Made by a program: the position numbers and the translations under genes
Notes under the pieces: model-generated
The model's database searches: none
Told to the model about the DNA's origin: nothing
Seen by the model: the letters and a program-made list of their open reading frames with translations, nothing else
IMG/VR virus record: IMGVR_UViG_3300021387_000688
Reading direction: 5' to 3' (one strand)
Source: a virus
Taxonomy: Duplodnaviria > Caudoviricetes
Length of the DNA stretch: 64,000 nt
Shown: positions 1-64,000 of the stretch, piece by piece
Position numbering within the stretch: position 1 is the stretch's first letter
How the letters are laid out: the number at the start of each line of letters is the position of its first letter

Positions 1-119
1 TCTCCGTCTTCGTGAGTTTTTTGAAATTGAACTAAAGTAACACTTGCATTTTCTAATGCCTTTAAGAAATCTAACAATGCCTGAAAAATTCCTGAATCAT
101 ATTTAGTAACTCCGTCCAT
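1..119 (-). CDS. hypothetical protein, runs off window start
   Basis: ATG at 119 overlaps the stop of ORF 119..376; open to the window edge (MDGVTKYDSGIFQALLDFLK...). Confidence 0.55.
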   Translation of the reverse strand, partial: MDGVTKYDSGIFQALLDFLKALENASVTLVQFQKTHEDG

Positions 120-376
120 TATGATCTCCTTATCCAATCCTCTGTTTTTTCAGGATAACCTTTATATGTCATAACTTCTTTCAATTGAAGATTCTTTTCA
201 ATAATTTCTTTCAATTCTTTTGCAGGTTTGTCTACCCAATATCTTTGGTTTCTACCAGTAGTTATAATAGAACAATCTTTCATTCCTCTCTGGTAAGGTT
301 CAACTAATACAATATCCTGTGCTGCTACATAAAATGTCTTTACTGTAGAGTGCGTATCCTGATGTGCTTCAATCAT
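119..376 (-). CDS. hypothetical phage protein
   Basis: ORF track, GGAG RBS, tightly packed operon. Confidence 0.7.
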   Translation of the reverse strand: MIEAHQDTHSTVKTFYVAAQDIVLVEPYQRGMKDCSIITTGRNQRYWVDKPAKELKEIIEKNLQLKEVMTYKGYPEKTEDWIRRS

Positions 377-400
377 TTAAGATTCTCCGTTTGTTTCTCT

Positions 401-682
401 TTAGTTATGGCATCGTCCATAACTAACCCCTCTATCAAAAGCTAACTTCGCGATCATTTTTTCTCTAGGAGAAAGGGGTTCTTCAAAACCTTCCTCCATA
501 TCTTTAATCCAACTCTTAATTACATCTTTTTCTTGATGTTCTTTTTCTTCTTTAAACTCTTGCATCATTTCCATAAAGTCAGAAATATTTTGTTGCATTC
601 TTTTTGCCTCTATATGTGCACGGGCTTCCTTTATTTTGAGTTGTCTTTTAAATTCTTTATAAGAGTCTTCTTTTTCTTTCAT
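401..682 (-). CDS. hypothetical protein (charged, coiled-coil-like)
   Basis: ORF track, 4-nt overlap with upstream gene. Confidence 0.7.
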   Translation of the reverse strand: MKEKEDSYKEFKRQLKIKEARAHIEAKRMQQNISDFMEMMQEFKEEKEHQEKDVIKSWIKDMEEGFEEPLSPREKMIAKLAFDRGVSYGRCHN

Positions 683-1044
683 TCTTGATTTACCACATAT
701 TTATAAGATTCCCCAAATCCGTTTTCTTCATGATCCGAATGATTTGGAAGGGTTCTTACTAGACCATATTCTTCAAATACAATACAAGGACTGCATTCGC
801 AAGGTTGAACTTCTTTACAATAATCGGGATCGAAAAATCCTGCACCTACCATATAATCCCCGCGTCTTCGATAAGTACCTTTTGTTCCAGGTTTTTCAGG
901 AGGGATATATTCTTCATCATGATTTATAGCAGTGCGAGGTTCAAAATGTTCCTCTACAACATAATAACTATGATACTTACCATCTACTCGAAAATCCGGT
1001 TGCTGAAATTTACCTACGTATACTTTTAGTTTTCCTGTTTTCAT
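679..1044 (-). CDS. hypothetical protein
   Basis: ORF track, GAGGA RBS. Confidence 0.7.
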   Translation of the reverse strand: MKTGKLKVYVGKFQQPDFRVDGKYHSYYVVEEHFEPRTAINHDEEYIPPEKPGTKGTYRRRGDYMVGAGFFDPDYCKEVQPCECSPCIVFEEYGLVRTLPNHSDHEENGFGESYKYVVNQE

Positions 1045-1067
1045 AAATCCTCTTGTAAATAATATCG

Positions 1068-1538
1068 TTAGAAAGCAGAACCAAGTTTACGAATATATTT
1101 TCCTTTTTTAGGCTCAACAACCTCTTCTGTTTTTGGATTCCATTTTACTTTCTTAGGAACATACTCTACTCTTAATTGGGTTTTAGATTGCATATTGCAA
1201 TCGGAAGATTCGCTTCCAAACCAAGTTCGTAAATGTTTGTCCCAATGCCAATTACAAGAAGGACATTCAAGGGTTGCATAGATTCCATTATTAGAATGGA
1301 TTTCATCTCCAAAATAACCTCCCTTAGAATAGTTGGTTACCATAAACTGCTTTGCAACATAAACTTCTTTGAAAAGTTTTTTACATTTTGGACAACGTAT
1401 TGCATCTTTAAGCAGGTTAGTCATGGAGTTTGCTTTCCTTCGAAGGTCTTTTAATTCCTTCTTTTCAATTTCATCAATCCTCTTTTTAGTTTCTTTTAGT
1501 TCCTGTTTAACAGTTTTTTCATCAATCTCTTTTATCAT
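1068..1538 (-). CDS. Zn-ribbon-containing hypothetical protein
   Basis: CPKC and CPSC pairs. Confidence 0.65.
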   Translation of the reverse strand: MIKEIDEKTVKQELKETKKRIDEIEKKELKDLRRKANSMTNLLKDAIRCPKCKKLFKEVYVAKQFMVTNYSKGGYFGDEIHSNNGIYATLECPSCNWHWDKHLRTWFGSESSDCNMQSKTQLRVEYVPKKVKWNPKTEEVVEPKKGKYIRKLGSAF

Positions 1539-1541
1539 AAC

Positions 1542-2816
1542 CTAATCCTCTTCCCATAAATGTTCATCTTCATCTTCTTCAAAATCTTTTGCTACTATTT
1601 TCTTTTGCTCTGTAGTTGCATTCAATTCATTTAATACCTTGGCTGTATTAGGAGGAAGTCTAACAACATCTTCAATAAAAGTCTTAATCAAATGTGCCTT
1701 AAGCGCTTCTTTGAAATTATTTGCTACCCATGGAGTATCTCTCAAAGACATTCTTGCAAGCATCAATACATCGGCATTCTTAAAATAAGCATCTGTTATT
1801 GCTTCTCCATTTTCTTTTACAACAATCTTAATTTCATTTACAAGGCCTCTTGCTATTAAATAATTACCAAGATCTGAACGGGTTCTTGAATCTGAGTATT
1901 CTTTGACTAATACATCTGCTTTAGCTTTAGACCAATTTACTGTAATGTCAACAACTTCACTGTTCCAATCCTTATGGGCTTGAATTACTTCATGATAACA
2001 GAATTGGGTAAGATGAGAATGATTTTTTAGAAAATCTTCAGTATCATCCCGTACTATCTGATTAAACTGGGCCTGTACGTTAACCATTGTGTTTTCTTTT
2101 AGAAGTGCACCTTTCGAATGTTCTTCCATAGCCTGAATCCATTTCTCATAAGAATCTATATAAGTTGTACCTCGAGGATCAAAAGATTGTAAGAGCTTTC
2201 CATCCCTCCAAATCTTGAATCCGATATTAGCTATTTTATTACCCAGGTACTGCCCTTTCAAGTCTACGTCATTAGATTTGAAATGGTATTCTACTTGCAC
2301 GGCTGTTCCGTTTAAGTATGCCATAACAAACTCGATATGATTGGCAGAATCATAAACATGCGTACTAATAGTAAAATCTATTGTGAAGGCTTCAATCACT
2401 CTATCAAATGCAAAATCTTTAATAGTTTTACTTACTTCCTCTCCAAGGGTTGGCGGGGTTGCTTTTCTTTTATTTTTAACAATGTACTTAGTTTCTGCTT
2501 TATTACAATCCTTTCGGATATTGTCAATAGTTCTTGCAGCATCATCTCCATCTTTAAAATTTTCTGCTTCATAAAAATTGAAGTAATAAGGATAATAAAC
2601 AGCCCCTGCATTTACTTTCACCTTTACCCCTACTTTAACAATCAATGAATAAAAACTTGCCCTACCGTTTTTTACTTTTGTCCATAGATCCCTATATTCA
2701 TATCGGTCTCTTAAAGACAACATGATTTCGTAATCAGTGTCGCAAAGGTTCCAAGCGTTCTTGCAAAAAGTTTTTTCAAAATGATATAATTCAGGTGTTT
2801 TCATTATCCTCTCCAT
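1542..2816 (-). CDS. hypothetical protein, member of local paralog family with LPPNT..VLNELNAT.EQK motif
   Basis: long ORF; motif shared with 2804..5023 and 5976..7166. Confidence 0.75.
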   Translation of the reverse strand: MERIMKTPELYHFEKTFCKNAWNLCDTDYEIMLSLRDRYEYRDLWTKVKNGRASFYSLIVKVGVKVKVNAGAVYYPYYFNFYEAENFKDGDDAARTIDNIRKDCNKAETKYIVKNKRKATPPTLGEEVSKTIKDFAFDRVIEAFTIDFTISTHVYDSANHIEFVMAYLNGTAVQVEYHFKSNDVDLKGQYLGNKIANIGFKIWRDGKLLQSFDPRGTTYIDSYEKWIQAMEEHSKGALLKENTMVNVQAQFNQIVRDDTEDFLKNHSHLTQFCYHEVIQAHKDWNSEVVDITVNWSKAKADVLVKEYSDSRTRSDLGNYLIARGLVNEIKIVVKENGEAITDAYFKNADVLMLARMSLRDTPWVANNFKEALKAHLIKTFIEDVVRLPPNTAKVLNELNATTEQKKIVAKDFEEDEDEHLWEED

Positions 2817-5023
2817 TCAATATCTCTACCATATACTTTATAAATTTCAAGCAATATCTTTCTTTTGATTGCTTTTGCTTTAAAAATATCTTCAAGGTAA
2901 TCATCCATTACTTGAACAAACTTACCTTCGTTTTCATCGCACTCCCCGTAAGAAGTATTATGCAATTGTTCTCCTCGTCTGTCAATGGTAAGCTGCCATG
3001 AGTTCAAAGACCTAAAGTCCTTCATGCAAAGCCTTACGATAAAATTATAGTCTTCTGTTGAAAACTCAATTCTATAGCATGAAGGTCTAAAATGTTCTGG
3101 AGGAAAATTAATACAACGATGCAAATCAAAATTAAGAAGATTTAATTCCTTCATTGCATTTTCAACCATTTTTTCTTCTGTAATGGCGTCAATTGTTCCT
3201 TTATAAAAAGGGTTTAATTTACACACTATTTCAAAATCTTCAGCCACCTTAGCTTTCTGCTCATTTGTGGCGTTCAATTCATTCAATACTTCTTTTGTAT
3301 TAGGAGGAAGTTTGAAATCTTCTTTCCAGTAAAGTTTAACTAATTCGCTTTTTACAAATTCCAATAACCCAGTTGCAGAATTTACATCCATCTGTTTTTT
3401 AACATCTTTAACAAATTCACCATCTTCCATTCCGGTTCTTGTATAATCAATTACCTTAGGATTCTTAGGAAGTGCGCATTTAAGACTCCAGTTACCGTGA
3501 ATCCATTTTAAGAGATGACTTCCGAGGTCATCTTTCGTAATATCTAAAGTCGGGTAATATTTAACTCTACTACGGAACCATTGACGTGCAGCGTCTTCCA
3601 TATACTTGTTATCAAAATCGATTCTAACCGTAGCATCCCCATAAAGGGTTGTAGTAGGAGACACAAAAGGCATCATAAAAGTATACTGAATATGACTTTC
3701 TTCTAGAGTTTTTCTCATCCATTCTTTCATAGCTGCTTTTACTTCTTCGGCACGTCGTTCATTTCTCTTTTTCCTAGCCTCTTCATATTCTCTTTCATCA
3801 TTCTTTACGGCCCAACCATTGTATTCGTTTTTAAGTTTTTCAAGTATATTGAATCTAAAATCATCCCAGAAATCTTCGTAATTATTAACAATGTTAAAGA
3901 TATCCCTCATCCTTGGGAAGAAGTTTGCTAGCGATCCCTGATATGGAAGATTTGGAAACTTTTTATCACAAATGCTAGAGATGCTAATATGATCAAAAAC
4001 GTCCCAAACATTCAATCCGCAAAAAGTAATGCCCTGAGGGTGCAAATCAATTTTTAATTTAAACTCTTTTTCTTCTCCGGAGAAGCCCTTAAAAGAAATT
4101 TCTGCATAGCATTCAGGTTCACTACATTCTACAAAATCTATGTGAAGAGAATCTTTATAATATTCAATATGAGTTGGCCACAATCTTTCTATTTCTTCTT
4201 CTCTCCATTCATGGAATTTGTTAACTTCAAGTAAAGATACTTGATACAAGAATTCCTCAACTACTTTCGGTGCATCCATCTTATTCCAATCATTGCCTTC
4301 ATAATCTTGCCAAAGCTGCACCAACTTCTTTTTCAAAAAACAAATATTATCCCCTTTACAAATTGTATAAGGAGGGAACGCATTACTATTAATATTCCAA
4401 TACATCTTTCCTGCAAGTGCTTCAAAGGAATTATGCAGCGTATCGCAAGACTGTTTTTTATTCAATTCAATTACCATACTCACGTCAAAGTAAATTGAAT
4501 TTATAAAAAATCCACCATGTACATGCTCTTCCATAGCTCTGCACTTATCTTCATCTGTACCAGAAGTGTAATTGAAAGATACTTGCCAATTTCTTTCATC
4601 GTAAAGAGGTTCAACAATTTTAGGTTCAGAATTGGTCAACCTGTCATGGTAATTTTTTATTTCAACTTTTAAAGTCTCTATCATTTTGATCCAAAGGTAA
4701 GAAGATAATGGAGTTACATTATCTTTACTGAGCTTCTGCATTTTAAGACCTTTCCAGATTTTTGCATCAATATCTTTATTAAACTTTATATAAAGTTTTT
4801 CTTTACGGGCTGAATCACAAAGGGATTCAAAAACTACTGCATTAGAGTTTTTCTTGTAAAAACTTATTTCAAGCTTCATTGTTTCGATAGCTTTATTATC
4901 CCATTCTTCAATCAAACCAGATTCCATAGAATCTATTGTTTCTACAACCCAATGTACAGAGGCTATTTGCCTTGCCCAGTATCCTAAATCTTCTAATCCT
5001 TCAAAGTGTAAATTATAATACAT
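2804..5023 (-). CDS. large hypothetical protein, same paralog motif
   Basis: 739 aa ORF containing LPPNTKEVLNELNATNEQKAKVAEDFE. Confidence 0.75.
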   Translation of the reverse strand: MYYNLHFEGLEDLGYWARQIASVHWVVETIDSMESGLIEEWDNKAIETMKLEISFYKKNSNAVVFESLCDSARKEKLYIKFNKDIDAKIWKGLKMQKLSKDNVTPLSSYLWIKMIETLKVEIKNYHDRLTNSEPKIVEPLYDERNWQVSFNYTSGTDEDKCRAMEEHVHGGFFINSIYFDVSMVIELNKKQSCDTLHNSFEALAGKMYWNINSNAFPPYTICKGDNICFLKKKLVQLWQDYEGNDWNKMDAPKVVEEFLYQVSLLEVNKFHEWREEEIERLWPTHIEYYKDSLHIDFVECSEPECYAEISFKGFSGEEKEFKLKIDLHPQGITFCGLNVWDVFDHISISSICDKKFPNLPYQGSLANFFPRMRDIFNIVNNYEDFWDDFRFNILEKLKNEYNGWAVKNDEREYEEARKKRNERRAEEVKAAMKEWMRKTLEESHIQYTFMMPFVSPTTTLYGDATVRIDFDNKYMEDAARQWFRSRVKYYPTLDITKDDLGSHLLKWIHGNWSLKCALPKNPKVIDYTRTGMEDGEFVKDVKKQMDVNSATGLLEFVKSELVKLYWKEDFKLPPNTKEVLNELNATNEQKAKVAEDFEIVCKLNPFYKGTIDAITEEKMVENAMKELNLLNFDLHRCINFPPEHFRPSCYRIEFSTEDYNFIVRLCMKDFRSLNSWQLTIDRRGEQLHNTSYGECDENEGKFVQVMDDYLEDIFKAKAIKRKILLEIYKVYGRDIEWRG

Positions 5024-5026
5024 TTT

Positions 5027-5305
5027 TTACCCCGCATTAAATGAACTCAATATAATTGTTGGTTCATTGTATTTTGTTGTTGTTCCAATCTCTTTGACTG
5101 TATACTTTTGATAAGATCTTCTTTCAAAATTATCTTCTCTTTTAAATCTTTGACCTACAATATAAGAATGTGTTTCCTGGTCCCAGATGTCGTTTCCGTA
5201 TTCAGCTAAGTCTTTTGCTTGCGACAGGGATTCAGCTGCAACAATTGCGCTATCAAAATCGTCGTAATCTACATCTGTTAAAGATATCTTAAAAAGTTTA
5301 AGCAT
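5027..5305 (-). CDS. small hypothetical phage protein
   Basis: GGAGG RBS; YDDFDSAIVAAES...SFNAG pattern typical of small phage proteins. Confidence 0.7.
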   Translation of the reverse strand: MLKLFKISLTDVDYDDFDSAIVAAESLSQAKDLAEYGNDIWDQETHSYIVGQRFKREDNFERRSYQKYTVKEIGTTTKYNEPTIILSSFNAG

Positions 5306-5720
5306 TTATATCCACCTCCTTTAATTCTGTAAATTCTTTTATATGTTCTTCATCTACTACAAAAAGTTTTTTACCATCGCACATCAACCAATCATTATGG
5401 AAAAGATATAATGTACCTTCGTAATCATGTGTCCAAGTTCCATCATGATTGTCAAAAGATGTTCCGGCTTGTACAACCATTACTTCTAAAGATTTTTCGA
5501 TTTCTTCTATTGTTTGAGAGATTTGATGGTTTCGGTCAAATGCAATTTTACTATGACCAAATACTGCTTTTAATGCAGTTCCAAAAGAGAGTTGAGTCAT
5601 TATTTTAATGTCGTCAACTATGAAATCCGCAAATTCCCATTCCATAGATTCCTTTACATCTTTACCTGTAAAGCAAGCCCCATGGTACAGAACTTTATCT
5701 TTCATGAATAGTTTTGTCAT
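5298..5720 (-). CDS. hypothetical protein (probably leaderless)
   Basis: CTATATT-N6-ATG upstream. Confidence 0.7.
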   Translation of the reverse strand: MTKLFMKDKVLYHGACFTGKDVKESMEWEFADFIVDDIKIMTQLSFGTALKAVFGHSKIAFDRNHQISQTIEEIEKSLEVMVVQAGTSFDNHDGTWTHDYEGTLYLFHNDWLMCDGKKLFVVDEEHIKEFTELKEVDINA

Positions 5721-5757
5721 GCTAATAATATAGAAAATTGAAGGGATTAATATTTCA

Positions 5758-5979
5758 TTAAAGAGATAAGATTTGAATTAATTTTATATCTTGGATTCGG
5801 ATTCCTTCTTCATTTCCAATATCTAAAAAGTCACCCCAATCCTCATCAGAAAAGCACCCATGCCCATAGCAGCCTCCATCGGGTCTGCATTTAAGGCAAG
5901 GGTTTTTAGAGAAGTATTTAATTTTTTCTACATTAAGGACATCCGAAGTCCCGTTTTTGTATTTTACTAATATCCTCAT
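5758..5979 (-). CDS. hypothetical Cys-rich protein
   Basis: ORF track, ATGA overlap. Confidence 0.6.
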   Translation of the reverse strand: MRILVKYKNGTSDVLNVEKIKYFSKNPCLKCRPDGGCYGHGCFSDEDWGDFLDIGNEEGIRIQDIKLIQILSL

Positions 5980-7166
5980 GATTCACGAGCTTTCTTAAGA
6001 GCATTCGCAATAATATTTACCTGATCTTCTGTTGCATCCAAAGTTGCCAATATTTCAGATACTTCCTTTGGCAAAACTTGATTACTGTACATGCCATCTA
6101 ATACTTTAGTAGTTTCATTTATCCAATCTTTATCGATCTGAAAGTTTGAATCTAATGTCAAGTTTCTCAATACAACAGTTGAAAGATTATGCCAGTTTCT
6201 AATAGATTTTGCATCCAAAATCATATGGAAGGAATCATTCAACATTGAAGATATTTCAATAGTTGGATGGAAATATTTGAAGATATAATTTCCAATACCG
6301 AACAATTGGCTTGATTTTTCGTATTTCTTTATAAGGGCTTTAGCTTCCCCTTCTGTCCAAGAAGTGACTACTTTGTAGTTAGCCATCTGGTAAGTAATGT
6401 ATTTGACTGTCAAATCTTTTGACGCTTCAAGTTCTGCCACTCCTTTAATCTTATTGAAATAATTTCTAGCTATCTGGTTTGCAACTTCATAAGGAGTAGA
6501 ATTGAATTCATTAAGTCTACTCAGTCCATCTGCCAATTCCGAAATCATTGCAGTTAAGTTTTTTCCAAATGGGCAAAATACCTTTATAATTCTATCCCCT
6601 GGTCCCGTCAACTTGAACCCAATATGAGTTACTGTAGTTTTATCTTCAAAATAAGTTTCAAACTTCAACTTGTAAGTATTGCACAACTTGCAATCGATAT
6701 CCAAAACCTTATAATCCCTATTCCAATTTTTACCTGTAATTTCTAAAGATACAGTCAATTCTTTTTTCTCCTTTTCAAACAGCAACGGGAACAATGTTGT
6801 TCTTATTTTACTCTCTAAAATCTTACTTAATGCAGGCATAATCTTATTATAAGAAGTTTTTCCTTCATCTTTTATACCCAGGCTTTTACAAGCCTTGTGA
6901 CCCATAGCAACAATGGCTCCTATAAAGTCACCCCAATATTCATTGTCATTAACTTTATACCATTTAGATGCGAATTCTTCTGTTCTTCCAAAAGGCATAG
7001 TTATAATAACAACTCTGGCTTTTTCTAGAGGTGTAGGATCAAATGCTACTCTAAGATTATCGATGTGATTTGTATTGTGTTGAATTTCAAATTCTGCTTT
7101 CCAAATACCTTCATTATAAAAAGGAAGCAATTCGTCGTACTCTGCAAATTCTATTACAATTTTCAT
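5976..7166 (-). CDS. hypothetical protein, diverged member of paralog family
   Basis: C-terminal LPKEVSEILATLDATEDQ; WTEGEAKALIKKY..GNY resembles WSKAKADVLVKEY..GNY of 1542..2816. Confidence 0.7.
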   Translation of the reverse strand: MKIVIEFAEYDELLPFYNEGIWKAEFEIQHNTNHIDNLRVAFDPTPLEKARVVIITMPFGRTEEFASKWYKVNDNEYWGDFIGAIVAMGHKACKSLGIKDEGKTSYNKIMPALSKILESKIRTTLFPLLFEKEKKELTVSLEITGKNWNRDYKVLDIDCKLCNTYKLKFETYFEDKTTVTHIGFKLTGPGDRIIKVFCPFGKNLTAMISELADGLSRLNEFNSTPYEVANQIARNYFNKIKGVAELEASKDLTVKYITYQMANYKVVTSWTEGEAKALIKKYEKSSQLFGIGNYIFKYFHPTIEISSMLNDSFHMILDAKSIRNWHNLSTVVLRNLTLDSNFQIDKDWINETTKVLDGMYSNQVLPKEVSEILATLDATEDQVNIIANALKKARES

Positions 7167-7816
7167 TATTCTTTTCCTTCTTCAATAATATATGCATAAG
7201 CTCTTACAAGCCAATCTTTTTCGAAGTTGTCTGTATAGAATATTTTCTTATGACCTTCTTTCTGTCCCCAGATTTCTCTAGAGAAATACTTTTTAGGTTT
7301 TACCCGGCACTGTTTTTCATATTCTTTATATTCTGCTTTTTCTTTTTTGGACATAGCTTTATATTCAAAACCGTTCCATTCTTTCTTGAAACAATCTTTA
7401 CAAAGATTTGCAATCCATCCACCTGTCTGCCAAATAATATGATTGCCTTTTGAATCTCTAGGAACTTTTCCACAATGCTGGCAAGTTACAGAAGAAAGCA
7501 TGTGAAGAATGGATTCTGCTTCTTGCATCCCGTCTGTATATCCTGAAAGAGAAACCCTTAGCGTACCGTACTTTTCTTTTGTATCGTAAATAGCAAAATC
7601 CTTTTTAGCGGCATCAGGAAGCTTATCATACTCTTTAAAGATTTCTTGCATAAATCTCTTCCAAAGCTTTTCCCAACCGCAACCATCCCAGGCAACATAC
7701 CAGTTGTGCTCTAGATCCTCTTCTTCGGTTTTGAAAGATTTTTCTCCGGAGAAAACATTTCGATAAGTGAGGAAAGGATACTTCTCAAGAAGTTTTTTCA
7801 TTTCTTCTTTTTCCAT
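7166..7816 (-). CDS. conserved phage protein (KEKYGTLR + CxxC family)
   Basis: DTKEKYGTLR, TCQHCG, LCKDC motifs. Confidence 0.65.
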   Translation of the reverse strand: MEKEEMKKLLEKYPFLTYRNVFSGEKSFKTEEEDLEHNWYVAWDGCGWEKLWKRFMQEIFKEYDKLPDAAKKDFAIYDTKEKYGTLRVSLSGYTDGMQEAESILHMLSSVTCQHCGKVPRDSKGNHIIWQTGGWIANLCKDCFKKEWNGFEYKAMSKKEKAEYKEYEKQCRVKPKKYFSREIWGQKEGHKKIFYTDNFEKDWLVRAYAYIIEEGKE

Positions 7817-7817
7817 T

Positions 7818-8039
7818 TTAATGCCCCTTTGAAAATTTTTCTGCTTGAGGGAAGTTTATATCTCCAGCTTCAGGTATTGGTACTCCTTTGAAAACTAGCA
7901 TTTCGTTTTCTGTACCACAATATAATTCCTTTGTTTCATTATTAAGGTAAAGTTCCCCGTCCCTGAGTTTTTCAATATTTTCTTTCTTCAAGTAGGTTTG
8001 AAAACCTTTTGTAGTTCCTCTTGCAATTCTAACTGTCAT
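7818..8039 (-). CDS. small protein resembling the N-terminal module of tail fibre/tropism proteins
   Basis: VRIARG...LRDGELYLNNETKELYCG pattern. Confidence 0.45.
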   Translation of the reverse strand: MTVRIARGTTKGFQTYLKKENIEKLRDGELYLNNETKELYCGTENEMLVFKGVPIPEAGDINFPQAEKFSKGH

Positions 8040-8042
8040 TTT

Positions 8043-8297
8043 TTACAACCTTACAATGTTTGTAATATAGGTGCTAACATTGTCATAAAATTCGACATCG
8101 GTTTCTAAGAATTCTTTTGCAAGTTCCGTTTCTAGAGATTCCAACCAATTGTATACTTCATCTTCAGATTCCATATCAGTTGGAATCTCTTTTACAACGC
8201 GTCTATGTAATTCATGGCGCTGCATCAAATCAGATTTTGCGGACCAATAAATTGTATAATAAATAATTACAAACTTCTGCATTAGAGTTCCTCCCAA
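8043..8297 (-). CDS. hypothetical protein
   Basis: ORF track; real start may be the second Met. Confidence 0.6.
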   Translation of the reverse strand: MGGTLMQKFVIIYYTIYWSAKSDLMQRHELHRRVVKEIPTDMESEDEVYNWLESLETELAKEFLETDVEFYDNVSTYITNIVRL

Positions 8298-9112
8298 TTA
8301 ACAATGAAAGAACCATATTGTAAAATTCCTGGGCAAGGAATCATACAAGGGCCACTTTTGAATTCAACTTCTTTTACTTCGTAACCTTTATTTGTTAACC
8401 AAGTGGCTAAAGATTTTGCAAATTCGTTTGGATTTCCTTTAATACAATTTTTATCTACAAGTACATGGAAACCACCGTTTGTAGAAACAACCATTCCTTT
8501 TAAGTTTACAAAAATCTTTGATTCTTTAAAGAAAGGTTTAATATAAACATCCTTAACTGTAGTTCTATCGAAGGTTTCAAGATTCTCAATATCAATATCA
8601 AAATCGATCCACTTTGTGCGGTTACATTCCATTCGTTCTGAACGGAAATCTGAATTTGTATGTGCAAGCTGGTTTTTACCATCTGCTCCACCATCATTAG
8701 ACAATACGATATTCTTTTGGATATCATTAACAGCAGAGAGATGCTTTAAAGCAACTTTTCTTTCATCTGAAGGGTTGCAGCAAATAAATGTAGTCATTGC
8801 TTTCTGAGGGAGCGCGATTTCGTTTTCAGTACCTCTATTGAAAGTTAAACATTTAATAGGTACTTCAAGTTCGTACATTTTCTGAAGAGCGTTTTCTGAA
8901 TTAACTCTGCATCCGTCAGAACCCCGAATTGTTTTTGTTAAGTAAACCTCTCGGTTTCTTGCACCTAGCATTTTTCTTTCTTCGTCTGTAAGTTTCTTAG
9001 AACGGAATGCGGTATTTACAAGATATGTTTCGTAAGGAAAAATATCCCCTAATCTTTCGAGAAATGTTAAAAATTGATTTTCATCTACTAATACTTTGTA
9101 TGTTTCGCTCAT
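8282..9112 (-). CDS. AEP/PrimPol-like protein
   Basis: WIDFDID (DxD) and STNGGFH (motif II-like). Confidence 0.45.
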   Translation of the reverse strand: MSETYKVLVDENQFLTFLERLGDIFPYETYLVNTAFRSKKLTDEERKMLGARNREVYLTKTIRGSDGCRVNSENALQKMYELEVPIKCLTFNRGTENEIALPQKAMTTFICCNPSDERKVALKHLSAVNDIQKNIVLSNDGGADGKNQLAHTNSDFRSERMECNRTKWIDFDIDIENLETFDRTTVKDVYIKPFFKESKIFVNLKGMVVSTNGGFHVLVDKNCIKGNPNEFAKSLATWLTNKGYEVKEVEFKSGPCMIPCPGILQYGSFIVNWEEL

Positions 9113-9138
9113 GTAAATAATATAGAAAAAATAGGAAT

Positions 9139-9498
9139 CTACTTTTTCTTAAAATCTACATAAACTTCATATCTAACTTCATCTTTATACCAATGTACTA
9201 CTTTTTCACTAATAGTTCTGTCCAAATTATTTTCTTTACAGAATCGTTTAATAACATTAAAAACTGTAGTCATGGCTTCCGATTCCTTATAGAAATCAGG
9301 GTGACAAATATATTTTACGCGCATGCAATTGTATTGCTCGTAGTATATTGTAATTACTTTAACGTCTTTTGCAGTCTCATGGCTTTCTGGAAAAACATTT
9401 CCCAAATCTGTTATCTTAGGCTCTAAATTACTTTTTGGTACAGAGAAAGCAAATACGCACATTAAATACATTAATATGATGCAAATTCTCTTTTTCAT
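9139..9498 (-). CDS. exported protein with signal peptide
   Basis: MKKR + hydrophobic stretch + AFS cleavage-like site; GAGGTG RBS. Confidence 0.65.
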   Translation of the reverse strand: MKKRICIILMYLMCVFAFSVPKSNLEPKITDLGNVFPESHETAKDVKVITIYYEQYNCMRVKYICHPDFYKESEAMTTVFNVIKRFCKENNLDRTISEKVVHWYKDEVRYEVYVDFKKK

Positions 9499-9509
9499 AG
9501 GGTCACCTC

Positions 9510-10484
9510 TTACACCATTGTTACTGGTATAGCTCTTAACGTTCTTTGGTTTTCTTCTCCTTTACTCTTAAATGTTTGCAACAACTTTACTATTGGTTTA
9601 GGGAATAAACTAAAGTCGTATTTTCTTTTCATAAAAGACCTAATCATCATTGAACTGAAGCATGCACTAAATTGAGTGGCTTCTTCTTCAGTCTTTCCAT
9701 AGGCAATACTGTAATCGTGTAATTGTTTAACTAGAAAATTTAGTTCAATAACTCTTACAGGGGCCTCATCTAAAACATGCGCCAATTCCTTCATAACAGG
9801 GGAAGCGTCTTTAAGAAGTCCTTTTGGAGGAGTCAATAAAATATTTTCTTTACGATGCTTGAACAAATTGTCTATCTTAATAAATAATACTTTTCTGTGG
9901 GACCAATACTTTCTAAAATACACAATTACCAAATTGGTCCAAGCAATTAAAACTATTAACAACCCCATCAACCCTATTACAAAAGAATGGTGAGTTTCTA
10001 GACTTAAATAATAGTTTGGATTTGTTTCATCTGGAAGAATCAAATAATCCAAAATCATATAAGCCACTATATATACGCAATCTAATACTTGGTACATCAT
10101 AAAGTGGCCTCCATATATATTACCATTCTTTAAATCAAATATTTTTACAAACAAAAACATTCCAATACTTATAACATACATAAGTATTTGGGATGCTACT
10201 TTAATATGTTGTCCATATATACTTATACTTCCTGAAAAGTACATAGCTGCTAAACAAGCATCTAAACTTAAGAATAAGTAAAACACTCCCAGTAAGAAAT
10301 GTCTTAAGTTTGCATTCCATACCTTATCCATAACTATGTGTAAGAACATTCTACTAAACAATATAAATACTAAACACAAAGAAATTGTAGCGTTCATAAC
10401 TTCGTTAGTAAAGTCTGGGTACGAATGTTTAACTATCATGTTGGTTAGAAAGTATCCGATTAATGCTAACATCTCAACAATCAT
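9510..10484 (-). CDS. multi-pass membrane protein with soluble C-terminal domain
   Basis: about 6 hydrophobic segments in the first 190 aa. Confidence 0.7.
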   Translation of the reverse strand: MIVEMLALIGYFLTNMIVKHSYPDFTNEVMNATISLCLVFILFSRMFLHIVMDKVWNANLRHFLLGVFYLFLSLDACLAAMYFSGSISIYGQHIKVASQILMYVISIGMFLFVKIFDLKNGNIYGGHFMMYQVLDCVYIVAYMILDYLILPDETNPNYYLSLETHHSFVIGLMGLLIVLIAWTNLVIVYFRKYWSHRKVLFIKIDNLFKHRKENILLTPPKGLLKDASPVMKELAHVLDEAPVRVIELNFLVKQLHDYSIAYGKTEEEATQFSACFSSMMIRSFMKRKYDFSLFPKPIVKLLQTFKSKGEENQRTLRAIPVTMV

Positions 10485-11283
10485 AAAGCCACCTCAAATC
10501 TTTAAAGGAGAATGCATTGATAGATAAAGTTACCAACTGGGCAACACGTATAAGCAAGAATGGTCCCATTAATAACATCTTGTAAAGGTCTTGCAAATCT
10601 CCAAATCTAGTAGGGTCTAAATTAACCATAATAGATAATAAATAACTGAAAGGTATTACGATCGCACTAAAAGCTATAAATACCGTCCAAGTATATAAAA
10701 GGTTTCTACAACCTGTAGAATGCTTGCATAAAAGTATCATGCTTGTTAGAGATATAAGGGTCCCCAATAAAGGACCTGTACCTACATAAATCAAGTATAT
10801 GGACAAAGGAATCATGCCTATCATTAAAGCTTGTATAAATGATATTACAGAACTTCCTATATAAATGGCCAATTTTGAAACTTTATTATCTCTTTGTTTT
10901 TTAGCTACATCCCCTGTATAAAAGTTTGTAGTAGGATTATCCATTGCAGTCTTATAGCAGAAAATCATTAAACAGGGAAAAGAACTCATAAAGAAAATAT
11001 TTTTGAAATAGTCGACTAAAATAGGGTTGAATTTTGGGCGACACATTATATCAATAGGTCCTTCGAAATAAAGATTCTTTATTAAATGTATTATTACGTA
11101 AATCAAATAAAACAATGCAAAATGGAAATAAAACCAATAACCTTCTTTAATATTTTTCTTTTTGAAGCCCCTAATAATTATCGTACTTATAAAGATTTTC
11201 ATGAATAAGAAAGCTGCGGCTAATCCTTCCAACATTAAAATTATTGTTTTTGGTTGTACTGGGAAATCAATAAATGATATCAT
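10474..11283 (-). CDS. multi-pass (about 7 TM) membrane protein
   Basis: hydrophobic segments; start placed at 11283 (TAATG coupling, GGAGG RBS) rather than 11337. Confidence 0.7.
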   Translation of the reverse strand: MISFIDFPVQPKTIILMLEGLAAAFLFMKIFISTIIIRGFKKKNIKEGYWFYFHFALFYLIYVIIHLIKNLYFEGPIDIMCRPKFNPILVDYFKNIFFMSSFPCLMIFCYKTAMDNPTTNFYTGDVAKKQRDNKVSKLAIYIGSSVISFIQALMIGMIPLSIYLIYVGTGPLLGTLISLTSMILLCKHSTGCRNLLYTWTVFIAFSAIVIPFSYLLSIMVNLDPTRFGDLQDLYKMLLMGPFLLIRVAQLVTLSINAFSFKDLRWLYDC

Positions 11284-12143
11284 TATTGGCCTCCTGCTAC
11301 AGAGTTTGGAGGAATAGTAGATTGGTCTTCTATCCAAGTACTTGGCATCAACTCATGGATTCTGGTATCTGTAAAGTATACTTTCAAAGCATTATTGATT
11401 TTTAAGTTAAATGATTGATTGTTTTCATGTACTTCGTGTAAATACTTAACAGCTTCGTCATGCGCGAATTCCAAAGAATCTACAATGGTCTTTTTGAACA
11501 AATCTTTCCTGTCATCCAAACTTGCTAATATTGCTTCTGAAGAGAAAGAAACTTTGTTTCCTTCAGAAGATACTGTAGCTAATAAACTTTGCAACTCTTG
11601 CCTTACTTTAGGGTAAGAAGTAGATATGAAAGGACGGTTTTGTTCAATCACAGCGTCCTTTGTTTTTTCAGCTAACCTATCTTGTACGCATATATGTCTT
11701 AAACCTGATAATACAATTTTCTCCAAACAATATTTAACTAATACTCTAACAATGGAAGCTTCCCCGTGGCATTTTTCCTGATAAGATTCCAATATGAAAG
11801 TTAACAACATATCGAAGTTATCTTTTATCTGAGACATTTGCGCATCAAACAACTGCTGTCTTTTTTCACTATTAGAATAACCTGCTTGAATAGAAAAGTT
11901 TACAACTTGGTTTATAGTAGAAAAGAATTTCGTTACATTAGCTGCATCATCGTCATTATTATTAGAAGGAATAGCATCCTTAGGGGGCTTATCCTCTCCA
12001 AAATCCACAGGCCCTATTTTCTTTGCGCGTTTGGCTAATATGATAATTCCCACCACTAACGTTACGACTAGTATACCTAAGAATGCTACTAGGGTTGCAA
12101 CAAGGACTGGGTGGTTAAGTAATTCTGTTAAAAATGAGTCCAT
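11283..12143 (-). CDS. single-TM membrane-anchored protein
   Basis: N-terminal hydrophobic helix followed by basic residues and a helical domain. Confidence 0.7.
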   Translation of the reverse strand: MDSFLTELLNHPVLVATLVAFLGILVVTLVVGIIILAKRAKKIGPVDFGEDKPPKDAIPSNNNDDDAANVTKFFSTINQVVNFSIQAGYSNSEKRQQLFDAQMSQIKDNFDMLLTFILESYQEKCHGEASIVRVLVKYCLEKIVLSGLRHICVQDRLAEKTKDAVIEQNRPFISTSYPKVRQELQSLLATVSSEGNKVSFSSEAILASLDDRKDLFKKTIVDSLEFAHDEAVKYLHEVHENNQSFNLKINNALKVYFTDTRIHELMPSTWIEDQSTIPPNSVAGGQ

Positions 12144-12249
12144 CTAAACGTTCCCCATGTCTTTAATTAGTTAATTCAAAAATATTACAAAGTTTCGAGT
12201 TTAATATTTTTTCTATTGGGTCTAATTATATTTCAGAGACGTACTAGGA

Positions 12250-12864
12250 ATGGGTAGAATAAATAAGATTGAGAATATCATATCCTACAGCATATTACTA
12301 TTTGGCGTTATGGCAAACTTATTGGGTTTCGTAACTTGTTTTAATCATTTCGATCCTACTAATATTGACCACATTGCCAATATGCTATTCTCGGGTTCAA
12401 GTTTTATAATAGTATTATTATTTACTATTTTAGCATTCCTCATCCCTTCTAAAATTACCACATTCACTTATTTCATGATTTTATTTACAGCCTTCACTTC
12501 TTTCCCAACAATATTGTTTACCAGTAAAGGATTAGCATTCATCCCTTACTTAGGAATACAAGGAGTGTTATTTGGAATCACTTCAAAAGGGAAAACTAGA
12601 AATCTAATCATAGGTGTTTTACCTTTAATATTAGATATTGTTTTAATGTATCTTAAAGTTAGGATGGAAATAAACTTAGGGGATGATGGGCAGTTGAAAA
12701 GCCATTTACTTACATTGTCGATGGGAATTTCTACAAGTTATTTATTCAACTTATTTGTAACCTTTGTTTCCATGAAAGGTATTTACACTGCGGACAAAGA
12801 TAAGTACTTAAATATTTCAAAATCTCTTCCGGGCTTCAAGAGCCCTTTGGAAGATAAGAGTTAA
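12250..12864 (+). CDS. multi-pass (about 6 TM) membrane protein
   Basis: hydrophobic throughout; divergent from the 11283..12143 operon. Confidence 0.7.
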   Translation: MGRINKIENIISYSILLFGVMANLLGFVTCFNHFDPTNIDHIANMLFSGSSFIIVLLFTILAFLIPSKITTFTYFMILFTAFTSFPTILFTSKGLAFIPYLGIQGVLFGITSKGKTRNLIIGVLPLILDIVLMYLKVRMEINLGDDGQLKSHLLTLSMGISTSYLFNLFVTFVSMKGIYTADKDKYLNISKSLPGFKSPLEDKS

Positions 12865-13505
12865 ACCATATCAAAAAGAAATCCTTCATTGGCGGCCTGA
12901 TTCAAAACCTGTTGCATTGCATCTGGTGCATTAGGATCAACGTTGCAAATATTAAACATTGTTACTGCATTTCTATCATCCTGACATAACTGCATAATCT
13001 GCTGGCCGAGAGTATTCCAATATGCAGGGGTTTGACCTTTAATATCAGCTTCCGCAAAAAGTAATTTATTTTCAGAGTTACACATTTCTGAAGTTTTCTT
13101 ACCAGTAAACAATTTGATAAGTTCAGAAAATCGTTTAGGGTCTGTAACCTTTACCAACTTTTTATAAGAGGTTGGAGCGGCTTTAGTATTCTTTCTAGCT
13201 TTCTTCCACTCCATAAATTCTTTCCATTCATTATTCTGTGCAGATAAGTAAGCTTCTAAATCCTCTGGATGAGTTGCATAGAAATGAGTTTTCTCTTTAT
13301 CATAAACAAGGTTGCCTTTCTTATCCAATGCAGTGAAATAAATTTTAGGCTTACAATCTTCCTTCACTGGCTCTGTAGGCTTATGATAAAGAGAATCAAT
13401 GAATCCCATAATTTCAGGACCGACTTCCTGTTCTTCGAATTTGCTTCTTATATAAGAAAAAGCTTCATTATAACCTTTCTCAAAATCTGTTTCTTCTTTC
13501 TTCAT
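12861..13505 (-). CDS. hypothetical protein
   Basis: ORF track, GAGGA RBS. Confidence 0.7.
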   Translation of the reverse strand: MKKEETDFEKGYNEAFSYIRSKFEEQEVGPEIMGFIDSLYHKPTEPVKEDCKPKIYFTALDKKGNLVYDKEKTHFYATHPEDLEAYLSAQNNEWKEFMEWKKARKNTKAAPTSYKKLVKVTDPKRFSELIKLFTGKKTSEMCNSENKLLFAEADIKGQTPAYWNTLGQQIMQLCQDDRNAVTMFNICNVDPNAPDAMQQVLNQAANEGFLFDMV

Positions 13506-13506
13506 T

Positions 13507-13896
13507 TTATTCCTCGTTAGTACTATTGGCGTTACGAATTATTTCTGCATCATCTACGATTTTCAATTTCCAATCTTTTCGCTGAGCCATCTTTTTGTAA
13601 ATATCCTTTTTGTTTTTCTTATAAAGATATTTAAAAGTTTTATATGCAGCTTTGGTGCAAGTAATTGTTACAGCATCTATTTCAGAAGAACCAAACTCGC
13701 AAGGAGCCTTGAATCGATCTGAATAAAATACTACCAAACCTACATACTTACGATAAGTAGGTAGGTATTTAAAATGAGGATAGTTAATAAACAAATCCTC
13801 CAGTGATGTGTATTTACCTTTAGTAATTGCTATTACTATTTCATTCAAAGGTGCAGTAGGTTTTGAAAACTTTGTAGCCCATTTTGCTAATGCCAT
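13507..13896 (-). CDS. hypothetical basic protein
   Basis: ORF track, AGGAG RBS. Confidence 0.7.
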   Translation of the reverse strand: MALAKWATKFSKPTAPLNEIVIAITKGKYTSLEDLFINYPHFKYLPTYRKYVGLVVFYSDRFKAPCEFGSSEIDAVTITCTKAAYKTFKYLYKKNKKDIYKKMAQRKDWKLKIVDDAEIIRNANSTNEE

Positions 13897-13908
13897 ATAT
13901 TCTCCTTT

Positions 13909-14625
13909 TTATTTTACGTTACGGAAAGAAATCTTTTTATCGAATCCATGGTTTACAGCCTTGTCAACATCTGTTAAACCCTCACTCTCTTGGTCGACGT
14001 CATTGTGTTGAGCAATAAGCCATTCCTCAATTGCATAATAAGCGTCCCAAGCAGGTACATATTTTGGAATCCAAGTATTTTTAAGGATAGGTACTTTGTA
14101 AGGACCGCCCCCGAAAACATCCTTAAACTTCCAGTTTGCAATGTTACCTGTTTTGTACTCATTGAGGATAAATTCCTCATTCTTTTTAGAGGCGTTATAA
14201 TTTTTCCAATCTTTCCAAGTATTCAATTTCCAATTGTCAAACTCAAAAAGATTTGTTTTGATATAAACAAACTCAATAGGATTTTGATGAGTTACATTAT
14301 ATTCTTTACGAGTTGCTATCAACTCTGCATTCCAATCGAATCCTGGTTTCAAAAAGGTGCCCATTACGTTACGTGTCCATCGATTTGGATCTGCCCAGAT
14401 TTTGAAAATGTAAAGATTGAATCCAATCCAAACTCCTACAACGGCCCCTTGAGGACAACCATCTGTAAGACTAGATACAAAGTTCTCAATACCTCTCCCA
14501 TTGTAATTTTGGCCCTGCTCAATCATGTCCATGTCACGTCGGTCAAAAGTAATGTCGTCTCCGTCGTAACCATCTTTATATCCTATGTAATCGTAATAGT
14601 CTTTCTCTTTGCATAAAATACGCAT
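13909..14625 (-). CDS. conserved phage protein (KDYYD ... HGFDKKISFR family)
   Basis: start moved to ATG 14625 after GAGAGG RBS; characteristic termini. Confidence 0.65.
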   Translation of the reverse strand: MRILCKEKDYYDYIGYKDGYDGDDITFDRRDMDMIEQGQNYNGRGIENFVSSLTDGCPQGAVVGVWIGFNLYIFKIWADPNRWTRNVMGTFLKPGFDWNAELIATRKEYNVTHQNPIEFVYIKTNLFEFDNWKLNTWKDWKNYNASKKNEEFILNEYKTGNIANWKFKDVFGGGPYKVPILKNTWIPKYVPAWDAYYAIEEWLIAQHNDVDQESEGLTDVDKAVNHGFDKKISFRNVK

Positions 14626-14680
14626 AATTGTAACCTCTCTAATAATATAGAAAATATTGGAATACAATTTTGCCAAAAAG

Positions 14681-14706
14681 AAAGCCCCTTATGATAAGGG
14701 GCTTTT
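14681..14706. terminator. intrinsic terminator (bidirectional-looking)
   Basis: AAAGCCCCTTA-TGA-TAAGGGGCTTTT hairpin. Confidence 0.75.
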
Positions 14707-14708
14707 AA

Positions 14709-15023
14709 TTACTCCTGTTCTGTAGGTGCAGCTGGAGGAATCATTGTCAAGAAGCTTCCATCCTCAGGTGCTTCATAATTCCATCCCTCATCGTACATTT
14801 CGTGAACCATCTTTTCAAAGATTTCTTTTCTCTCTTTAGAGAAATTAGATTCTGGATAGTAGATAGTAACGCACTTAGTAGCATCAGGGTTTTTCAAAGA
14901 AGGAAGATCGATTGGCATGTTTACCATTTCTTCTTTCAACTGTTCCATTGAAGGTCCGTTATCTGCGATCCTACCTTCAAGCTCTCCAGGTTTAACTTCT
15001 GTCCATTCAATTGCAATTCTCAT
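14709..15023 (-). CDS. hypothetical protein
   Basis: ORF track, AGGAG RBS. Confidence 0.7.
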   Translation of the reverse strand: MRIAIEWTEVKPGELEGRIADNGPSMEQLKEEMVNMPIDLPSLKNPDATKCVTIYYPESNFSKERKEIFEKMVHEMYDEGWNYEAPEDGSFLTMIPPAAPTEQE

Positions 15024-15060
15024 AAGAATGAACTCCTAATAAAAATAAGATAATAGAGGG

Positions 15061-15678
15061 TTAACAACCCATATTCTTTAAAACCTCTAAAGGTTTCTTA
15101 GTTTTCTTCATGTAACAATCTGCACATAAACAAGAATATTGTCCATGGTCAATTACAGATTTCTTTCCGTTAAAGTCTCCTGTATCTCCGCTGTAATAAG
15201 AATACTGCGCAGGTTTACCACACTTCATGCAAATGGCTACGTCCTTTTCGATAGCATCCATAAATGGAAGAATTTCAATACTTGTAGGAAATAATTCTGC
15301 TGACCAAGAATATATAATACCTGCAAATACTAAAGGAATCTTTGAATACTTTGAAGCGTTATAATCATAAAAGAATTGGCGCTTAAAAGGAATCATAAAG
15401 AATTCGTCTATAAAAATACATTCTGGATCAACCCAATTATCCTTCAAAAGTGAAAAAATCTCTTCTGGTTTTTCAATTTGAAAAGAATGTACATAAGGAG
15501 ATTCCTTCAATTCTTTCATTCGTAAGGAAGTAGTACTTTCGTGACTGCCTCCCCTATCATCCATTTTAGGTTCGAACCAGGCAATATGTTTTTTGGCCAA
15601 AACATATTTTTCAAGTTTACCTACTAACTTTGTAGTTTTACCTGAAAACATTGGGCCTGTAATAAGAGTACAATACAT
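15061..15678 (-). CDS. tdk: thymidine kinase (TK1 family)
   Basis: GPMFSGKTT P-loop, IFIDE, C-terminal CMKC...CADC zinc site. Confidence 0.9.
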   Translation of the reverse strand: MYCTLITGPMFSGKTTKLVGKLEKYVLAKKHIAWFEPKMDDRGGSHESTTSLRMKELKESPYVHSFQIEKPEEIFSLLKDNWVDPECIFIDEFFMIPFKRQFFYDYNASKYSKIPLVFAGIIYSWSAELFPTSIEILPFMDAIEKDVAICMKCGKPAQYSYYSGDTGDFNGKKSVIDHGQYSCLCADCYMKKTKKPLEVLKNMGC

Positions 15679-15681
15679 TAA

Positions 15682-16245
15682 TTATTCCTCCACTTTTATA
15701 TCAGGGAAAGGACCGTACAATTCAAATATAACCATATCAGGCCTTAATTGAAAGTTTCTAACTTCGTATTGCATTTTATGAGCGAGGCAATCTACAAACA
15801 TCTTAACTTGATATTCGTGGCAATGCATACCCCAGTTAGTTTTCATATTGATAGGTATCCTGTTTAGCTTAATTTCTTCTGGAGCAGAAACAGCAATATC
15901 CTTTCCTTTTGGCTTTGATAAATTATAGGCATTGGATACGATGTCTGCAATAGAATTCGCCATATCCGTTGCATCTAAAGGTTTAGGGGCTTTCTTAGCT
16001 TTAGAAACAGCGGCATCTTTTCTAGCAAGTCTTTTAGAAGCTGCTTCTGCTATAGTCTCCTCTTCTTTTTTATCTTCTACCTCTTCTACCTTTTTGGTAG
16101 ATTTTTTTAACGTAGTGTCCTTTTTGGTAGTTGTCTTTTTTGTTTTTGTTGCAGTAGGTTTCTTCGAACCAGTTCCAGTAACCTTCTTCTCTTTCTCTGA
16201 AGGCTTTTTGGACTTCGAGGTAGTTGACTTTTTTGTGACAGCCAT
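15682..16245 (-). CDS. Lys/Thr-rich N-terminus, histone-like DNA-binding candidate
   Basis: KKSTTSKSKK...TKKTTTKK low-complexity basic tail. Confidence 0.6.
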   Translation of the reverse strand: MAVTKKSTTSKSKKPSEKEKKVTGTGSKKPTATKTKKTTTKKDTTLKKSTKKVEEVEDKKEEETIAEAASKRLARKDAAVSKAKKAPKPLDATDMANSIADIVSNAYNLSKPKGKDIAVSAPEEIKLNRIPINMKTNWGMHCHEYQVKMFVDCLAHKMQYEVRNFQLRPDMVIFELYGPFPDIKVEE

Positions 16246-16666
16246 TTATTAAATCTCCTTTAATTTGAGTAGGATTTCTTATTTCCTTATGTACCCGGTT
16301 TAATGATTCTTCCGGTTGATCCCAACCCATTAATAAATCATCTACTTTAACAGCCAATACGTCATTTACCTTATCGTAGGTTTCTTTATTCCAAACGCAT
16401 TTTATTTTTCTGGCAGGAATTAAATCACATTCTACTTTATAGAATGGTATATAAAGCGGATTAGTTTTTTGTTTATAATTCCTAATGAGTTTACCAATTT
16501 TAGAATCAGCGGAATGTTCTAAATCTAATATGTAATCTTTCAAAGGGAGTGGATAACTTTTATATCCATCTCCTTTGAAATACATAATGGCGTCCCATAA
16601 TTCTCTGTTTTTGATTTTATGGATAATTGCGTAAATTCTATTAGGAATCCATTTTCGTAATTTCAT
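16070..16666 (-). CDS. hypothetical protein (3' end overlaps next gene)
   Basis: CTATAAT-N6-ATG start; 176-nt overlap with 15682..16245. Confidence 0.55.
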   Translation of the reverse strand: MKLRKWIPNRIYAIIHKIKNRELWDAIMYFKGDGYKSYPLPLKDYILDLEHSADSKIGKLIRNYKQKTNPLYIPFYKVECDLIPARKIKCVWNKETYDKVNDVLAVKVDDLLMGWDQPEESLNRVHKEIRNPTQIKGDLINGCHKKVNYLEVQKAFREREEGYWNWFEETYCNKNKKDNYQKGHYVKKIYQKGRRGRR

Positions 16667-16685
16667 ATTGGTATTATAGAAAAGA

Positions 16686-17441
16686 TTACATCCAAACGTC
16701 CATTTTTTGGAAACATCTGTTAACAGGTTCGTAGGATTCCCCGGCTTTACTACCGTACATATCTATAGGGTATACACCATTACGTAATTGGTTTCTTCCC
16801 CATCTTCCAATATTATGGAACATTGTAACACCCACATTATAAGCTATGTACGCGTCCCTCATTTTAGTAAACTCAGAAGTTCTGGTTATATAACCATAGT
16901 ATTTATCATAATGTGTTAATATTCTATTATAATACCAGAAACCTACTTCGAGATTCAATGCAGGGTCTAACATATCTTCTATAGTGTAAGTCGTACTATG
17001 TACTTCATTATACTCTCTTAAACAAACGGGAGTAACTTGAGTTACACCCCAAGCATCCCCTGTTTTATTATGGGCATTGATTTTAAAATCAGATTCTACA
17101 TGGCATATAGAAAAACCTTCTGATATTTTTAGATTGTTTCGAATTGCGGCACTTATGATTTCATCTACTAACCAATCAACTGTTTCTGCGTTGTATGATC
17201 CCCAAGATGCTTTTGTAGCTTCGTTAATCTTGTCTGCATAATTTACATTAACTACTAAAGGGGTATTGAATGTTATTTCATCGTTTGCAATAATTACTAA
17301 AGAATTTTCAATATTTATTTTTGGTTCAGGTGTTGATACTTTTCTAATTGCTGCGTCTACTCCAAATACTATAAATCCTAAGAACAAACAAATACCCAAT
17401 ACGTAAAGTAACTTTTTTAATAATTGTTCTTCTTTTTTCAT
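16686..17441 (-). CDS. lytic transglycosylase (SLT domain) with N-terminal TM anchor
   Basis: HVESDF catalytic Glu, GVTQV, AYIAYNVG motifs. Confidence 0.85.
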   Translation of the reverse strand: MKKEEQLLKKLLYVLGICLFLGFIVFGVDAAIRKVSTPEPKINIENSLVIIANDEITFNTPLVVNVNYADKINEATKASWGSYNAETVDWLVDEIISAAIRNNLKISEGFSICHVESDFKINAHNKTGDAWGVTQVTPVCLREYNEVHSTTYTIEDMLDPALNLEVGFWYYNRILTHYDKYYGYITRTSEFTKMRDAYIAYNVGVTMFHNIGRWGRNQLRNGVYPIDMYGSKAGESYEPVNRCFQKMDVWM

Positions 17442-17495
17442 GTCTGTAAATAAATTACTTGCGCAAAATATTCTCCTTTATTAAATACTTTCTAT

Positions 17496-17906
17496 TTAAT
17501 TAGTTTTTGGTGCAGATTCTTCTAACTTCTGTTTACCTGCTTTCTTTGCTGCAGGAGTGGGTATATAAGTAAGACATTGCAAAAACTTTACAAATTCCCC
17601 TACACTTGTTTCTACAATTTCTGGGTCTCCCGGCATTGCTACTTTTACAGTATTCTTAGAGTTGTATTTAATGAAACGATAAGTCTGTCCATGAGTCTTA
17701 TCCACTACATGCAATACATGCCTTATGTCGTCCCTGTTTCCAGAAGTTACTACATTACTTGTATGCAAGAATGCAAAATTACCTGACAATGCTTCTTCAT
17801 CTACTTCTGTTATTCCGTTAAAAATCTTCATATGTTTTCCTCCTACTTTCCAACTACGAAATCGATCTTTAAAATATCTACTTGTTATTAATGGTACTTT
17901 CTTCAT
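17496..17906 (-). CDS. hypothetical protein
   Basis: ORF track, AGGAG RBS. Confidence 0.65.
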   Translation of the reverse strand: MKKVPLITSRYFKDRFRSWKVGGKHMKIFNGITEVDEEALSGNFAFLHTSNVVTSGNRDDIRHVLHVVDKTHGQTYRFIKYNSKNTVKVAMPGDPEIVETSVGEFVKFLQCLTYIPTPAAKKAGKQKLEESAPKTN

Positions 17907-18894
17907 TTGTATCTCCTACGTCTTCGTACCAATCTGCTGCTTTGTTTACATAATAGGCAACCTTTCTCAAATCCTGGATTGCCTTCTCTCCTTTTGTTTT
18001 GGCTTTTTCATCCCCAAACTTTCTACCACAACGAAGTACATATTTTAATGCGTCTCCCATTGCCCAAGAAGCCCTAGGATTCAAATTCAAATATTCAAGG
18101 ATTGAAGTAATAATTTCCCAAGCCTCTAATTCTACTACATTTCCATTTCTATCTTTCAAAGGAATGTTTTGATAATGAGGGGCCTTCTGTACAATCTCTC
18201 CTCCATCATTTTTTGTATAAGGTCTAACATCTGCGCCCGTTGAAATTTCGGCCTTCAAATCTGTAAAAGGATTTCCACCTTTATCTATACAATCTTTTAC
18301 CTGTTGCAAAGTTTTCTCATAAGAGAGTTCTTTTACTTTCTTTCTTTTTTCTTCTGCCATTGCCTTTGATTCCTCCATCGAGCAGGGTTCAAATCTTTTA
18401 CCATCATAAAATTCGCAAATGCCTTTATAATTTACACATCTATAAACTTTAGGGTCGTTATGCATTTCTAAGAAATAATGCTCCATGGTGTCAAGCATGC
18501 TTTTAATAAAAGCTTCCCCATAGGCTTCATCAAATCTGGCAGAATAGTTTTCATACAAGCATTTAACTACGTTGTAATTTAAAATCCATAAATTGCGCCA
18601 AGCTTCTTCTATACTAACCTTTTCATTAGGAAGTGGACTATCGAGGCAATGATTCATCCAATGGTTCAATTTCTTTTCCATGAATTGTCTAAAGCCTATG
18701 GCATCTATTGGAGATAAGCATTTTAATATTTTTTCACTTGCTTCTATTAAATAAGAAGGTCTAGTATTGTCCCAGATTTCAAGTAAACTTCCGTAATTGT
18801 AAGTTGGTTTTGGAATAATTTTTTCTGGTACTTCCCAAGGATAACGTTGACCATAAAAAGTACAGATTACTTCTATATTATCTTCTTTTGACAT
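17878..18894 (-). CDS. protein with C-terminal DUF3310-like (putative nucleotide kinase) domain
   Basis: PHYQ...EAWEII...GDALKYVLRCGRK...QDLRKVAYY. Confidence 0.7.
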   Translation of the reverse strand: MSKEDNIEVICTFYGQRYPWEVPEKIIPKPTYNYGSLLEIWDNTRPSYLIEASEKILKCLSPIDAIGFRQFMEKKLNHWMNHCLDSPLPNEKVSIEEAWRNLWILNYNVVKCLYENYSARFDEAYGEAFIKSMLDTMEHYFLEMHNDPKVYRCVNYKGICEFYDGKRFEPCSMEESKAMAEEKRKKVKELSYEKTLQQVKDCIDKGGNPFTDLKAEISTGADVRPYTKNDGGEIVQKAPHYQNIPLKDRNGNVVELEAWEIITSILEYLNLNPRASWAMGDALKYVLRCGRKFGDEKAKTKGEKAIQDLRKVAYYVNKAADWYEDVGDTNEESTINNK

Positions 18895-18965
18895 AATATT
18901 ATTATAGAAAACATTTTTTACAAAAAGACGAAAATGTTGTTTCCAGGTTTGCCTATATTATTAAC

Positions 18966-19352
18966 ATGAGAAATATTTTTGCTAACAGAGTTTATGAATT
19001 CAATCAAACAAAATTGCATCGCCGAGAAGTACAAAGAATTGCTAAAGAACTTGGCTATTCTTTCCCAATGCACGATTTTGTTAAAATGATTAACATCTTA
19101 ATCTTTGGAGACAAAATTGCAACTAAACTTCATCGCCAGTTTTCATCTCATCATAAACATATGTACAGCGATGGAATAAATACATGGTACGATATTCCTA
19201 ATAAAATTGAAGCTGCAATTGATTGGGAATCAGCTCGTTTTACAAAACCTGACAAGCCTCTCAATGCTTATGATACTTGGGTAAAATATTATCCAGATAT
19301 TCCAATGGAATCAACTTTAAGACTTTTAGGCTTTTGGCCGGAGGTAAAATAA
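18966..19352 (+). CDS. conserved phage protein, HD-like His cluster
   Basis: HRQFSSHH, IDWESARFTKPDKPL. Confidence 0.6.
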   Translation: MRNIFANRVYEFNQTKLHRREVQRIAKELGYSFPMHDFVKMINILIFGDKIATKLHRQFSSHHKHMYSDGINTWYDIPNKIEAAIDWESARFTKPDKPLNAYDTWVKYYPDIPMESTLRLLGFWPEVK

Positions 19353-19500
19353 TGACTATTGTAATTTCAAAAGATAAAAACGGTAAGCAGGTATGTAAAT
19401 ACAAAGCAGCCAATGGCTTGATTTTTAACTACAAAGATCACTGCATTATGTATGAAAATAAATACATGGTTTTCTATCCCTGTAAGAAAGGAAAGAATAA

Positions 19501-20085
19501 ATGAGTAAAGAAATTCTATTAACAGTTTTACAATGGATGGCAACAATATTTGGATTGTTGCAGGGCCTCTTAATCCTCTTAAAAAGAAAGGAAAATTGGA
19601 CTTTCCTTTTAGCTCAAAGCGTGACTTATATGGTTTGGGCTTTGGGTTCTAATCTTTACGCAGATGTATTAGAACAAAGTGTTTACATTGTTCTTTCTAT
19701 TTTAGGATTTTCTATTTGGTATCAAAAGTTTAGAGGAAAATTCTTTGATACAAAAATACATCAAATAAGTTTTGCAAATGCAGTTGTAAGTACTGGTGTA
19801 ATGGGAGTGTTGACTATAATCTTCTATTTCTGGTTGTTAAAAACAAATGACCCTTATCCAGAAATGGATGCAATTACAACTGTAATTGGATTCGTAGCTA
19901 CTTTCCTGATGGCTCGAAAGGTTGTAGAATGTTGGGTATTTTGGTTAGTAAGTGATATACTTGGATGTATAATTTATTTTGATATGGCGGCTCCAGGTTT
20001 AACTATCTTAAACTTTGTTTGGATATTTATGGCTATTGGTAGCTTCATAACTTGGTATAAGGCTTCAAAGGAGGTAAAAGAATGA
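19501..20085 (+). CDS. pnuC: PnuC-family nucleoside/vitamin transporter
   Basis: about 7 TM, DAITTV...FLMARKVVECWVFWLVSD signature. Confidence 0.85.
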   Translation: MSKEILLTVLQWMATIFGLLQGLLILLKRKENWTFLLAQSVTYMVWALGSNLYADVLEQSVYIVLSILGFSIWYQKFRGKFFDTKIHQISFANAVVSTGVMGVLTIIFYFWLLKTNDPYPEMDAITTVIGFVATFLMARKVVECWVFWLVSDILGCIIYFDMAAPGLTILNFVWIFMAIGSFITWYKASKEVKE

Positions 20086-20594
20086 TAGTTTATTTCGGAG
20101 GAAAGTTTCCATTTCGTTATAAGGATTTTTCAAAAGAAGCTTTAGAACAAGACTATCGTGCAACTTTAATAGGTGTAGATAAATTGATGAATGAACCTTT
20201 GAACCATCCAGATGTTAAGCCTGGAGTAACTTATGCAGGTCCTTTCTATTTTTACGAGGATGGAATAACTGCAGATAAGGTAGTAGAAAGAGAGGCCTTT
20301 GCAGTTGCTAACGCAGATGCTTGTGTTTTCCTTTTAGACGACGATGCAGCTGTTCCTGGAACTGTTACAGAAATTATCAATGCTTCTATACATCATAAAG
20401 CTGTTTACATTTTCTATGTACGGAAGGATTTAGATAAAGGAGAACCAGAAAGAACTATTACTTCTCCTCTTTGGTATCCTATTTTATTTGCCAACAGATT
20501 TAATAAAGATAGGACTTGGCTTTTTGCTTTTAATTCTTTTGAAGAAGCAAAAATATCATTGTTAAACTTTGTAAACGATTGCTTGGGGGCTTAA
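20082..20594 (+). CDS. nucleoside 2-deoxyribosyltransferase-like protein
   Basis: VYFGG start, ADACVF, PGTVTEI. Confidence 0.6.
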   Translation: MIVYFGGKFPFRYKDFSKEALEQDYRATLIGVDKLMNEPLNHPDVKPGVTYAGPFYFYEDGITADKVVEREAFAVANADACVFLLDDDAAVPGTVTEIINASIHHKAVYIFYVRKDLDKGEPERTITSPLWYPILFANRFNKDRTWLFAFNSFEEAKISLLNFVNDCLGA

Positions 20595-21059
20595 ATGAAT
20601 ATTTATATTGCTTCACCTTTACATACACCTGAATGTAAAAAAGAAATTCAGACGGTTGTAGATTACTTAAGAAATAGAGGGGAAAATGTTTACGCCCCTA
20701 TGGAATTAAAAATTCCAAATGCTTGGGATTTACCTAATCAGGTTTGGGCTAAGAAAGTATACGATAATGACATTGCGCAATTAAATAAAGCAGATTTGAT
20801 TGTTTGTATTTATCGTGGCTTTAAGTTTGCTGGAGGTACAGGTACTGCTTGGGAACTTGGTTATGCAGTTGCTTCTGGAAAAGATGTAATTGTTCTTTGT
20901 ACAGACATTGAATCTAAACAATCTTTAATGATTATTAACAGTGCTCTAGTTGTAGAGCCTTATGAAGATTATGAAAAGGCTTTTGAAGAATACCTTGAAT
21001 ATAAGAAAGGCAATATCATGACGCCTTATATAAATCCTAGACTACAAGATCAGTCATAA
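20595..21059 (+). CDS. nucleoside 2-deoxyribosyltransferase
   Basis: IYIASP, DIAQLNKAD, GTAWELGYA motif. Confidence 0.85.
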   Translation: MNIYIASPLHTPECKKEIQTVVDYLRNRGENVYAPMELKIPNAWDLPNQVWAKKVYDNDIAQLNKADLIVCIYRGFKFAGGTGTAWELGYAVASGKDVIVLCTDIESKQSLMIINSALVVEPYEDYEKAFEEYLEYKKGNIMTPYINPRLQDQS

Positions 21060-21063
21060 AAAT

Positions 21064-21090
21064 AGCCTCCTAGAAATAGGAGGCTTTTAT
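21064..21090. terminator. bidirectional intrinsic terminator
   Basis: AGCCTCCTA-GAAA-TAGGAGGCT between convergent genes. Confidence 0.8.
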
Positions 21091-21106
21091 TTTACCTATT
21101 TAAGAA

Positions 21107-22687
21107 TTATGCACATACACGAGGGATTACATACATTCTTACCCATTTAGAAATCAACTTCTTCATCATATTGTCTTTTACTGTTGGATCTGCATCGTTG
21201 ATACCAGTACCTGTTTCTTCAAACAAAGCGTCATCTACCAATCCTAAATATGCATCTGTTAAGTCAGATACTAAACGGAACTCAAGACCACCCTTCTTAA
21301 GAGTTATTCTCTTTCCGAAGATTGACAATCTCTTGTTTGCAGCTTCAATGATGTTTGTCATTGCTAACATGATAAGAGCTTTTGTATTGCTAATATCTTC
21401 TGGGTTCCATGCACCCTTAATTTCGATCTTTGCAATGATGTCTCCTAAACGAATCATATACTCTTCTGGAGTAAGGTGTAATTCATAGTAGTCACATCTT
21501 GAAAGGATGGCTGGGTTAACCTGAGTTGTTACCAAGTTAGATACGAAAATGATCTGTGCGTTGTAGTCCCAATCTGAAGGAAGTTTTTCCTTATCTACAG
21601 TATCCAACATTGTTTCTTCGTCACTATCTTCATTTCCACCAAAGTCCAAATCTAAGTCTAAATCTGCATCTTCATCTTCTGCTTCGAAAAGTTTGTTACC
21701 TTTGTGAGCTGCATTTTCTTTCATAGCATCAAGGAACTTCTGAGCTTTAGCTTGAATAGTTGGAGAAATATGTACGTGGTGTCTATCTGGGTCCATTGCA
21801 CCCTTCAACATGTTAGATACGTTCATATCAACGTCTCTCATGATCATTGTATCACAGTCGTCCAAAATTACAACGTCTTTATCTTTTGTAGTCCACAAGA
21901 AGTAAGCTACAGCTGACTGGTTTGTACCAATAGAACCTGTAATGGTTTCTGTGTCGCCCATTCCCAATTTGTCAAGTGTTTCACGCAAGATATAAGATTT
22001 ACCAATACCTGCATCACCCATCAACAAGAAGTAGTTCTTAGAAGATTTCTTCTGTAATACTCTTCTTAATTTACCATTGATAGAACGATACTTATCTCTT
22101 ACTGCATCTGCTGCGTTGTAAGCAATTTCAGTACCTGCATCAATCATATCCATGAAACTCCTAAGAGATTCAGATGGTTCTTCTACTGGAGCTACTGGTT
22201 CGAATATCTTAGCTGCGGCGGTTGCTCCATTTGAATACTGACGATACTTTGTATTGAATGTGCCTCTTGGTGTGTTAGCGGCTGCGTCATCTCTTCCATT
22301 CTGCTGACACCAATCAAGGAAGTCTTCATAAGACTGAGCTCCGCCCTGTGCAATATAAGCTTTAACAGCTTCAGATGTTCCTACACCTTCTTTCAAAGCT
22401 CTGCTTCTTTTTACAGATTCTGCCAATTCACCTGTTGTATCATCAAGATCGTCTTCACTTACATCCATCTCAATGTTTGCATCTGTAAAGAATTCATTTG
22501 GAACTGGTGGAAGGTCCATAGTCTGGATGTTATCCAAAAGTTCACGAGCTGGCTTAACGAGTTCAGCGAATGTTAAGTTTTCACCTTCAGATTCCCTGAT
22601 AAGTCTCTTAGCTCTCTTTACAGCTTCTTTATAATTCTTGAGACCTAACTTTTTCAAGTTTGTGTTTTTATTTTTAGTTACTCTCAT
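21107..22687 (-). CDS. AAA+-type ATPase
   Basis: Walker A GDAGIGKS, Walker B VILDD, IFVSN, AILSR. Confidence 0.8.
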   Translation of the reverse strand: MRVTKNKNTNLKKLGLKNYKEAVKRAKRLIRESEGENLTFAELVKPARELLDNIQTMDLPPVPNEFFTDANIEMDVSEDDLDDTTGELAESVKRSRALKEGVGTSEAVKAYIAQGGAQSYEDFLDWCQQNGRDDAAANTPRGTFNTKYRQYSNGATAAAKIFEPVAPVEEPSESLRSFMDMIDAGTEIAYNAADAVRDKYRSINGKLRRVLQKKSSKNYFLLMGDAGIGKSYILRETLDKLGMGDTETITGSIGTNQSAVAYFLWTTKDKDVVILDDCDTMIMRDVDMNVSNMLKGAMDPDRHHVHISPTIQAKAQKFLDAMKENAAHKGNKLFEAEDEDADLDLDLDFGGNEDSDEETMLDTVDKEKLPSDWDYNAQIIFVSNLVTTQVNPAILSRCDYYELHLTPEEYMIRLGDIIAKIEIKGAWNPEDISNTKALIMLAMTNIIEAANKRLSIFGKRITLKKGGLEFRLVSDLTDAYLGLVDDALFEETGTGINDADPTVKDNMMKKLISKWVRMYVIPRVCA

Positions 22688-22744
22688 TTCGATTCTCCTT
22701 AAAATCCTTTTTAATCTAAAAGTTGGCTTTCGCCAACTTTTTTA

Positions 22745-25039
22745 TTATCTGAACATCTCTGCTAAGCTCTCAGGAGCATCGCCGCGGTTGTTATTGATGC
22801 TTTCGCGTTCAATTTCAGCTTCTTCGCTCAACAAGTCGTTAGAGAACAAGTACTTGTCCTGAGCTTCTCTTAATGTCTTAGAGTTTCCGATGGACTCTTT
22901 CAACTCTGCATTTCCGTCAATTCTATCAAGGAATGTAGAGATTTCATCTGACTCTTTGAACAAGTTGTCTCCGTGGAGTGTTGCACCATCGATTGTATGA
23001 AGTGCCCTTCTTTCATTTCTTTCGGCAATCTTTCTAGCACGGTTCATGTGATCAAGACGAGCTTCACTTACTTTCTGTTTTGCACCAGATACTCTAACTT
23101 TAGAGCTCAATTGTTCAATTGTCTTATCTGCTTCTTCAAGCAAAGACTGTAATTGTTCATTCTGTTCTCTAAGCTTTCTGTTCTTTGCGATAACATCATT
23201 TTTAGCTCTTTCAGCCAAGATTCTATCGTGATTTGCAGTTTTCAAAGACTCGCTCATTTCATTCAACTTAGATCTTAAATTATTAACTCTTGTTGTAGCC
23301 TTGTCTAAGCTTTCATGTAATTCAACGTTTTTCTTTCCAGTAGAGATTGCAGAAAGATGAGCCTTTCTCAATTTCTCATTAAGAGTAGATTCTACATCTT
23401 TGAAGTTCTTTACAGATTCCTGCAAGCCCTTGTTCTTTGATTTCAACTCTTTGATTTCATTTTCCTGGATGTAGTTTTCTTTAGCTTCTTCAGTCATTGA
23501 GTTTACTTTGTCTTCATAAAGTGCCTTATACTTTTCAGCTTCTTTTGTAGCCTTATTCAAACACTCTTCCAAAGCTCCAAAGTCTTCAATCTTTTCTCTA
23601 ATACCATGTAACTTAGAAAGATTAGAGATTTCTAATTCTTCACAAAGTTCACGTGCTTCAAAACCTTCCTGAATAGCTTTAGAAGTATCTTTCATAATAG
23701 AGTCAATTGTATTCTGGATTGTTTCGTTCAATGTCTTCTTAGATTTAACTCCAAGAGATTCTTTCTTCAATTTTGCAATTAATGATTCTAATTCATTAAT
23801 CTTTTCTTCCCACAATTTATTAGACTTCTGCCCGATAGTCTTAACTGCTTCATTATAGTGGTCTACAAGAAGTTGTTCAGAAAGAGTTGTTTCCTCTTCT
23901 TCAGATTCTTCCTCATCGCCATCGTCGCCATCGTCGCTATCCTCATCGTCTTCAGGATCGTCTTCTTCTAACTTCTGACCTTTGTCTTTTGGCTCGTCAT
24001 CGTCATCAGAGTTTTCTTCAACTTCTTCGTCATCGTCATCTGTATCATAAACATCTTCTGGAATTTCTACAGACTTAACTCCATCGAATTTTTCAGATTC
24101 TTCACCTACATAGTGATCTTCAAATTCGCCAACATCGATCTCTTCGAAATCATCTGCATCATCTTTATTCTTAAGTTTATCTTTCAAAACGTCTTTAACG
24201 TCATCGAAGCTCTCAAATTCTTTTGTAGAGTCGTCATCGAAAGTAATCTTGAATACAGATTCATTAAGAGGCTTTTTTGTACTCTCAGTTACTTTAGTTT
24301 TCATATTATTATTCTCCTTTGATTCTCTTTTATAAACAAGATCTTTATGATCTCCATAAACACCTTGGCTTGGATTTAATACTAAATCTGCCAATCTTTC
24401 AATTTCATAATCATTTGGATCTACTGTGATTCCGTCTGCTAAGAAATCGCCATAACCTGAAGAACTAAAACCAATACGTCCACCGCGAGCGATAATCTGT
24501 AATGCAAGTTCTCCTCCAAGACCTACAAATGAACCGATACCATATACTATGCCAGCTTCTTCATCAATGAAGGCGTCCAACCAAACAATTGACTGTAACA
24601 TAAAGTCACCGTCATCATCGTCTGCAGGATGGTTTGCTAATCCTGTTCCGCCTTTCCAGATGTCTTTCTGTTTCTCTATTACGTTCTTCCACAAGTCAAG
24701 ACCATATACACGACCATTAAGGTTTGGTTCTTCTTTTGTATTAATCTTAGATACAGGGAATTGCCATAATTGGAAATCAACATCCAAGCCTTGAGACATC
24801 AAATCTTGAACAATACTATCTGCTACTGAAGGGTCTAGTTCAGACTCTTTCAACAAAGTAGATTCGCGCAGAGTTTTTCTAAGAGCATCTGGATTAACAG
24901 ATTCCCTTAAAGACTTCTTTTTAGAAGTACCCATTGTCTGTTTGAAGGATTCTACAAGAGGTTGATATTTAGGCTCGTTGGTAACGTTCTTATAGAGGGA
25001 ACGAGGGAATGAACACCTTTCTACCAAGTGTTGTCTCAT
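22745..25039 (-). CDS. prohead protease (T4 gp21-like) fused to acidic linker and coiled-coil scaffold
   Basis: NLNGRVY, ANHP, IGFSSSGYG, DLVLNPS correspond to gp21-family motifs; long coiled-coil C-terminal half. Confidence 0.8.
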   Translation of the reverse strand: MRQHLVERCSFPRSLYKNVTNEPKYQPLVESFKQTMGTSKKKSLRESVNPDALRKTLRESTLLKESELDPSVADSIVQDLMSQGLDVDFQLWQFPVSKINTKEEPNLNGRVYGLDLWKNVIEKQKDIWKGGTGLANHPADDDDGDFMLQSIVWLDAFIDEEAGIVYGIGSFVGLGGELALQIIARGGRIGFSSSGYGDFLADGITVDPNDYEIERLADLVLNPSQGVYGDHKDLVYKRESKENNNMKTKVTESTKKPLNESVFKITFDDDSTKEFESFDDVKDVLKDKLKNKDDADDFEEIDVGEFEDHYVGEESEKFDGVKSVEIPEDVYDTDDDDEEVEENSDDDDEPKDKGQKLEEDDPEDDEDSDDGDDGDEEESEEEETTLSEQLLVDHYNEAVKTIGQKSNKLWEEKINELESLIAKLKKESLGVKSKKTLNETIQNTIDSIMKDTSKAIQEGFEARELCEELEISNLSKLHGIREKIEDFGALEECLNKATKEAEKYKALYEDKVNSMTEEAKENYIQENEIKELKSKNKGLQESVKNFKDVESTLNEKLRKAHLSAISTGKKNVELHESLDKATTRVNNLRSKLNEMSESLKTANHDRILAERAKNDVIAKNRKLREQNEQLQSLLEEADKTIEQLSSKVRVSGAKQKVSEARLDHMNRARKIAERNERRALHTIDGATLHGDNLFKESDEISTFLDRIDGNAELKESIGNSKTLREAQDKYLFSNDLLSEEAEIERESINNNRGDAPESLAEMFR

Positions 25040-25137
25040 TATATTACCTATAGACTATTGTACGTTGAATTTCTCGAATACATCGGATATTACAATATTA
25101 AATTAATTAGCGCAATGATTCTATAACTAAATAATTC

Positions 25138-25662
25138 ATGTACGAAAGCATAGAAGTTGAACAAGTTCATACCATGAGGCCTATTAATCCTGTTTGGGAA
25201 ATGAAACAAACTATGAAGACTTTTGAAGAATTACCGACCAATTTAGTTTATAAAGCCGTTACTACTTCTAAATGTGGTTTAGGAAAAACTCAAGGGCAGA
25301 AAGGAGAGTACCATGGAATGTATTTTGATAGCTATTGGGAGTTTGCTTTCTATTTATACTTCTGTGAAATTAAAGGACATTCAGTTGTAAGAAATACTCA
25401 AGACTCTTTTGAATATATAGATGAGAGTGGTAAAGCCGCTAGGTTCTTTCCTGACTTTAAAGTTGATGGGGCCTATCATGAAATAAAAGGTATTTACAGA
25501 CCTAATGATATGTTAAAAAGAGATGCTACTATTGGTTTAGTAACTTTCTGGGGGCCTCAAGAAATGAGACCTATCTTAAAAGCTGTTTATGCTTATGACC
25601 CGAAGTGGAAAGAAAGATATCAAACAGTATTGCCTCATAAAATTGCTTATGGTAAAAAATAA
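25138..25662 (+). CDS. PD-(D/E)XK endonuclease-like protein
   Basis: FDSYWE...FFPDFKV...EIKG. Confidence 0.7.
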   Translation: MYESIEVEQVHTMRPINPVWEMKQTMKTFEELPTNLVYKAVTTSKCGLGKTQGQKGEYHGMYFDSYWEFAFYLYFCEIKGHSVVRNTQDSFEYIDESGKAARFFPDFKVDGAYHEIKGIYRPNDMLKRDATIGLVTFWGPQEMRPILKAVYAYDPKWKERYQTVLPHKIAYGKK

Positions 25663-25686
25663 GGGAGCTATTCGCTCCCTTTTATT

Positions 25687-28245
25687 TTATGCTATTTCAC
25701 AACAAGCATATTCGTAACAATCTTCAATTGGTACATCTGCATGTTCTCTTCGTGCTTCATAGTCTGCCATTCTTGATTGTGCAGCTCCTGTATTTGCATC
25801 TCCGATATATCCGCATACACGACGCCTAATGAACATTTGAGAGGTATCTCTGTTTCTACATGCTGGACATTCCCAAACACGTTTACCATTATCTTTTACA
25901 AGTTTGATTACTCCTCTAAATCCACAACGATAACAAATATCTCTCTTTACATTAATCTCGCAATAAAGGATGTGGTCGTACATAAAGCTTACCATGTCTT
26001 CTACAGCTTTCAAGTTGTTAGACATGTCTGGCAATTCAATATAAGAAATTGCACCACCAGTTGACTTATCCATCATCTTTGATTCTATACAGATCTTGTC
26101 TGCCCAAAGAACATTTGCAGCTGGGTCAATATGATAACTATTAGTTACATAATCGTGATCTGTAACACCTTCTACTACACCGAAGTCTCTCTTCAATGCA
26201 TCGCTAAACTTCTGTACCAAATTCTCTTCTGGAGTACCATATGTAGAAGTGTTCAACCATGAATTAGGATCTTTAGGGTCCATCAATCTTGTATGCCATT
26301 CCTCATGTTTCTTATTGAAGAAGTTTAAGATTTCATTTGCAAATGACTGATCTTCTGTAAGTTTCTTTCCTGTCATGTAAAGTTGTGTTTCCCACAAACC
26401 TACATATCCTAAAGAATAAGTACAGCGTGGACCTACAATAAAATGATTCCAATTTTCATTATCTTGTAATCTCATCAATCCACCAAATTGTCTCAACATT
26501 GGAGCAGCATCACTTGGCGCATCTTTCAATGATTCGTATCTCTTTACTAAAGCTCTATAAGCAAGTTCACAACGTTGATCAAGTATTCTCCAGAACTCGG
26601 CTTTGTTACCATGAGACTCAAGTGCAATGTGAGGAATATTTAATGTTACTACACCGCCATTAAATGCTCCCCAGAACTTAGGTCTACATACGAGTTTGAT
26701 TCTACCATTCTCTTCTTCGAAGTGATCAATCTCGTTAACGTCTCCCTTATAGTAACCTTCATTTCTTAAGAACATTCTATACTTAAGGCCTTTTGGATCT
26801 GTCTTAGAAAGTTCATAAAGACCCTTAACGGTAATTACATCTTTATAACCTCTGTTAAACTTAACTGTTTCATCGTCATAAAGTGCAGGAGGGGTAAACT
26901 GAGTAAAGAAACTTCTACAACCCATACATGGCCAAGAGTAATCTACGTGTTTAACTTTCTTTTGAATTTTTGAAGAAATAAAATCTGGTGCCATTGTTTT
27001 AGCAGCACTTTCTGCAGCCAACTTTGTCAAGTACCAATTTGGAGTACCTTCCTGATAGTTACTCTCATCCAAGAAGTAAAGTAATTTAGGGAATACAACA
27101 GGCACAAGATTTCCATGCCTATCAGGCAATCCTTTAATGCGCTGTCTTAAAACTTCTTCAAATACTTTCTTAGTATCTTCTTCCCATTGTTTGTCCCCTT
27201 CACAATCTTCAAGATTCATAGACATTGAAATGAAAGGAGTCTGTCCATTAGAACAAAGAATAGTAAGTACTTGGTACTGGAATGTTTTAACACCGTTTGC
27301 AATTTCACGGTTAACTCTAATTTCAACTCTATGTTTAAATTTATTTAACCTGTTTTCTGGAATCTTATTAGCCAAGATTTCATAAACTTGATCTACTGTA
27401 ATATCATCAATGTTATAAGACAATACTTCATATTGATCGATATCCCCTTCATACATATCGTACTTAGGCCCAATAATAAAGAAGTCTTCCAATTCACCTT
27501 CATCCAAAAGTTCATTGATAAATCTCATACGAGAAATGTTTACAGATTTTGCAATATGAGCCCAAGACATTGTTTGCCCCCCATATTGCTGTCCAGATAC
27601 TTGTGGCGCAACTTGAGAAGCTAAAGTACAATCTGTTACGAAACCTTTAGTTGTTCTATGGATAGGAGTACCATTTAATTCAAAACCATTTTCGAAGGCA
27701 TCTTTCATGTAAACTAAACAACAGTTTGACATCTTCTGTAAAGGAGAATAGTCCATGTCATGCCAATGTATGATACCTTTATTATGAGCTTCTACTATAT
27801 CTTTTGGCAATTTCTTTTTACCAATTGATTTACAACATTCTCCTGCAATATAATCTCTCTGAACGGAAAGTACACGAGGATTTTTATTTGCATTATCCTG
27901 CTTAACTGCCTCGTTTGTGTAATCACAGGTAGTCATTATCTTTTCTTCTGTTTCTGTATATTTCTTTTGAGCTTTCTTATTTTCACGGAATGTAATAAAT
28001 GAATTTGCAACTTCGAAATAGTTGAAATTCATAAAAGCGTCCCTAATCTTATCTTGAATAGTTTCTACAGAAACTGTACCAAATTGGGAAAGAGATTTCA
28101 TTACGAAATCAAACACTTCTTGTATTTTTTCATCTGATGGGATTCTATCCGTACCTAGAACTGAATTATTTGCGAGACGGATTACTCGCATGATTTTTTC
28201 GGCAGAGAAGTCCTCTTCTTGCCCATTGCGTTTAATTATTTTCAT
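25687..28245 (-). CDS. nrdD: anaerobic ribonucleoside-triphosphate reductase (class III) with ATP cone
   Basis: IIKRNG ATP cone, NCCL, MGCRS, YVTNSYH, CxxC..CxxC, RRVCGYIG glycyl-radical motif. Confidence 0.95.
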   Translation of the reverse strand: MKIIKRNGQEEDFSAEKIMRVIRLANNSVLGTDRIPSDEKIQEVFDFVMKSLSQFGTVSVETIQDKIRDAFMNFNYFEVANSFITFRENKKAQKKYTETEEKIMTTCDYTNEAVKQDNANKNPRVLSVQRDYIAGECCKSIGKKKLPKDIVEAHNKGIIHWHDMDYSPLQKMSNCCLVYMKDAFENGFELNGTPIHRTTKGFVTDCTLASQVAPQVSGQQYGGQTMSWAHIAKSVNISRMRFINELLDEGELEDFFIIGPKYDMYEGDIDQYEVLSYNIDDITVDQVYEILANKIPENRLNKFKHRVEIRVNREIANGVKTFQYQVLTILCSNGQTPFISMSMNLEDCEGDKQWEEDTKKVFEEVLRQRIKGLPDRHGNLVPVVFPKLLYFLDESNYQEGTPNWYLTKLAAESAAKTMAPDFISSKIQKKVKHVDYSWPCMGCRSFFTQFTPPALYDDETVKFNRGYKDVITVKGLYELSKTDPKGLKYRMFLRNEGYYKGDVNEIDHFEEENGRIKLVCRPKFWGAFNGGVVTLNIPHIALESHGNKAEFWRILDQRCELAYRALVKRYESLKDAPSDAAPMLRQFGGLMRLQDNENWNHFIVGPRCTYSLGYVGLWETQLYMTGKKLTEDQSFANEILNFFNKKHEEWHTRLMDPKDPNSWLNTSTYGTPEENLVQKFSDALKRDFGVVEGVTDHDYVTNSYHIDPAANVLWADKICIESKMMDKSTGGAISYIELPDMSNNLKAVEDMVSFMYDHILYCEINVKRDICYRCGFRGVIKLVKDNGKRVWECPACRNRDTSQMFIRRRVCGYIGDANTGAAQSRMADYEARREHADVPIEDCYEYACCEIA

Positions 28246-28555
28246 ATGTCCACCTTCTATTACAACTCCTACTAACTCACATGCATTATATGGATCCGGT
28301 TAGTATTCATTGTTTCAATGTTCGTTTTCAATTAGTGTAAAACATTATAGAGAATGTACATGTGTAAAGGTTTAACATTTTTTCGAAACTTTGTAAAATC
28401 TTTTTCTATAATAAAGACAATAAATAAAAAAGAAGGTTTGTTATCTGCTACTGTTTGCACCGGTGCTATAGCAAACTAGTAGTTAGATAACGCTTTAAGG
28501 GTTGATATTCCGTAAGGCGTATCAACCCTTTCTTTTTGTACTTAGGAGTTGGATT

Positions 28556-30196
28556 TTGCAGTCTGAAGTTAAATTAACAAGATTGACTACATATGCGAAT
28601 ATGGACTATGATGTTATTCAGAATACGGTCGCATTGGCAAAATTTAAAACAATCGAAGATAAGAAATTACCTCAAAATATAACAGAGTTTAGACCTTTAC
28701 TGGCAACTGCAGTAAGTGAAATGTGCGTAGAAGATACTTCATATGATGCTAAAACAAAAGCAGTTGAAACTAAAGAATTACCTCTTGATAGAATTTACTG
28801 CCATCCAAGTAACAATCTTCTTAAAGAAATTGTACAATTGAGTACAGATTGGTATTATAAAGAGTATACAGATAGGTTTAAAGTAGAAAATCCTTTAAAT
28901 GAAAATGTAGTAGAAGGATTGAAAGAATTAAGAAAATGTTGTTTTAATGTGCACGCCCAAGATGTTGATAAGTTTGTTTTGTATTTACTTAAGGGCGTAA
29001 AGTATATTCAGGATTTTGGTAAAACTGGAATTAACAATTCGGGATATCAAAAAGCACTTTTTATTACTTCAAACGTAATGCGTAATGGTAAATCTTCTAT
29101 TATTCAAAGAGTAAGAGAAGGTGCTGAAAGAGCCGGTTATATGACTGAAAGAGATTTAAGAGCTCCATTAGGTTCTTTTGAAAATCCTAAATCAACTTCC
29201 GATGTACATTTAGCTACCGTAGAAGAGATGCGTTATGATAAACAGATTTCTGTAGGAACTGTAATGCATTGGCTTCGTCATGAAATGTTTGATTATTCTG
29301 AAAAGTATGTAATGAAGACTTCTCTTCCTAGTAGAGCTTTTATCCTTGCAGCTGGAAACGGTGAACCATGGGCTAAAGGAGACCCATGTTGGGATATAGT
29401 TCATACTATATCTATGAGGATTGAAGACTTGTTAAATGAAGGAGGAGAAGTAGCAGATATTGTTAAGCGCGGGCAGAATGTACACCTTGAAAAACTTTTC
29501 AGATCTAACAATATTGACAAGGCTATAAAAACTCTTGAGGAGATTGTAAATAACAAAGAAGATGTTAATGTTCCTAAAAATGACTTAACTGAAATAAGAA
29601 GTATTCCTTTTGTAGCTCAATTAATTGATGTTATTCAAACAATGAAAGAGTGCACTATTGATTGGAGCGGAGTATCTATTTCTAAATTGAAAAGGATTTG
29701 GAGGGAGATCGGTAAACCAGAATGGGATGCTTTGAAAATTCAGCAGTTGGGTCGTGTATGCAATAACTTATATTCTAAACGTATTATTAAAAAATGTTCT
29801 AAAGATACGCAAGATGAATATAAGAAATGGGATTTAACTGCTTTGTTAAATTATACAATTGATGACCTTTCTGATAACTCACAGGTTAATGAATCTGCTT
29901 TGGATGAGTTCTGGGCTACACAAAAAGCTTGGGATGAGTTGATTAAGAAAGTAGAAGAAGGGGTTAATATTAGAAACTTGGTATTTGTTATTAAAGATGA
30001 TTTACAAAGTTTAACCGCGGATATAGAAATGCCTTCTAAAGCTTTAGAGTTTTTAGAAAGTGAAGGAAATAAAGTTAACCTAATGACTATTTTGGATAAA
30101 GGTCTTGCTCAGTTTACGGATATACCAATAAATTGGCCGCCAGACTTAATAGATAGAATAAGGAGGATTTTCGTAAATGAATACTTCTTGGAGTGA
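28556..30196 (+). CDS. VirE/SF3-helicase-like P-loop protein (paralog of 58267..59628)
   Basis: RNGKSS Walker A-like, TVEE Walker B-like, EKY...AFILAAGN; TTG start after AGGAG. Confidence 0.55.
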   Translation: MQSEVKLTRLTTYANMDYDVIQNTVALAKFKTIEDKKLPQNITEFRPLLATAVSEMCVEDTSYDAKTKAVETKELPLDRIYCHPSNNLLKEIVQLSTDWYYKEYTDRFKVENPLNENVVEGLKELRKCCFNVHAQDVDKFVLYLLKGVKYIQDFGKTGINNSGYQKALFITSNVMRNGKSSIIQRVREGAERAGYMTERDLRAPLGSFENPKSTSDVHLATVEEMRYDKQISVGTVMHWLRHEMFDYSEKYVMKTSLPSRAFILAAGNGEPWAKGDPCWDIVHTISMRIEDLLNEGGEVADIVKRGQNVHLEKLFRSNNIDKAIKTLEEIVNNKEDVNVPKNDLTEIRSIPFVAQLIDVIQTMKECTIDWSGVSISKLKRIWREIGKPEWDALKIQQLGRVCNNLYSKRIIKKCSKDTQDEYKKWDLTALLNYTIDDLSDNSQVNESALDEFWATQKAWDELIKKVEEGVNIRNLVFVIKDDLQSLTADIEMPSKALEFLESEGNKVNLMTILDKGLAQFTDIPINWPPDLIDRIRRIFVNEYFLE

Positions 30197-30455
30197 TCTA
30201 GAGTTAGACATTATCCATGCTACAGCTGATAGATTATTTAAAAATTATTCAGATTATGAATCTACTGATCCCCTTTCTGTTTTAGCTATTAGAAAGGCTT
30301 TAGCAACAACTGTTAAAGAATTTACACTAAAAGATGAGGAGGGGAATGTAGTAGATTTAACTAAAGAATTTGCTCATCCTTCTGAATATCTTATTAATAC
30401 TATCAAAGAGGTTTGGACTTCTTTGATTAAAAATTCCCCTTGCCCCGCAAATTAA
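30177..30455 (+). CDS. hypothetical protein
   Basis: AGGAGG RBS. Confidence 0.65.
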   Translation: MNTSWSDLELDIIHATADRLFKNYSDYESTDPLSVLAIRKALATTVKEFTLKDEEGNVVDLTKEFAHPSEYLINTIKEVWTSLIKNSPCPAN

Positions 30456-30520
30456 TAATGCAAAAAAATAGTCCAGATTAAACACCTGGACTATTATTTT
30501 GGTTTAAATTAAAACATGTT

Positions 30521-30805
30521 TTAGACAAGGTCCAAGTTAGACCAGAAAGACTGAATAACTAGCATATTTCTAGTTGAATCTACTGAAACAGTTGTAGCTG
30601 CATACGGTTTAGATACATCTGCTGGTGGTTCAGTTGTAGGCTGATTTCCTAAAAACTGCATTTTGAAAGGTTCAAACATTTCCATTTCAACATAGTTTCC
30701 TGCCCCTACATCTTTAATAGTGGCAATAAGATCTGTTCCTTCATAAACTGCCCATTCACATGGCAAGTCTGTATTTTGAAGAACATTAGTAACTTCTAAT
30801 CTCAT
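30521..30805 (-). CDS. hypothetical protein
   Basis: GGAGG RBS and CTATATT upstream. Confidence 0.7.
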   Translation of the reverse strand: MRLEVTNVLQNTDLPCEWAVYEGTDLIATIKDVGAGNYVEMEMFEPFKMQFLGNQPTTEPPADVSKPYAATTVSVDSTRNMLVIQSFWSNLDLV

Positions 30806-30851
30806 AAATATTTTTCCTCCATATAATAATATAGTTTTTTAAGAAATGTAT

Positions 30852-31111
30852 TTTTCAGACCAGGTCTGAAAAATAGGTCTGAAAATTAACCGACTTAATT
30901 CTTTGTATTATATAGAGTTAGGTTTTTCGAAAAATCAGGTCTGAAAATGGGTCTGAAAAATTAGGAGGATTAATTCCTTATATTATAAAGAGTTAGGGAG
31001 GGTGGCACTATTTTTCAGACTTTTCAGACCTAAATTTCAAAAACTAGTAAAGGATTTTATATTAGCTAAAACTTTTTCCAACCGGTCTGAAAAGTCTGAA
31101 AAGTCTGAAAA
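30852..31111. repeat. iteron-like repeat cluster, candidate replication origin
   Basis: 10 copies of GTCTGAAAA (7 forward, 3 reverse) plus two copies of an AT-rich ~28-mer ending AGAGTTAGG. Confidence 0.75.
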
Positions 31112-31181
31112 ATTCTTTCACTTTTTTGAAAGACGAGGGAGAACAAAGTTTATATTATACTATGTTAAGGAGAAAAATAAA

Positions 31182-31613
31182 ATGGCTCAAATAAATCCAA
31201 AAAAGATTTTAGCAGATAAAGTTTTTATCCCTGCTGAAAATTGGGACCCAGAAAAGCAAATTCAGCAAGTAGGAATTGATGTTACTCTTAAGCTAACAGA
31301 ACCTTACGAACTTAAACCTCTATCGTTTGTTAACTTAGATATTAATGAAGGTGTGGACCTTCCAGATAACATTTATTCTACTTTGAATATTCGTTCTTCA
31401 TTTTCAAGAAAAGGTATATTCCAGAGTTCAGGAATATACGATCCTGGCTTTCATGGCACATGTGGTTTATCGCTTTACAATTTGTCAAATAAGCCAATCA
31501 TCTTTGAACCAAATCAGAGAATAGCTCAAATGGTGTTCTTCGATGCAGATGCTGCTTCGGTTTATGACGGTCATTACAATCACACAGACTCAAGTGAGTC
31601 ACAATACAAATAA
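31182..31613 (+). CDS. dCTP deaminase / trimeric dUTPase family
   Basis: GIDV, RSSFSRKG, DPGFHG, RIAQMVF, YDGHY; start moved to 31182 (AGGAG RBS). Confidence 0.85.
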   Translation: MAQINPKKILADKVFIPAENWDPEKQIQQVGIDVTLKLTEPYELKPLSFVNLDINEGVDLPDNIYSTLNIRSSFSRKGIFQSSGIYDPGFHGTCGLSLYNLSNKPIIFEPNQRIAQMVFFDADAASVYDGHYNHTDSSESQYK

Positions 31614-31624
31614 GGAGTTTAATT

Positions 31625-31831
31625 ATGTCAAATATTTCACCTAACAAAAAGTATGTTCTTATTCCACGCGCTGAAGAAAAAGATATGTTGAATAGCAGAT
31701 TGGTTTTTGGTAGAGATTTACTTGAAAGTACAAAGAATGAGGCCGAATGTTCTATTGCACTTGAACGCGGAGATAGGACTATTAACTACAAAGGAAATGA
31801 TTATTTCTTAGACGAAGCATTCGAGGAATAG
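31625..31831 (+). CDS. hypothetical protein
   Basis: AGGAG RBS. Confidence 0.65.
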   Translation: MSNISPNKKYVLIPRAEEKDMLNSRLVFGRDLLESTKNEAECSIALERGDRTINYKGNDYFLDEAFEE

Positions 31832-31832
31832 A

Positions 31833-32099
31833 ATGAACATCTTGACCAGGCTTTTAGATTTCATAAAGAGTAGAAACAAAATTCCAAATGCTGAAAAGGC
31901 AGAAATGGAAAAGTTTATTAGTCAACTCTTAATAGAAGAAAAAATTCAAACTCTCTCAAAACATCAGAAATCTCTAGAAGCCTGGGCCAAGGAGATTTAT
32001 AAGATGATTAAAAATCATCCTGAAATCGATGAAGAGACTGCAATCAATTATATATTATATACATTCGGTTGCATATTGAATAAGGAGAATAAATGTTAG
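31833..32099 (+). CDS. hypothetical protein
   Basis: GAGGA RBS, operon context. Confidence 0.65.
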   Translation: MNILTRLLDFIKSRNKIPNAEKAEMEKFISQLLIEEKIQTLSKHQKSLEAWAKEIYKMIKNHPEIDEETAINYILYTFGCILNKENKC

Positions 32100-32890
32100 T
32101 ATCCCACGAAGTTCCTAAAGCACTTTTGAGTAAAAGTAGAGATTGGAATGATTACGATTATGCACTTTTACATTTAAAACCAAATAAAAAATATTGGGAC
32201 TTTTATAAAGAAAGTGTAGGATTAGGAAGAAAAGTATTACTCGATAATAGTGCATTTGAATTAGGTGCAGGAATGAGTAATGAGAAGTTAGCAGAAGGAA
32301 TTGAAGATTTACATCCAACTTGGTATGTAGTACCAGATACTCTTAATGATTTGCATAAAACAGTTTCATCTTGGGAGTCATGGGAAAAAGATTTTGGCGG
32401 AAAGTATAAAGGTGCTATTGGATGTATCCAGGGTTCTACTTATGAAGAAGTAATTGAATGTTATAAATACTTTTCAGATAAAGCAGATAAAATTGCAATT
32501 CCTGTAGCTGCAGTAAACTATGCAGATAATATGTTCGAAGGAATTGACAGTGCAACTAAAATACTTGAGCGTAGATGGTTAGGAAGAACTTTCCTTATTA
32601 GAGATTTAATGAATAGAGGTATTTGGAATTTTGATAAACCTCATCATTTGTTAGGTTGTACACAAGCCATTGAATTTAGAGATCCAATTTATCAATATCC
32701 ATGTTTTGATACCTTAGATACTTCTAATCCAATTGTAGCTGGATTGGAGGGAGAACCTTATAATCAATTTGGATTACAGAATAAGTCTAAAACAAAACTG
32801 GCAGACTTGATTGAAGCAAAACCAACTGATGAGCAATTAGCTCTTATAGAAGGTAATGTACAAATCTTTAAACACATTATCGGAAGATAA
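32093..32890 (+). CDS. DpdA/TGT-like 7-deazaguanine DNA transglycosylase
   Basis: LLDNSAFE, VVPD, QG, HHLLG, DTS motifs of the TGT-like barrel; upstream of queD/queE. Confidence 0.65.
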   Translation: MLVSHEVPKALLSKSRDWNDYDYALLHLKPNKKYWDFYKESVGLGRKVLLDNSAFELGAGMSNEKLAEGIEDLHPTWYVVPDTLNDLHKTVSSWESWEKDFGGKYKGAIGCIQGSTYEEVIECYKYFSDKADKIAIPVAAVNYADNMFEGIDSATKILERRWLGRTFLIRDLMNRGIWNFDKPHHLLGCTQAIEFRDPIYQYPCFDTLDTSNPIVAGLEGEPYNQFGLQNKSKTKLADLIEAKPTDEQLALIEGNVQIFKHIIGR

Positions 32891-32900
32891 GGAGACGTTT

Positions 32901-33119
32901 ATGGAAACAATATATTGCGTAGTTAATATTTTTTCTGTAGAGGATGGAAGAAAAGTTAAAGTAACTTTTGATGAACCCGCAGATGTAAATGTTTTGAACG
33001 ATATATCTGAATATTTTAGATGTCAGTTAGATTCTTTACAATTGGGCACATATGAAGTATGTTACAATTGTAACACTAGCGATATTAAGATTCAAAGATA
33101 TATTTCAAAAGCACTTTAG
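32901..33119 (+). CDS. hypothetical protein
   Basis: ATG 32901 after AGGAG. Confidence 0.6.
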   Translation: METIYCVVNIFSVEDGRKVKVTFDEPADVNVLNDISEYFRCQLDSLQLGTYEVCYNCNTSDIKIQRYISKAL

Positions 33120-33246
33120 TAAAAGATAATTTAGCAGGACAGTAGAAGATCTCACCTTCTATTGAAAGTTACATATCGGACTTTCTAACTGCTTTATCGC
33201 TAATTAATACAGTGCCGTGAGAAGCACTTAAAAGGAGAATAACGAT

Positions 33247-33891
33247 ATGTTTAATTATGTTCTTAAAGAGGGTTTAACCCTACCTACCAATTTAGAAAAA
33301 TTCTATTACATTTATGAGATTAAAAATCTAAAAAATGGGAAAACTTATATAGGTAAACATGTAAGTAAAAAATTACCAGACAATTATTTTGGAAGCGGTA
33401 TTTATCTTAAAAATTCTATTAAAAAACATGGAATAGAAAATTTTCAAAAAACCATTTTAGATTTTGCAGAAAACTTAGAAGAATTAAGTAAGAAAGAAAA
33501 AGAATGGATAACCATATACAAATCTCAAGGAAAAGCAGAATTTAATCTTACTCAAGGGGGAGAAGGTGGAGATACTTTATCTCAACGTAGAGAAGAAGAT
33601 AATCTAAAACGTTCTCAATCCTTGAAAGAATATTGGACGCCAGATCATATAAGTTCTAGAAATAATAAAATATTCCAAACATGGAATTCTAAAACAGAAA
33701 ACGAATTGAGAACTTTTAGAAAGAACCATAGTAAATATTTATATAAGCGAAAAGGGGTTGAAGAACCTTTTATGACTTTAAGGGAGATATCTGAATTAAC
33801 AGGGTTATCAGTTCATTGTATAAATATGGCTGCAAAAAATAACTCTACTACTAGAAATGGATTAATTTTTGAACGTACTTTGAAATCATAA
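33247..33891 (+). CDS. free-standing GIY-YIG homing endonuclease
   Basis: YIYEIKNLKNGKTYIGKH, YFGSG, FNLTQGGEGG, C-terminal HTH-like segment. Confidence 0.85.
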   Translation: MFNYVLKEGLTLPTNLEKFYYIYEIKNLKNGKTYIGKHVSKKLPDNYFGSGIYLKNSIKKHGIENFQKTILDFAENLEELSKKEKEWITIYKSQGKAEFNLTQGGEGGDTLSQRREEDNLKRSQSLKEYWTPDHISSRNNKIFQTWNSKTENELRTFRKNHSKYLYKRKGVEEPFMTLREISELTGLSVHCINMAAKNNSTTRNGLIFERTLKS

Positions 33892-33905
33892 TCTATAATT
33901 ATATC

Positions 33906-34433
33906 ATGTATAAAATAACAACAGATATAGAATTGCCAATAGCTCACTGCTTATACAGAGGAGCTTACTCAGGTTTGTGTTGCGGTAATGTTTACCGCGA
34001 TTCAAAGAACGATGGAGAAAAAGATAGATACGAATTAGGAGACAAAGTATTACCGGTACTACACGGTCATAATTATTTTGTCACAGTATCTCTTTCGTCA
34101 GAAGAACTAGACAAAAATGGAATGATAGTAGACTTCAAAAAGATGAAAAAAATAATTCATTCGTATTTTGATCAATTTGATCATTCCATGATTCTTACCC
34201 CAGACAATCCTTTAGTTGAAGTTTATAAAAAGAACTTCAAAGAAAACGGGATAGAATTTGAAAGATCTAGAATTTTTGTATGGGATGAAAATCCTACTGC
34301 AGAATACATGTCTCAGTATTGGTTCGAAAAAATGAAAGAATCCTTTATTAATGAAGGACTTAAATTGACACATCTCGCAGTAACTGTAGAAGAAACTTCA
34401 AAAAATTCAGTAACATATGAAGAGGATTTGTAA
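33906..34433 (+). CDS. queD: 6-carboxytetrahydropterin synthase
   Basis: AH, LHGHNY, VDFKKMK, FDHS, NPTAE, VEET. Confidence 0.88.
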   Translation: MYKITTDIELPIAHCLYRGAYSGLCCGNVYRDSKNDGEKDRYELGDKVLPVLHGHNYFVTVSLSSEELDKNGMIVDFKKMKKIIHSYFDQFDHSMILTPDNPLVEVYKKNFKENGIEFERSRIFVWDENPTAEYMSQYWFEKMKESFINEGLKLTHLAVTVEETSKNSVTYEEDL

Positions 34434-35203
34434 TGATTAGGTACAACGAAGAAAAGAAAGCTAATGAAATCTGTTTGATTAATATTTTCAAATCAATCGA
34501 TGGAGAAGCTTTTCATGCAGGACAACCAACAGTATTTGTAAGAACATTTGGATGCAATCTTAGATGCCCTTTCTGTGATACAAAGGAGTGTTGGACAGAA
34601 GAAAACTTCAATAAAGTTTATGAAGGTAAATTGAATTTGTCTTGGATGACGGCAGATGAGATTATTACAAAAGTTGAAGAAATGGAAAAAGATTTTCCTA
34701 ATAAGTCAATTTGTTTGACAGGCGGAGAACCTTTGCTTCCTGAAAATGATCCAGTAACATTTGATCTTGTAAAAAAACTTATTTCATTACATTATGCAGT
34801 TAACGTAGAAACAGATGGCGCAGTAGATTATAAACCTTGGAAAGAAAGGTTTACAAAAATTACAATGAAGGACTATTATGGAAACCGCGAAGGTCTTTCA
34901 CTTATTACAGATTGGAAACTTCCTTGTTCAAAAATGAATAAGAAGATGATTGAATCAAATCTTTCAATATTGGATGAGTTTGATGTAATTAAATGTGTTA
35001 TTACAGATGATCCTGAAGATTGGAAAGAATTTGAAAGGATTTGTAAATCTGGAACAAAAGCAAAACTTTATTTGAGTCCATGTTTTGGTGACGTTACAAT
35101 GAGTAAGATTCCTGAATTTGTAATAGCGCATCCAGAATATCGTATAACGGCGCAGTTACAACAACACAAGTTCTTCTGGTCACCTAGTACCAAGGATGTT
35201 TAA
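34433..35203 (+). CDS. queE: 7-carboxy-7-deazaguanine synthase (radical SAM)
   Basis: SIDGE, FVRTFGCNLRCPFCDT, TGGEP, QLQQHK. Confidence 0.9.
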   Translation: MIRYNEEKKANEICLINIFKSIDGEAFHAGQPTVFVRTFGCNLRCPFCDTKECWTEENFNKVYEGKLNLSWMTADEIITKVEEMEKDFPNKSICLTGGEPLLPENDPVTFDLVKKLISLHYAVNVETDGAVDYKPWKERFTKITMKDYYGNREGLSLITDWKLPCSKMNKKMIESNLSILDEFDVIKCVITDDPEDWKEFERICKSGTKAKLYLSPCFGDVTMSKIPEFVIAHPEYRITAQLQQHKFFWSPSTKDV

Positions 35204-35320
35204 ACATCTTTTATTGATGCCCTCCAGTAAATCTAACTTTTAGATTCCAAAGCTCCTTCGAAAGAGGGGGCTTTTTTATTTTTACCATTACCTTACTATA
35301 TTAAAGTAGAAGGAGAACAC

Positions 35321-36085
35321 ATGAGAAAGAATATTTGCGAATATGATGATTACTATCCAAAACCTCAAGCTGTTAATAATCCATTAAAGATTATTGAAGG
35401 ACCTGACGGTAGAATTATTGACTATTGGCTTATTGATCCAATCGAAGATTTGAATGATTATATAGATTTTCTTAGAGAAGTAGATAATGCAAAAACTACA
35501 GATACTATAAGAATCCATATCAATTGTTACGGAGGAGATGGTACTGTTGCTTATAACATTGTAGATGCTTTAAGAGAAAGTAGGGCCCAAATTGATATAC
35601 GTATTGAAGGAGCTTGTGCTTCTGCTGCAACCCTTATTATGTTAGCAGGTAATACTTGGTTTATTTTACCACACTCTTATGTAATGGTTCATTCATGGCA
35701 TGGATGGATTGCAGGTAAATGGGCTGAACAAAAAGCTAGATTCCATTACGACGAAGATGTATGTGAAAAGCAATTTAGAGAAATCTATAAAAACTTTATG
35801 ACAGATGAAGAAATTCAACTTTGTTTGGATGGTAAAGATTATTACTTTGATGCAAATGAAACTTTGAAACGTTTGCAGAATTATCAAGCAGATTTAGTAG
35901 CTAAACAAGAGGCTGTGGATAGAGTACAAGCAAAGTACAATGACTTGATGAAGAAAGAAGTTCAAGCAATTCTTGCAGGAGAAGCTTCTACAGAAGAGGA
36001 AAAGAAACCAAAACCAAAAGATAAAGAAAAAACTAAAAGTATAGTATCCGCGATTTCAGCGAAAGTAAAGAATACTAAAAAGTAA
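35321..36085 (+). CDS. clpP: ClpP-like serine protease
   Basis: HINCYGG, GACASAAT (Ser), VMVH (His). Confidence 0.8.
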   Translation: MRKNICEYDDYYPKPQAVNNPLKIIEGPDGRIIDYWLIDPIEDLNDYIDFLREVDNAKTTDTIRIHINCYGGDGTVAYNIVDALRESRAQIDIRIEGACASAATLIMLAGNTWFILPHSYVMVHSWHGWIAGKWAEQKARFHYDEDVCEKQFREIYKNFMTDEEIQLCLDGKDYYFDANETLKRLQNYQADLVAKQEAVDRVQAKYNDLMKKEVQAILAGEASTEEEKKPKPKDKEKTKSIVSAISAKVKNTKK

Positions 36086-36163
36086 TAGCAAAGGCTCCTA
36101 AAAAGGAGCCTTTTTTATTGCAGGAAACCCTTTTCTATATTTTTTTAATTAAAAGGAGCAAAA

Positions 36164-37384
36164 ATGGCTAAAGAAAAGAAAACAAATGCTACAGCAGATG
36201 ACGACTTTGATAAACTCTTAGGTTCTGTAGAAAAAGAATTCGGTGCAGTTTATTCAGGAGAAGCTGCGGCTATTCAGGATGAATATATTCTTTTGGATGC
36301 CCCACGTTTGGCTTGGGCATACGGTGGTAAACTTAAGTTGAATGCTATCCATCGTCTTAATGGTAAAGAGTCTGGTGGTAAAACAACTTTGGCAACTTAC
36401 CTTTGCGGTCAATGTCAGAAACGCAAGTTTGAAAAAGAAGGTAATTATAAAAATGCACACGTGGTTATCATTGATAACGAGCATACATTCGATGTAGTAC
36501 ATGCAAAGGATTTAGGATTACTTCTTAATGATCCTATGACAGGAAAGCCTCTTGTACATATCCTTCGTAATAAATATGTAGAAGACCAGTGCGCGGCTTG
36601 GGAAAAGATTGTAGAGTCTGGAAGAATATGTGCTTCTATTTACGACTCCGATGCAGCCGCTATTAACAAAGCAGAGTTCGATAACGAAATTGGTAAAGCA
36701 AACTTCGGTGCTGGTGCAAAGGCAAACGGTGTAGTTATTAAGAGAATGAACTGGTATGTAGATACTTTCAAGACCCCTTTGTTCTGGATTTCACAGGAAC
36801 GTGCAAATCAGGAATTGATGGCCCACTTGCCAAAACCAACAGGAGGTGAAGCTGTAAACTTCTATCCATCTACTCGTTTCCGTGTAACTCCAAAAGAGTT
36901 TATTACAAAGAGTGGAGAGATTGTAGGTATTACAATGAAGATTAAGAACTACAAGAATAAGACAGGTATTCCATTCCGTGAATGTTTATTGGATGTTTAC
37001 TTCAAAGACGGTCCAGATTATACTCATGGTATTAATGGAGAAGGTCAGTATCTTGATATGTTACTTGAACTTGGAATTATTGCACAGCACGGCGGATGGT
37101 ATTATTTATGGGAAGACCAGCCAGATAAGCTTGTTAAGATGCAGGGATGGGGCGGGGTTCAGAATTGGTTTAATGAACACCCAGATGTATTCCAGGATTT
37201 CAAAACAATGGTAAATGAAAAGATGTCTGGATATGATAGTGCACTTGATAAGAATACTGTAGAGGTAGACGAGGAAGCTGAATTCCAGAAGGAGCAGAAA
37301 GAAGCTTTAGCAAAACGTGAAGCCGCTCAGAAGGAAGTAGAAAGTAGTGAAACCAGTAACGAAGTAGAAAATATTGAGGAGTAA
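36164..37384 (+). CDS. recA: RecA/UvsX-family recombinase
   Basis: GKESGGKTT, IDNEH, YDS, ISQER, PTGGEAVNFY, KNK. Confidence 0.88.
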   Translation: MAKEKKTNATADDDFDKLLGSVEKEFGAVYSGEAAAIQDEYILLDAPRLAWAYGGKLKLNAIHRLNGKESGGKTTLATYLCGQCQKRKFEKEGNYKNAHVVIIDNEHTFDVVHAKDLGLLLNDPMTGKPLVHILRNKYVEDQCAAWEKIVESGRICASIYDSDAAAINKAEFDNEIGKANFGAGAKANGVVIKRMNWYVDTFKTPLFWISQERANQELMAHLPKPTGGEAVNFYPSTRFRVTPKEFITKSGEIVGITMKIKNYKNKTGIPFRECLLDVYFKDGPDYTHGINGEGQYLDMLLELGIIAQHGGWYYLWEDQPDKLVKMQGWGGVQNWFNEHPDVFQDFKTMVNEKMSGYDSALDKNTVEVDEEAEFQKEQKEALAKREAAQKEVESSETSNEVENIEE

Positions 37385-37422
37385 CCACTATCTATAATTA
37401 AATAAAAAGTAGGGGGCTGTGT

Positions 37423-37563
37423 ATGGGATACGAGTCTGCGGATGATGAATTTAATTTGTATGGAGTCATTGCTTCTGACGAAGTGGATGACGATAACTAT
37501 AATGAATCAGCCGAGGCTATGACCTTCGACCCTACTGAAGAATTATTAGACGAAGCAATTTAA
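37423..37563 (+). CDS. small highly acidic protein (46 aa, not in ORF track)
   Basis: MGYESADDEFNLYGVIASDEVDDDNYNESAEAMTFDPTEELLDEAI; AGGGGG RBS, CTATAAT upstream. Confidence 0.6.
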   Translation: MGYESADDEFNLYGVIASDEVDDDNYNESAEAMTFDPTEELLDEAI

Positions 37564-37604
37564 TTACAAATTGCGCTAATTATAAACATTAAGGAATTAA
37601 GGCT

Positions 37605-37706
37605 ATGAAAAACGTATTGAACAGGAGTTTAGTATTATTACAACAACAAATAGCCATAACTTTGCCTTTATATAGAAACAGATATTATTGGAGAGATAAG
37701 GGGTGA
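37605..37706 (+). CDS. leader peptide of tRNA array 1 (33 aa)
   Basis: MKNVLNRSLVLLQQQIAITLPLYRNRYYWRDKG; AAGGA upstream; stop overlaps antiterminator arm. Confidence 0.75.
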   Translation: MKNVLNRSLVLLQQQIAITLPLYRNRYYWRDKG

Positions 37707-37766
37707 GTTGATTCCGAGAGAGTTTAGAATTCAACACCCCTTTAGAGAAATCTAAAGGGGTTTTTT
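37698..37766 (+). promoter_or_regulatory. transcription attenuator (antiterminator/terminator) 1
   Basis: AAGGGGTG-AGTTGA pairs with TCAAC-ACCCCTT, competing with terminator ACCCCTTTAGA-GAAA-TCTAAAGGGGT + T tract. Confidence 0.8.
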
Positions 37767-37847
37767 ATTGGTAGAAAATTTCTAATCTTTTTAGATAAAA
37801 AAGGATCGGGGATTAGCTATATTGAAAAAGTCAGTTAATTAATAATT

Positions 37848-38040
37848 GATAACAATCAAACAAAAGATCCTTACTGAAGTAGGTCGAGTAACTGAGGTAA
37901 CGTTTAGTAAGTGAAAGAATGAGGGCAGTTAAGACTGAGGTAGATACGATCATGAAATAACCGATGTATAGGCGGTGTAAAGATGATTGTTGAAGGTTGG
38001 ATGCAGACGGCAGCGATAAATGCATCAGAGTTTGATTATC
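37848..38040 (+). ncRNA. unassigned structured RNA at head of array 1
   Basis: ends pair (GATAA-CAATCAAAC / GTTTGATTATC); internal hairpins; no plus-strand ORF. Confidence 0.4.
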
Positions 38041-38041
38041 T

Positions 38042-38127
38042 GGGTAGGTGTGCCGAATGGTTTGAAGGCAGCGGACTGTAAATCCGTGACATTAGAAACA
38101 CTGGGGGTTCGAATCCCTCCCTGCCCA
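38042..38127 (+). tRNA. tRNA-Tyr(GTA)
   Basis: cloverleaf, GCGGA-CTGTAAA-TCCGT, long variable arm. Confidence 0.9.
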
Positions 38128-38131
38128 TCAT

Positions 38132-38214
38132 GCGTTCATGACCGGAGATGGCATCGGGCCTGACTGTAAATCAGGTGTATTCGTACATGGGGAGTTCGAG
38201 TCTCTCAGGGCGCA
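38132..38214 (+). tRNA. tRNA-Tyr(GTA), second divergent copy
   Basis: CCTGA-CTGTAAA-TCAGG, TTCGAG T-loop. Confidence 0.8.
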
Positions 38215-38219
38215 CTTTT

Positions 38220-38243
38220 GATCTTTGGCATTATTAAGGAAGG
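38220..38243 (+). promoter_or_regulatory. boxA-like antitermination element
   Basis: GATCTTTGGCA..TAAGGAAGG, repeated at 60866. Confidence 0.5.
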
Positions 38244-38254
38244 ATTTTCTTTAT

Positions 38255-38340
38255 GCACTCGTGGCGGAACTGGTAGACGCCCAGGACTTAAAATCCTGTG
38301 TCGGTTAAACGGCGTACGGGTTCGATTCCCGTCGGGTGCA
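38255..38340 (+). tRNA. tRNA-Leu(TAA)
   Basis: CAGGA-CTTAAAA-TCCTG, variable arm. Confidence 0.92.
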
Positions 38341-38459
38341 CTAATAGTTGCGGCTACACAACTTAAAAAGATACAACCGATCGAAGGGAACTGAGTATGT
38401 CCTTGTTAACGTTGTTATGTAGTGTTTGAAGGTTGCTGCAAACCGCACCTTCGTTTTAT

Positions 38460-38533
38460 GGTCCCGTAGCTTATCTGGATAAAGCATTTGCCTTCTAAGC
38501 AAAGGATTGGGGGTTCGAGTCCCTCCGGGATCA
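38460..38533 (+). tRNA. tRNA-Arg(TCT)
   Basis: TTTGC-CTTCTAA-GCAAA. Confidence 0.92.
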
Positions 38534-38542
38534 CTATTTTAT

Positions 38543-38613
38543 TCTCCCGTGGTGTAGCGGTCGCACATGAGGTTTTGATCCTTACAGGCTGGGTTCGAGT
38601 CCTAGCGGGAGAA
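38543..38613 (+). tRNA. tRNA-Gln(TTG)
   Basis: TGAGG-TTTTGAT-CCTTA. Confidence 0.88.
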
Positions 38614-38618
38614 CTACA

Positions 38619-39445
38619 GGGTTGGTTTCCGATCCTATTAAAAGATAAACGGTGAATACATAAGCCGTGAAAGTCATATTCGTAAAGGTATGGCGGTGGG
38701 AATTTATTTTCCACTCTACGTGAAAACAATGCATCTAACTTGTGATGGCGTTGACCGACGGCAAGTGCTGAGGTTGATAGTTGCAAGGCTCGGTAGTCGA
38801 CGAGCTTGGTTCAAGTTGAGAAGTTGCTTTCTTAATAGCAACTTTGACTACAAGAATGACAGAAGGTGTATTTATCCTCTAAGAAAGAATTGCAAGTTCC
38901 CATAGAGAGGATAACGAACAACGGTAGGTTCTTCAAAGAAATGAGGAGAATTGAAGTCAGTAGATCGAGTAGTTTTTGCAGACGAAAGTAGAAAGGTGAA
39001 GTTTTCTAAACCAGTCAAAAGCTGGCAAGGAACAAGCTAGACCTCATCTTTCAAGGTAGTCAACCGAAATTCTTATGATTAACTCAGTTGGATAGAGTAA
39101 TTGCCTCCTAAGCAATCTGTCGTAGGTTCAATTCCTACATCACAAGCAAAAGTGTCTAGCACAGCCAAATGAAAATGGCGTTATCCAGGTGAAATATACT
39201 GGCTTGGTGAGTACCGCAAGGAAAGTCAAGAATGGAATGAAGTAGTCAACTGGTAAGAGCCCGCAAGCTCTTCAGGCCGCAAGCCGCTAGGGATGAAAAA
39301 GGAAATTATAAGTTTGGTTGTAGTGAGTTCGACAACACTCTTTAAGTTGTTCGCCATGCGTTCTACTATCAGAAATGGTAGTGTGATTGAAGTTCCGAAA
39401 GGGATTAAAATGAACGTTGTTTAGGTCAATAAATCTCAGCCTTTT
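38619..39445 (+). ncRNA. GOLLD-like giant structured RNA with embedded tRNA-Arg
   Basis: about 830 nt without a credible ORF, many GNRA-capped hairpins (GCAA/GAAA), 3' end AATCTCAGCC, internal tRNA, located in a phage tRNA array. Confidence 0.55.
39073..39146 (+). tRNA. tRNA-Arg(CCT) embedded in GOLLD-like RNA
   Basis: ATTGC-CTCCTAA-GCAAT; one acceptor mismatch. Confidence 0.75.
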
Positions 39446-39454
39446 CATTTTTTT

Positions 39455-39526
39455 CAATCTGTAGTTTAACGGATAGAACTTCAGCCTCCTAAGCTGAAAG
39501 TGCGAGTTCAATTCTCGCCAGGTTGA
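39455..39526 (+). tRNA. tRNA-Arg(CCT)
   Basis: TCAGC-CTCCTAA-GCTGA. Confidence 0.88.
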
Positions 39527-39530
39527 CTAT

Positions 39531-39667
39531 ATAGCATAAGTTGTTCCTATTAAGAGCATGACTAAAATCTGCTGGCAATGCGCCGTATGGGTTCGACTCC
39601 CATCGATCCTCTAAAGGGGATTGTGGTGGAATGGTAGACACGGCAGACTCATTATACAACCCGCTAT
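39531..39667 (+). ncRNA. circularly permuted tRNA-Leu-like RNA (YrlA-like) in conserved frame
   Basis: 3' half (39563-39611) precedes 5' half (39616-39649); acceptor stem closed by TAAA; flanks pair. Confidence 0.8.
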
Positions 39668-39676
39668 ATTTTTTAT

Positions 39677-39749
39677 AGGTCCTTAGTGTTAACGGTTAGC
39701 ACGACAGTCTCCAAAACTGTTTGTGAGGGTTCGAATCCTTCAGGGCCTG
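39677..39749 (+). tRNA. tRNA-Trp(CCA)
   Basis: ACAGT-CTCCAAA-ACTGT. Confidence 0.92.
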
Positions 39750-39915
39750 AAACTGAATGGGTAGCCACTGAAAAGTAAATAGACTGTTTATGAAGTAGGG
39801 GTCCAAACAGAGCTTGTCGCTGATTACATATCAAAGAGTTATTAGTCTAGTCAACTAGATTCGGAGATGGTTTGAAGCTAAACAGGATGACAAAGGGCGA
39901 GTCCTGATTTTTTAT

Positions 39916-39999
39916 CGTTCGGTGGCGGAATTGGTAGACGCACTGGACTCAAAATCCAGCGGTGGCAACACCATGAGGGTTCGATTCCCTCCCGGACGA
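39916..39999 (+). tRNA. tRNA-Leu(CAA)
   Basis: CTGGA-CTCAAAA-TCCAG, variable arm. Confidence 0.92.
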
Positions 40000-40129
40000 C
40001 TCAAATCCCTCTTCCTAAAGTTGGGAGAAAAAGTAACTTTCGGATAGCGGTACAGCCGCATCTTTTTTCTATCCAGTATGAAAGTTATGAGGACGGTGAA
40101 AGGCTCCCGTCCATTTTTTTAAGGAAAAG

Positions 40130-40271
40130 AAATTGCACAGAGTGTTCCTATTATTGCTTTGGGAGCCCTGGGTTGTAGGTTCGAGTCCTACCCTGCCAAC
40201 TATTTCAAAAAGTTAAAAACTTTGGCAGGTAGCTCAACTGGTAGAGCAAGGATTTTTACACTTCGCAATTT
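40130..40271 (+). ncRNA. circularly permuted tRNA-Pro-like RNA (YrlA-like) in conserved frame
   Basis: TTGGGA + T-arm + CCTGCCA precede TGGCAGG + D-arm; frame GCACAGAGTGTTCCTAT...TACACTTCGC. Confidence 0.8.
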
Positions 40272-40278
40272 TTATATA

Positions 40279-40346
40279 TGAGGTTTAGCTTAGACTCGGT
40301 TAAAGCAACGTGCACAGAAAGGAGGTTCGATTCCTTCTAACCTCAA
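40279..40346 (+). ncRNA. tRNA-like RNA lacking an anticodon arm
   Basis: intact acceptor (TGAGGTT/AACCTCA), D arm and T arm; only about 14 nt between D and T arms. Confidence 0.6.
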
Positions 40347-40349
40347 GCA

Positions 40350-40791
40350 AAGCCGTAGGGAGTAGGATAACTCTTTAGCTTATAGGTTCAGTACTAACCT
40401 GTGAACTAATCACTCCCGAACTAGGTACAGGAACGAAAACTGAAGTGGGGAAGAAGCGGAGGTTGGATACTGTGGTAATCCTAGAGCATGTGAAAGTAGG
40501 AGAGTTGACTTTGGAGAGTGCCAACTTAATGTTCAACCCTGATCCAAGTATCTCTTCCCTTATAGGAAGGGTACGAAAAATGCATTGGATAGAATTAGAT
40601 GCTCCTACATATAAAAAATGACGATTATCGCACACGAGATGATCAAAAAGGTGCAACAACGGTGGGGAAAGCCCATGCCGGTTAAAAGAGCAGATCTGCG
40701 CGATGTCCTTCGACGGTATCTGCCGTAAGAGGGTAGGGGAACCTTGTAGACAAGGGACTGAAGGGGTGTACTCGATCCGAAAAGTTATCTT
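40350..40791 (+). ncRNA. unassigned large (about 430 nt) structured RNA
   Basis: closing helix AGGATAACT/AGTTATCTT, many internal hairpins, ends in T tract. Confidence 0.55.
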
Positions 40792-40801
40792 TTTTTTTAT
40801 T

Positions 40802-40892
40802 TCAGGATAATTCCTGCAAGGTCCGCGGATGTAGGAAATGGAAACCTTATAGATCAATAAGGAATAGGACGTTCGAATCGTTTGATCCTGAC
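40802..40892 (+). ncRNA. non-canonical tRNA-like RNA
   Basis: TCAGGAT/ATCCTGA acceptor, GTTCGAATC T-loop, 8-bp first arm, CCTTAT/ATAAGG second arm. Confidence 0.5.
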
Positions 40893-41149
40893 TTCACAAC
40901 AGCTGGTGACAATTATCCAGGAACACTTAGAGTCCGCTAAGGTTAGCTGCAACTAACTGGATGCTCAATGTATAGCAAAGACTGTGCAAAGATGACTGGA
41001 AGAAAGAGACACGTGGAAGGGTGTCGGGTAACTTTGCTACCTCCATAACGAGAAACCCGCCGTGATTTGCAGTCAACGATACAGTTTCTCTACTTCCAAT
41101 TTTTGGAGTGATCCATATCGGATTATTAGACATTAAGTCTGAAACATAT

Positions 41150-41232
41150 TGGAGCGTATCTCAGCTGTCTTATAAACAGTCCGGTATAATTCGAGTAATT
41201 GGTGGATGAGGGTTCAACTCCCTCCGCTCCAA
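41150..41232 (+). tRNA. arm-rearranged tRNA-Ile(TAT)-like RNA
   Basis: perfect acceptor and T arm; anticodon arm GCTGT-CTTATAA-ACAGT directly after acceptor; TAATTGGT D-loop-like motif lies 3' of it. Confidence 0.6.
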
Positions 41233-41321
41233 CTATATGTAATGATATCATTACAGGAATAAGATAAAATGGACTACCCCAACATAATCGCGATATGTGG
41301 GTAACGAAAGAGTAGTCAAAA

Positions 41322-41393
41322 TCCGCCGTAGCTCATCTGGTCAGAGCAGCTCTTTTTAAGGGTATGTAGTGGGTTCGACCCCCACCGGTGGTT
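41322..41393 (+). tRNA. tRNA-Lys(TTT), atypical short anticodon stem
   Basis: canonical D and T arms; GCTC-TTTTTAA-GGGT. Confidence 0.55.
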
Positions 41394-41396
41394 TAT

Positions 41397-41693
41397 ATGG
41401 AAAATGCACAGCCAAGAATTAAGTTTAAAAACTTTTGGCTTTGGTTTAAAGATCAAGTAATGCGTAAAAGGGCTTTCTATAATTTCTTTATAAGTAGAAA
41501 TGCTTGGGGAGCTTTTTCTATCAACTCCCACATCAGAGCAAGTACAGGGCAACCAAAAGTAACTTACAATACAGTAGAATCTGCGTTAAGGGCCGCAGAG
41601 AGTATGAGTAAAAAATATAACAAACATTTTTCAACTTATAAATGTTTGTTCTGCGATGGTTACCATGTAGGAAAAAATAGAGATAATAAATAG
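41397..41693 (+). CDS. small basic protein with YxCxxCxxxH motif
   Basis: YKCLFCDGYHVG. Confidence 0.65.
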   Translation: MENAQPRIKFKNFWLWFKDQVMRKRAFYNFFISRNAWGAFSINSHIRASTGQPKVTYNTVESALRAAESMSKKYNKHFSTYKCLFCDGYHVGKNRDNK

Positions 41694-41720
41694 GAGTAGT
41701 TAACAACTACTCCTTTTTTT
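41692..41720 (+). terminator. intrinsic terminator ending array 1 transcript
   Basis: AGGAGTAGTT-AAC-AACTACTCCT + T tract. Confidence 0.8.
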
Positions 41721-41766
41721 ATGCAAATTAAAACTTTTCTACTATATAATTAATAGGAGAATTTAT

Positions 41767-43188
41767 ATGCGTAAGAATTTATTTAAAGAAGCAATACCGG
41801 CAGAAAGGGACCGTAGAGCCGCAGGGGTAAAATACCGCGATTCAAGTGTAATAGATATGCTTCATGTTGAGGATGATACTTCCGGAGCTGCTACTGCTAA
41901 ATTGATTTCTTTCTTAAAGAAAGAAAAATTCAGCGAATACCAAGATTATTTTCGAAAAACAATCAAGCTTTTTGGAGAAAACTATGATGTATATGTTCCT
42001 TATGTATATAAAAAAGGAACATTTACAGTAGTTAGATGGTTTATCGAACCTGGCAAGTACAATAGAACTGCATGGGCGGAATGGTATAATGATGAAGAGG
42101 ATTGGGAATATCTTGATCCATCTTTCGCAAAAATCGTTGAGAGATATGGTCTAAAAAGAATGAAGGCTTACATAGGGGATGATCCTTACTATGGTTTAGG
42201 ACTTCGTATGCAGAATACTGAAATGACTTCTAATGATTTTGTTAATAAATTGTTAGTGGTTTATAATAAACTTGAAAAGGTAAAAGATAGTTACAATACA
42301 ACTAGTCAAATGGATGATAGAGAATACTACACATATAAAGGCAAGTTACCAAATAACAACCTTCAAATAAACGTATTCTATGTAGACGGAGAAAATGGTT
42401 GTACAATTGAATATGATTGTGAAGTATTAGGTGAAGATCTTAAATGCTATGTTGAATCTGAAAATTCTGCAGTCGGTCTAGATCTTAACGAACCTTCTGT
42501 AACAAAACCTTTCTTTGAGGTTTTAGCTGAAGAAGGAATTATTGAAGAGGAAGATGTAGATTCTTTAGCTGAAGAATTTGATAATGGGCCAACTTATAAT
42601 TATCTTCAAATTTTTGATGTAAGTGATTGGCCAAAGTATTTTGAAATGGTAGGGGAATTCTTAAAAGCAGAGGGTTATATAACTGAATACAATGTAGAAG
42701 CTAGTAGAGCCGTAAACTCTCGTAGAAAGAACCGTATTAAGAACAATCCAAATCTTAGACAGCAGTACGAATCCAGAATTTCTAAAATCTCAAGAAGAAT
42801 GAGAGAAGCAGAAGAAGATTGGGATGACCTTGGATACGATGATTCAGATGCAGGTGTAGAAGATTGGGATGATCCTAATGAAGCTTTAGATGGTGAAGAT
42901 TATTTCACTTATGATGATCCTGATTATACAGGAATGAATTCTGGGGAAAGAGCTTATGACCATTACGATTCTGATATGGAAGATGTAATTGCAGATTCAA
43001 TGCCAACCCGTAAAAAGGGATTAGGTATTGGAAAGAAAAGAGGAGACTCTTCATATTTCAATAAGGATTATTTAGACGCCCCAGATATGTGGGATGAAAA
43101 TGGAGACAATGTTCCTGAAGAAATTGAATGGAAGTTGACTAAAAAAGTTGCAGAATCTAAAAAACCTTTCAAAACAAGATTGTATTAA
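41767..43188 (+). CDS. hypothetical protein with acidic C-terminus, possible head-internal protein
   Basis: 473 aa ORF, AGGAG RBS, LFKEA / MREAEE / VAES motifs. Confidence 0.7.
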   Translation: MRKNLFKEAIPAERDRRAAGVKYRDSSVIDMLHVEDDTSGAATAKLISFLKKEKFSEYQDYFRKTIKLFGENYDVYVPYVYKKGTFTVVRWFIEPGKYNRTAWAEWYNDEEDWEYLDPSFAKIVERYGLKRMKAYIGDDPYYGLGLRMQNTEMTSNDFVNKLLVVYNKLEKVKDSYNTTSQMDDREYYTYKGKLPNNNLQINVFYVDGENGCTIEYDCEVLGEDLKCYVESENSAVGLDLNEPSVTKPFFEVLAEEGIIEEEDVDSLAEEFDNGPTYNYLQIFDVSDWPKYFEMVGEFLKAEGYITEYNVEASRAVNSRRKNRIKNNPNLRQQYESRISKISRRMREAEEDWDDLGYDDSDAGVEDWDDPNEALDGEDYFTYDDPDYTGMNSGERAYDHYDSDMEDVIADSMPTRKKGLGIGKKRGDSSYFNKDYLDAPDMWDENGDNVPEEIEWKLTKKVAESKKPFKTRLY

Positions 43189-43274
43189 TAAATAAATTCT
43201 CCAAAGTACCCTCTATCATTGATAGAGGGTTTTTTATTGGCCCCTCTACTATTTTATAGAAAAAGGAGTCTAAT

Positions 43275-43610
43275 ATGGAAAAGGTAGATTTGATTAAAGA
43301 GATTATGGATAGTAATCTTAAAGACGAAACAAAGTTAGAATTGGTAAAAACTTTGATGCTATCTAAAGATGAAGCCACCACTCAGCCCCTCCAAATGCCT
43401 TACGTTATAAGAGAAGTTTATAAAGAAGTTCCAAAACCATGGTGGAACGAAATTACTTGCGGAGATAGTACTTCTAAGAAAACAAATCCTTTAGAACTTT
43501 GGGATGACAGTGGTTGGTGGCAGCAACACTTGAAAGATGCGCAAGCAGATGTAGAATCTATCCTTCATCCTAATGCTACTTGGGGAATTAATACGGTAGT
43601 AAGTTGCTAA
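43275..43610 (+). CDS. hypothetical protein
   Basis: AGGAG RBS. Confidence 0.7.
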   Translation: MEKVDLIKEIMDSNLKDETKLELVKTLMLSKDEATTQPLQMPYVIREVYKEVPKPWWNEITCGDSTSKKTNPLELWDDSGWWQQHLKDAQADVESILHPNATWGINTVVSC

Positions 43611-43617
43611 TTATTTC

Positions 43618-44088
43618 ATGAATGAATGGCAATATAATAAAGGATCGTTTCAAGGATTCTGGTATCTTAGAGATGGAACAATAATTGAATTAGGTGAAGG
43701 AGAAGAACATCTGGAATACTTTCTTCACAATTATAAAGAATTTGGAGTAACCGATCAAGAAATAGAAGACATTTGTAATATTAAAGGAATTACCCTTGAT
43801 TGGGAATTACATCATTTTATGGAAATGTCTGAACGAGAAGTTGACTTCCTTTGCCTGGCACTCAAAAAAGGAAATCTAAGAGTTAGATTATATGATTGTT
43901 TTAACGATCCTTATATTTCTATAGAATATTATGGTCAACGAAATAAAAAATACGTTTGCAATTGTTTAATAGATATGGAAGGGGAATATTTTAGTAAAGT
44001 CCACCTTCCATATTATTTTTATGATTACGAATCCGATTCTGGAATTGATATAAAATCAATAGACAAAGCTATTGTTGAGTTTGCGTAG
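43618..44088 (+). CDS. hypothetical protein
   Basis: CTAATT-N5-ATG start. Confidence 0.65.
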   Translation: MNEWQYNKGSFQGFWYLRDGTIIELGEGEEHLEYFLHNYKEFGVTDQEIEDICNIKGITLDWELHHFMEMSEREVDFLCLALKKGNLRVRLYDCFNDPYISIEYYGQRNKKYVCNCLIDMEGEYFSKVHLPYYFYDYESDSGIDIKSIDKAIVEFA

Positions 44089-44590
44089 GACTCCAAGAAG
44101 CCCACAAAGTAGATTCAGCTCTGTAAATTCTTTCTCGCCATTCATCCCCTTTCAAATTATCTATTTGATACAGGTCTTCATGTTCTGTCACATACTGTTT
44201 AACTTTTTCATCCCAATTAGATTCATTGGCCTTCAAAATATCTTTAATATGGCTGTCCCAAATAACAGGGTAGCAATGAGGATTAATAATATGACAGATT
44301 TTAGAAATTGCAGAAATCTGTCTACCTACTCCCATTCCTATATCTGGCCCACTAAAGATATTTAATTCTCCAGCCGGTATTTCATAACGATGCTGTACCA
44401 ACCAATCACAAGTTGCTTTTCTAAGAGAACCCTTTCTTACAGCCCAACCATTACCTCTATCAGCTACAGCCTGAAAAAGTAAACTCATTGTTTTATCATT
44501 AGCTGTATGCCAATTACTAAAGAGAACATCAAAGCTTTCTTTTTTCCAATTTACAGATCCTTCAATTGAAGGGTTAATTGCTTCACTCAT
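44069..44590 (-). CDS. hypothetical protein
   Basis: SAISKICHIINPHCYPVIWDS motif; CTATATT-N6-ATG. Confidence 0.65.
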   Translation of the reverse strand: MSEAINPSIEGSVNWKKESFDVLFSNWHTANDKTMSLLFQAVADRGNGWAVRKGSLRKATCDWLVQHRYEIPAGELNIFSGPDIGMGVGRQISAISKICHIINPHCYPVIWDSHIKDILKANESNWDEKVKQYVTEHEDLYQIDNLKGDEWRERIYRAESTLWASWSPTQTQQ

Positions 44591-44674
44591 GTTAGTAATA
44601 TAGTTTTCAATTTTTTACCTTTTTCGAAATTATAGTTCCGGGTTTAAGCTATAATATTAGCAAGAGGTGCAAAT

Positions 44675-45394
44675 ATGAATATAGTTAAAACCCTTACTGA
44701 AAACAGAATTAAAGACATCCCTGACTTCCACCGTGTACCTGCTCATGATTTTAGGGACGACGGAAGTACCTTCACCTGCTGGGTATATAAAGGAGTACCT
44801 ATGACTCAGTGCCGTGGAGGTGGACGAACATATCTTTGTCTCAGAACAGACTACATTCCGACTTTGAAAAAGGATGGACTTTCAGATCTTGAATTTAATA
44901 TCCCTTACGACTTCTGGCACGATAACAAAGGAAAAGACGTTGAAGATGTATTTAACGGGGTGCCAGAATTTGATTTTGATCAGCTTCTTAAGAATGTAGA
45001 TACTCTTATCGAACAAATCAAAACTGTAACTGCAAAATTCAACAAAATTGAAATTGAAGAATTCCCAATTGAAGAGCAGTGCTGGAAAGAAGCAAAATTC
45101 CTCAACGATTTCACAGAAGATATTAAAACAAAATTCAACTGGATGGAAGCATCTAACTACGATACAGATCGCTTTAAGGATTATTGGAAATCTCTTAAGA
45201 GATATGCAGAGCAGGCTAACAAACATGCATTTGCATACCGCATGGGTGAAGTTTCAAAGCGCGTGGCTTTTGAAGACAGTAACAGACTTGCAAAGTATGG
45301 TTATGTTACTACTCAGATTACTGATGATGAATTTTACATCAAATCACTTAAAGAAATGGTAGAAAAATATAAATATAAAGGAGTAGCCGCATGA
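44675..45394 (+). CDS. hypothetical protein
   Basis: GAGGTG RBS. Confidence 0.7.
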   Translation: MNIVKTLTENRIKDIPDFHRVPAHDFRDDGSTFTCWVYKGVPMTQCRGGGRTYLCLRTDYIPTLKKDGLSDLEFNIPYDFWHDNKGKDVEDVFNGVPEFDFDQLLKNVDTLIEQIKTVTAKFNKIEIEEFPIEEQCWKEAKFLNDFTEDIKTKFNWMEASNYDTDRFKDYWKSLKRYAEQANKHAFAYRMGEVSKRVAFEDSNRLAKYGYVTTQITDDEFYIKSLKEMVEKYKYKGVAA

Positions 45395-45642
45395 ATTTTG
45401 TAACCAATAAAGTCAAGAAATCTTTGGGAAATTATATTATTTCTCATTATTCAGATCTTAACAAGTGCCGTACTAAGGAAGATGTTAAAAACTTTGTATT
45501 GGCGGGAAAAACAGAAGTCAATGAAGAATACATTGATTCCTTTGTAATTCCTACAATTGATAAACAGCCTAGCGTAGCTAGAGCTATTGATTTTGTTGGA
45601 CGCAACCTTGTGTTGGCTGGTGAAAATATGAGGGCCTATTAA
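45391..45642 (+). CDS. hypothetical protein
   Basis: AGGAG RBS, ATGA overlap. Confidence 0.7.
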   Translation: MNFVTNKVKKSLGNYIISHYSDLNKCRTKEDVKNFVLAGKTEVNEEYIDSFVIPTIDKQPSVARAIDFVGRNLVLAGENMRAY

Positions 45643-45643
45643 T

Positions 45644-46009
45644 ATGAAACTTGAATTTGGAAAATACACAGAAGTTACAAAACTTGCTAAGAAATTAAAT
45701 TCTCCACTCTTCGGATGTTATGAAAAAGTTTACATTTGTCCAGATACACTGAATTGGTGGCTGTCATGTATTCAGAAAGACATCAATGAAGATTATGAAG
45801 AATGCCCAGGTACCTATCTTGTAGAAAGAGATAAAATCGATTATCCAAATTATGACAGAATTCAGGATGCTTATCTTAATGAAGAAACGGTTTCTGAAGT
45901 ACTTGAGGAATGGGCTTGCGAAACTTGGGATTCTGAAGAAACATCTTCTCTTGAAGAAGCTGTCGAAATAGTAGATGGTGGTTATGGAATCATTCCGGAG
46001 GAAGACTAA
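45644..46009 (+). CDS. hypothetical acidic protein
   Basis: operon context. Confidence 0.7.
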   Translation: MKLEFGKYTEVTKLAKKLNSPLFGCYEKVYICPDTLNWWLSCIQKDINEDYEECPGTYLVERDKIDYPNYDRIQDAYLNEETVSEVLEEWACETWDSEETSSLEEAVEIVDGGYGIIPEED

Positions 46010-46341
46010 TGGATTTTACTTTGATGGGAGAAGAATTCCACGTTCGTACAGATAATCTTAAATCTGTTGAACGCTATGGAAATGCAGTAAAGGTTGAATA
46101 TAAAGACGGTTCCTACAATATTTGGGAAGCTAAGAATATCTATCAGGTAAATAAAATCAATCTTTTAGAGATTGTTTTGAAAGCTTTGATGATTGGTTAT
46201 ACCCAAGGCCGCAACGATCTTTATGACGAAGGTAAAGTTATTACAAAAACAATTCAGCAGAAGATTGATGCTTATGACGAATTGGTAGAAGAACTTGAAC
46301 CAAATCCTTATAAAGAATACCACGAAATTAAAATATCATAA
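46009..46341 (+). CDS. hypothetical protein
   Basis: TAATG coupling. Confidence 0.7.
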   Translation: MDFTLMGEEFHVRTDNLKSVERYGNAVKVEYKDGSYNIWEAKNIYQVNKINLLEIVLKALMIGYTQGRNDLYDEGKVITKTIQQKIDAYDELVEELEPNPYKEYHEIKIS

Positions 46342-46422
46342 AACATTCGTTGAATGTGAAAATAAGATTATTGGAATGTGAGTCAGCACGAAAGGACGTT
46401 AAACTGTTGTTGGAGTTTGCAT

Positions 46423-47367
46423 ATGGCAAAGATTGAATTTGGTTTTTCACAGAAGGATGCTTACGATTTCGTTATTAAAACTGAAACTCGGAAGACTACA
46501 AAAGAAAATGGAATGACTGTAACTGAAAAGTTACGTAAGCCAATTTATAAAAACCCCGAGATTGATATGTGGGGTTATACAGATCGAATAACTGCAGAAA
46601 ATGCACCTTCAGTTCTTAAAAATGTAGAGTACTTTACTGCCCCAAATCCTTTTGGAAAGTACGGACTCGGCCACAAATATGAACCTTATGGATGGACATT
46701 GCCAATGGCTATATTGGCTTTCAAGAAAGGTTATATTGATGGATTCCTTTCTCATAAGGGCGGACTTTTTGGATCATTTGGCCAATTATCTACTGAAGGT
46801 ATTATCATTGTTGACCCAATCCAGCGCATCAAAGTTCGTGAATGGATTGAAGAAGAATATAAAGGTTTCTTCGAAAACTGTAAAGAAGAAGACTTTGCAT
46901 ATTCTTTAACAAAGTCTTCAGGGATGAGTTCAAGAATTGGAATGAGCCTTAAAGAAAAGTCTGTAGATGAATTAAAAGAAAACCTTATGAAAGATAAGGA
47001 CTATTCTGCAGAAAACTTCTTCCAAACAGATCGTGAAAAAGAGGCAGTTGAAACTTATGGTTTCTATAAAGTATTTGATGCTCTTGCAAACCTTCTTTAC
47101 TATGATACAGATTTGGTAAGCATTTGGGGTGTACGTACAGCAAGGCCCCTTTTGTTTAATTCTCTTAAAGAAGCAGAGGATTTCAAAGTTCAGTACAAAG
47201 AATGGGAAACAATCTACCGCGATGAATCTAAGGCAGAATGTAATATCATTCCTGTAAATGAAAAGTTTGATGAATATCTTGAGGAACTTCGTAAACCTGC
47301 AAGAGACAAGCTTGAAGAGGAAGTTCAGAAAAGAATTGAAGAAGAAAGAGCCGCTCGTTTAGCCTAA
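46423..47367 (+). CDS. hypothetical protein
   Basis: ATG 46423 after GGAG. Confidence 0.7.
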   Translation: MAKIEFGFSQKDAYDFVIKTETRKTTKENGMTVTEKLRKPIYKNPEIDMWGYTDRITAENAPSVLKNVEYFTAPNPFGKYGLGHKYEPYGWTLPMAILAFKKGYIDGFLSHKGGLFGSFGQLSTEGIIIVDPIQRIKVREWIEEEYKGFFENCKEEDFAYSLTKSSGMSSRIGMSLKEKSVDELKENLMKDKDYSAENFFQTDREKEAVETYGFYKVFDALANLLYYDTDLVSIWGVRTARPLLFNSLKEAEDFKVQYKEWETIYRDESKAECNIIPVNEKFDEYLEELRKPARDKLEEEVQKRIEEERAARLA

Positions 47368-47383
47368 TTATCATAAAGGAGAA

Positions 47384-47800
47384 TTGCAAATGTATACTTT
47401 TGTAAACTTTGATGATCTTGTTAATGAAGATAATGAAATTGAAGCCCCAGAGGGATTGAAAGATTTATTAGATGAACTAGTAAATAACAATTATGCAGAA
47501 GACTTGTTCGGTACCTGGTGGGAAACAGGAGATGGCGACGAAGAAGATTGGCTTATAGAGAAAGGTATCGAAGTCAAAACCATGAAAGAAATTCTTGATG
47601 AAGACCCAGATGCTCGATTCGGCTTCTCTTATGGATCTCCTGATCAACGTCTTGATGTAACTAATGCATCTGGATATATTGAAGATATGGGTGCAGATCG
47701 TGAAGAGTATGGAGTAACGGCAGAAGATCTTGGCATCGAAGATGATGACTGGGATGAAGATTATGACGATGAAGAGTATGATGAGGATGAAGACGAGTAA
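47384..47800 (+). CDS. very acidic protein
   Basis: D/E-rich throughout, AGGAG RBS. Confidence 0.7.
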   Translation: MQMYTFVNFDDLVNEDNEIEAPEGLKDLLDELVNNNYAEDLFGTWWETGDGDEEDWLIEKGIEVKTMKEILDEDPDARFGFSYGSPDQRLDVTNASGYIEDMGADREEYGVTAEDLGIEDDDWDEDYDDEEYDEDEDE

Positions 47801-48050
47801 TTGTAAACTATTACCGGATAATAGATCCTGCTTCGAAAAAGCTTTGGAAGGAATGGAAAAATTGGTAAAACAATATAATGTAACTTTCCTTCCCGTTGGT
47901 GGGTATGATCAAGATTTAGAGGAATTGAAAAGAAAAGCCCTTAAGGAAGATCGTTCCTCAAATCCTTATGAACGTATACCTAAAGAAGCTTTAGATATAA
48001 TTTCTAGACCTTGGTAAAATAAAAGCCTCTCACTAAGAGAGGCTTTCTTT

Positions 48051-49439
48051 TTACTTAAGTTCGTAACTTACATCTTTTTGAATGATTTCTACATTCTTAA
48101 ATCCATTTGTATTTAGATATTTTTGCAAGAAGTCTTGAGCCTCTTTATCACCATGTACTAAGAAAATCTTTTTAAGTTTAGAAGTATCAATTTTCTTTAA
48201 CCATTCTACTTGCTCTTCAAAATCTGCATGAGAAGAAAATGCACTTAAGCTTTGAACCTCTGCATTTAATTTATGCTCATCTCCTTCAATATTTACAATA
48301 GGATTCTTTTCAAGAATATCTCTACCTAAAGTACCTTCTCCTTGATAACCAACTAACAATATAGTATTACGAGGATTAGAAACTCCAAACTGTAAATGAT
48401 TGATGATACGGCCACCTTCACACATACCTGAACTTGCCAATACAATACAAGGCTTTCTACTTCTGGCAACTTCAACACTTTCTTTGAAATCATTTACGCA
48501 ATGTAAACTACCTACAGAGAATGGGTTCTTACCTTTACTTACAAAGTTGTTTTGAATATTTTCATTGAAACATTCTGGGTGAATATTAAATACACCTGTA
48601 GCATTAACAGCCATTGGAGAATCAATATATACAGGTATTCTAGGTATCTTCTCTTCTCTCATTAAGTTCTTCAAATAATAAACTAACTCTTGTGCACGTT
48701 CAATTGCAAAGGTAGGTATAATAACTTTACCACCTCTTTCAATAGTTCTGTTTATAATATTTGCAAACTCTTTTAATGCCAATCCCGCATCTTGGTGTTT
48801 GCGATTTCCATAAGTACTTTCCATTACGATGTAATCTGGTGCAGGGAAAGAAGTCTCCGGAGGATTAGTAATAGGGTTGTTAGCTCTACCCAAATCTCCT
48901 GTAAACAAAATATGCATTGGCGTTTTTAACAAACCGAAAAACTTTTTTCTTTTGATTTCTAAATCTACTAAAGCAGATCCTAAGATATGACCCGCATCGT
49001 AAAAAGTAATTTTTACATTATCATTAAGATGTTTCTCTTTATGATAGAAGTGACATCTAAATTGATTAATAGTTTTTACAACATCACTTTCTTCATAGTA
49101 AGATCCGAGCTTTTCATGTTTTTGAATTTTAGCAGAGTCTAGCATTATGATAGAAGATAAATCTCTCGTGGCTGGAGTAGATCTAATCTTTCCTTCATAA
49201 CCTTCTTTTACAAGTTTAGGTAATAGACCACAATGGTCAAAATGTGCATGGGTTAGAATGATTGTTTCTATATCTTTTATATCTATAGGACAAACAAAAT
49301 CTTTATTCTTTTGCTGATCTTCTTGATTGCCTTGCCATGCACCGTAGTCAATCAAGATATATTTATCATCTAATTTCAAAAAATGCTTAGACCCTGTAAC
49401 TTCGCCTACCGCACCAAAACTTTTTAATTCTACCTTCAA
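48051..49439 (-). CDS. MBL-fold beta-CASP ribonuclease (CPSF/Ysh1-like)
   Basis: GEVTGS, THAHFDH, AGHILGS, FTGD, ESTYG, SSHAD, LVHGD. Confidence 0.92.
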   Translation of the reverse strand: MKVELKSFGAVGEVTGSKHFLKLDDKYILIDYGAWQGNQEDQQKNKDFVCPIDIKDIETIILTHAHFDHCGLLPKLVKEGYEGKIRSTPATRDLSSIIMLDSAKIQKHEKLGSYYEESDVVKTINQFRCHFYHKEKHLNDNVKITFYDAGHILGSALVDLEIKRKKFFGLLKTPMHILFTGDLGRANNPITNPPETSFPAPDYIVMESTYGNRKHQDAGLALKEFANIINRTIERGGKVIIPTFAIERAQELVYYLKNLMREEKIPRIPVYIDSPMAVNATGVFNIHPECFNENIQNNFVSKGKNPFSVGSLHCVNDFKESVEVARSRKPCIVLASSGMCEGGRIINHLQFGVSNPRNTILLVGYQGEGTLGRDILEKNPIVNIEGDEHKLNAEVQSLSAFSSHADFEEQVEWLKKIDTSKLKKIFLVHGDKEAQDFLQKYLNTNGFKNVEIIQKDVSYELK

Positions 49440-49474
49440 GTTGAACTCCTGTAGTAAATTAAGTTTTAATGTAT

Positions 49475-49735
49475 TTAGTCTACTTCCTCTAATAGGTTCA
49501 ATTGTTTCTTACATAAACAATCTTTTACAAAATTATAGTAAGCTCTACATTCTTTAAGTACTTCTTTTTTACAGCTTTCTGTGAATGCGAAATTACGAGA
49601 ACTTATGACCCAACCGGTTGGGTCTAAAGCTATAACGACATGCATAGTTTCTGTCATTTCCGCTATCAGAGCAGTCCCGGCAGAATACTTATGAGATGTG
49701 ATTAATTTCTTACCGAAGTTTAATATGTTCTGCAT
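49475..49735 (-). CDS. hypothetical protein
   Basis: ORF track. Confidence 0.55.
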   Translation of the reverse strand: MQNILNFGKKLITSHKYSAGTALIAEMTETMHVVIALDPTGWVISSRNFAFTESCKKEVLKECRAYYNFVKDCLCKKQLNLLEEVD

Positions 49736-49749
49736 TCTTAAAAAATTAG

Positions 49750-51147
49750 CTAAGCCTCCAATCCTACAAAGTCATCATCCATTCCTATTAAACCATTCAA
49801 CGGAACTGATTGAGGCTCTGGAAGATCTTCTGATTCATTGATTTGACGATTATTCAAATCTTCAGCATTACCTGTTTCTGTGGCTAATGGTAAAGTTTCA
49901 TTTTCCCAGATAGGTGTCGTAAACTTAAGAGGTATAGTATTGAAACCTCCATTAATGTCCCTTGCAACAAACATTACTTCATATTCACTGTTAGGGAACA
50001 TGTCAGGAAGTATAACATGGTTAACGTGACAATCTGTAACATAAATTGCTTGATGACCAGGAATTATAATATCGGTTCTATACCAATATTGATTAGTAGC
50101 CGGCTTAGTTATGAAATCTATATAAACATCTACCTTGCCAGTCTTTGGATCAACTACAGTTTTATCTGCATTATATTTTAACCTATTAAATTGAATTTGT
50201 ACAGGTTGATTAAATAAACCTTCCAACATTTCTACCGCCATTGTAGAAGGGATTACAGATGCAATTTGCTTAAATGTTTTCTCATCGCAATCCTTATATT
50301 GTAACCCACTTAACAATTCTGCTTGTCTTATAGCTACTTCATTTAAAGTAGCTTCTGGGGTATAGCAGTTTTTGAATCCTAATAGTTTTTCTGTAAAAGC
50401 CAATACAGCTTTTTGAGTATAATATTCTGGCTGACCATCTTCCCAAGTATCTTTATTGATAGTAGTTTCTTTCCATTTATAAGGAAGAGGAACTGCATTC
50501 AATCCTCTATGTACATGGCACTGACAAGTTTCTATTTTAAGGGTCAATACCATTGCATGCATATGATTTTCGGACAACCATTGGGTTTCATTTTTACCAA
50601 AATCGTTAGATGTTTTAATATTATCAATAGTTATAAATACTGGGAGCTTTAAAGTTTTATTTCTCCAATAGATATCCTGTAAATATTTTACAGGGAATTT
50701 ACTATGGGATTCTGTTAGAGCAATTCTGTGGGCTACTGCCAAATCATTTGCACCATAGAAGAATAATTGAACTTTAGCTTGCATTTCTACATTCATAAAA
50801 TGTAAATAATCTTCTAGCTCTTCATCGTAGTAACCAACCCATTCAGAAGCAGATACTGATTTTATAATTTTTGGTTCGGAGATAAAATTATAACTTGCAA
50901 AAGGTAATTGCAAATCTGTATATTGTATCCCGCCATTTATTGTCTCTATACCATTAGCTAATGTTTCTAATCTTTTTCTAAATGCATATTCCGGGTTTGT
51001 ATAAATAACTCTGGTAAAATCAATTCCAAAGAACAAATGTGCAATATAATCTGAAATTGCATATCTTACACTGGCCCTTGTATCCATATAGCTTTTACCA
51101 GCTATAATACTGTCATAATATGATTTATATGTTTGCTCAATTCCCAT
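49750..51147 (-). CDS. hypothetical protein, possibly virion structural
   Basis: 465 aa; C-terminal PNSEYEV FN3-like segment; CTAATT-N5-ATG. Confidence 0.6.
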   Translation of the reverse strand: MGIEQTYKSYYDSIIAGKSYMDTRASVRYAISDYIAHLFFGIDFTRVIYTNPEYAFRKRLETLANGIETINGGIQYTDLQLPFASYNFISEPKIIKSVSASEWVGYYDEELEDYLHFMNVEMQAKVQLFFYGANDLAVAHRIALTESHSKFPVKYLQDIYWRNKTLKLPVFITIDNIKTSNDFGKNETQWLSENHMHAMVLTLKIETCQCHVHRGLNAVPLPYKWKETTINKDTWEDGQPEYYTQKAVLAFTEKLLGFKNCYTPEATLNEVAIRQAELLSGLQYKDCDEKTFKQIASVIPSTMAVEMLEGLFNQPVQIQFNRLKYNADKTVVDPKTGKVDVYIDFITKPATNQYWYRTDIIIPGHQAIYVTDCHVNHVILPDMFPNSEYEVMFVARDINGGFNTIPLKFTTPIWENETLPLATETGNAEDLNNRQINESEDLPEPQSVPLNGLIGMDDDFVGLEA

Positions 51148-51206
51148 AAAATAATTAGCCTGGAATTCGAATGCATATACTAATTTTTTAATAAGGAATA
51201 AAACCT

Positions 51207-51641
51207 ATGAAGAAAGAACCTAAAATAAAAACTTTGTTAGGACTCCATGAAGAAGAGTTGTTATTAAAAGAATCTCCTACTACACGCCAACAGAAGAAAA
51301 ATGATAAGAAAGCTGCAGAAGAAAAAGCCAAAAAAGCTGTAGAAGATTCTTCCACAAAAACCGTGACAGAAGAGCCAGAAGAAAAACCTATAGAAGAAAA
51401 ACCTATAGAAGAAAAGCCAGAAGAAAAACCCGCACCTTCTAAATCTAAAGAAGATGAGATTAATGATAAGCTTGAAGGTTTTATTTCTAATATGGTTTTA
51501 TCTGCTTGGAACTTTGAAGAAAATAAAGGTAAAACAGAAATTTTAATAAAAGCCTTGAAGAGGGTATTAAACCTTGCAAACTCATTACGTAAATTAGAAG
51601 TGAAAGAAACAGCTGAGGAGGTGGAAAATGAAAAAGCATAA
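51207..51641 (+). CDS. hypothetical protein with EEKP repeats
   Basis: EEKPIEEKPIEEKPEEKP. Confidence 0.7.
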   Translation: MKKEPKIKTLLGLHEEELLLKESPTTRQQKKNDKKAAEEKAKKAVEDSSTKTVTEEPEEKPIEEKPIEEKPEEKPAPSKSKEDEINDKLEGFISNMVLSAWNFEENKGKTEILIKALKRVLNLANSLRKLEVKETAEEVENEKA

Positions 51642-53730
51642 TAATAAATTAATTAAAAAATTATTAAACCTCAAAGAGGATTATACATTGACCTTGGAAG
51701 AAGGTAAAGATGAAGAGGAATTACAAGTACTTTCCGAACAAATTAATTTTGATGAATACTCTAAATTGCTCGCAATATACGACTCAGAAATTTATCCAGC
51801 AACAATAAAAGCTTTTTCTTCTTTAGAAGAAGTAGTAATTTTAAATGGTATTTCAAAAAACATTTCTGGAAGTGATAAACCTAAAGGTAAAGATTTGAAG
51901 GAATTAATAAACTATCTTGAAAAAGTTTATAAAGAAAACCCCAAGGATTTTAAAAAGGCACTTGAAAGTTTTTTATATACAAAATTTGCAGAATTGTTTG
52001 AAACCCAATATAAACTTTACGACAAAAATAATCCCGGAAAGCTTATCAATAAGAAGAAGAATGGTAATGGAAATGCCCCAGAACACCATGTGGTGCTTCA
52101 AAAATCTCAAACTAAAGAAGGAGGAGTATATGAAGAACCAGACATTACAGATATTTATTTCAAAAAGTTTTTACCGGATTTTAGTAAAAAAATAACAGAA
52201 CAAATTAAAGCTCAATTTGAGAAAAAAGAGCCTAAAAAAGAAGAACCTAAGAAGGATAAAGAAGAAGTTTCTGAAAAAGAACAAGAATTAAAAAACATTG
52301 CAGAAAAATTAGGATTGTCGATTGAAGAACCTTCTACTACTCCAGATAAAAAAGATACTAGCGATTTCCAGAAAAAAGCTAGCGCTTTTGAAAGCTTATT
52401 ACAAAAGCAAAACCCTTTAGATATCACTAATGGTGCAATCAAATTATTGGATGCAGCTTCTGAATGTTTTAATGTAGAGGGTGCTCCAAAATCTATAGAA
52501 AATTCTATAAAACCAATTGTAAAAAATTTAGATGAAATGTTGGAACCTTCTGAAGGAGAATTACTCAACGAGGCCAACCCAGAGGATCAATCTGCTAAAA
52601 GCGATGGCATTGTAAATAAAGGTGGAATGGAAATAAAGGCAGAATCTGAGGCAAGTGGAGAAATTCTTAAATTTGCAAGAGAAGGCAAATATATAGAAAT
52701 CATTAACAAGTTGGAGAGCAAGACTGAATTGCATGCATTGGCTTATGCATTAACACTTCTCAGAATGCTAGTCACCCATCCAGATGCTTTTGGTTCTGTA
52801 GGAAAAGTAATTTCGAAAAATAATGATTTGCACGCGGATATGACAAGCGTGTATGTACATTATATGGCAGTGCTTTTCAAAGAATATTTCCATCCAATTT
52901 TCTACAACCCAGATGGTCAGCTTTCTTTCAATATGCATGATGCAAAAGCAGCTGAAACAGCCCTTATTTCTTTCCAAAAACTGATTCAGGCTTCTGCAGA
53001 CAATTTTCCTATAGGTGCAGAGTTTCTTAGCTTTATAAGTGGTAACGGCATGGCAAGAAGCGATAAAGGTAGTACCGGTACTGCTGCGCAAGATTTATCC
53101 CTTGCAATAACGGGTCTTATGGACGCAGCTACAAATTTAGAAAGGAAAAATTTAGATATAACTTCTAAGAAAGAATTATTAAATTGGAGAAAGAAAGATT
53201 GCAAAGCAGCTCACGAAGCATTTGATTCTCAATTAAAGGAAAAATTGGCAAAATGCTTTGAGGAAATGTTGAAAGCTACTTTTACTGTAAAGAAGGGGGA
53301 TAAAGAAATAGAAGTACCTATTTCAAATTACATGTTTGATGTAGAAATCCCTAGACGTTTTAAGAAATGCTTGAATGCAGGAAATCAGGAATTTGAAGAT
53401 TTCATTAAAGCTTATTACGATGAATCTATTATAAAGGATACTAAATCCAAAATATTGAAAAAATATTTTGATGCAGTGGCTGGAACAAAAGAAGACGCAT
53501 CAATAGCTTATAAAGAAAAGGATGCCAACCAAGCAGCAGAAGACGTGGAGAATGACGAAAAGGATTCTTTAAAAGATTTTATGCTTAAAAATGGCTTCTC
53601 TCCAGAAGATGTAAAAAATTCAGAAAATGAAACAGAAGATGAACCGGAAGAAAAATCTCAAGGAGGGGAAGAAGGATCTGAAAATGAAAAACCTGAAACT
53701 AATGAAACCCCTAAGGAAGAGGGGAAATAA
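51628..53730 (+). CDS. large K/E-rich hypothetical protein
   Basis: 700 aa ORF, GAGGAGG RBS. Confidence 0.75.
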   Translation: MKKHNNKLIKKLLNLKEDYTLTLEEGKDEEELQVLSEQINFDEYSKLLAIYDSEIYPATIKAFSSLEEVVILNGISKNISGSDKPKGKDLKELINYLEKVYKENPKDFKKALESFLYTKFAELFETQYKLYDKNNPGKLINKKKNGNGNAPEHHVVLQKSQTKEGGVYEEPDITDIYFKKFLPDFSKKITEQIKAQFEKKEPKKEEPKKDKEEVSEKEQELKNIAEKLGLSIEEPSTTPDKKDTSDFQKKASAFESLLQKQNPLDITNGAIKLLDAASECFNVEGAPKSIENSIKPIVKNLDEMLEPSEGELLNEANPEDQSAKSDGIVNKGGMEIKAESEASGEILKFAREGKYIEIINKLESKTELHALAYALTLLRMLVTHPDAFGSVGKVISKNNDLHADMTSVYVHYMAVLFKEYFHPIFYNPDGQLSFNMHDAKAAETALISFQKLIQASADNFPIGAEFLSFISGNGMARSDKGSTGTAAQDLSLAITGLMDAATNLERKNLDITSKKELLNWRKKDCKAAHEAFDSQLKEKLAKCFEEMLKATFTVKKGDKEIEVPISNYMFDVEIPRRFKKCLNAGNQEFEDFIKAYYDESIIKDTKSKILKKYFDAVAGTKEDASIAYKEKDANQAAEDVENDEKDSLKDFMLKNGFSPEDVKNSENETEDEPEEKSQGGEEGSENEKPETNETPKEEGK

Positions 53731-53769
53731 GTAACCCAAACTATATTAAAAAATAGGAGTCAACATTTT

Positions 53770-54195
53770 ATGAGTGATAAAGTAACTTACGATGACGTAT
53801 ACCAGATAGCCGCTGAAGTTTGCGAAGATATGATTACAAAGTTTCTTCGCAATTTAGTAAAACTTGTACCAGATGCGGAAGAAGAAGTAGATGATTTACA
53901 AGAGTCTCAATATAGGGAATTGCAGGAGTATAGAGCCCAAGTAGGTAAATCTAAGAAGCAGATGAGAGAAGATCTTGTATATGGCAAGAAACCTACAAAG
54001 TCTGTAGATTATGCTCCAGATGAGATTGTAGAAGAAAATGCAGATGATGAATTTGCAAAAATTGCACACCCTGAAACTGACGGAGAAAATTGGAACCCTA
54101 TGATGGGTACAGAAGATGATATTCTTAATCAAATTCCTTTAAAGACTGGTAACCTTGTAGAAGCTCAGATGAATGCAGCGGGAACAGGAAACTAA
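53770..54195 (+). CDS. acidic hypothetical protein
   Basis: AGGAG RBS. Confidence 0.7.
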   Translation: MSDKVTYDDVYQIAAEVCEDMITKFLRNLVKLVPDAEEEVDDLQESQYRELQEYRAQVGKSKKQMREDLVYGKKPTKSVDYAPDEIVEENADDEFAKIAHPETDGENWNPMMGTEDDILNQIPLKTGNLVEAQMNAAGTGN

Positions 54196-54226
54196 CTTAA
54201 TATAAAAGTAAGTTAGGAGATGTACA

Positions 54227-55876
54227 ATGAAACAATCAGATTTAAAGATTCTTATAAAAAAAGTGCAAAACGAATGTGCACTTGAAGAACCTACTAAAAT
54301 AACGTACTATTGGAATGATGATGGAAAATTAGTTTTTAAGCTTTTCTTTGATTCTTTAATTATCCCAGAAGAGCTTATGGTAGATGAGGATAATATTTCA
54401 AAATGCTTCTCTGAACAAAATGTTTATGAATTTGAAGATGACTTTGTAATCAAAGAATTGAATAGAGAAAAAGGCTTTGTAGAAATAATTCCGGACGATC
54501 AGAAGTTTAAAGTTATCAATTCTTATAAGGACTATAACGAAGATGAGAAAGTAGAAAAAGATCATAAAGAAGAATCTGTAGTACGTTTAGCCGGTAATAG
54601 GATTTCAGAAGATTTTGCAAAAACAAAAGGTTTTATTTTGAGAGAATCTGAAGAAGGTGTAGCTGCAAATTCTTATCCATACATTTTCATAGCATTTACA
54701 ATGTATATGTTAAATGATGGTAATAAACAAGAATTTGTAAAATATTTGAATACCCTATTCGAGTTGGCGAAAACGTTTTCAGAAAAGCCAAAATTAAAAT
54801 TAATAATAAATGTACCTCAAACTACAGAACAATTCACTGGGGTAGAAGCCTTTTCGAACTTACCACTCTTGTTTAAGCAAATTGAAAAATTTGAGGACAT
54901 GATTTATATTTTAAATTCAGATAAATGTACAGATATTATAAGAACCGCAGATCCTGCCAAAAGTATATTTTATACTGCGGGTACAGATATGGTATCTTCT
55001 CTACAAAAAGCTGGAGCATCTAAATTTAAAAACAATTCTAAATTATATAATGAAATAGATGAATATTATAAAAAGAATTGTTTAGCAGCTTATAACGCAT
55101 TTTTTGAAAAGAGTAAAAAATCTTATGAAGCAGCTACTAAAGCTGCAGATGCTATAGTAAAAGCCTTTTTGAAGCATTATAATGTCAAAGAACATGCGGC
55201 TCCAGATGCGGTAGCTAAGAAATTTAAAAATTCTCCAGAGTGGCCAAAAGCTTTTGAAGAATATACAGCTATTAAAGATCAGAACCCTCCTTCCGTGGAA
55301 TGGAGGTCTATGCATTTTATAGAGATGTATTTCTCAGAAGGTAAAGATCAAGAACAATTAGAAGATTCTACAGGTTGGAAAGCAGCTCTTAAGGATTTGT
55401 CCAAAATTAATACTAAAGCCATTAAAGACCTTAAAGATTGTTTTAGCAGAGGAACCCCCGTAGGTATAACTACTGTTATGGGTACCTTGGCGAAAGATAC
55501 AGGATCTACTATTGCAAGTTTATTGGCAAATAAGTCAGCCGGGGGGTCTAATAAAAAAGGGGATTATTGGCAAGACGATGGAATGAAGGATGGGGTTTCT
55601 GGAGCGGGTGTAGATTTTGGGGACAAAGAACCTGAAAAGAAAGTAAAAGGAGATTTGATCAATCCTTTATATTTCTTCCTTGTATATATATTCTTTGCAT
55701 CGAATAAAAAACCTTTAAATACCGTAAAAGAAGAATTGACTTTTGATCCTACTAACATAAAGATAAAGAAATCTAGTGAAGAAAATCAATCCAATGAAAA
55801 AGACGCGAACTCTAAAGAAGATACAAAACCTAAAGAACCAACTAAAGATAGAGACGGAAAGAAGGACGAACATTAA
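54227..55876 (+). CDS. large hypothetical protein
   Basis: 549 aa ORF, AGGAG RBS. Confidence 0.75.
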   Translation: MKQSDLKILIKKVQNECALEEPTKITYYWNDDGKLVFKLFFDSLIIPEELMVDEDNISKCFSEQNVYEFEDDFVIKELNREKGFVEIIPDDQKFKVINSYKDYNEDEKVEKDHKEESVVRLAGNRISEDFAKTKGFILRESEEGVAANSYPYIFIAFTMYMLNDGNKQEFVKYLNTLFELAKTFSEKPKLKLIINVPQTTEQFTGVEAFSNLPLLFKQIEKFEDMIYILNSDKCTDIIRTADPAKSIFYTAGTDMVSSLQKAGASKFKNNSKLYNEIDEYYKKNCLAAYNAFFEKSKKSYEAATKAADAIVKAFLKHYNVKEHAAPDAVAKKFKNSPEWPKAFEEYTAIKDQNPPSVEWRSMHFIEMYFSEGKDQEQLEDSTGWKAALKDLSKINTKAIKDLKDCFSRGTPVGITTVMGTLAKDTGSTIASLLANKSAGGSNKKGDYWQDDGMKDGVSGAGVDFGDKEPEKKVKGDLINPLYFFLVYIFFASNKKPLNTVKEELTFDPTNIKIKKSSEENQSNEKDANSKEDTKPKEPTKDRDGKKDEH

Positions 55877-56103
55877 TGTTTATAGAATACAAATGCAAGA
55901 AATGCGGGGCAGAAAGATGTTTTTCTGCCGTACAGAAAGATAAAGTGATTTGTAAAAAATGTGGCAATGAAATGGAGTCGACTCAAGACAATATTAGCAT
56001 TGACCAGTATACTACTCCAGAGGCCAGATATTTGGCAGATGAAGCAATCTATAATACAATAGGAGATAGGTATTCACAGAAGCATAGATTAGAGCATCTG
56101 TAA
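55876..56103 (+). CDS. zinc-ribbon (FmdB-like) protein
   Basis: EYKCKKCG...CKKCG. Confidence 0.7.
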   Translation: MFIEYKCKKCGAERCFSAVQKDKVICKKCGNEMESTQDNISIDQYTTPEARYLADEAIYNTIGDRYSQKHRLEHL

Positions 56104-56114
56104 CTATATAATAT

Positions 56115-58199
56115 ATGGCAAACGATTTAGAAGGACATGACAACAGTAAATTAGCTGATGAAATAAGGAGAACTTCCAGGGTTGGATTATTCCAACGTTT
56201 GGCAGCTCGTTTTGGTTTTGGCGTTAGAAAAGTAGCACCGAAATCTAAACAATCGGATATTAAACTTATTCAGAGGCCAACAGATCAACAACTCAATGTT
56301 AAGAACAGTTCAGAAGAATTGGAACTTATAAGTAAGTTAATGAAAGGCGGGCACATGAGTTCGTCTGTACAAGACTTGTTCCAAGAATGGATGAACGATA
56401 CTCAAACTTCTTATGCAAACATTGAAGAAAGAGAAGAAAGATTAAATGCATTAACTCATATGATCGACAACGATGTATATGCAATGGCTGCAGTAGAACT
56501 TGTTGCAGCTGAAGTTGCTATGTTAACTGAGAATGATGTATTTACTGTTTTAAGTGAAGATGAAAAATGGCAAGAAGAAACTAACAACTTGCTAAACAAT
56601 GTTTGGGGATTTGAACAACCAACTATTTATTCTTTGGCATGGGATTTATTTGCATATGGAGAAGCCTTTCAAGGTAATGAAGTTTCTAGTGCAGGTATTG
56701 TAAGTTTTCAACCACTGAAAACAAACGAAGTTGTAGAGCGTCTTGAATTTAAGCCTATGGAAGTTGCAGACTTCGTAGCACAGATGAATAACTCTCCTCG
56801 TAGTACAGGATTTGCTTTTAGTATTCAAAATGCGTACCAAGGTACTTTTGAAAATACCAACTTGCAATTCAATTGGGGTAACCAATCTAAACATTATCAA
56901 TCGAAGAGTGAATTATTGAAGAATTATCTTACAAACTTAAGTGATACAAGTGCTAATGAATTCTTTACCCCTCACTTACTTGGTTATAGATTATACAATG
57001 ATGAAATGGTAGGTCCATGGCAGATCGTGCACTATAGATATCAAGCAGATACTTCAGAGTTTAAGCCATATGGTAGACCTCCTTTACTTTCTTGTTTGTC
57101 TGCTTTCAAACAGATGCAGAGGCAATTAGGATTGGACGATTTAAGGCAATTACTATCTTTCCCTATTACTCAGTTTGTAGTAAATACAGGTAACACTACA
57201 ACCGCACGTGCATTTGATATAGTAAATACTGTGAAGGAAGAATTTGAAAACGTAGGATTGATGTCTTATTCTTCAGGTATGGAGGGTCCTAGCCTTTGTA
57301 CAAATATTTGGACTTCTAATGACTTACTTGAAATTAAAAAGACAGAAGGAAGTAACCCTTCAGATGCAGGTACAACAGATAAATTAAAATTCTTCCAGGA
57401 CAGGGTAGTAGTAGCTTCTGGTGTACCAAAAACATATTTGGACCCAACTTCAGAAGGTTTCCAGATGTCGGGAGTTGCATTAACAGCTTTGTTCCAGCCA
57501 TTTAGGACAAAGATTGAAACTATTAGACATATCATCTTGGCAGAAGTAGAAGATAGAATTAGGTTGCATTATTCTATTCTTAATAGAGAAGTACCTGATT
57601 TCGTTATTACAATGAATGTATTGAATCCGGTAGCTACAGATGACATGGGTCAAAAGTTGCAATTGGCAGATTCTATTTTGGAAGCAGTTGCAGGATTGTT
57701 ACAAGTAGAAAAAGAAGCTTTACCTCAAGAAGTTAAGAAAGATGTTTTGATGAAATATGCAAACTTCTCTGAAGCCGAATTGGATAAGTACATTGATACT
57801 CTTAAGAAAGAAGGTCCAGAAGAACCTCCTGTAGATAGTGTAAGTGAAGAAGAAGCTGAAACCGGTTTTGGGGATGCAGGTTTCGAAGAGGAAGGTGGTT
57901 TCGAAGAGGAAGGCGGAAGTGAAATGGGTGGAGAAGAAATGGGAGAAAGTTTCTCTACTAGAAGTTATAATAACATAAAACGCCACTTAATCGAAAAGAG
58001 ATATAAGGCTCATAGCGAAGGCGAAATGTTGTATTACTTGACAGAATCTTTAGGTTCTTTGCAAACCCGAAAACATACATGTCACTATTGCCATAAATTC
58101 AATAGCCCATTTAACGAAGAAGCTTCTAATTTTATTAAATCTAAGAAACTTACAAAGCAGAAGTTAACTGAACGTTCTAAAAAAAGTTCTAAAAAATAA
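56115..58199 (+). CDS. portal protein (T4 gp20-like)
   Basis: YGEAF, QIVHYR, PYGRPPL, FFQDRVVVASGVPKTYL; acidic Gly-rich C-terminal extension. Confidence 0.75.
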   Translation: MANDLEGHDNSKLADEIRRTSRVGLFQRLAARFGFGVRKVAPKSKQSDIKLIQRPTDQQLNVKNSSEELELISKLMKGGHMSSSVQDLFQEWMNDTQTSYANIEEREERLNALTHMIDNDVYAMAAVELVAAEVAMLTENDVFTVLSEDEKWQEETNNLLNNVWGFEQPTIYSLAWDLFAYGEAFQGNEVSSAGIVSFQPLKTNEVVERLEFKPMEVADFVAQMNNSPRSTGFAFSIQNAYQGTFENTNLQFNWGNQSKHYQSKSELLKNYLTNLSDTSANEFFTPHLLGYRLYNDEMVGPWQIVHYRYQADTSEFKPYGRPPLLSCLSAFKQMQRQLGLDDLRQLLSFPITQFVVNTGNTTTARAFDIVNTVKEEFENVGLMSYSSGMEGPSLCTNIWTSNDLLEIKKTEGSNPSDAGTTDKLKFFQDRVVVASGVPKTYLDPTSEGFQMSGVALTALFQPFRTKIETIRHIILAEVEDRIRLHYSILNREVPDFVITMNVLNPVATDDMGQKLQLADSILEAVAGLLQVEKEALPQEVKKDVLMKYANFSEAELDKYIDTLKKEGPEEPPVDSVSEEEAETGFGDAGFEEEGGFEEEGGSEMGGEEMGESFSTRSYNNIKRHLIEKRYKAHSEGEMLYYLTESLGSLQTRKHTCHYCHKFNSPFNEEASNFIKSKKLTKQKLTERSKKSSKK

Positions 58200-58266
58200 T
58201 TTCATACCTTAATCTCTTTGCTATAATTAAAAGCATAACAAAGAGATAAGGATGAGGTTACAATAA

Positions 58267-59628
58267 TTGAATCAGTCAATTCCAGAAAACATTAAAACCA
58301 GTTTTGAAACTGCTAACGAATTTCGAATGTTAGCCCCTCTTTCCGTAGCTCAGGGTATGGTTTTAATGGCAGATAATGACTACGAAAACGAAAGCAATCA
58401 AAGACAAAACGCCGCATATATGATGGATCTTATCGCTAATAACGTTCCTCAAATAGAGGAAACTAAAACTTCTAAGAGTGGTAAGAAAACAGTAGAATCT
58501 TATAATAAATATTCTCCAGTATTTACAGAAGCAATGATCAAAGAAATAGAAGCAAAGTATAAAGAGTTGTCTGTTTCTGATGCACATGAATATAGATTCA
58601 AACAAGCTTTGGAGTATATGAAAAACTTCAAGCCTACAATTTCATTAGGTGAAGCATTATATAGACTTTCTTTCTATTTGATTTGTAATGAAAATAACTT
58701 GGCAAAATCTACAAACAATCTTATCCTTTTCGTTCAAAGAATGTTTAGAGATAAAGCAAACAATATGTTAGTAGACTCTGCTATTTTACAAGGTGGACAA
58801 GGTAAATCTACTATACAGAAAGGTTTCTTGCAAGCCGCCAAAGAGATTGGGTTTAATTCTTCTGAATGTCATTTGCCATCTATTTCAGGTGGAGTTCAGG
58901 AAGCATTTGTAAGAAATGAAGTTTGCGTAGATGAGGAAACTCATTTTAGTGCAATTGATATTGACTCATTAAACCGCGTGCTTGATAAATCTGTAGTTAC
59001 CATTAAAGGTAAATATATAAAAGAATGGTCTGCTAAGTCTACAGCGAATGTTTTAGTAGGTACAAACTTTTTGCCAAACGATGTTAATGCAAGACGTTAT
59101 TCAGTTCGTATGGTAGATGAAAATTTCAGGTTGAATGAAAACTTTGGTAGATGGACTATCCCAGGTACTTTAGGGGATATGTATGGAGATAGTTATGATA
59201 GGGTTATTGAATGGACTAAAGAAGGTTGGCTAAATCTTTTCTATTATTGTAATAAATATGATATCAAACCTATTCCATTTACTGAAACTTCTTTCAACTA
59301 CAACCTCCAGTATAGATTAAAAAGAACATTAGATGAAAGCGGCCAATATGAATTAACTATTCAAGATGTTATTAAGTTGTTGGAATTAACTGAAGGTGAT
59401 AGGTTCGATTATAAGAGTAAGCAGCAGTTAAGAAATCAATTGTATATTTTAGCAAATCAGCTTGAACTTCCTATCATCGAAAGGCATCATAACACATATT
59501 CTAAATATGATTGGCATAAAGCTTTGGAGATCGATGAAACTTATTTCGATAAAGATACATTGGAAAAAGTATTCTGTTTCTTCCATCACGAAAGATTCAA
59601 CACCCCAGAATTCGAATCTGTAGTATAA
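58267..59628 (+). CDS. VirE/SF3-helicase-like P-loop NTPase
   Basis: LQGGQGKST, CVDEE, KGKY...ANVLVGTN, ARRY. Confidence 0.65.
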   Translation: MNQSIPENIKTSFETANEFRMLAPLSVAQGMVLMADNDYENESNQRQNAAYMMDLIANNVPQIEETKTSKSGKKTVESYNKYSPVFTEAMIKEIEAKYKELSVSDAHEYRFKQALEYMKNFKPTISLGEALYRLSFYLICNENNLAKSTNNLILFVQRMFRDKANNMLVDSAILQGGQGKSTIQKGFLQAAKEIGFNSSECHLPSISGGVQEAFVRNEVCVDEETHFSAIDIDSLNRVLDKSVVTIKGKYIKEWSAKSTANVLVGTNFLPNDVNARRYSVRMVDENFRLNENFGRWTIPGTLGDMYGDSYDRVIEWTKEGWLNLFYYCNKYDIKPIPFTETSFNYNLQYRLKRTLDESGQYELTIQDVIKLLELTEGDRFDYKSKQQLRNQLYILANQLELPIIERHHNTYSKYDWHKALEIDETYFDKDTLEKVFCFFHHERFNTPEFESVV

Positions 59629-59641
59629 CACTAAATTAAAT

Positions 59642-60490
59642 ATGCGTAAACATTTATTCGAATTTACCTTAATGGATATGGATATATCAGGAGTTACTAG
59701 AAAAGCCATCGAGAAAGATGGATTAGGTAAACTCCGTCTTATTAATGCCAATGTATATGGGGACGATCTAGAACTTTTGTTTGAAATGGAATCTAGTCAC
59801 GATGCTCCTAAACACGTAGATATGCAAGGTAAAGAAAAGCCAGGGTTGAAATATGGTTACGCTTGCGGTATCCGTTTCTTAAAAGCAACTAAAGTATTAA
59901 AGAAAGATGAAAAGTTTGATGAAGATAATTTAAAAAAGGTTTTCGATAAGTGCGATGTTCAAGTGCATTGTGACTGCCCTGCTTTCTACTGGCAAGGAAT
60001 GCATCAAGATGATTCTGCTAACAAGACTGCAAAATATAAATTCCAAGGTACCCCAGGTAATCATAAATGGACTTTAATTCATGCAGATAAAGGAGGAAAA
60101 ACAGGACAAGCTTTATGTAAGCATTTATTCAAATGCCAAGAATGGACTTATGAGCATATACCAGAAGTGTTGGAAAAACTTTCTCTTAAGGAAGAGTTAG
60201 TTGATCCAGAAATACAGCAAGGGATATTAGATAGACTTAGAGAAGTAGAAGATGATATTTGGTGCAAAGATGTAGATGTACCTACAATGGTTGGGTTAGC
60301 ATATGGAAACCTTTTAGGAACAGCCGCCTTTAATATTGTTCTTAATTGGATTGAAGAGAATGCAAATCCAATGGATGAATATCAGGATCAGGATGAGTAT
60401 GTAGATTATTTAAGATCTTTGATAGATCAAATATTGGCTACTTTACCTGAAAGTACTGCAGAAATAATTGCAAAATATTTGTCAAAGTAG
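59642..60490 (+). CDS. SWIM zinc-finger protein
   Basis: VHCDCPAFYW...LCKHL. Confidence 0.75.
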   Translation: MRKHLFEFTLMDMDISGVTRKAIEKDGLGKLRLINANVYGDDLELLFEMESSHDAPKHVDMQGKEKPGLKYGYACGIRFLKATKVLKKDEKFDEDNLKKVFDKCDVQVHCDCPAFYWQGMHQDDSANKTAKYKFQGTPGNHKWTLIHADKGGKTGQALCKHLFKCQEWTYEHIPEVLEKLSLKEELVDPEIQQGILDRLREVEDDIWCKDVDVPTMVGLAYGNLLGTAAFNIVLNWIEENANPMDEYQDQDEYVDYLRSLIDQILATLPESTAEIIAKYLSK

Positions 60491-60560
60491 TTAGAAAACT
60501 CTCCCAGTTGCACTAACTATATTCATTATATAAGATTTATTAGAAAGGAGATTAAATTCA

Positions 60561-60680
60561 ATGTTATCAACTTTAAGAAACATAGCAATTGTAAGTATCA
60601 TTGAATGCGACAGTCCAGTTGTCGTAGCTCCTATTGCATGCGCAGAAGAAATTGCGGATGATGAACCTGATAAAAGTTGA
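60561..60680 (+). CDS. leader peptide of tRNA array 2 (39 aa)
   Basis: MLSTLRNIAIVSIIECDSPVVVAPIACAEEIADDEPDKS; AAGGAG RBS; stop overlaps antiterminator arm. Confidence 0.8.
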   Translation: MLSTLRNIAIVSIIECDSPVVVAPIACAEEIADDEPDKS

Positions 60681-60734
60681 GCCTTATAGTTTTTGTAAAT
60701 TGTAAGGCTCTTCAGAAATGAAGAGCCTTTTTTT
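60679..60734 (+). promoter_or_regulatory. transcription attenuator (antiterminator/terminator) 2
   Basis: GAGCCTTATA pairs with TGTAAGGCTC, competing with terminator AAGGCTCTTCA-GAAA-TGAAGAGCCTT + T tract. Confidence 0.8.
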
Positions 60735-60865
60735 ATCCGATTTTTAATTTTCGGGTAGGAAATAAAAAAGAAAAAGTTTTTTTAACTTTTTCGAAAAAGA
60801 AGGAATTGAAAATTCCTATATTATTAACATAAGAAACAATTAATTAAAAGTTAAAAGTTTCTTAA

Positions 60866-60888
60866 GATCTTTGACAATTTAAGGAAGG
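60866..60888 (+). promoter_or_regulatory. boxA-like antitermination element
   Basis: GATCTTTGACAA-TTTAAGGAAGG just before the first tRNA. Confidence 0.55.
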
Positions 60889-60898
60889 TAAATTATTT

Positions 60899-60971
60899 GC
60901 TCCGTTAGCGCAGTTGGTAGCGCAGCACCCTTACAAGATGACGGTCGGTGGTTCGAGTCCATCACGGAGCA
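60899..60971 (+). tRNA. tRNA-Val(TAC), weak anticodon stem
   Basis: GCTCCGT/ACGGAGC acceptor, CTTACAA loop. Confidence 0.75.
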
Positions 60972-61038
60972 CTTCAATAGTTTGGAAGCAGGTTAGCTTG
61001 AGTCGAAAGATAGAAATAGCAATCGTCCAAACAATTAT

Positions 61039-61110
61039 GGGGCTATAGATCAGTGGTAGTATCGCGACCCTTTCAAGGTTGAGACGCAGGTTCAACTCCT
61101 GCTAGCCCTA
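61039..61110 (+). tRNA. tRNA-Glu(TTC)
   Basis: CGACC-CTTTCAA-GGTTG. Confidence 0.88.
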
Positions 61111-61169
61111 ATAAAAGGCATACGGATAATTCCTTTCCTAGTAATAGGTTCCTTATATCCATAATATTT

Positions 61170-61243
61170 GGTCCTTTGGAGGAGCGGTTTTCTCTCGCCA
61201 CGTTGTCAGCGTGGAGAAACGGGTTCGATTCCCGTAAGGACCG
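61170..61243 (+). tRNA. tRNA-Asp(GTC)
   Basis: CCACG-TTGTCAG-CGTGG. Confidence 0.88.
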
Positions 61244-61244
61244 T

Positions 61245-61316
61245 AGAGGTAAATTGTTGGATCCGTGAAGCCCACAAGGCTGGAGTAACGGCAAGGTTCA
61301 AGTCCTTGTTATCTCT
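61245..61316 (+). ncRNA. degenerate tRNA-like RNA
   Basis: AGAGGTAA/TTATCTCT stem plus CAAGG-TTCAAGT-CCTTG T arm; no recognisable D or anticodon arm. Confidence 0.4.
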
Positions 61317-61327
61317 TTTTATTTTAT

Positions 61328-61401
61328 GGGGGCGTAACTCAGTTGGCTAGAGTGTCAGCTTTGCAAGCTGAAAGTCGAGAGTTCAAATCTCTCCGCTTCC
61401 A
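61328..61401 (+). tRNA. tRNA-Ala(TGC)
   Basis: TCAGC-TTTGCAA-GCTGA, G3:U70. Confidence 0.92.
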
Positions 61402-61585
61402 CTCAGGTTAGTTTCTATGCGACAAGAGAACCTTCTAACCTAGCGAACAGCTAAAATAAAAAAGAATCCGATCTTGAGAGTCTAGTAACTTCGGGCCGGA
61501 AGCCCCATAAGTGAACCAACTCGAAATAATTGATTGATTGACAAGTGTACATAGTCTTTCAATTGATTATTATTTTTAATTACAT

Positions 61586-61662
61586 TGGGGCGTATACCCT
61601 CAGTCTGATAAACTGCAGAAAGGTTAATTGGTTACATGGTGGTTCAATTCCACTCGCCCCAA
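61586..61662 (+). tRNA. arm-rearranged tRNA-Ile(GAT)-like RNA
   Basis: same topology as 41150..41232; anticodon and T arms nearly identical to canonical Ile at 62055. Confidence 0.6.
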
Positions 61663-61664
61663 CT

Positions 61665-61738
61665 AGGCTCGCGACATTGCCGATGTAGTGACTGGTCTGC
61701 AAAACCAAGTGGCGGGGTCTGACTCCCCGGCGGGCTTC
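61665..61738 (+). tRNA. non-canonical tRNA-Cys(GCA)
   Basis: TGGT-CTGCAAA-ACCA; 8-bp acceptor, TCTGACT T-loop, 3-nt-loop first arm. Confidence 0.55.
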
Positions 61739-61749
61739 TTTTAATTTAT

Positions 61750-61821
61750 CGGAAAGTGGATCAAGGGTTGATCGCTTGTTTTGGGAACAAGTCCATGCAG
61801 GTTCGAGTCCTGTCTTTCCGA
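61750..61821 (+). tRNA. tRNA-Pro(TGG)
   Basis: CTTGT-TTTGGGA-ACAAG. Confidence 0.88.
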
Positions 61822-61882
61822 CTCAAAAGTAGTAGTAGTGGTTGCAAACATGAACCTATTGTAGGAAGTTCGAAATTCCTAT

Positions 61883-62045
61883 CGATTGTATAGTGTATGG
61901 AGCACAGGGGCCCCGAGTACTTGACAATAGGGCCTGACGATAGCTTACGACCTAGCGTGGCTAGACGACGGGGTGACAATAAGGCCTGACGATAAAGGAA
62001 ACAGGGCGCCAGGGTGAGTTAAGGTTCGATTCCTTCGTACAGTTG
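61883..62045 (+). ncRNA. tRNA-like RNA with ~100-nt insertion replacing the anticodon loop
   Basis: CGATTGTA/TACAGTTG acceptor, D arm, GGTTCGATTCC T arm; internal 21-nt direct repeat. Confidence 0.55.
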
Positions 62046-62054
62046 TATTTTTAT

Positions 62055-62128
62055 TGTCCAGTAGCGCAAACGGTTAGAGTGTCAGTCTGATAAACTGAAG
62101 GTTGGTGGTTCAATTCCACCCTGGACAA
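62055..62128 (+). tRNA. tRNA-Ile(GAT)
   Basis: TCAGT-CTGATAA-ACTGA. Confidence 0.9.
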
Positions 62129-62271
62129 CTGGGTGCAGCAACGTCTTGGATAGCACGTTACGAGAGCTAACCTAATTGTATAAAGGAGTTAGCTAGAGGA
62201 TATGGTAACATACCTCGTTCTAAGACTAGAGTGTTGGGCGGATAGGGCCGATGGAAGACACTCAATGTTAT

Positions 62272-62345
62272 GGGGCTATAGTGAAGATGGTTATCACGCA
62301 GCACTGTCACTGCTGAGATCGCGGGTTCGAATCTCGCTAGTCCCG
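62272..62345 (+). tRNA. tRNA-Asp(GTC), second copy
   Basis: CAGCA-CTGTCAC-TGCTG. Confidence 0.9.
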
Positions 62346-62446
62346 CTAAAAAAGTATTCGGTTAGATGAAATTGAGTTAAGCTTTCTCAAACTGATTAGA
62401 GTAAACGATAGGTAGGTACCTACTATATCACATCTAACTTGTTTAT

Positions 62447-62518
62447 GGGCCGGTAGCCTAATTGGTAAGGCGCCTGATTTGCACTCAGGTCTATCGGGTT
62501 CGAGTCCCGCCGTGTCCA
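62447..62518 (+). tRNA. tRNA-Ala(TGC), second copy
   Basis: CCTGA-TTTGCAC-TCAGG; irregular acceptor. Confidence 0.8.
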
Positions 62519-62601
62519 CTAAAAAATGGTTAATCTTTGTAAGTTTGACCGCCTTTCCCTACTATACTAGTTCTGAGGGTTTTGGATTGACTTACAAATA
62601 T

Positions 62602-62673
62602 GGGGCTATAGATCAGTGGTAGTATCGCCTCCCTTTCAAGGAGGAGACCCAGGTTCAACTCCTGGTAGCCCTA
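62602..62673 (+). tRNA. tRNA-Glu(TTC), second copy
   Basis: CCTCC-CTTTCAA-GGAGG. Confidence 0.9.
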
Positions 62674-62716
62674 ATCAAAGTTTTCCGGAGCCTTTCTAAT
62701 GGAAAAAGGTCCACCA

Positions 62717-62790
62717 CGGGCAGTAGACCAGCTGGTTAAGCCGCTGCGCCTGGGACGCAGAGATCGGGGGTTCGATTCCCTCCTGCCCGA
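62717..62790 (+). tRNA. tRNA-Pro(TGG) with C33
   Basis: CTGCG-CCTGGGA-CGCAG. Confidence 0.8.
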
Positions 62791-62909
62791 CTAACGTACC
62801 TGATAAGTTTTCTTACGTAAAGGTTGATTGTAACAAGAAATGTAGTTACATCGTAAAAGTGATGAAGGAAGGCCCGCTAACAGCTTAATAATTGATAGCG
62901 GATCCATAT

Positions 62910-62982
62910 GGGCTTGTAGCTCAATAGGTAGAGCGTTTGAATGGCATTCAAAAGGTAGTCGGTTCGAAGCCGATCAGGTCCA
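62910..62982 (+). tRNA. tRNA-Ala(GGC)
   Basis: TTTGA-ATGGCAT-TCAAA, G3:U70. Confidence 0.88.
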
Positions 62983-63204
62983 CGAAAGCTAAGCTGTAAA
63001 GTTCCCTGCAGACTTGGCAATATTGTTTGACGGTATCAAGTGTGAATACTTCGCACAAGTCAAAACCGAAAAGAGTAATTTGCTTTTCAACTTTGATAAA
63101 AACCGGCCTTTCGTAAGCGCCTACGAATAGAAAAGGGAACACCTTTTTTGAAAATATTTGGATATGTATGCTATATTACAAATCCAAATTATAATAGAAC
63201 GTTT

Positions 63205-63278
63205 CGATCCTTAACTCAATTGGCTAGAGTGCCTCTCCTACACGGAGGAAGTTCTAGGTTCAAGTCCTAGAGGATCGA
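63205..63278 (+). tRNA. tRNA-Val(TAC) with C33
   Basis: CCTCT-CCTACAC-GGAGG. Confidence 0.82.
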
Positions 63279-63280
63279 CT

Positions 63281-63356
63281 AGCGGGCGAGTGAAACGGAA
63301 TTATCATGCTAGCCTCATAAGCTAGAGATACTGGTGTTCGACTCCCAGGTCCGCCA
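63281..63356 (+). tRNA. tRNA with CAT anticodon (Met or Ile2)
   Basis: CTAGC-CTCATAA-GCTAG; 1:72 mismatch. Confidence 0.75.
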
Positions 63357-63363
63357 TATACAT

Positions 63364-63437
63364 TTCGGGGTTGTACAGTTGGCTAGTATGTCGGGCTCAT
63401 AACCCGAAGGTCAGTGGTTCGAGTCCACTCCCCGAGT
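63364..63437 (+). tRNA. tRNA-Met(CAT), initiator-type anticodon stem
   Basis: TCGGG-CTCATAA-CCCGA (three G:C pairs). Confidence 0.85.
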
Positions 63438-63484
63438 CTATATCCGTTACTTTATTACTAAGTAAAGTAATAGGAGAGAGTTTT

Positions 63485-63880
63485 ATGAAAAAGTTTTTAA
63501 CAATTGTTTTTGCATTTATTCTTACCGCAACTGTTTTTGCTGAAACTTATAAAGTAAAAGAAGTTTACGGTAAAGTAATGTTCGAAGACGGTACCAGGAT
63601 CTTTGAAGGACAAGAATTGGAAGGAGAAGCTTCTATTAAAGTGTTCCCTCAATCCCATATTATCCTTGTACAGGATGGCAAGATTAGAAAAATTAATGCT
63701 AGTCAAAATGGTACAGTAAATGAACTTTATGCAAAAGCATTTAAGTCTAACGGACTTAAGAAAATGAAAATTGCAGATGCAAGTCATATTGCACCTCCTT
63801 CTGAAGGTACAAGAAAAGGAGTAGCAACTGCAGCTTCAAGGGCTTCTGAAGCAAAAGAAGACTTTGAATGGGATGAATAA
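63485..63880 (+). CDS. exported protein with signal peptide inside tRNA array 2
   Basis: true start MKKFLTIVFAFILTATVFA after GGAGAG; beta-rich FecR-N-like segment. Confidence 0.7.
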   Translation: MKKFLTIVFAFILTATVFAETYKVKEVYGKVMFEDGTRIFEGQELEGEASIKVFPQSHIILVQDGKIRKINASQNGTVNELYAKAFKSNGLKKMKIADASHIAPPSEGTRKGVATAASRASEAKEDFEWDE

Positions 63881-63889
63881 GTAAAAAGT

Positions 63890-63946
63890 AAACGCACAAA
63901 GTGTTCCTATTTTATACATGATTTGGTTTGTATACACTTCGCGTTT
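63890..63946 (+). ncRNA. third copy of the GTGTTCCTAT frame, lacking a tRNA-like insert
   Basis: AAACGCACAAAGTGTTCCTAT...TACACTTCGCGTTT. Confidence 0.7.
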
Positions 63947-63954
63947 TTTTGTTT

Positions 63955-64000
63955 GGAGGAGTGGCCCAGTGGTTACGGCGGGTGCCTGCTAAGCATCTGG
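63955..64000 (+). tRNA. tRNA-Ser(GCT), truncated by window end
   Basis: GGAGGAG-TGGCCCAGTGG..., GGTGC-CTGCTAA-GCATC. Confidence 0.85.

What the first reader, a model, noticed from the sequence alone, without database searches (positions are those of the whole stretch)
41150..41232. Arm-rearranged tRNA-Ile(UAU)-like RNA
Seen: perfect 7-bp acceptor and T arm, but a perfect anticodon arm with loop CT-TAT-AA starts only 7 nt after the acceptor strand, and the D-loop-like TAATTGGT comes after it. UAU-anticodon tRNAs are rare in bacteria, which normally use lysidine-CAU. Leader 1 uses only ATA for Ile, hinting this RNA is relevant to AUA decoding or acts as a decoy. Standard scanners would probably miss it.
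Basis: partly seen in the sequence, partly recalled or inferred. Interest (0 to 1): 0.72.

Follow-up and report, generated by a model that had tools for sequence, protein, structure and literature searches.

The report
Rewired phage isoleucine tRNA (UAU)
This is a real, conserved phage gene for an isoleucine tRNA that most likely reads the AUA codon. Its D-arm pieces sit behind the anticodon arm instead of in front of it, and it belongs to a large phage family of rewired Ile and Arg tRNAs that gene finders mostly miss and that I could not find described in print.

Summary
Window 41150-41232 (+) has a perfect 7-bp acceptor stem, a perfect T arm and an anticodon arm (loop CUUAUAA, anticodon UAU) that starts 7 nt after the acceptor strand. 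A D-loop-like UAAUUGG follows the anticodon arm.

It is not a wreck. About 170 distinct relatives in phage and metagenome contigs share the layout, and all stems covary. A 3-bp helix (nt 11-13 with the triplet just before UAAnnGG) encloses the anticodon arm. It is paired in 98-100% of sequences, in 23 different complementary versions. In this gene's subfamily a further 3-bp helix (41181-83 with 41203-05) also covaries and forms a pseudoknot.

Identity marks follow the anticodon. All 72 Ile-type members (UAU, GAU, CAU) have A73, and 71 of them have U after the GG. All 95 Arg-type members have A there, as the A20 rule predicts.

A second rewired copy (GAU) lies at 61586-61662.

Best reading: a working tRNA-Ile(UAU) that decodes AUA (27% of this phage's Ile codons) without lysidine. 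Charging and decoding are not shown. The decoy idea has no support.

This scan had already met the family on other DNA, mostly the Arg type. I found no published description.

The parts
41150..41156 (+). acceptor stem, 5' strand (pairs with 41225-41231)
   Evidence: 7 Watson-Crick pairs. In the family, 6-7 of the 7 pairs show changes on both sides. Pair 1-72 is U-A here and A-U in the closest relatives.
41157..41159 (+). U8 A9 U10 linker
   Evidence: U8 and A9 are invariant in alignments A3 and A4. UAU occurs in 61 of 63 sequences found with a pattern that did not specify these bases.
41160..41162 (+). helix 2, 5' strand (CUC), pairs with GAG at 41193-41195 and encloses the anticodon arm
   Evidence: 100% paired in 80 sequences and 98.6% in 72 Ile-type sequences, with 20, 36 and 16 double changes at the three pairs. 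23 different complementary versions were seen. 62 of 63 are paired when neither strand was in the search pattern.
41163..41163 (+). single A between helix 2 and the anticodon stem
   Evidence: Sequence. This base is A in the Arg type and in this subfamily, and C in the main Ile subfamily.
41164..41180 (+). anticodon arm: 5-bp stem and 7-nt loop CUUAUAA, anticodon UAU at 41171-41173, with U33, A37 and A38
   Evidence: All 5 stem pairs covary in the family, while the loop is conserved.
41181..41183 (+). extra helix, 5' strand (CCG), pairs with UGG at 41203-41205; pseudoknotted with helix 2
   Evidence: In 18 long-bulge UAU genes it is 98% paired. Three lineages carry CC/GG, GG/CC or GC/GC, and the third pair is A-U or G.U. 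The MFE fold predicts it.
41184..41192 (+). 9-nt connector, specific to this subfamily
   Evidence: Its 5' three bases (GUA here) vary among the closest copies and its 3' six bases (UAAUUC) are invariant in them (alignment A5). The main Ile subfamily has 5 nt between the anticodon stem and helix 2. The Arg type has 8.
41193..41195 (+). helix 2, 3' strand (GAG)
   Evidence: See 41160-41162.
41196..41202 (+). D-loop-like segment UAAUUGG (equivalents of A14, R15, N16, N17, G18, G19)
   Evidence: When left free in the search pattern, 63 distinct genes show U-A-(A 60, G 2, U 1)-n-n-G-G. The positions that are universal in D loops are fixed and the positions that are variable there vary.
41203..41207 (+). 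UGGAU: U at the position-20 equivalent, extra-helix 3' strand (41203-05), and 2-nt link to the T stem
   Evidence: The base after GG is U in 71 of 72 Ile-type genes and A in 95 of 95 Arg-type genes.
41208..41224 (+). T arm: 5-bp stem and loop UUCAACU
   Evidence: 4 of the 5 pairs covary. G53-C61 is invariant.
41225..41231 (+). acceptor stem, 3' strand
   Evidence: See 41150-41156.
41232..41232 (+). discriminator A73; no CCA is encoded (CUA follows)
   Evidence: A73 occurs in 72 of 72 Ile-type genes and in 63 of 63 in the independent set. Other tRNAs of the array also lack an encoded CCA.
61586..61662 (+). second rewired tRNA of the window, anticodon GAU (61607-09), helix 2 = ACC/GGU, main short-bulge Ile subfamily
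   Evidence: (60 bits). Its acceptor differs from the UAU copy by one compensated pair. Its anticodon stem and T stem each differ by one base from those of the canonical tRNA-Ile(GAU) at 62055-62129, and both loops are identical.
37606..37707 (+). leader mini-ORF in front of tRNA array 1 (context only); both of its Ile codons are ATA
   Evidence: A promoter-like site lies at 37475 and a terminator-like hairpin at 37736-61. The next strong terminator-like hairpin on this strand is at 41692-714.

Best explanation
41150-41232 is a functional phage gene for an elongator tRNA-Ile with anticodon UAU. It is transcribed within tRNA array 1, cut out by RNase P and 3' processing, given CCA, charged by the host IleRS, and used to read AUA codons. 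It does not need lysidine (TilS).

Its core is rewired. The strand after U8-A9-U10 (nt 11-13) pairs with a triplet that lies behind the anticodon arm, so this D-stem-like helix 2 encloses and lengthens the anticodon arm. The D-loop-like bases (A14, R15, G18 and G19 equivalents) follow that triplet, where they can still reach U8 and the T loop. In this subfamily a second 3-bp helix closes the relocated D-loop region, which gives a pseudoknot.

Shown: the gene's layout, its conservation, covariation of all five helices, and identity marks that co-vary with the anticodon. Inferred: the L-shaped fold, processing, isoleucylation, and AUA-specific decoding.
For: (1) Helices are maintained by compensatory change. 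Acceptor, anticodon and T stems are 94-99% paired, with covariation scores of 0.77-0.81 against 0.19 for shuffles (0 of 500 shuffles as high).
(2) Helix 2 is 98-100% paired with double changes at all three pairs and 23 versions. This also holds in a set found without specifying it.
(3) The extra helix 41181-83 / 41203-05 covaries across three lineages.
(4) The anticodon loop is conserved while its stem varies.
(5) Identity marks follow the anticodon, as the published rules predict (PMC9976931, Table 1). A73 is present in 72 of 72 Ile-type genes. U follows GG in 71 of 72 Ile-type genes, and A follows GG in 95 of 95 Arg-type genes.
(6) With the anticodon masked, all Ile-type genes fall in one clade, support 0.97.
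(7) Conservation stops exactly at the acceptor ends. The flanks differ between contigs.
(8) The gene sits in tRNA arrays here and elsewhere.
(9) Demand exists. ATA makes up 260 of 963 Ile codons in 42 long ORFs of the window, and both Ile codons of the array's leader are ATA.
(10) An unmodified UAU tRNA-Ile is known to work in bacteria (PMC3919564, PMC3575796).
Against: There is no expression, processing or charging data for any family member. E. coli IleRS charges a UAU tRNA poorly (PMC3575796), so charging depends on an unknown host. Some E. coli Ile determinants are absent here: A4-U69 replaces C4-G69, and U29-A41 replaces C29-G41. A U34 tRNA can misread AUG on some ribosomes (PMC3575796). 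The window may hold another AUA reader if the CAU tRNA at 63281-63356 is lysidinylated. The 3D fold is a model only.
Confidence: 0.75

Rival explanations
1. A tRNA mimic that does not take part in translation. It could be a decoy or sponge for host anticodon nucleases or other tRNA-binding defence proteins, or a cargo of an RNA-protein particle like the permuted tRNA-like heads on 'handle' RNAs that earlier notes report in the same array.
For: The same array holds several tRNA-like RNAs that are probably not tRNAs (earlier notes). The rewired core could change recognition by host enzymes.
Against: There is no conserved flanking handle; conservation ends at the acceptor stem. A free acceptor end is kept, with A73 in 72 of 72 Ile-type genes and an encoded CCA in 20 of 72 Ile-type and 56 of 95 Arg-type genes. 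Identity bases outside the anticodon co-vary with the anticodon, which a nuclease decoy would not need. The family spans four to six anticodons of two amino acids (UAU, GAU, CAU, UCU, plus single ACG, CCU and ACU genes), all matching codons that phages use heavily.
Confidence: 0.12
2. A working tRNA with a different meaning. It might be charged by another synthetase, for example ArgRS because of shared ancestry with the Arg-type scaffold, or MetRS. Or it might carry a modified U34 that reads both AUA and AUG, so that it recodes rather than simply supplies Ile.
For: This subfamily shares the CUC/GAG helix 2 and A14 with the Arg type, and is 79% identical to some UCU genes. U34 tRNAs can read AUG on E. 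coli ribosomes (PMC3575796).
Against: The main Arg determinants are gone: C35 is A, and the A20 equivalent is U. A73, A35, U36, A37 and A38 fit Ile. The phage also keeps GAU copies of the same scaffold, and separate CAU tRNAs.
Confidence: 0.08
3. A decaying tRNA pseudogene, or a chance look-alike.
For: ARAGORN rejects it and its Rfam score is low (35.4 bits).
Against: About 170 distinct relatives keep every helix through compensatory changes. Closely related copies differ by paired substitutions.
Confidence: 0.02

Closest known systems
Canonical bacterial and phage tRNA-Ile, e.g. this window's own tRNA-Ile(GAU) at 62055-62129
   Same: 7-bp acceptor stem, A73, anticodon loop C-U-N-A-U-A-A, T arm with a UUCAAnU loop, a GG followed by U in the D-loop(-like) segment, and a place in a tRNA array.
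   Different: There is no D hairpin between the acceptor and anticodon arms. The D-stem-like helix is made from nt 11-13 and a triplet 3' of the anticodon arm. The D-loop-like bases lie in the variable-region position. An extra 3-bp helix forms a pseudoknot. The wobble base is U, not G or lysidine.
tRNA-Ile(UAU) of Mycoplasma mobile (PMC3575796) and the G34-to-U34 suppressor tRNA-Ile1 of tilS-less Bacillus subtilis (PMC3919564)
   Same: A UAU anticodon used to read AUA without lysidine.
   Different: Those tRNAs are ordinary cloverleaves of cellular genomes. This one is phage-encoded and rewired. Whether its U34 is modified is unknown.
Rewired phage tRNA-Arg(UCU), e.g. Felixounavirus REP8 OQ174507.1 5918-5999, annotated 'tRNA-OTHER'
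   Same: The same overall layout, the same U8-A9-U10, CUC/GAG helix 2, A14 and UAAnUGG; 78-79% identity.
   Different: Anticodon UCU; A instead of U after GG; an 8-nt instead of a 12-nt connector; no covarying extra helix; discriminator A, G or U; often an encoded CCA.
D-armless mitochondrial tRNAs, e.g. [quoted passage not shown]
   Same: No D hairpin between the acceptor and anticodon arms. The anticodon arm follows a short linker.
   Different: The mitochondrial tRNAs lose the D-loop/T-loop contacts and are shortened. This family keeps G18 G19-like, A14-like and full T-loop bases and is longer than a normal tRNA. It acts (presumably) on bacterial ribosomes.
Class II tRNAs with a long variable arm (own knowledge) and allo-tRNAs (title and abstract of PMC5389517, seen)
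   Same: A stem-loop between the anticodon and T arms; a non-standard cloverleaf found through metagenomes.
   Different: Class II tRNAs keep a normal D arm (own knowledge), and allo-tRNAs differ from the standard in their acceptor/T-stem lengths (8/4 or 9/3). In neither does the extra arm carry the D-loop bases or pair with nt 11-13.

Membership tests
Canonical cloverleaf tRNA (Rfam RF00005) | Score at or above the family's gathering cut-off | tested here: met
   35.4 bits against a cut-off of 29. The alignment deletes the D arm.
Canonical cloverleaf tRNA (Rfam RF00005) | D-arm hairpin (stem 10-13/22-25 closing the D loop) between the acceptor and anticodon arms | tested here: not met
   Only 7 nt lie between the acceptor strand and the anticodon stem. 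ARAGORN makes no call.
Canonical cloverleaf tRNA (Rfam RF00005) | 7-bp acceptor stem, 5-bp anticodon stem with a 7-nt loop (U33, purine 37), 5-bp T stem with a T-loop consensus | tested here: met
   with covariation.
Rewired-D-arm phage tRNA family (Arg and Ile types; defined in this scan, not in the literature I could search) | Helix between nt 11-13 and the triplet just 5' of UAAnnGG, enclosing the anticodon arm | tested here: met
   CUC at 41160-62 pairs with GAG at 41193-95. Family covariation is shown.
Rewired-D-arm phage tRNA family (Arg and Ile types; defined in this scan, not in the literature I could search) | U8-A9-U10 and a D-loop-like U-A-R-n-n-G-G placed 3' of the anticodon arm | tested here: met
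   41157-59 and 41196-202. Conservation holds without pattern bias.
Rewired-D-arm phage tRNA family (Arg and Ile types; defined in this scan, not in the literature I could search) | High score to a family covariance model | tested here: met
   79 bits to R1. This is circular because the gene is in the seed. Independent close copies score 71-81 bits, and canonical tRNAs score 31 or less.
Bacterial tRNA-Ile identity set (PMC9976931, Table 1) | A73, A35, U36, A37, A38 | tested here: met
   A73 is present in 72 of 72 Ile-type genes.
Bacterial tRNA-Ile identity set (PMC9976931, Table 1) | U20 (and U21) in the D loop | tested here: inconclusive
   U follows GG (41203), as in 71 of 72 Ile-type genes, against A in all Arg-type genes. 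That this base is equivalent to position 20 is an inference.
Bacterial tRNA-Ile identity set (PMC9976931, Table 1) | Wobble base G34 or lysidine; minor E. coli determinants C4-G69 and C29-G41 | tested here: not met
   U34, A4-U69 and U29-A41. U34 is accepted by M. mobile IleRS (PMC3575796) and works in B. subtilis (PMC3919564), but E. coli IleRS charges it poorly.
Bacterial tRNA-Ile identity set (PMC9976931, Table 1) | Aminoacylation with isoleucine | not testable with these tools
   This needs a biochemical assay with the unknown host's IleRS.
D-armless mitochondrial-type tRNA | Loss of the D arm together with loss of the D-loop/T-loop elbow contacts; shortened molecule | tested here: not met
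   The GG, A14-like and full T-loop bases are kept, and the molecule is 83 nt.
Handle-RNA cargo / Y-RNA-like tRNA mimic (earlier notes on this genome) | Conserved handle module flanking the tRNA-like head; sealed or permuted acceptor end | tested here: not met
   The flanks are unrelated between contigs, and the acceptor end is open with A73.

The most novel reading that the evidence does not exclude
The rewiring is adaptive and not an accident of descent. Moving the D-arm pieces would hide phage Arg(AGA) and Ile(AUA/AUY) tRNAs from host enzymes that read the canonical D arm or core. Candidates are tRNA-cleaving defence nucleases and wobble-modifying enzymes that would make U34 read AUG. The tRNAs would remain visible to RNase P, the synthetases, EF-Tu and the ribosome. 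The UAU form would then give TilS-independent, AUA-specific decoding that the host cannot switch off.
Probability: 0.2. Interest if true: 0.85.

Novelty: new variant of a known kind. Interest (0 to 1): 0.68.

Why it matters
Outside mitochondria, nearly all tRNAs are thought to share one cloverleaf wiring. Here about 170 distinct phage genes for two amino acids keep the universal tertiary bases but connect them in a different order, and this subfamily adds a pseudoknot.

If these RNAs are charged and used, three things follow. The L-shape can be reached by a second topology on bacterial ribosomes. Phage tRNA inventories and codon-supply analyses are systematically incomplete, because ARAGORN called 1 rewired gene in 60 loci, and copies in cultured Streptomyces and crAss-like phages are unannotated. 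And the Ile/Arg pair offers a natural experiment on how class I synthetases read position 20 and the core.

The UAU form also bears on how AUA can be read without lysidine.

Tried and rejected
1. An early idea was a 5-bp 'variable arm' (CCGGU with AUUGG). It was dropped because it does not hold in relatives. The register that covaries is CCG with UGG at 41203-05.
2. I looked for a pairing partner for the variable n in UAAnUGG and saw no covariation by eye in the parsed copies.
3. An equivalent of the extra helix in the Arg type and in the short-bulge Ile type: no consistent pairing by eye on the parsed rows (not counted).
4. Closest cultured relatives of the phage: the 473-aa neighbour gave no tblastn hit, and the RecA-like protein gave hits of 30% identity or less.
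5. Cultured phages carrying the long-bulge UAU type: none.
6. The window's own genome is not held, so I could not look for tilS, IleRS or a CCA-adding enzyme outside the window. Pfam gave no aaRS match for any of the 17 ORFs scanned, which include 12 of the window's 16 ORFs of 330 aa or more.
7. Literature: five searches for the architecture plus two reviews turned up no description. A sixth search found the AUA-decoding papers. The library lacks most subscription journals, so absence is not proof.
8. The FastTree tree rests on about 80 columns, so I use it only for the Ile/Arg split and not for the order of events.
9. Host: the only genome-collection hit is a 306-kb contig binned in a Candidatus Fimenecus (Clostridia) MAG. 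That contig may itself be a phage, so this is only a weak hint.

Full report
**What is there.** Window 41150-41232 (+) reads as follows.
- A 7-bp acceptor stem: 41150-56 with 41225-31.
- A 7-nt linker.
- A 5-bp anticodon stem with loop CUUAUAA, anticodon UAU at 41171-73.
- A 27-nt stretch that contains UAAUUGG.
- A perfect T arm (41208-24).
- The discriminator A at 41232.

ARAGORN lists 22 tRNAs in the window but not this one. Rfam's tRNA model does find it, at 35.4 bits against a cut-off of 29. It does so by deleting the D arm and treating 24 nt as a variable-region insert.

**It has many relatives.** A blastn search of cultured phages hit only Felix O1-type phages. There, a 78-79% identical element with the same layout but anticodon UCU sits in the tRNA array. 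It is unannotated or called 'tRNA-OTHER'.

Pattern scans of IMG/VR and of metagenomes, filtered by a script for paired stems, gave 167 distinct genes with this layout. The anticodon counts are UCU 92, UAU 42, GAU 20, CAU 10, and single ACG, CCU and ACU. The script required paired acceptor, anticodon and T stems, which inflates the paired percentages for those three helices. It did not require helix 2 or the extra helix.

**Helices.** On 80 mixed sequences, the acceptor, anticodon and T stems are 98-99% paired and 19 of 20 pairs show changes on both sides. The covariation score is 0.78, against 0.19 for shuffles (0 of 500 as high) and 0.15 or less for slid registers. The 72 Ile-type genes give the same picture.

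The key extra element is a 3-bp helix between nt 11-13 and the triplet just before UAAnnGG. In the window this is CUC at 41160-62 with GAG at 41193-95.
- It was invariant in my first alignment only because the search pattern fixed it.
- A pattern that left it free showed full covariation: 100% paired in 80 sequences.
- In the Ile type it is 98.6% paired, with 20, 36 and 16 double changes at the three pairs.
- 23 different complementary versions were seen.
- 62 of 63 are paired in a set found without specifying either strand.

This helix encloses the anticodon arm, so the two can form one long arm with an asymmetric internal loop.

**An extra helix in this subfamily.** The UAU genes with a long connector (18 distinct, three lineages) share a further 3-bp pairing. 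It joins the first three bases after the anticodon stem to the three bases after GG. In the window this is CCG at 41181-83 with UGG at 41203-05.

The lineages carry CC/GG, GG/CC or GC/GC, and the third pair is A-U or G.U. Overall 98% of cells are paired. The single-sequence fold also predicts it. It crosses helix 2, so the core would be a pseudoknot. With only about two independent switches, this helix is supported but less firmly than helix 2.

**The D-loop-like segment.** Most of my patterns fixed UAAnUGG, so I ran one that left those seven bases open.

Among 63 distinct genes the segment reads U-A-(A 60, G 2, U 1)-n-n-G-G. Bases 8-10 are UAU in 61 of 63, and the discriminator is A in 63 of 63. 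The fixed positions are those that are universal in ordinary D loops (A14, R15, G18, G19), and the variable ones are 16 and 17.

My structural reading is an inference. The strand 11-13 runs down into the anticodon stem as 22-25 does in a normal tRNA. The returning triplet runs up and hands over to the D-loop bases as 10-13 does. In effect the order 'up strand, D loop, down strand, anticodon arm' has been cyclically permuted to 'down strand, anticodon arm, up strand, D loop'. U8-A14, G18-psi55 and G19-C56 could then all still form.

**Identity.** Published bacterial rules (PMC9976931, Table 1) give A20, C35, U/G36 and A/G73 for Arg. For Ile they give A73, the anticodon-loop bases, and U20 and U21.

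| Feature | Ile-type genes | Arg-type genes | Source |
|---|---|---|---|
| Base after GG | U in 71 of 72 | A in 95 of 95 | |
| Discriminator | A in 72 of 72 | G 46, A 34, U 14, C 1 | |

With the anticodon masked, a quick tree puts all 72 Ile-type genes in one clade (support 0.97). The window's type forms a six-member subclade. This is what one expects of tRNAs that are charged according to their anticodon. It also supports reading the GG as G18 G19.

**Context in the window.** The family model finds exactly two strong matches. One is this gene (79 bits). The other is a second rewired gene at 61586-61662 with anticodon GAU (60 bits). Ordinary tRNAs score 31 bits or less.

The GAU copy has almost the same acceptor stem as the UAU copy, differing by one compensated pair. 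Its anticodon and T stems each differ by one base from those of the canonical tRNA-Ile(GAU) at 62055-62129, with identical loops. Six other phage contigs also carry a rewired GAU plus a rewired UAU.

The UAU gene lies in array 1, between a promoter-like site with its leader/attenuator region (37475-37761) and a terminator-like hairpin at 41692-714. The leader's two Ile codons are both ATA. Given 27% ATA usage, that is only mildly unusual (p about 0.07). In 42 long ORFs, ATA makes up 260 of 963 Ile codons and AGA 57% of Arg codons.

The other possible AUA reader is the CAU tRNA at 63281-63356, whose identity I could not settle. The CAU tRNA at 63364-63438 looks like an initiator.

**Function.** An unmodified UAU tRNA-Ile reads AUA well and AUG weakly in B. 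subtilis (PMC3919564). It is also the natural solution in Mycoplasma mobile, although E. coli IleRS charges it poorly and E. coli ribosomes let it read AUG (PMC3575796).

The most likely role is therefore a lysidine-independent supply of AUA decoding for an AT-rich phage (33% G+C). Success depends on the host's IleRS and ribosome. The host is unknown. Earlier notes place the phage in sheep rumen. The only hit in the genome collection is a 306-kb contig binned with a Clostridia MAG.

Why the core is rewired is open. Evasion of host enzymes that read the D arm is attractive but untested.

**Rivals.**
- A decoy or particle cargo is unlikely. Conservation stops at the acceptor ends, the 3' end is open with A73, and identity bases track the anticodon.
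- A pseudogene is excluded by the covariation.
- A different amino-acid identity cannot be excluded without biochemistry.

**Novelty.** Five full-text searches for the architecture and two reviews gave no description of it. A sixth search supplied the AUA-decoding papers. The 2020 review of non-canonical tRNAs does not mention phages.

Earlier agents of this scan had already reported the Arg(UCU) form on other genomes, and one note mentions Ile members. I re-derived the family independently.

This report adds:
- the size and make-up of the Ile branch;
- the switch at the position-20 equivalent and at the discriminator between the Ile and Arg types;
- the unbiased test of the D-loop-like bases;
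- the extra pseudoknot helix of the long-connector UAU subfamily;
- unannotated copies in cultured Streptomyces phages (e.g. Mildred21, MF155946.1 73703-73779) and in the crAss-like Kehishuvirus 'tikkala' (OQ198717.1, between tRNA-Trp and tRNA-Met), which make bench tests possible.

Noticed in passing
window 61586-61662 (+): A second rewired tRNA, anticodon GAU, which ARAGORN misses and the default Rfam scan drops (29.9 bits when searched alone). It sits 390 nt upstream of a canonical tRNA-Ile(GAU) whose anticodon and T arms are nearly identical.
   Followed up: yes
window 38132-38214 and 63281-63356 (+): Two more weak Rfam tRNA hits that ARAGORN misses. One is a Tyr-like GUA tRNA whose acceptor stem, in the Rfam alignment, has one flagged non-standard pair and only three conserved pairs. 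The other is a CAU tRNA with an A1/C72 mismatch, which could be Met or a lysidine-type Ile.
   Followed up: partly
window 63364-63438 (+): A CAU tRNA with three G-C pairs at the bottom of the anticodon stem and a weak U1.G72 pair. It looks like an initiator.
   Followed up: no
L158:2689-2763 and L158:4029-4107; L350:2526-2602 (approx.): The rewired scaffold also carries the Arg anticodons ACG and CCU in jumbo-phage contigs of 220-247 kb. One contig has both ACG and UCU versions.
   Followed up: partly
L140, L295, L298, L302, L318, L331: The rewired UAU gene lies within about 10 nt of a canonical tRNA-Arg(UCU) in many unrelated contigs. This forms an AUA + AGA pair of rare-codon readers.
   Followed up: no
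Alignment A4, columns 15 and 31: The main short-connector Ile subfamily has no standard pair at the top of the anticodon stem (positions 27-43) in 53 of 72 genes, in nearly all of them a U.U mismatch.
   Followed up: no
L396:1493-1573 (OQ198717.1) and MF155946.1 73703-73779: Rewired Ile(GAU) genes are unannotated in a cultured crAss-like Bacteroides phage and in nearly all of the roughly 80 matching Streptomyces phage records (tRNA-Leu or a protein in two listed rows). The crAss-like copy has two U.U mismatches in its acceptor stem.
   Followed up: partly
L286:5527-5600 and L297:6932-7023: ARAGORN calls CUA-anticodon ('Pyl') tRNAs in two phage contigs that also hold rewired Ile tRNAs. These are possible amber suppressors.
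   Followed up: no
window 41388-41693 (+): A small ORF directly after tRNA-Lys that ends with a Cys-x2-Cys motif and is followed by a strong terminator-like hairpin (41692-41714). No Pfam match.
   Followed up: no
L442 (JAZNWZ010000130.1, 306 kb): A contig binned in a Candidatus Fimenecus MAG carries the same UAU gene and the same neighbouring tRNAs as IMG/VR locus L004. It is probably a giant phage contig inside a bacterial bin.
   Followed up: partly

Follow-up and report, generated by a model that had tools for sequence, protein, structure and literature searches.

The window, by which we mean the whole analysed stretch of 64,000 nt, is AT-rich (33% G+C) and carries portal-like and RecA genes as well as two tRNA arrays. 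Its positions 53485–64000 are 100% identical to a metagenome contig of 397,621 bp in ENA (L033), and the phage, a giant one from the sheep rumen, has a genome of ~398 kb. The region in front of the second array, called unit 2 in the following, and the array itself contain these features:

60494–60523, plus strand: putative promoter of leader 2, with GAAAAC at 60494–60499 and the box TTGCACTAACTATATT at 60508–60523, including CTATATT at 60517–60523
60545–60550, plus strand: Shine-Dalgarno sequence AAGGAG of leader ORF 2, 10 nt 5' of the ATG, read from the sequence
60561–60680, plus strand: leader ORF 2, 39 codons plus TGA (60678–60680), MLSTLRNIAIVSIIECDSPVVVAPIACAEEIADDEPDKS
60679–60710, plus strand: predicted antiterminator hairpin of 14 bp, arms 60679–60692 and 60697–60710, loop UUGU
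60704–60736, plus strand: predicted intrinsic terminator, perfect 11-bp stem AAGGCTCTTCA-GAAA-TGAAGAGCCTT followed by a T7 tract, -17.3 kcal/mol
60793–60822, plus strand: putative second promoter, GAAAAA at 60793–60798 and CTATATT at 60816–60822, between the terminator and the first tRNA gene
60899–64000, plus strand: tRNA array 2, with Val-TAC (two), Glu-TTC (two), Asp-GTC (two), Ala-TGC (two), Ala-GGC, Ile-GAT, Cys-GCA, Pro-TGG (two), CAT (two) and Ser-GCT

The position of the 39-codon ORF, its peptide and its AAGGAG ribosome-binding site agree with what the initial annotation had quoted from the letters alone. An automatic gene caller also placed a gene at this ORF in the identical contig.

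Array 2 starts with a Val-TAC gene at 60899. The Val, Glu, Asp, Ala, Pro, Ile and Met/CAT genes were found by ARAGORN. Cys-GCA (61665–61737) was found by Rfam only, and an aberrant Ile-GAT-like gene (61586–61662) was added by Rfam. Besides this Ile-GAT-like gene, the array holds one gene for a secreted protein of 131 aa. Ser-GCT starts at 63955, is cut by the window end and is complete in L033. There, the array continues past the window with Leu-TAA and Glu-CTC, both co-oriented, up to a terminator ~2.5 kb beyond the window. With these three sources, every tRNA that had been listed downstream of the leader proved correct. The region 61884–62045 was considered as the Ser-GCT gene of the initial annotation and rejected; what lies there is tRNA-like and carries an insertion of 85 nt.

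Codons 8–39 of leader 2 comprise six Ile, five Ala, four Val, four Glu, four Asp, three Pro, two Cys, three Ser and one Lys codon. As stated in the initial annotation, 31 of these 32 codons encode amino acids of the array, and the three Ser codons in this span are all AGT. The non-matching codons are the first seven and AAA38. Over the whole leader, three of four Ser codons are AGT; the share of AGY among the Ser codons of the genome is 26%.

We compared the leader with the amino-acid set of array 2 (V, E, D, A, I, C, P and M). A match was found for 28 of the 38 post-start residues (binomial P=3.9e-5, with the composition of the 41 long ORFs of the window as background). Among 210 small ATG ORFs of the window, leader 2 had the highest content of array-2 amino acids, and none of 13,304 windows of 32 residues from real proteins reached the value of 28 of its codons 8–39 (a maximum of 25/32). 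On the level of codons, 26 of 38 are read by array 2 tRNAs under strict wobble, Ser-GCT included, and 31 of 38 if U34 reads whole family boxes. The synonymous choice alone was not significant in this leader (P=0.25 strict, 0.06 relaxed). The claim that the leader codons mirror the tRNA set of array 2 therefore stands for the amino acids and does not for the synonymous codons; the match of unit 2 rests on the former.

The terminator that had been described behind the ORF, with a GAAA loop and a T tract, was located at 60704–60736 with seven T. The antiterminator overlapping the TGA stop is also real, although it pairs over 14 bp and not over 10 bp as originally given. Its 5' arm begins at the GA of the stop codon, and two of the 14 bp are G-U. 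The 3' arm of the antiterminator and the 5' arm of the terminator share positions 60704–60710, and the two folds are mutually exclusive. Before the 3' arm of the terminator exists, the antiterminator has an energy of -19.1 kcal/mol. When a ribosome at the stop codon was simulated by masking -15 to +14, folding gave the terminator. With the ribosome 6 or 10 codons upstream, folding gave the antiterminator, and only 4 bp of the terminator were left. Hence, folding with and without the mask reproduced the switch that had been proposed.

When the 32 nt upstream were shuffled 3000 times, no competitor as good as that of unit 2 arose. The window contains 18 terminator-like hairpins, and a strong upstream competitor was present only at the two before the tRNA arrays (-19.1 and -15.4 kcal/mol versus -0.7 to -10.0 kcal/mol at the others). 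On the minus strand, a 'terminator' at 51357 also has a competitor hairpin; it was dismissed because of its antisense position within a gene.

The minimum-free-energy fold of the whole untranslated leader of unit 2 contains the antiterminator. Without translation, the default would therefore be read-through and not termination, unlike in trp, and the 1:2 hairpin of trp-type leaders was not found here. The two exclusive folds of the trp/his/ilv attenuator geometry that had been claimed were retained. No anti-antiterminator and no clear pause element were identified in unit 2, and none of the hairpins within the ORF involves the antiterminator's 5' arm. Termination would therefore need a ribosome within ~50 nt of the polymerase. 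If the host is a Firmicute with fast ('runaway') transcription, such coupling is not assured.

Judged from these features of the DNA, unit 2 is probably a ribosome-mediated (leader-peptide) transcription attenuator of read-through into array 2. The computational analysis supports this reading, and strongly so at the level of the four-unit system described below. Transcription would start ~30 nt upstream of the ATG, from the CTATATT promoter at 60517, and a ribosome would translate the 39-codon leader behind the polymerase. If the codons for Ile, Ala, Val, Glu, Asp, Pro, Cys and Ser(AGY) are decoded fast, the ribosome would arrive at the TGA stop and cover 60679–60692. The terminator (60704–60736) could then form, and the transcript would end before the tRNAs. 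If any such codon is decoded slowly, with its cognate charged tRNA being scarce, the ribosome would lag. The 14-bp antiterminator would then form first, no terminator would follow and the polymerase would enter the array. Scarcity may arise where host tRNAs are degraded or are unsuited to the codon usage of the phage. The new phage tRNAs would relieve the stall, which would close a negative feedback loop. Since extra tRNA cannot cure amino-acid starvation, a lack of decodable tRNA makes more sense as the signal. The parts of this scheme that we infer are that the leader is translated, that ribosome and polymerase are coupled, what signal is sensed and how large the effect is.

Three more units were found in the same genome. 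Unit 1 lies in front of the first array of the window, and units 3 and 4 lie 8–11 kb beyond the window end, on L033 and the overlapping locus L038:

37571–37591, plus strand: promoter box of unit 1, TTGCGCTAATTATAAACATTA, with 17/21 bases identical to the box of unit 2
37605–37706, plus strand: leader ORF of unit 1, 33 codons, MKNVLNRSLVLLQQQIAITLPLYRNRYYWRDKG
37698–37767, plus strand: predicted antiterminator and terminator of unit 1; AAGGGGU pairs with ACCCCUU (-15.4 kcal/mol), and the terminator (37736–37761) has a GAAA loop and a T tract
38041–41394, plus strand: tRNA array 1, with Tyr-GTA (two), Leu-TAA, Arg-TCT, Gln-TTG, Arg-CCT (two), Trp-CCA, Leu-CAA, Ile-TAT-like and Lys-TTT
L033:18462–18581: leader of unit 3, terminator at 18607–18628, followed by an array with Gly (four), Leu-TAG/AAG, Ser-GGA/TGA, Gln-CTG and Arg-ACG
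L038:10690–10806: leader of unit 4, followed by an array with Thr (four), His, Asn (two), Phe (two), Lys (five), Met and Arg-TCG

In unit 1, the stop codon lies inside the antiterminator arm AAGGGGUGA, and AAGGGGU contains the U of the stop. A competitor hairpin as good as this one was obtained in 22 of 3000 shuffles. Leader 1 is rich in Leu(TTR), Arg(AGR), Gln(CAA), Tyr, Trp, Lys and Ile(ATA) codons, which is exactly the set of array 1. Leader 4 is of low complexity (nine Thr, eight Asn, five Lys and five Phe), and such a sequence is unlikely to be a folded protein. The sequences of the four leaders are unrelated apart from their composition.

The codons of each leader were compared with the tRNAs of each array in a 4x4 matrix. 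On the diagonal, 21/32, 26/38, 17/38 and 33/37 codons were read by the leader's own array (P from 1.1e-5 to 9e-14, the former for leader 1). The off-diagonal cells were at or below expectation. The true pairing of leaders and arrays gave 97 matches, and the runner-up among all 24 pairings gave 65.

Moreover, the synonymous codons carry a signal of their own when the four leaders are taken together. In an exact test, in which the peptides were kept and synonymous codons were redrawn from the genome usage, the four leaders reached P=1.8e-5 (strict) and P=5.8e-8 (relaxed); leader 1 alone reached P=1.3e-3. Leader 1 uses only TTR, AGR and CAA, and leader 3 uses only CTN, CGT, CAG and TCN. The choice of Leu, Arg, Gln and Ser codons in both leaders fits the isoacceptors of their own arrays. 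As the peptides were fixed in this test and the synonymous codons follow the local isoacceptors, the function of a peptide cannot explain the match. The enrichment of leader codons suggested by the initial annotation was thus seen both against the composition of the window, for unit 2, and under the synonymous null, for the four units taken together.

The comparison of unit 2 covers near-identical relatives only, and co-variation was examined on units 3 and 4. In L001 (95% identical), the terminator is identical and leader 2 is intact; the leader differs by two synonymous changes and by three amino-acid changes (A9T, V11A and K38I). With A9T, a codon that matches the array gives way to one that does not. 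In L032 (98% identical), leader 1 has one synonymous change, from TTA to TTG.

Two diverged relatives, L042 and L043, were reached via an 81-aa protein encoded between arrays 3 and 4 (73% and 55% identity). Their units have the same build: a CACTAACTATATT box, AAGGAG, an ORF of 34–39 codons, an antiterminator next to the stop and a terminator. The arrays that follow differ in content. The unit-3 arrays of both begin with Tyr, Ser and Cys tRNAs, and the leaders contain four Tyr and three Cys codons. In the genome of the window, neither the leader nor the array of unit 3 has Tyr or Cys; here, Tyr belongs to unit 1 and Cys to unit 2, in tRNAs and codons alike. In L042, Ile-GAT occurs in the unit-4 array together with two ATT codons in the leader, while unit 4 of the window genome has neither.

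The folds are kept as well. A compensatory change from CCUUGUACAA/UUGUACAAGG in L042 to CCUUGUGCAA/UUGCACAAGG in L043 preserves the antiterminator. The terminator stems differ among the three genomes and still pair. Antiterminators were present in eight of the eight units examined, with -14 to -20 kcal/mol, and all abut or contain the stop codon. The two relatives contribute three more matching pairs of leader and array. Leader composition therefore co-varies with array content, as had been suggested for related phages, with gains of Tyr, Cys and Ile in units 3 and 4 of L042 and L043. The initial annotation had also named a finding that would speak against attenuation, namely homologous regions that keep the terminator and lose the ORF or its codon bias. 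The opposite was seen: the three further units match their own arrays, and the relatives co-vary.

This bears on a different reading of the switch, in which it is real and senses the overall translation capacity, that is, whether any ribosome loads and runs, with all arrays being turned on together if ribosomes are few or blocked. The promoter box and the geometry are common to all four units and would suit such a common response, as would the formation of the antiterminator without a ribosome, which makes read-through the default. However, a sensor of capacity needs no codon matching. The match of each leader to its own array extends to the isoacceptor, codons of the other arrays are depleted in it, and the match follows the gain of tRNAs in the relatives. 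We regard a general sensor as unlikely.

The CTATATT of leader 2 lies 38 nt upstream of the ATG. CTATATT with GAAAAA ~17 nt upstream recurs directly 5' of many genes of the window, and several of these genes are leaderless, with the ATG 6 nt downstream. From this recurrence, GAAAAA-N17-CTATATT is taken to be a promoter of the phage. The box of leader 2 is identical before leaders 3 and 4 and is conserved in the relatives in the form given above. A scan of the phage DNA with the sigma-70 consensus was uninformative (16 sites versus 15 expected).

The promoter-like CTATATT that had been pointed out at 60816 is present and matches the phage consensus; the second promoter is closer to this consensus than the promoter of leader 2. 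It resembles the promoters of leaderless genes (CTATATTATTAACATG), with ATA replacing ATG. Further copies of CTATATT were found at 37817, after terminator 1, and at 39664 and 63171, inside the arrays. Array 2 may therefore be transcribed without passing the attenuator, and attenuators 1 and 2 would only add to the output of other promoters. For unit 2, attenuation is thus one of two inputs beside the promoter at 60816, and the early caveat that it may be an extra input and not the sole control of array 2 was justified. In units 3 and 4, the first tRNA follows the T tract after 15 nt and 12 nt, respectively. A second promoter does not fit into this space, and from upstream these arrays can therefore be reached only through the terminator.

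With a consensus promoter downstream of terminator 2, the locus might also be a small phage gene of the ordinary kind, which has its own promoter and whose terminator only insulates it from a tRNA operon driven from 60816, so that the codon match and the hairpin would be incidental. The automatic gene call and the lack of significance of the synonymous choice in unit 2 agree with this. The other units do not: all four pairs of leader and array match, as do the three pairs in the two relatives, and a second promoter would not fit into units 3 and 4. The low complexity of leader 4 is hard to reconcile with a folded product. The three non-synonymous changes within 39 codons in L001 and the restriction of strong competitor hairpins to terminators before tRNA arrays also speak against an ordinary gene, which we consider highly unlikely.

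RNA data were available as assembled contigs of sheep-gut metatranscriptomes, from which ends, strand and transcript levels are not readable. In one run, contigs cover 60551–60693 and 60738–61048, and the upstream gene is uncovered. In a run of a second study, a single contig with a depth of 88 spans 60354–61111, and the upstream gene has a depth of 5. These contigs fit, as weak evidence, a promoter before leader 2 and RNA that extends past the terminator, 5' of the expected start of the second promoter. Holes in the contig cover (e.g. 60694–60737 in run X8) were rejected as evidence of anything.

The short contig that covers only 60551–60693 could also be read as a terminated leader RNA that is itself the product, in which case the RNA or the peptide would act in trans and attenuation of the tRNAs would be secondary. 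Such a role is reported for rnTrpL and peTrpL of Sinorhizobium, and precedents for trans-acting attenuator products are published (PMC7968998, PMC7298713). Against this, the four leaders are unrelated apart from their composition, no target is suggested by the data and the match of codons to the array would be left unexplained. A product acting in trans is very improbable.

In the farthest-reaching interpretation, the system might be a tRNA homeostat with four channels. The four leaders would divide all 20 amino acids among them, split Leu, Arg, Ser and Gln by isoacceptor and each induce its own block independently on stalling. Such a homeostat would detect and repair the loss of host tRNAs, and it would be widespread and undescribed. 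We give this extended reading an even chance.

The multivalent attenuators of enterobacteria are the closest known systems in build. The ilvGMEDA leader contains Ile, Leu and Val codons, and the thr leader contains Thr and Ile codons. Like these two and the trpL, hisL, leuL and pheL leaders, the units described here have a promoter-proximal short ORF with a ribosome-binding site and regulatory codons, followed by a terminator and an exclusive antiterminator, and the position of the ribosome would likewise decide the fold. As in ilvGMEDA and thr, one leader would sense several amino acids. The differences are in the target and in the scope. Enterobacterial attenuators govern biosynthetic enzymes, whereas the target here is phage tRNA genes; the panel of 7–9 amino acids makes up most of the peptide; and four units partition the whole decoding set. 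The proposed mechanism belongs to the trp/his/ilv class, and the regulated target is new.

Two further systems are related in what they control. The pheST operon of E. coli encodes phenylalanyl-tRNA synthetase and has a leader-peptide attenuator that responds to the decoding of the cognate codon. It shares with the control proposed for our units that a component of the translation apparatus is under a leader peptide; it differs in being cellular, in sensing one amino acid and in having a synthetase as its target, compared with viral tRNA genes here. T-boxes also control a terminator and an antiterminator by tRNA status and have translation-related targets. However, a T-box binds uncharged tRNA directly and needs no ORF, whereas the proposed sensor here is the ribosome. 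A cmscan with E≤1 over 60000–64000 and 37400–42000 gave no match to an Rfam leader family or a T-box; the hits in these two regions were only tRNA, a weak plastid UTR, GOLLD, YrlA and sX4. In a limited collection of full-text literature, no description of leader-peptide attenuators before phage tRNA genes was found.

Large phages can carry tRNA genes by the dozen, and both the reason for this and the timing of their expression are open questions. If the proposed attenuation is true, the phage would measure the speed of decoding codon by codon and top up only the missing tRNAs. The carriage of tRNA genes would then be linked directly to the mismatch in codon usage and to tRNA-cleaving defences of the host. 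Leader-peptide attenuation would extend from genes of amino-acid biosynthesis and synthetases to tRNA genes. As compact natural parts, the units would also serve to sense whether selected tRNAs are available, and they would allow a simple, testable reporter both for the codon mismatch and for the tRNA-cleaving defences. As a homeostat, the system would let the phage repair the loss of host tRNAs, be it by anticodon-nuclease defence or host shut-off, channel by channel.

The databases searched for further relatives gave the following results. A search of INPHARED, both on the DNA level and with the protein of the upstream 282-aa gene, yielded generic tRNA matches or nothing. IMG/VR, searched by the 282-aa protein, RecA, a RecA alignment and the exact terminator, yielded no relative. 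In IMG/VR, 19 matches to the promoter box were rejected as chance matches: tRNAs are absent from 18 of these loci, and the only tRNA of the remaining one is encoded on the opposite strand. The loci reached via RecA and the 282-aa gene (L002–L012) have no arrays, and synteny is not kept in them. In a scan of JGI metagenomes with the box pattern, the identical sequence (L040) was the only true match; a second one (L041) lies inside a coding region and was put down to chance.

A homologue of the array-embedded protein (P0128) lies on a contig of 1 kb without context. The public runs that contain the stretch are gut metagenomes of sheep and other animals.

Single tRNA genes of array 2 (window 61100-62800) were skipped, duplicated or replaced in the contigs of related strains, with a rearrangement also in L001, a 95%-identical relative. 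Judged from these contigs, the content of the tRNA arrays is in fast turnover, even between strains that are ~95% identical.

In leader 3, the first half (MMFISNETFETLIVTQNHM; L033 18462-18518, on a contig that is identical over window 53485-64000) is composed of unit-4 amino acids, and MM...NHM is common to leader 3 and leader 4 (L038 10690-10746, in the overlapping locus). These two features suggest that a leader of the unit-4 type was duplicated to give leader 3, and that the 3' (sensing) half of the copy was rewritten afterwards.

A tandem pair of aberrant tRNAs was seen in array 2 at window 61586-61662 and 61665-61737: the first gene, Ile-GAT-like, combines a long variable region with the lack of a normal D arm, and the second, Cys-GCA, scores only as tRNA-Sec-like (30.9 bits). 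A tRNA-like element at 61884-62045, called by neither Rfam nor standard ARAGORN, has a T arm and an acceptor stem. It also has an insertion of ~85 nt, within which a 20-nt sequence is directly repeated (GACAATAGGGCCTGACGATA / GACAATAAGGCCTGACGATA). ARAGORN reported two tRNAs with four-base anticodons in arrays 4 and 3, possibly frameshift-suppressor-type or degenerate tRNAs:

Four-base-anticodon tRNAs (ARAGORN)
L038 12270-12343, array 4, anticodon ACTT
L043 (a diverged relative) 9730-9806, array 3, anticodon GTGA

A gene inside array 2 (window 63485-63880) codes for a protein of 131 aa that carries a signal peptide; this protein has no Pfam family and 89 metagenome homologues at E<=1e-3.

The promoter consensus of the phage is GAAAAA-N17-CTATATT, found at several window sites. 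In several leaderless genes, the ATG lies exactly 6 nt downstream of CTATATT (CTATATTATTAACATG).

GAAAAA-N17-CTATATT sites in the window (others exist too)
18953, 35296, 36135 and 53741
5733, 9125 and 44603, minus strand

CTATATT also occurs at 37817, inside the 275 nt of non-coding sequence (37767-38040) from terminator 1, the intrinsic terminator of unit 1, to the first tRNA of array 1. This stretch is 98% conserved in the relative L032.

Within array 1, a GOLLD-like RNA (window 38991-39442) matched Rfam RF02032 with 97.8 bits (E=1.5e-25), under the gathering score of 150, and encloses tRNA-Arg(CCT) at 39073-39147. A YrlA-like (Y RNA-like) match lies at 40151-40274 (RF02553, 43.8 bits, E=1.4e-7), adjoined on its 3' side by a weak tRNA-like match (40280-40345).
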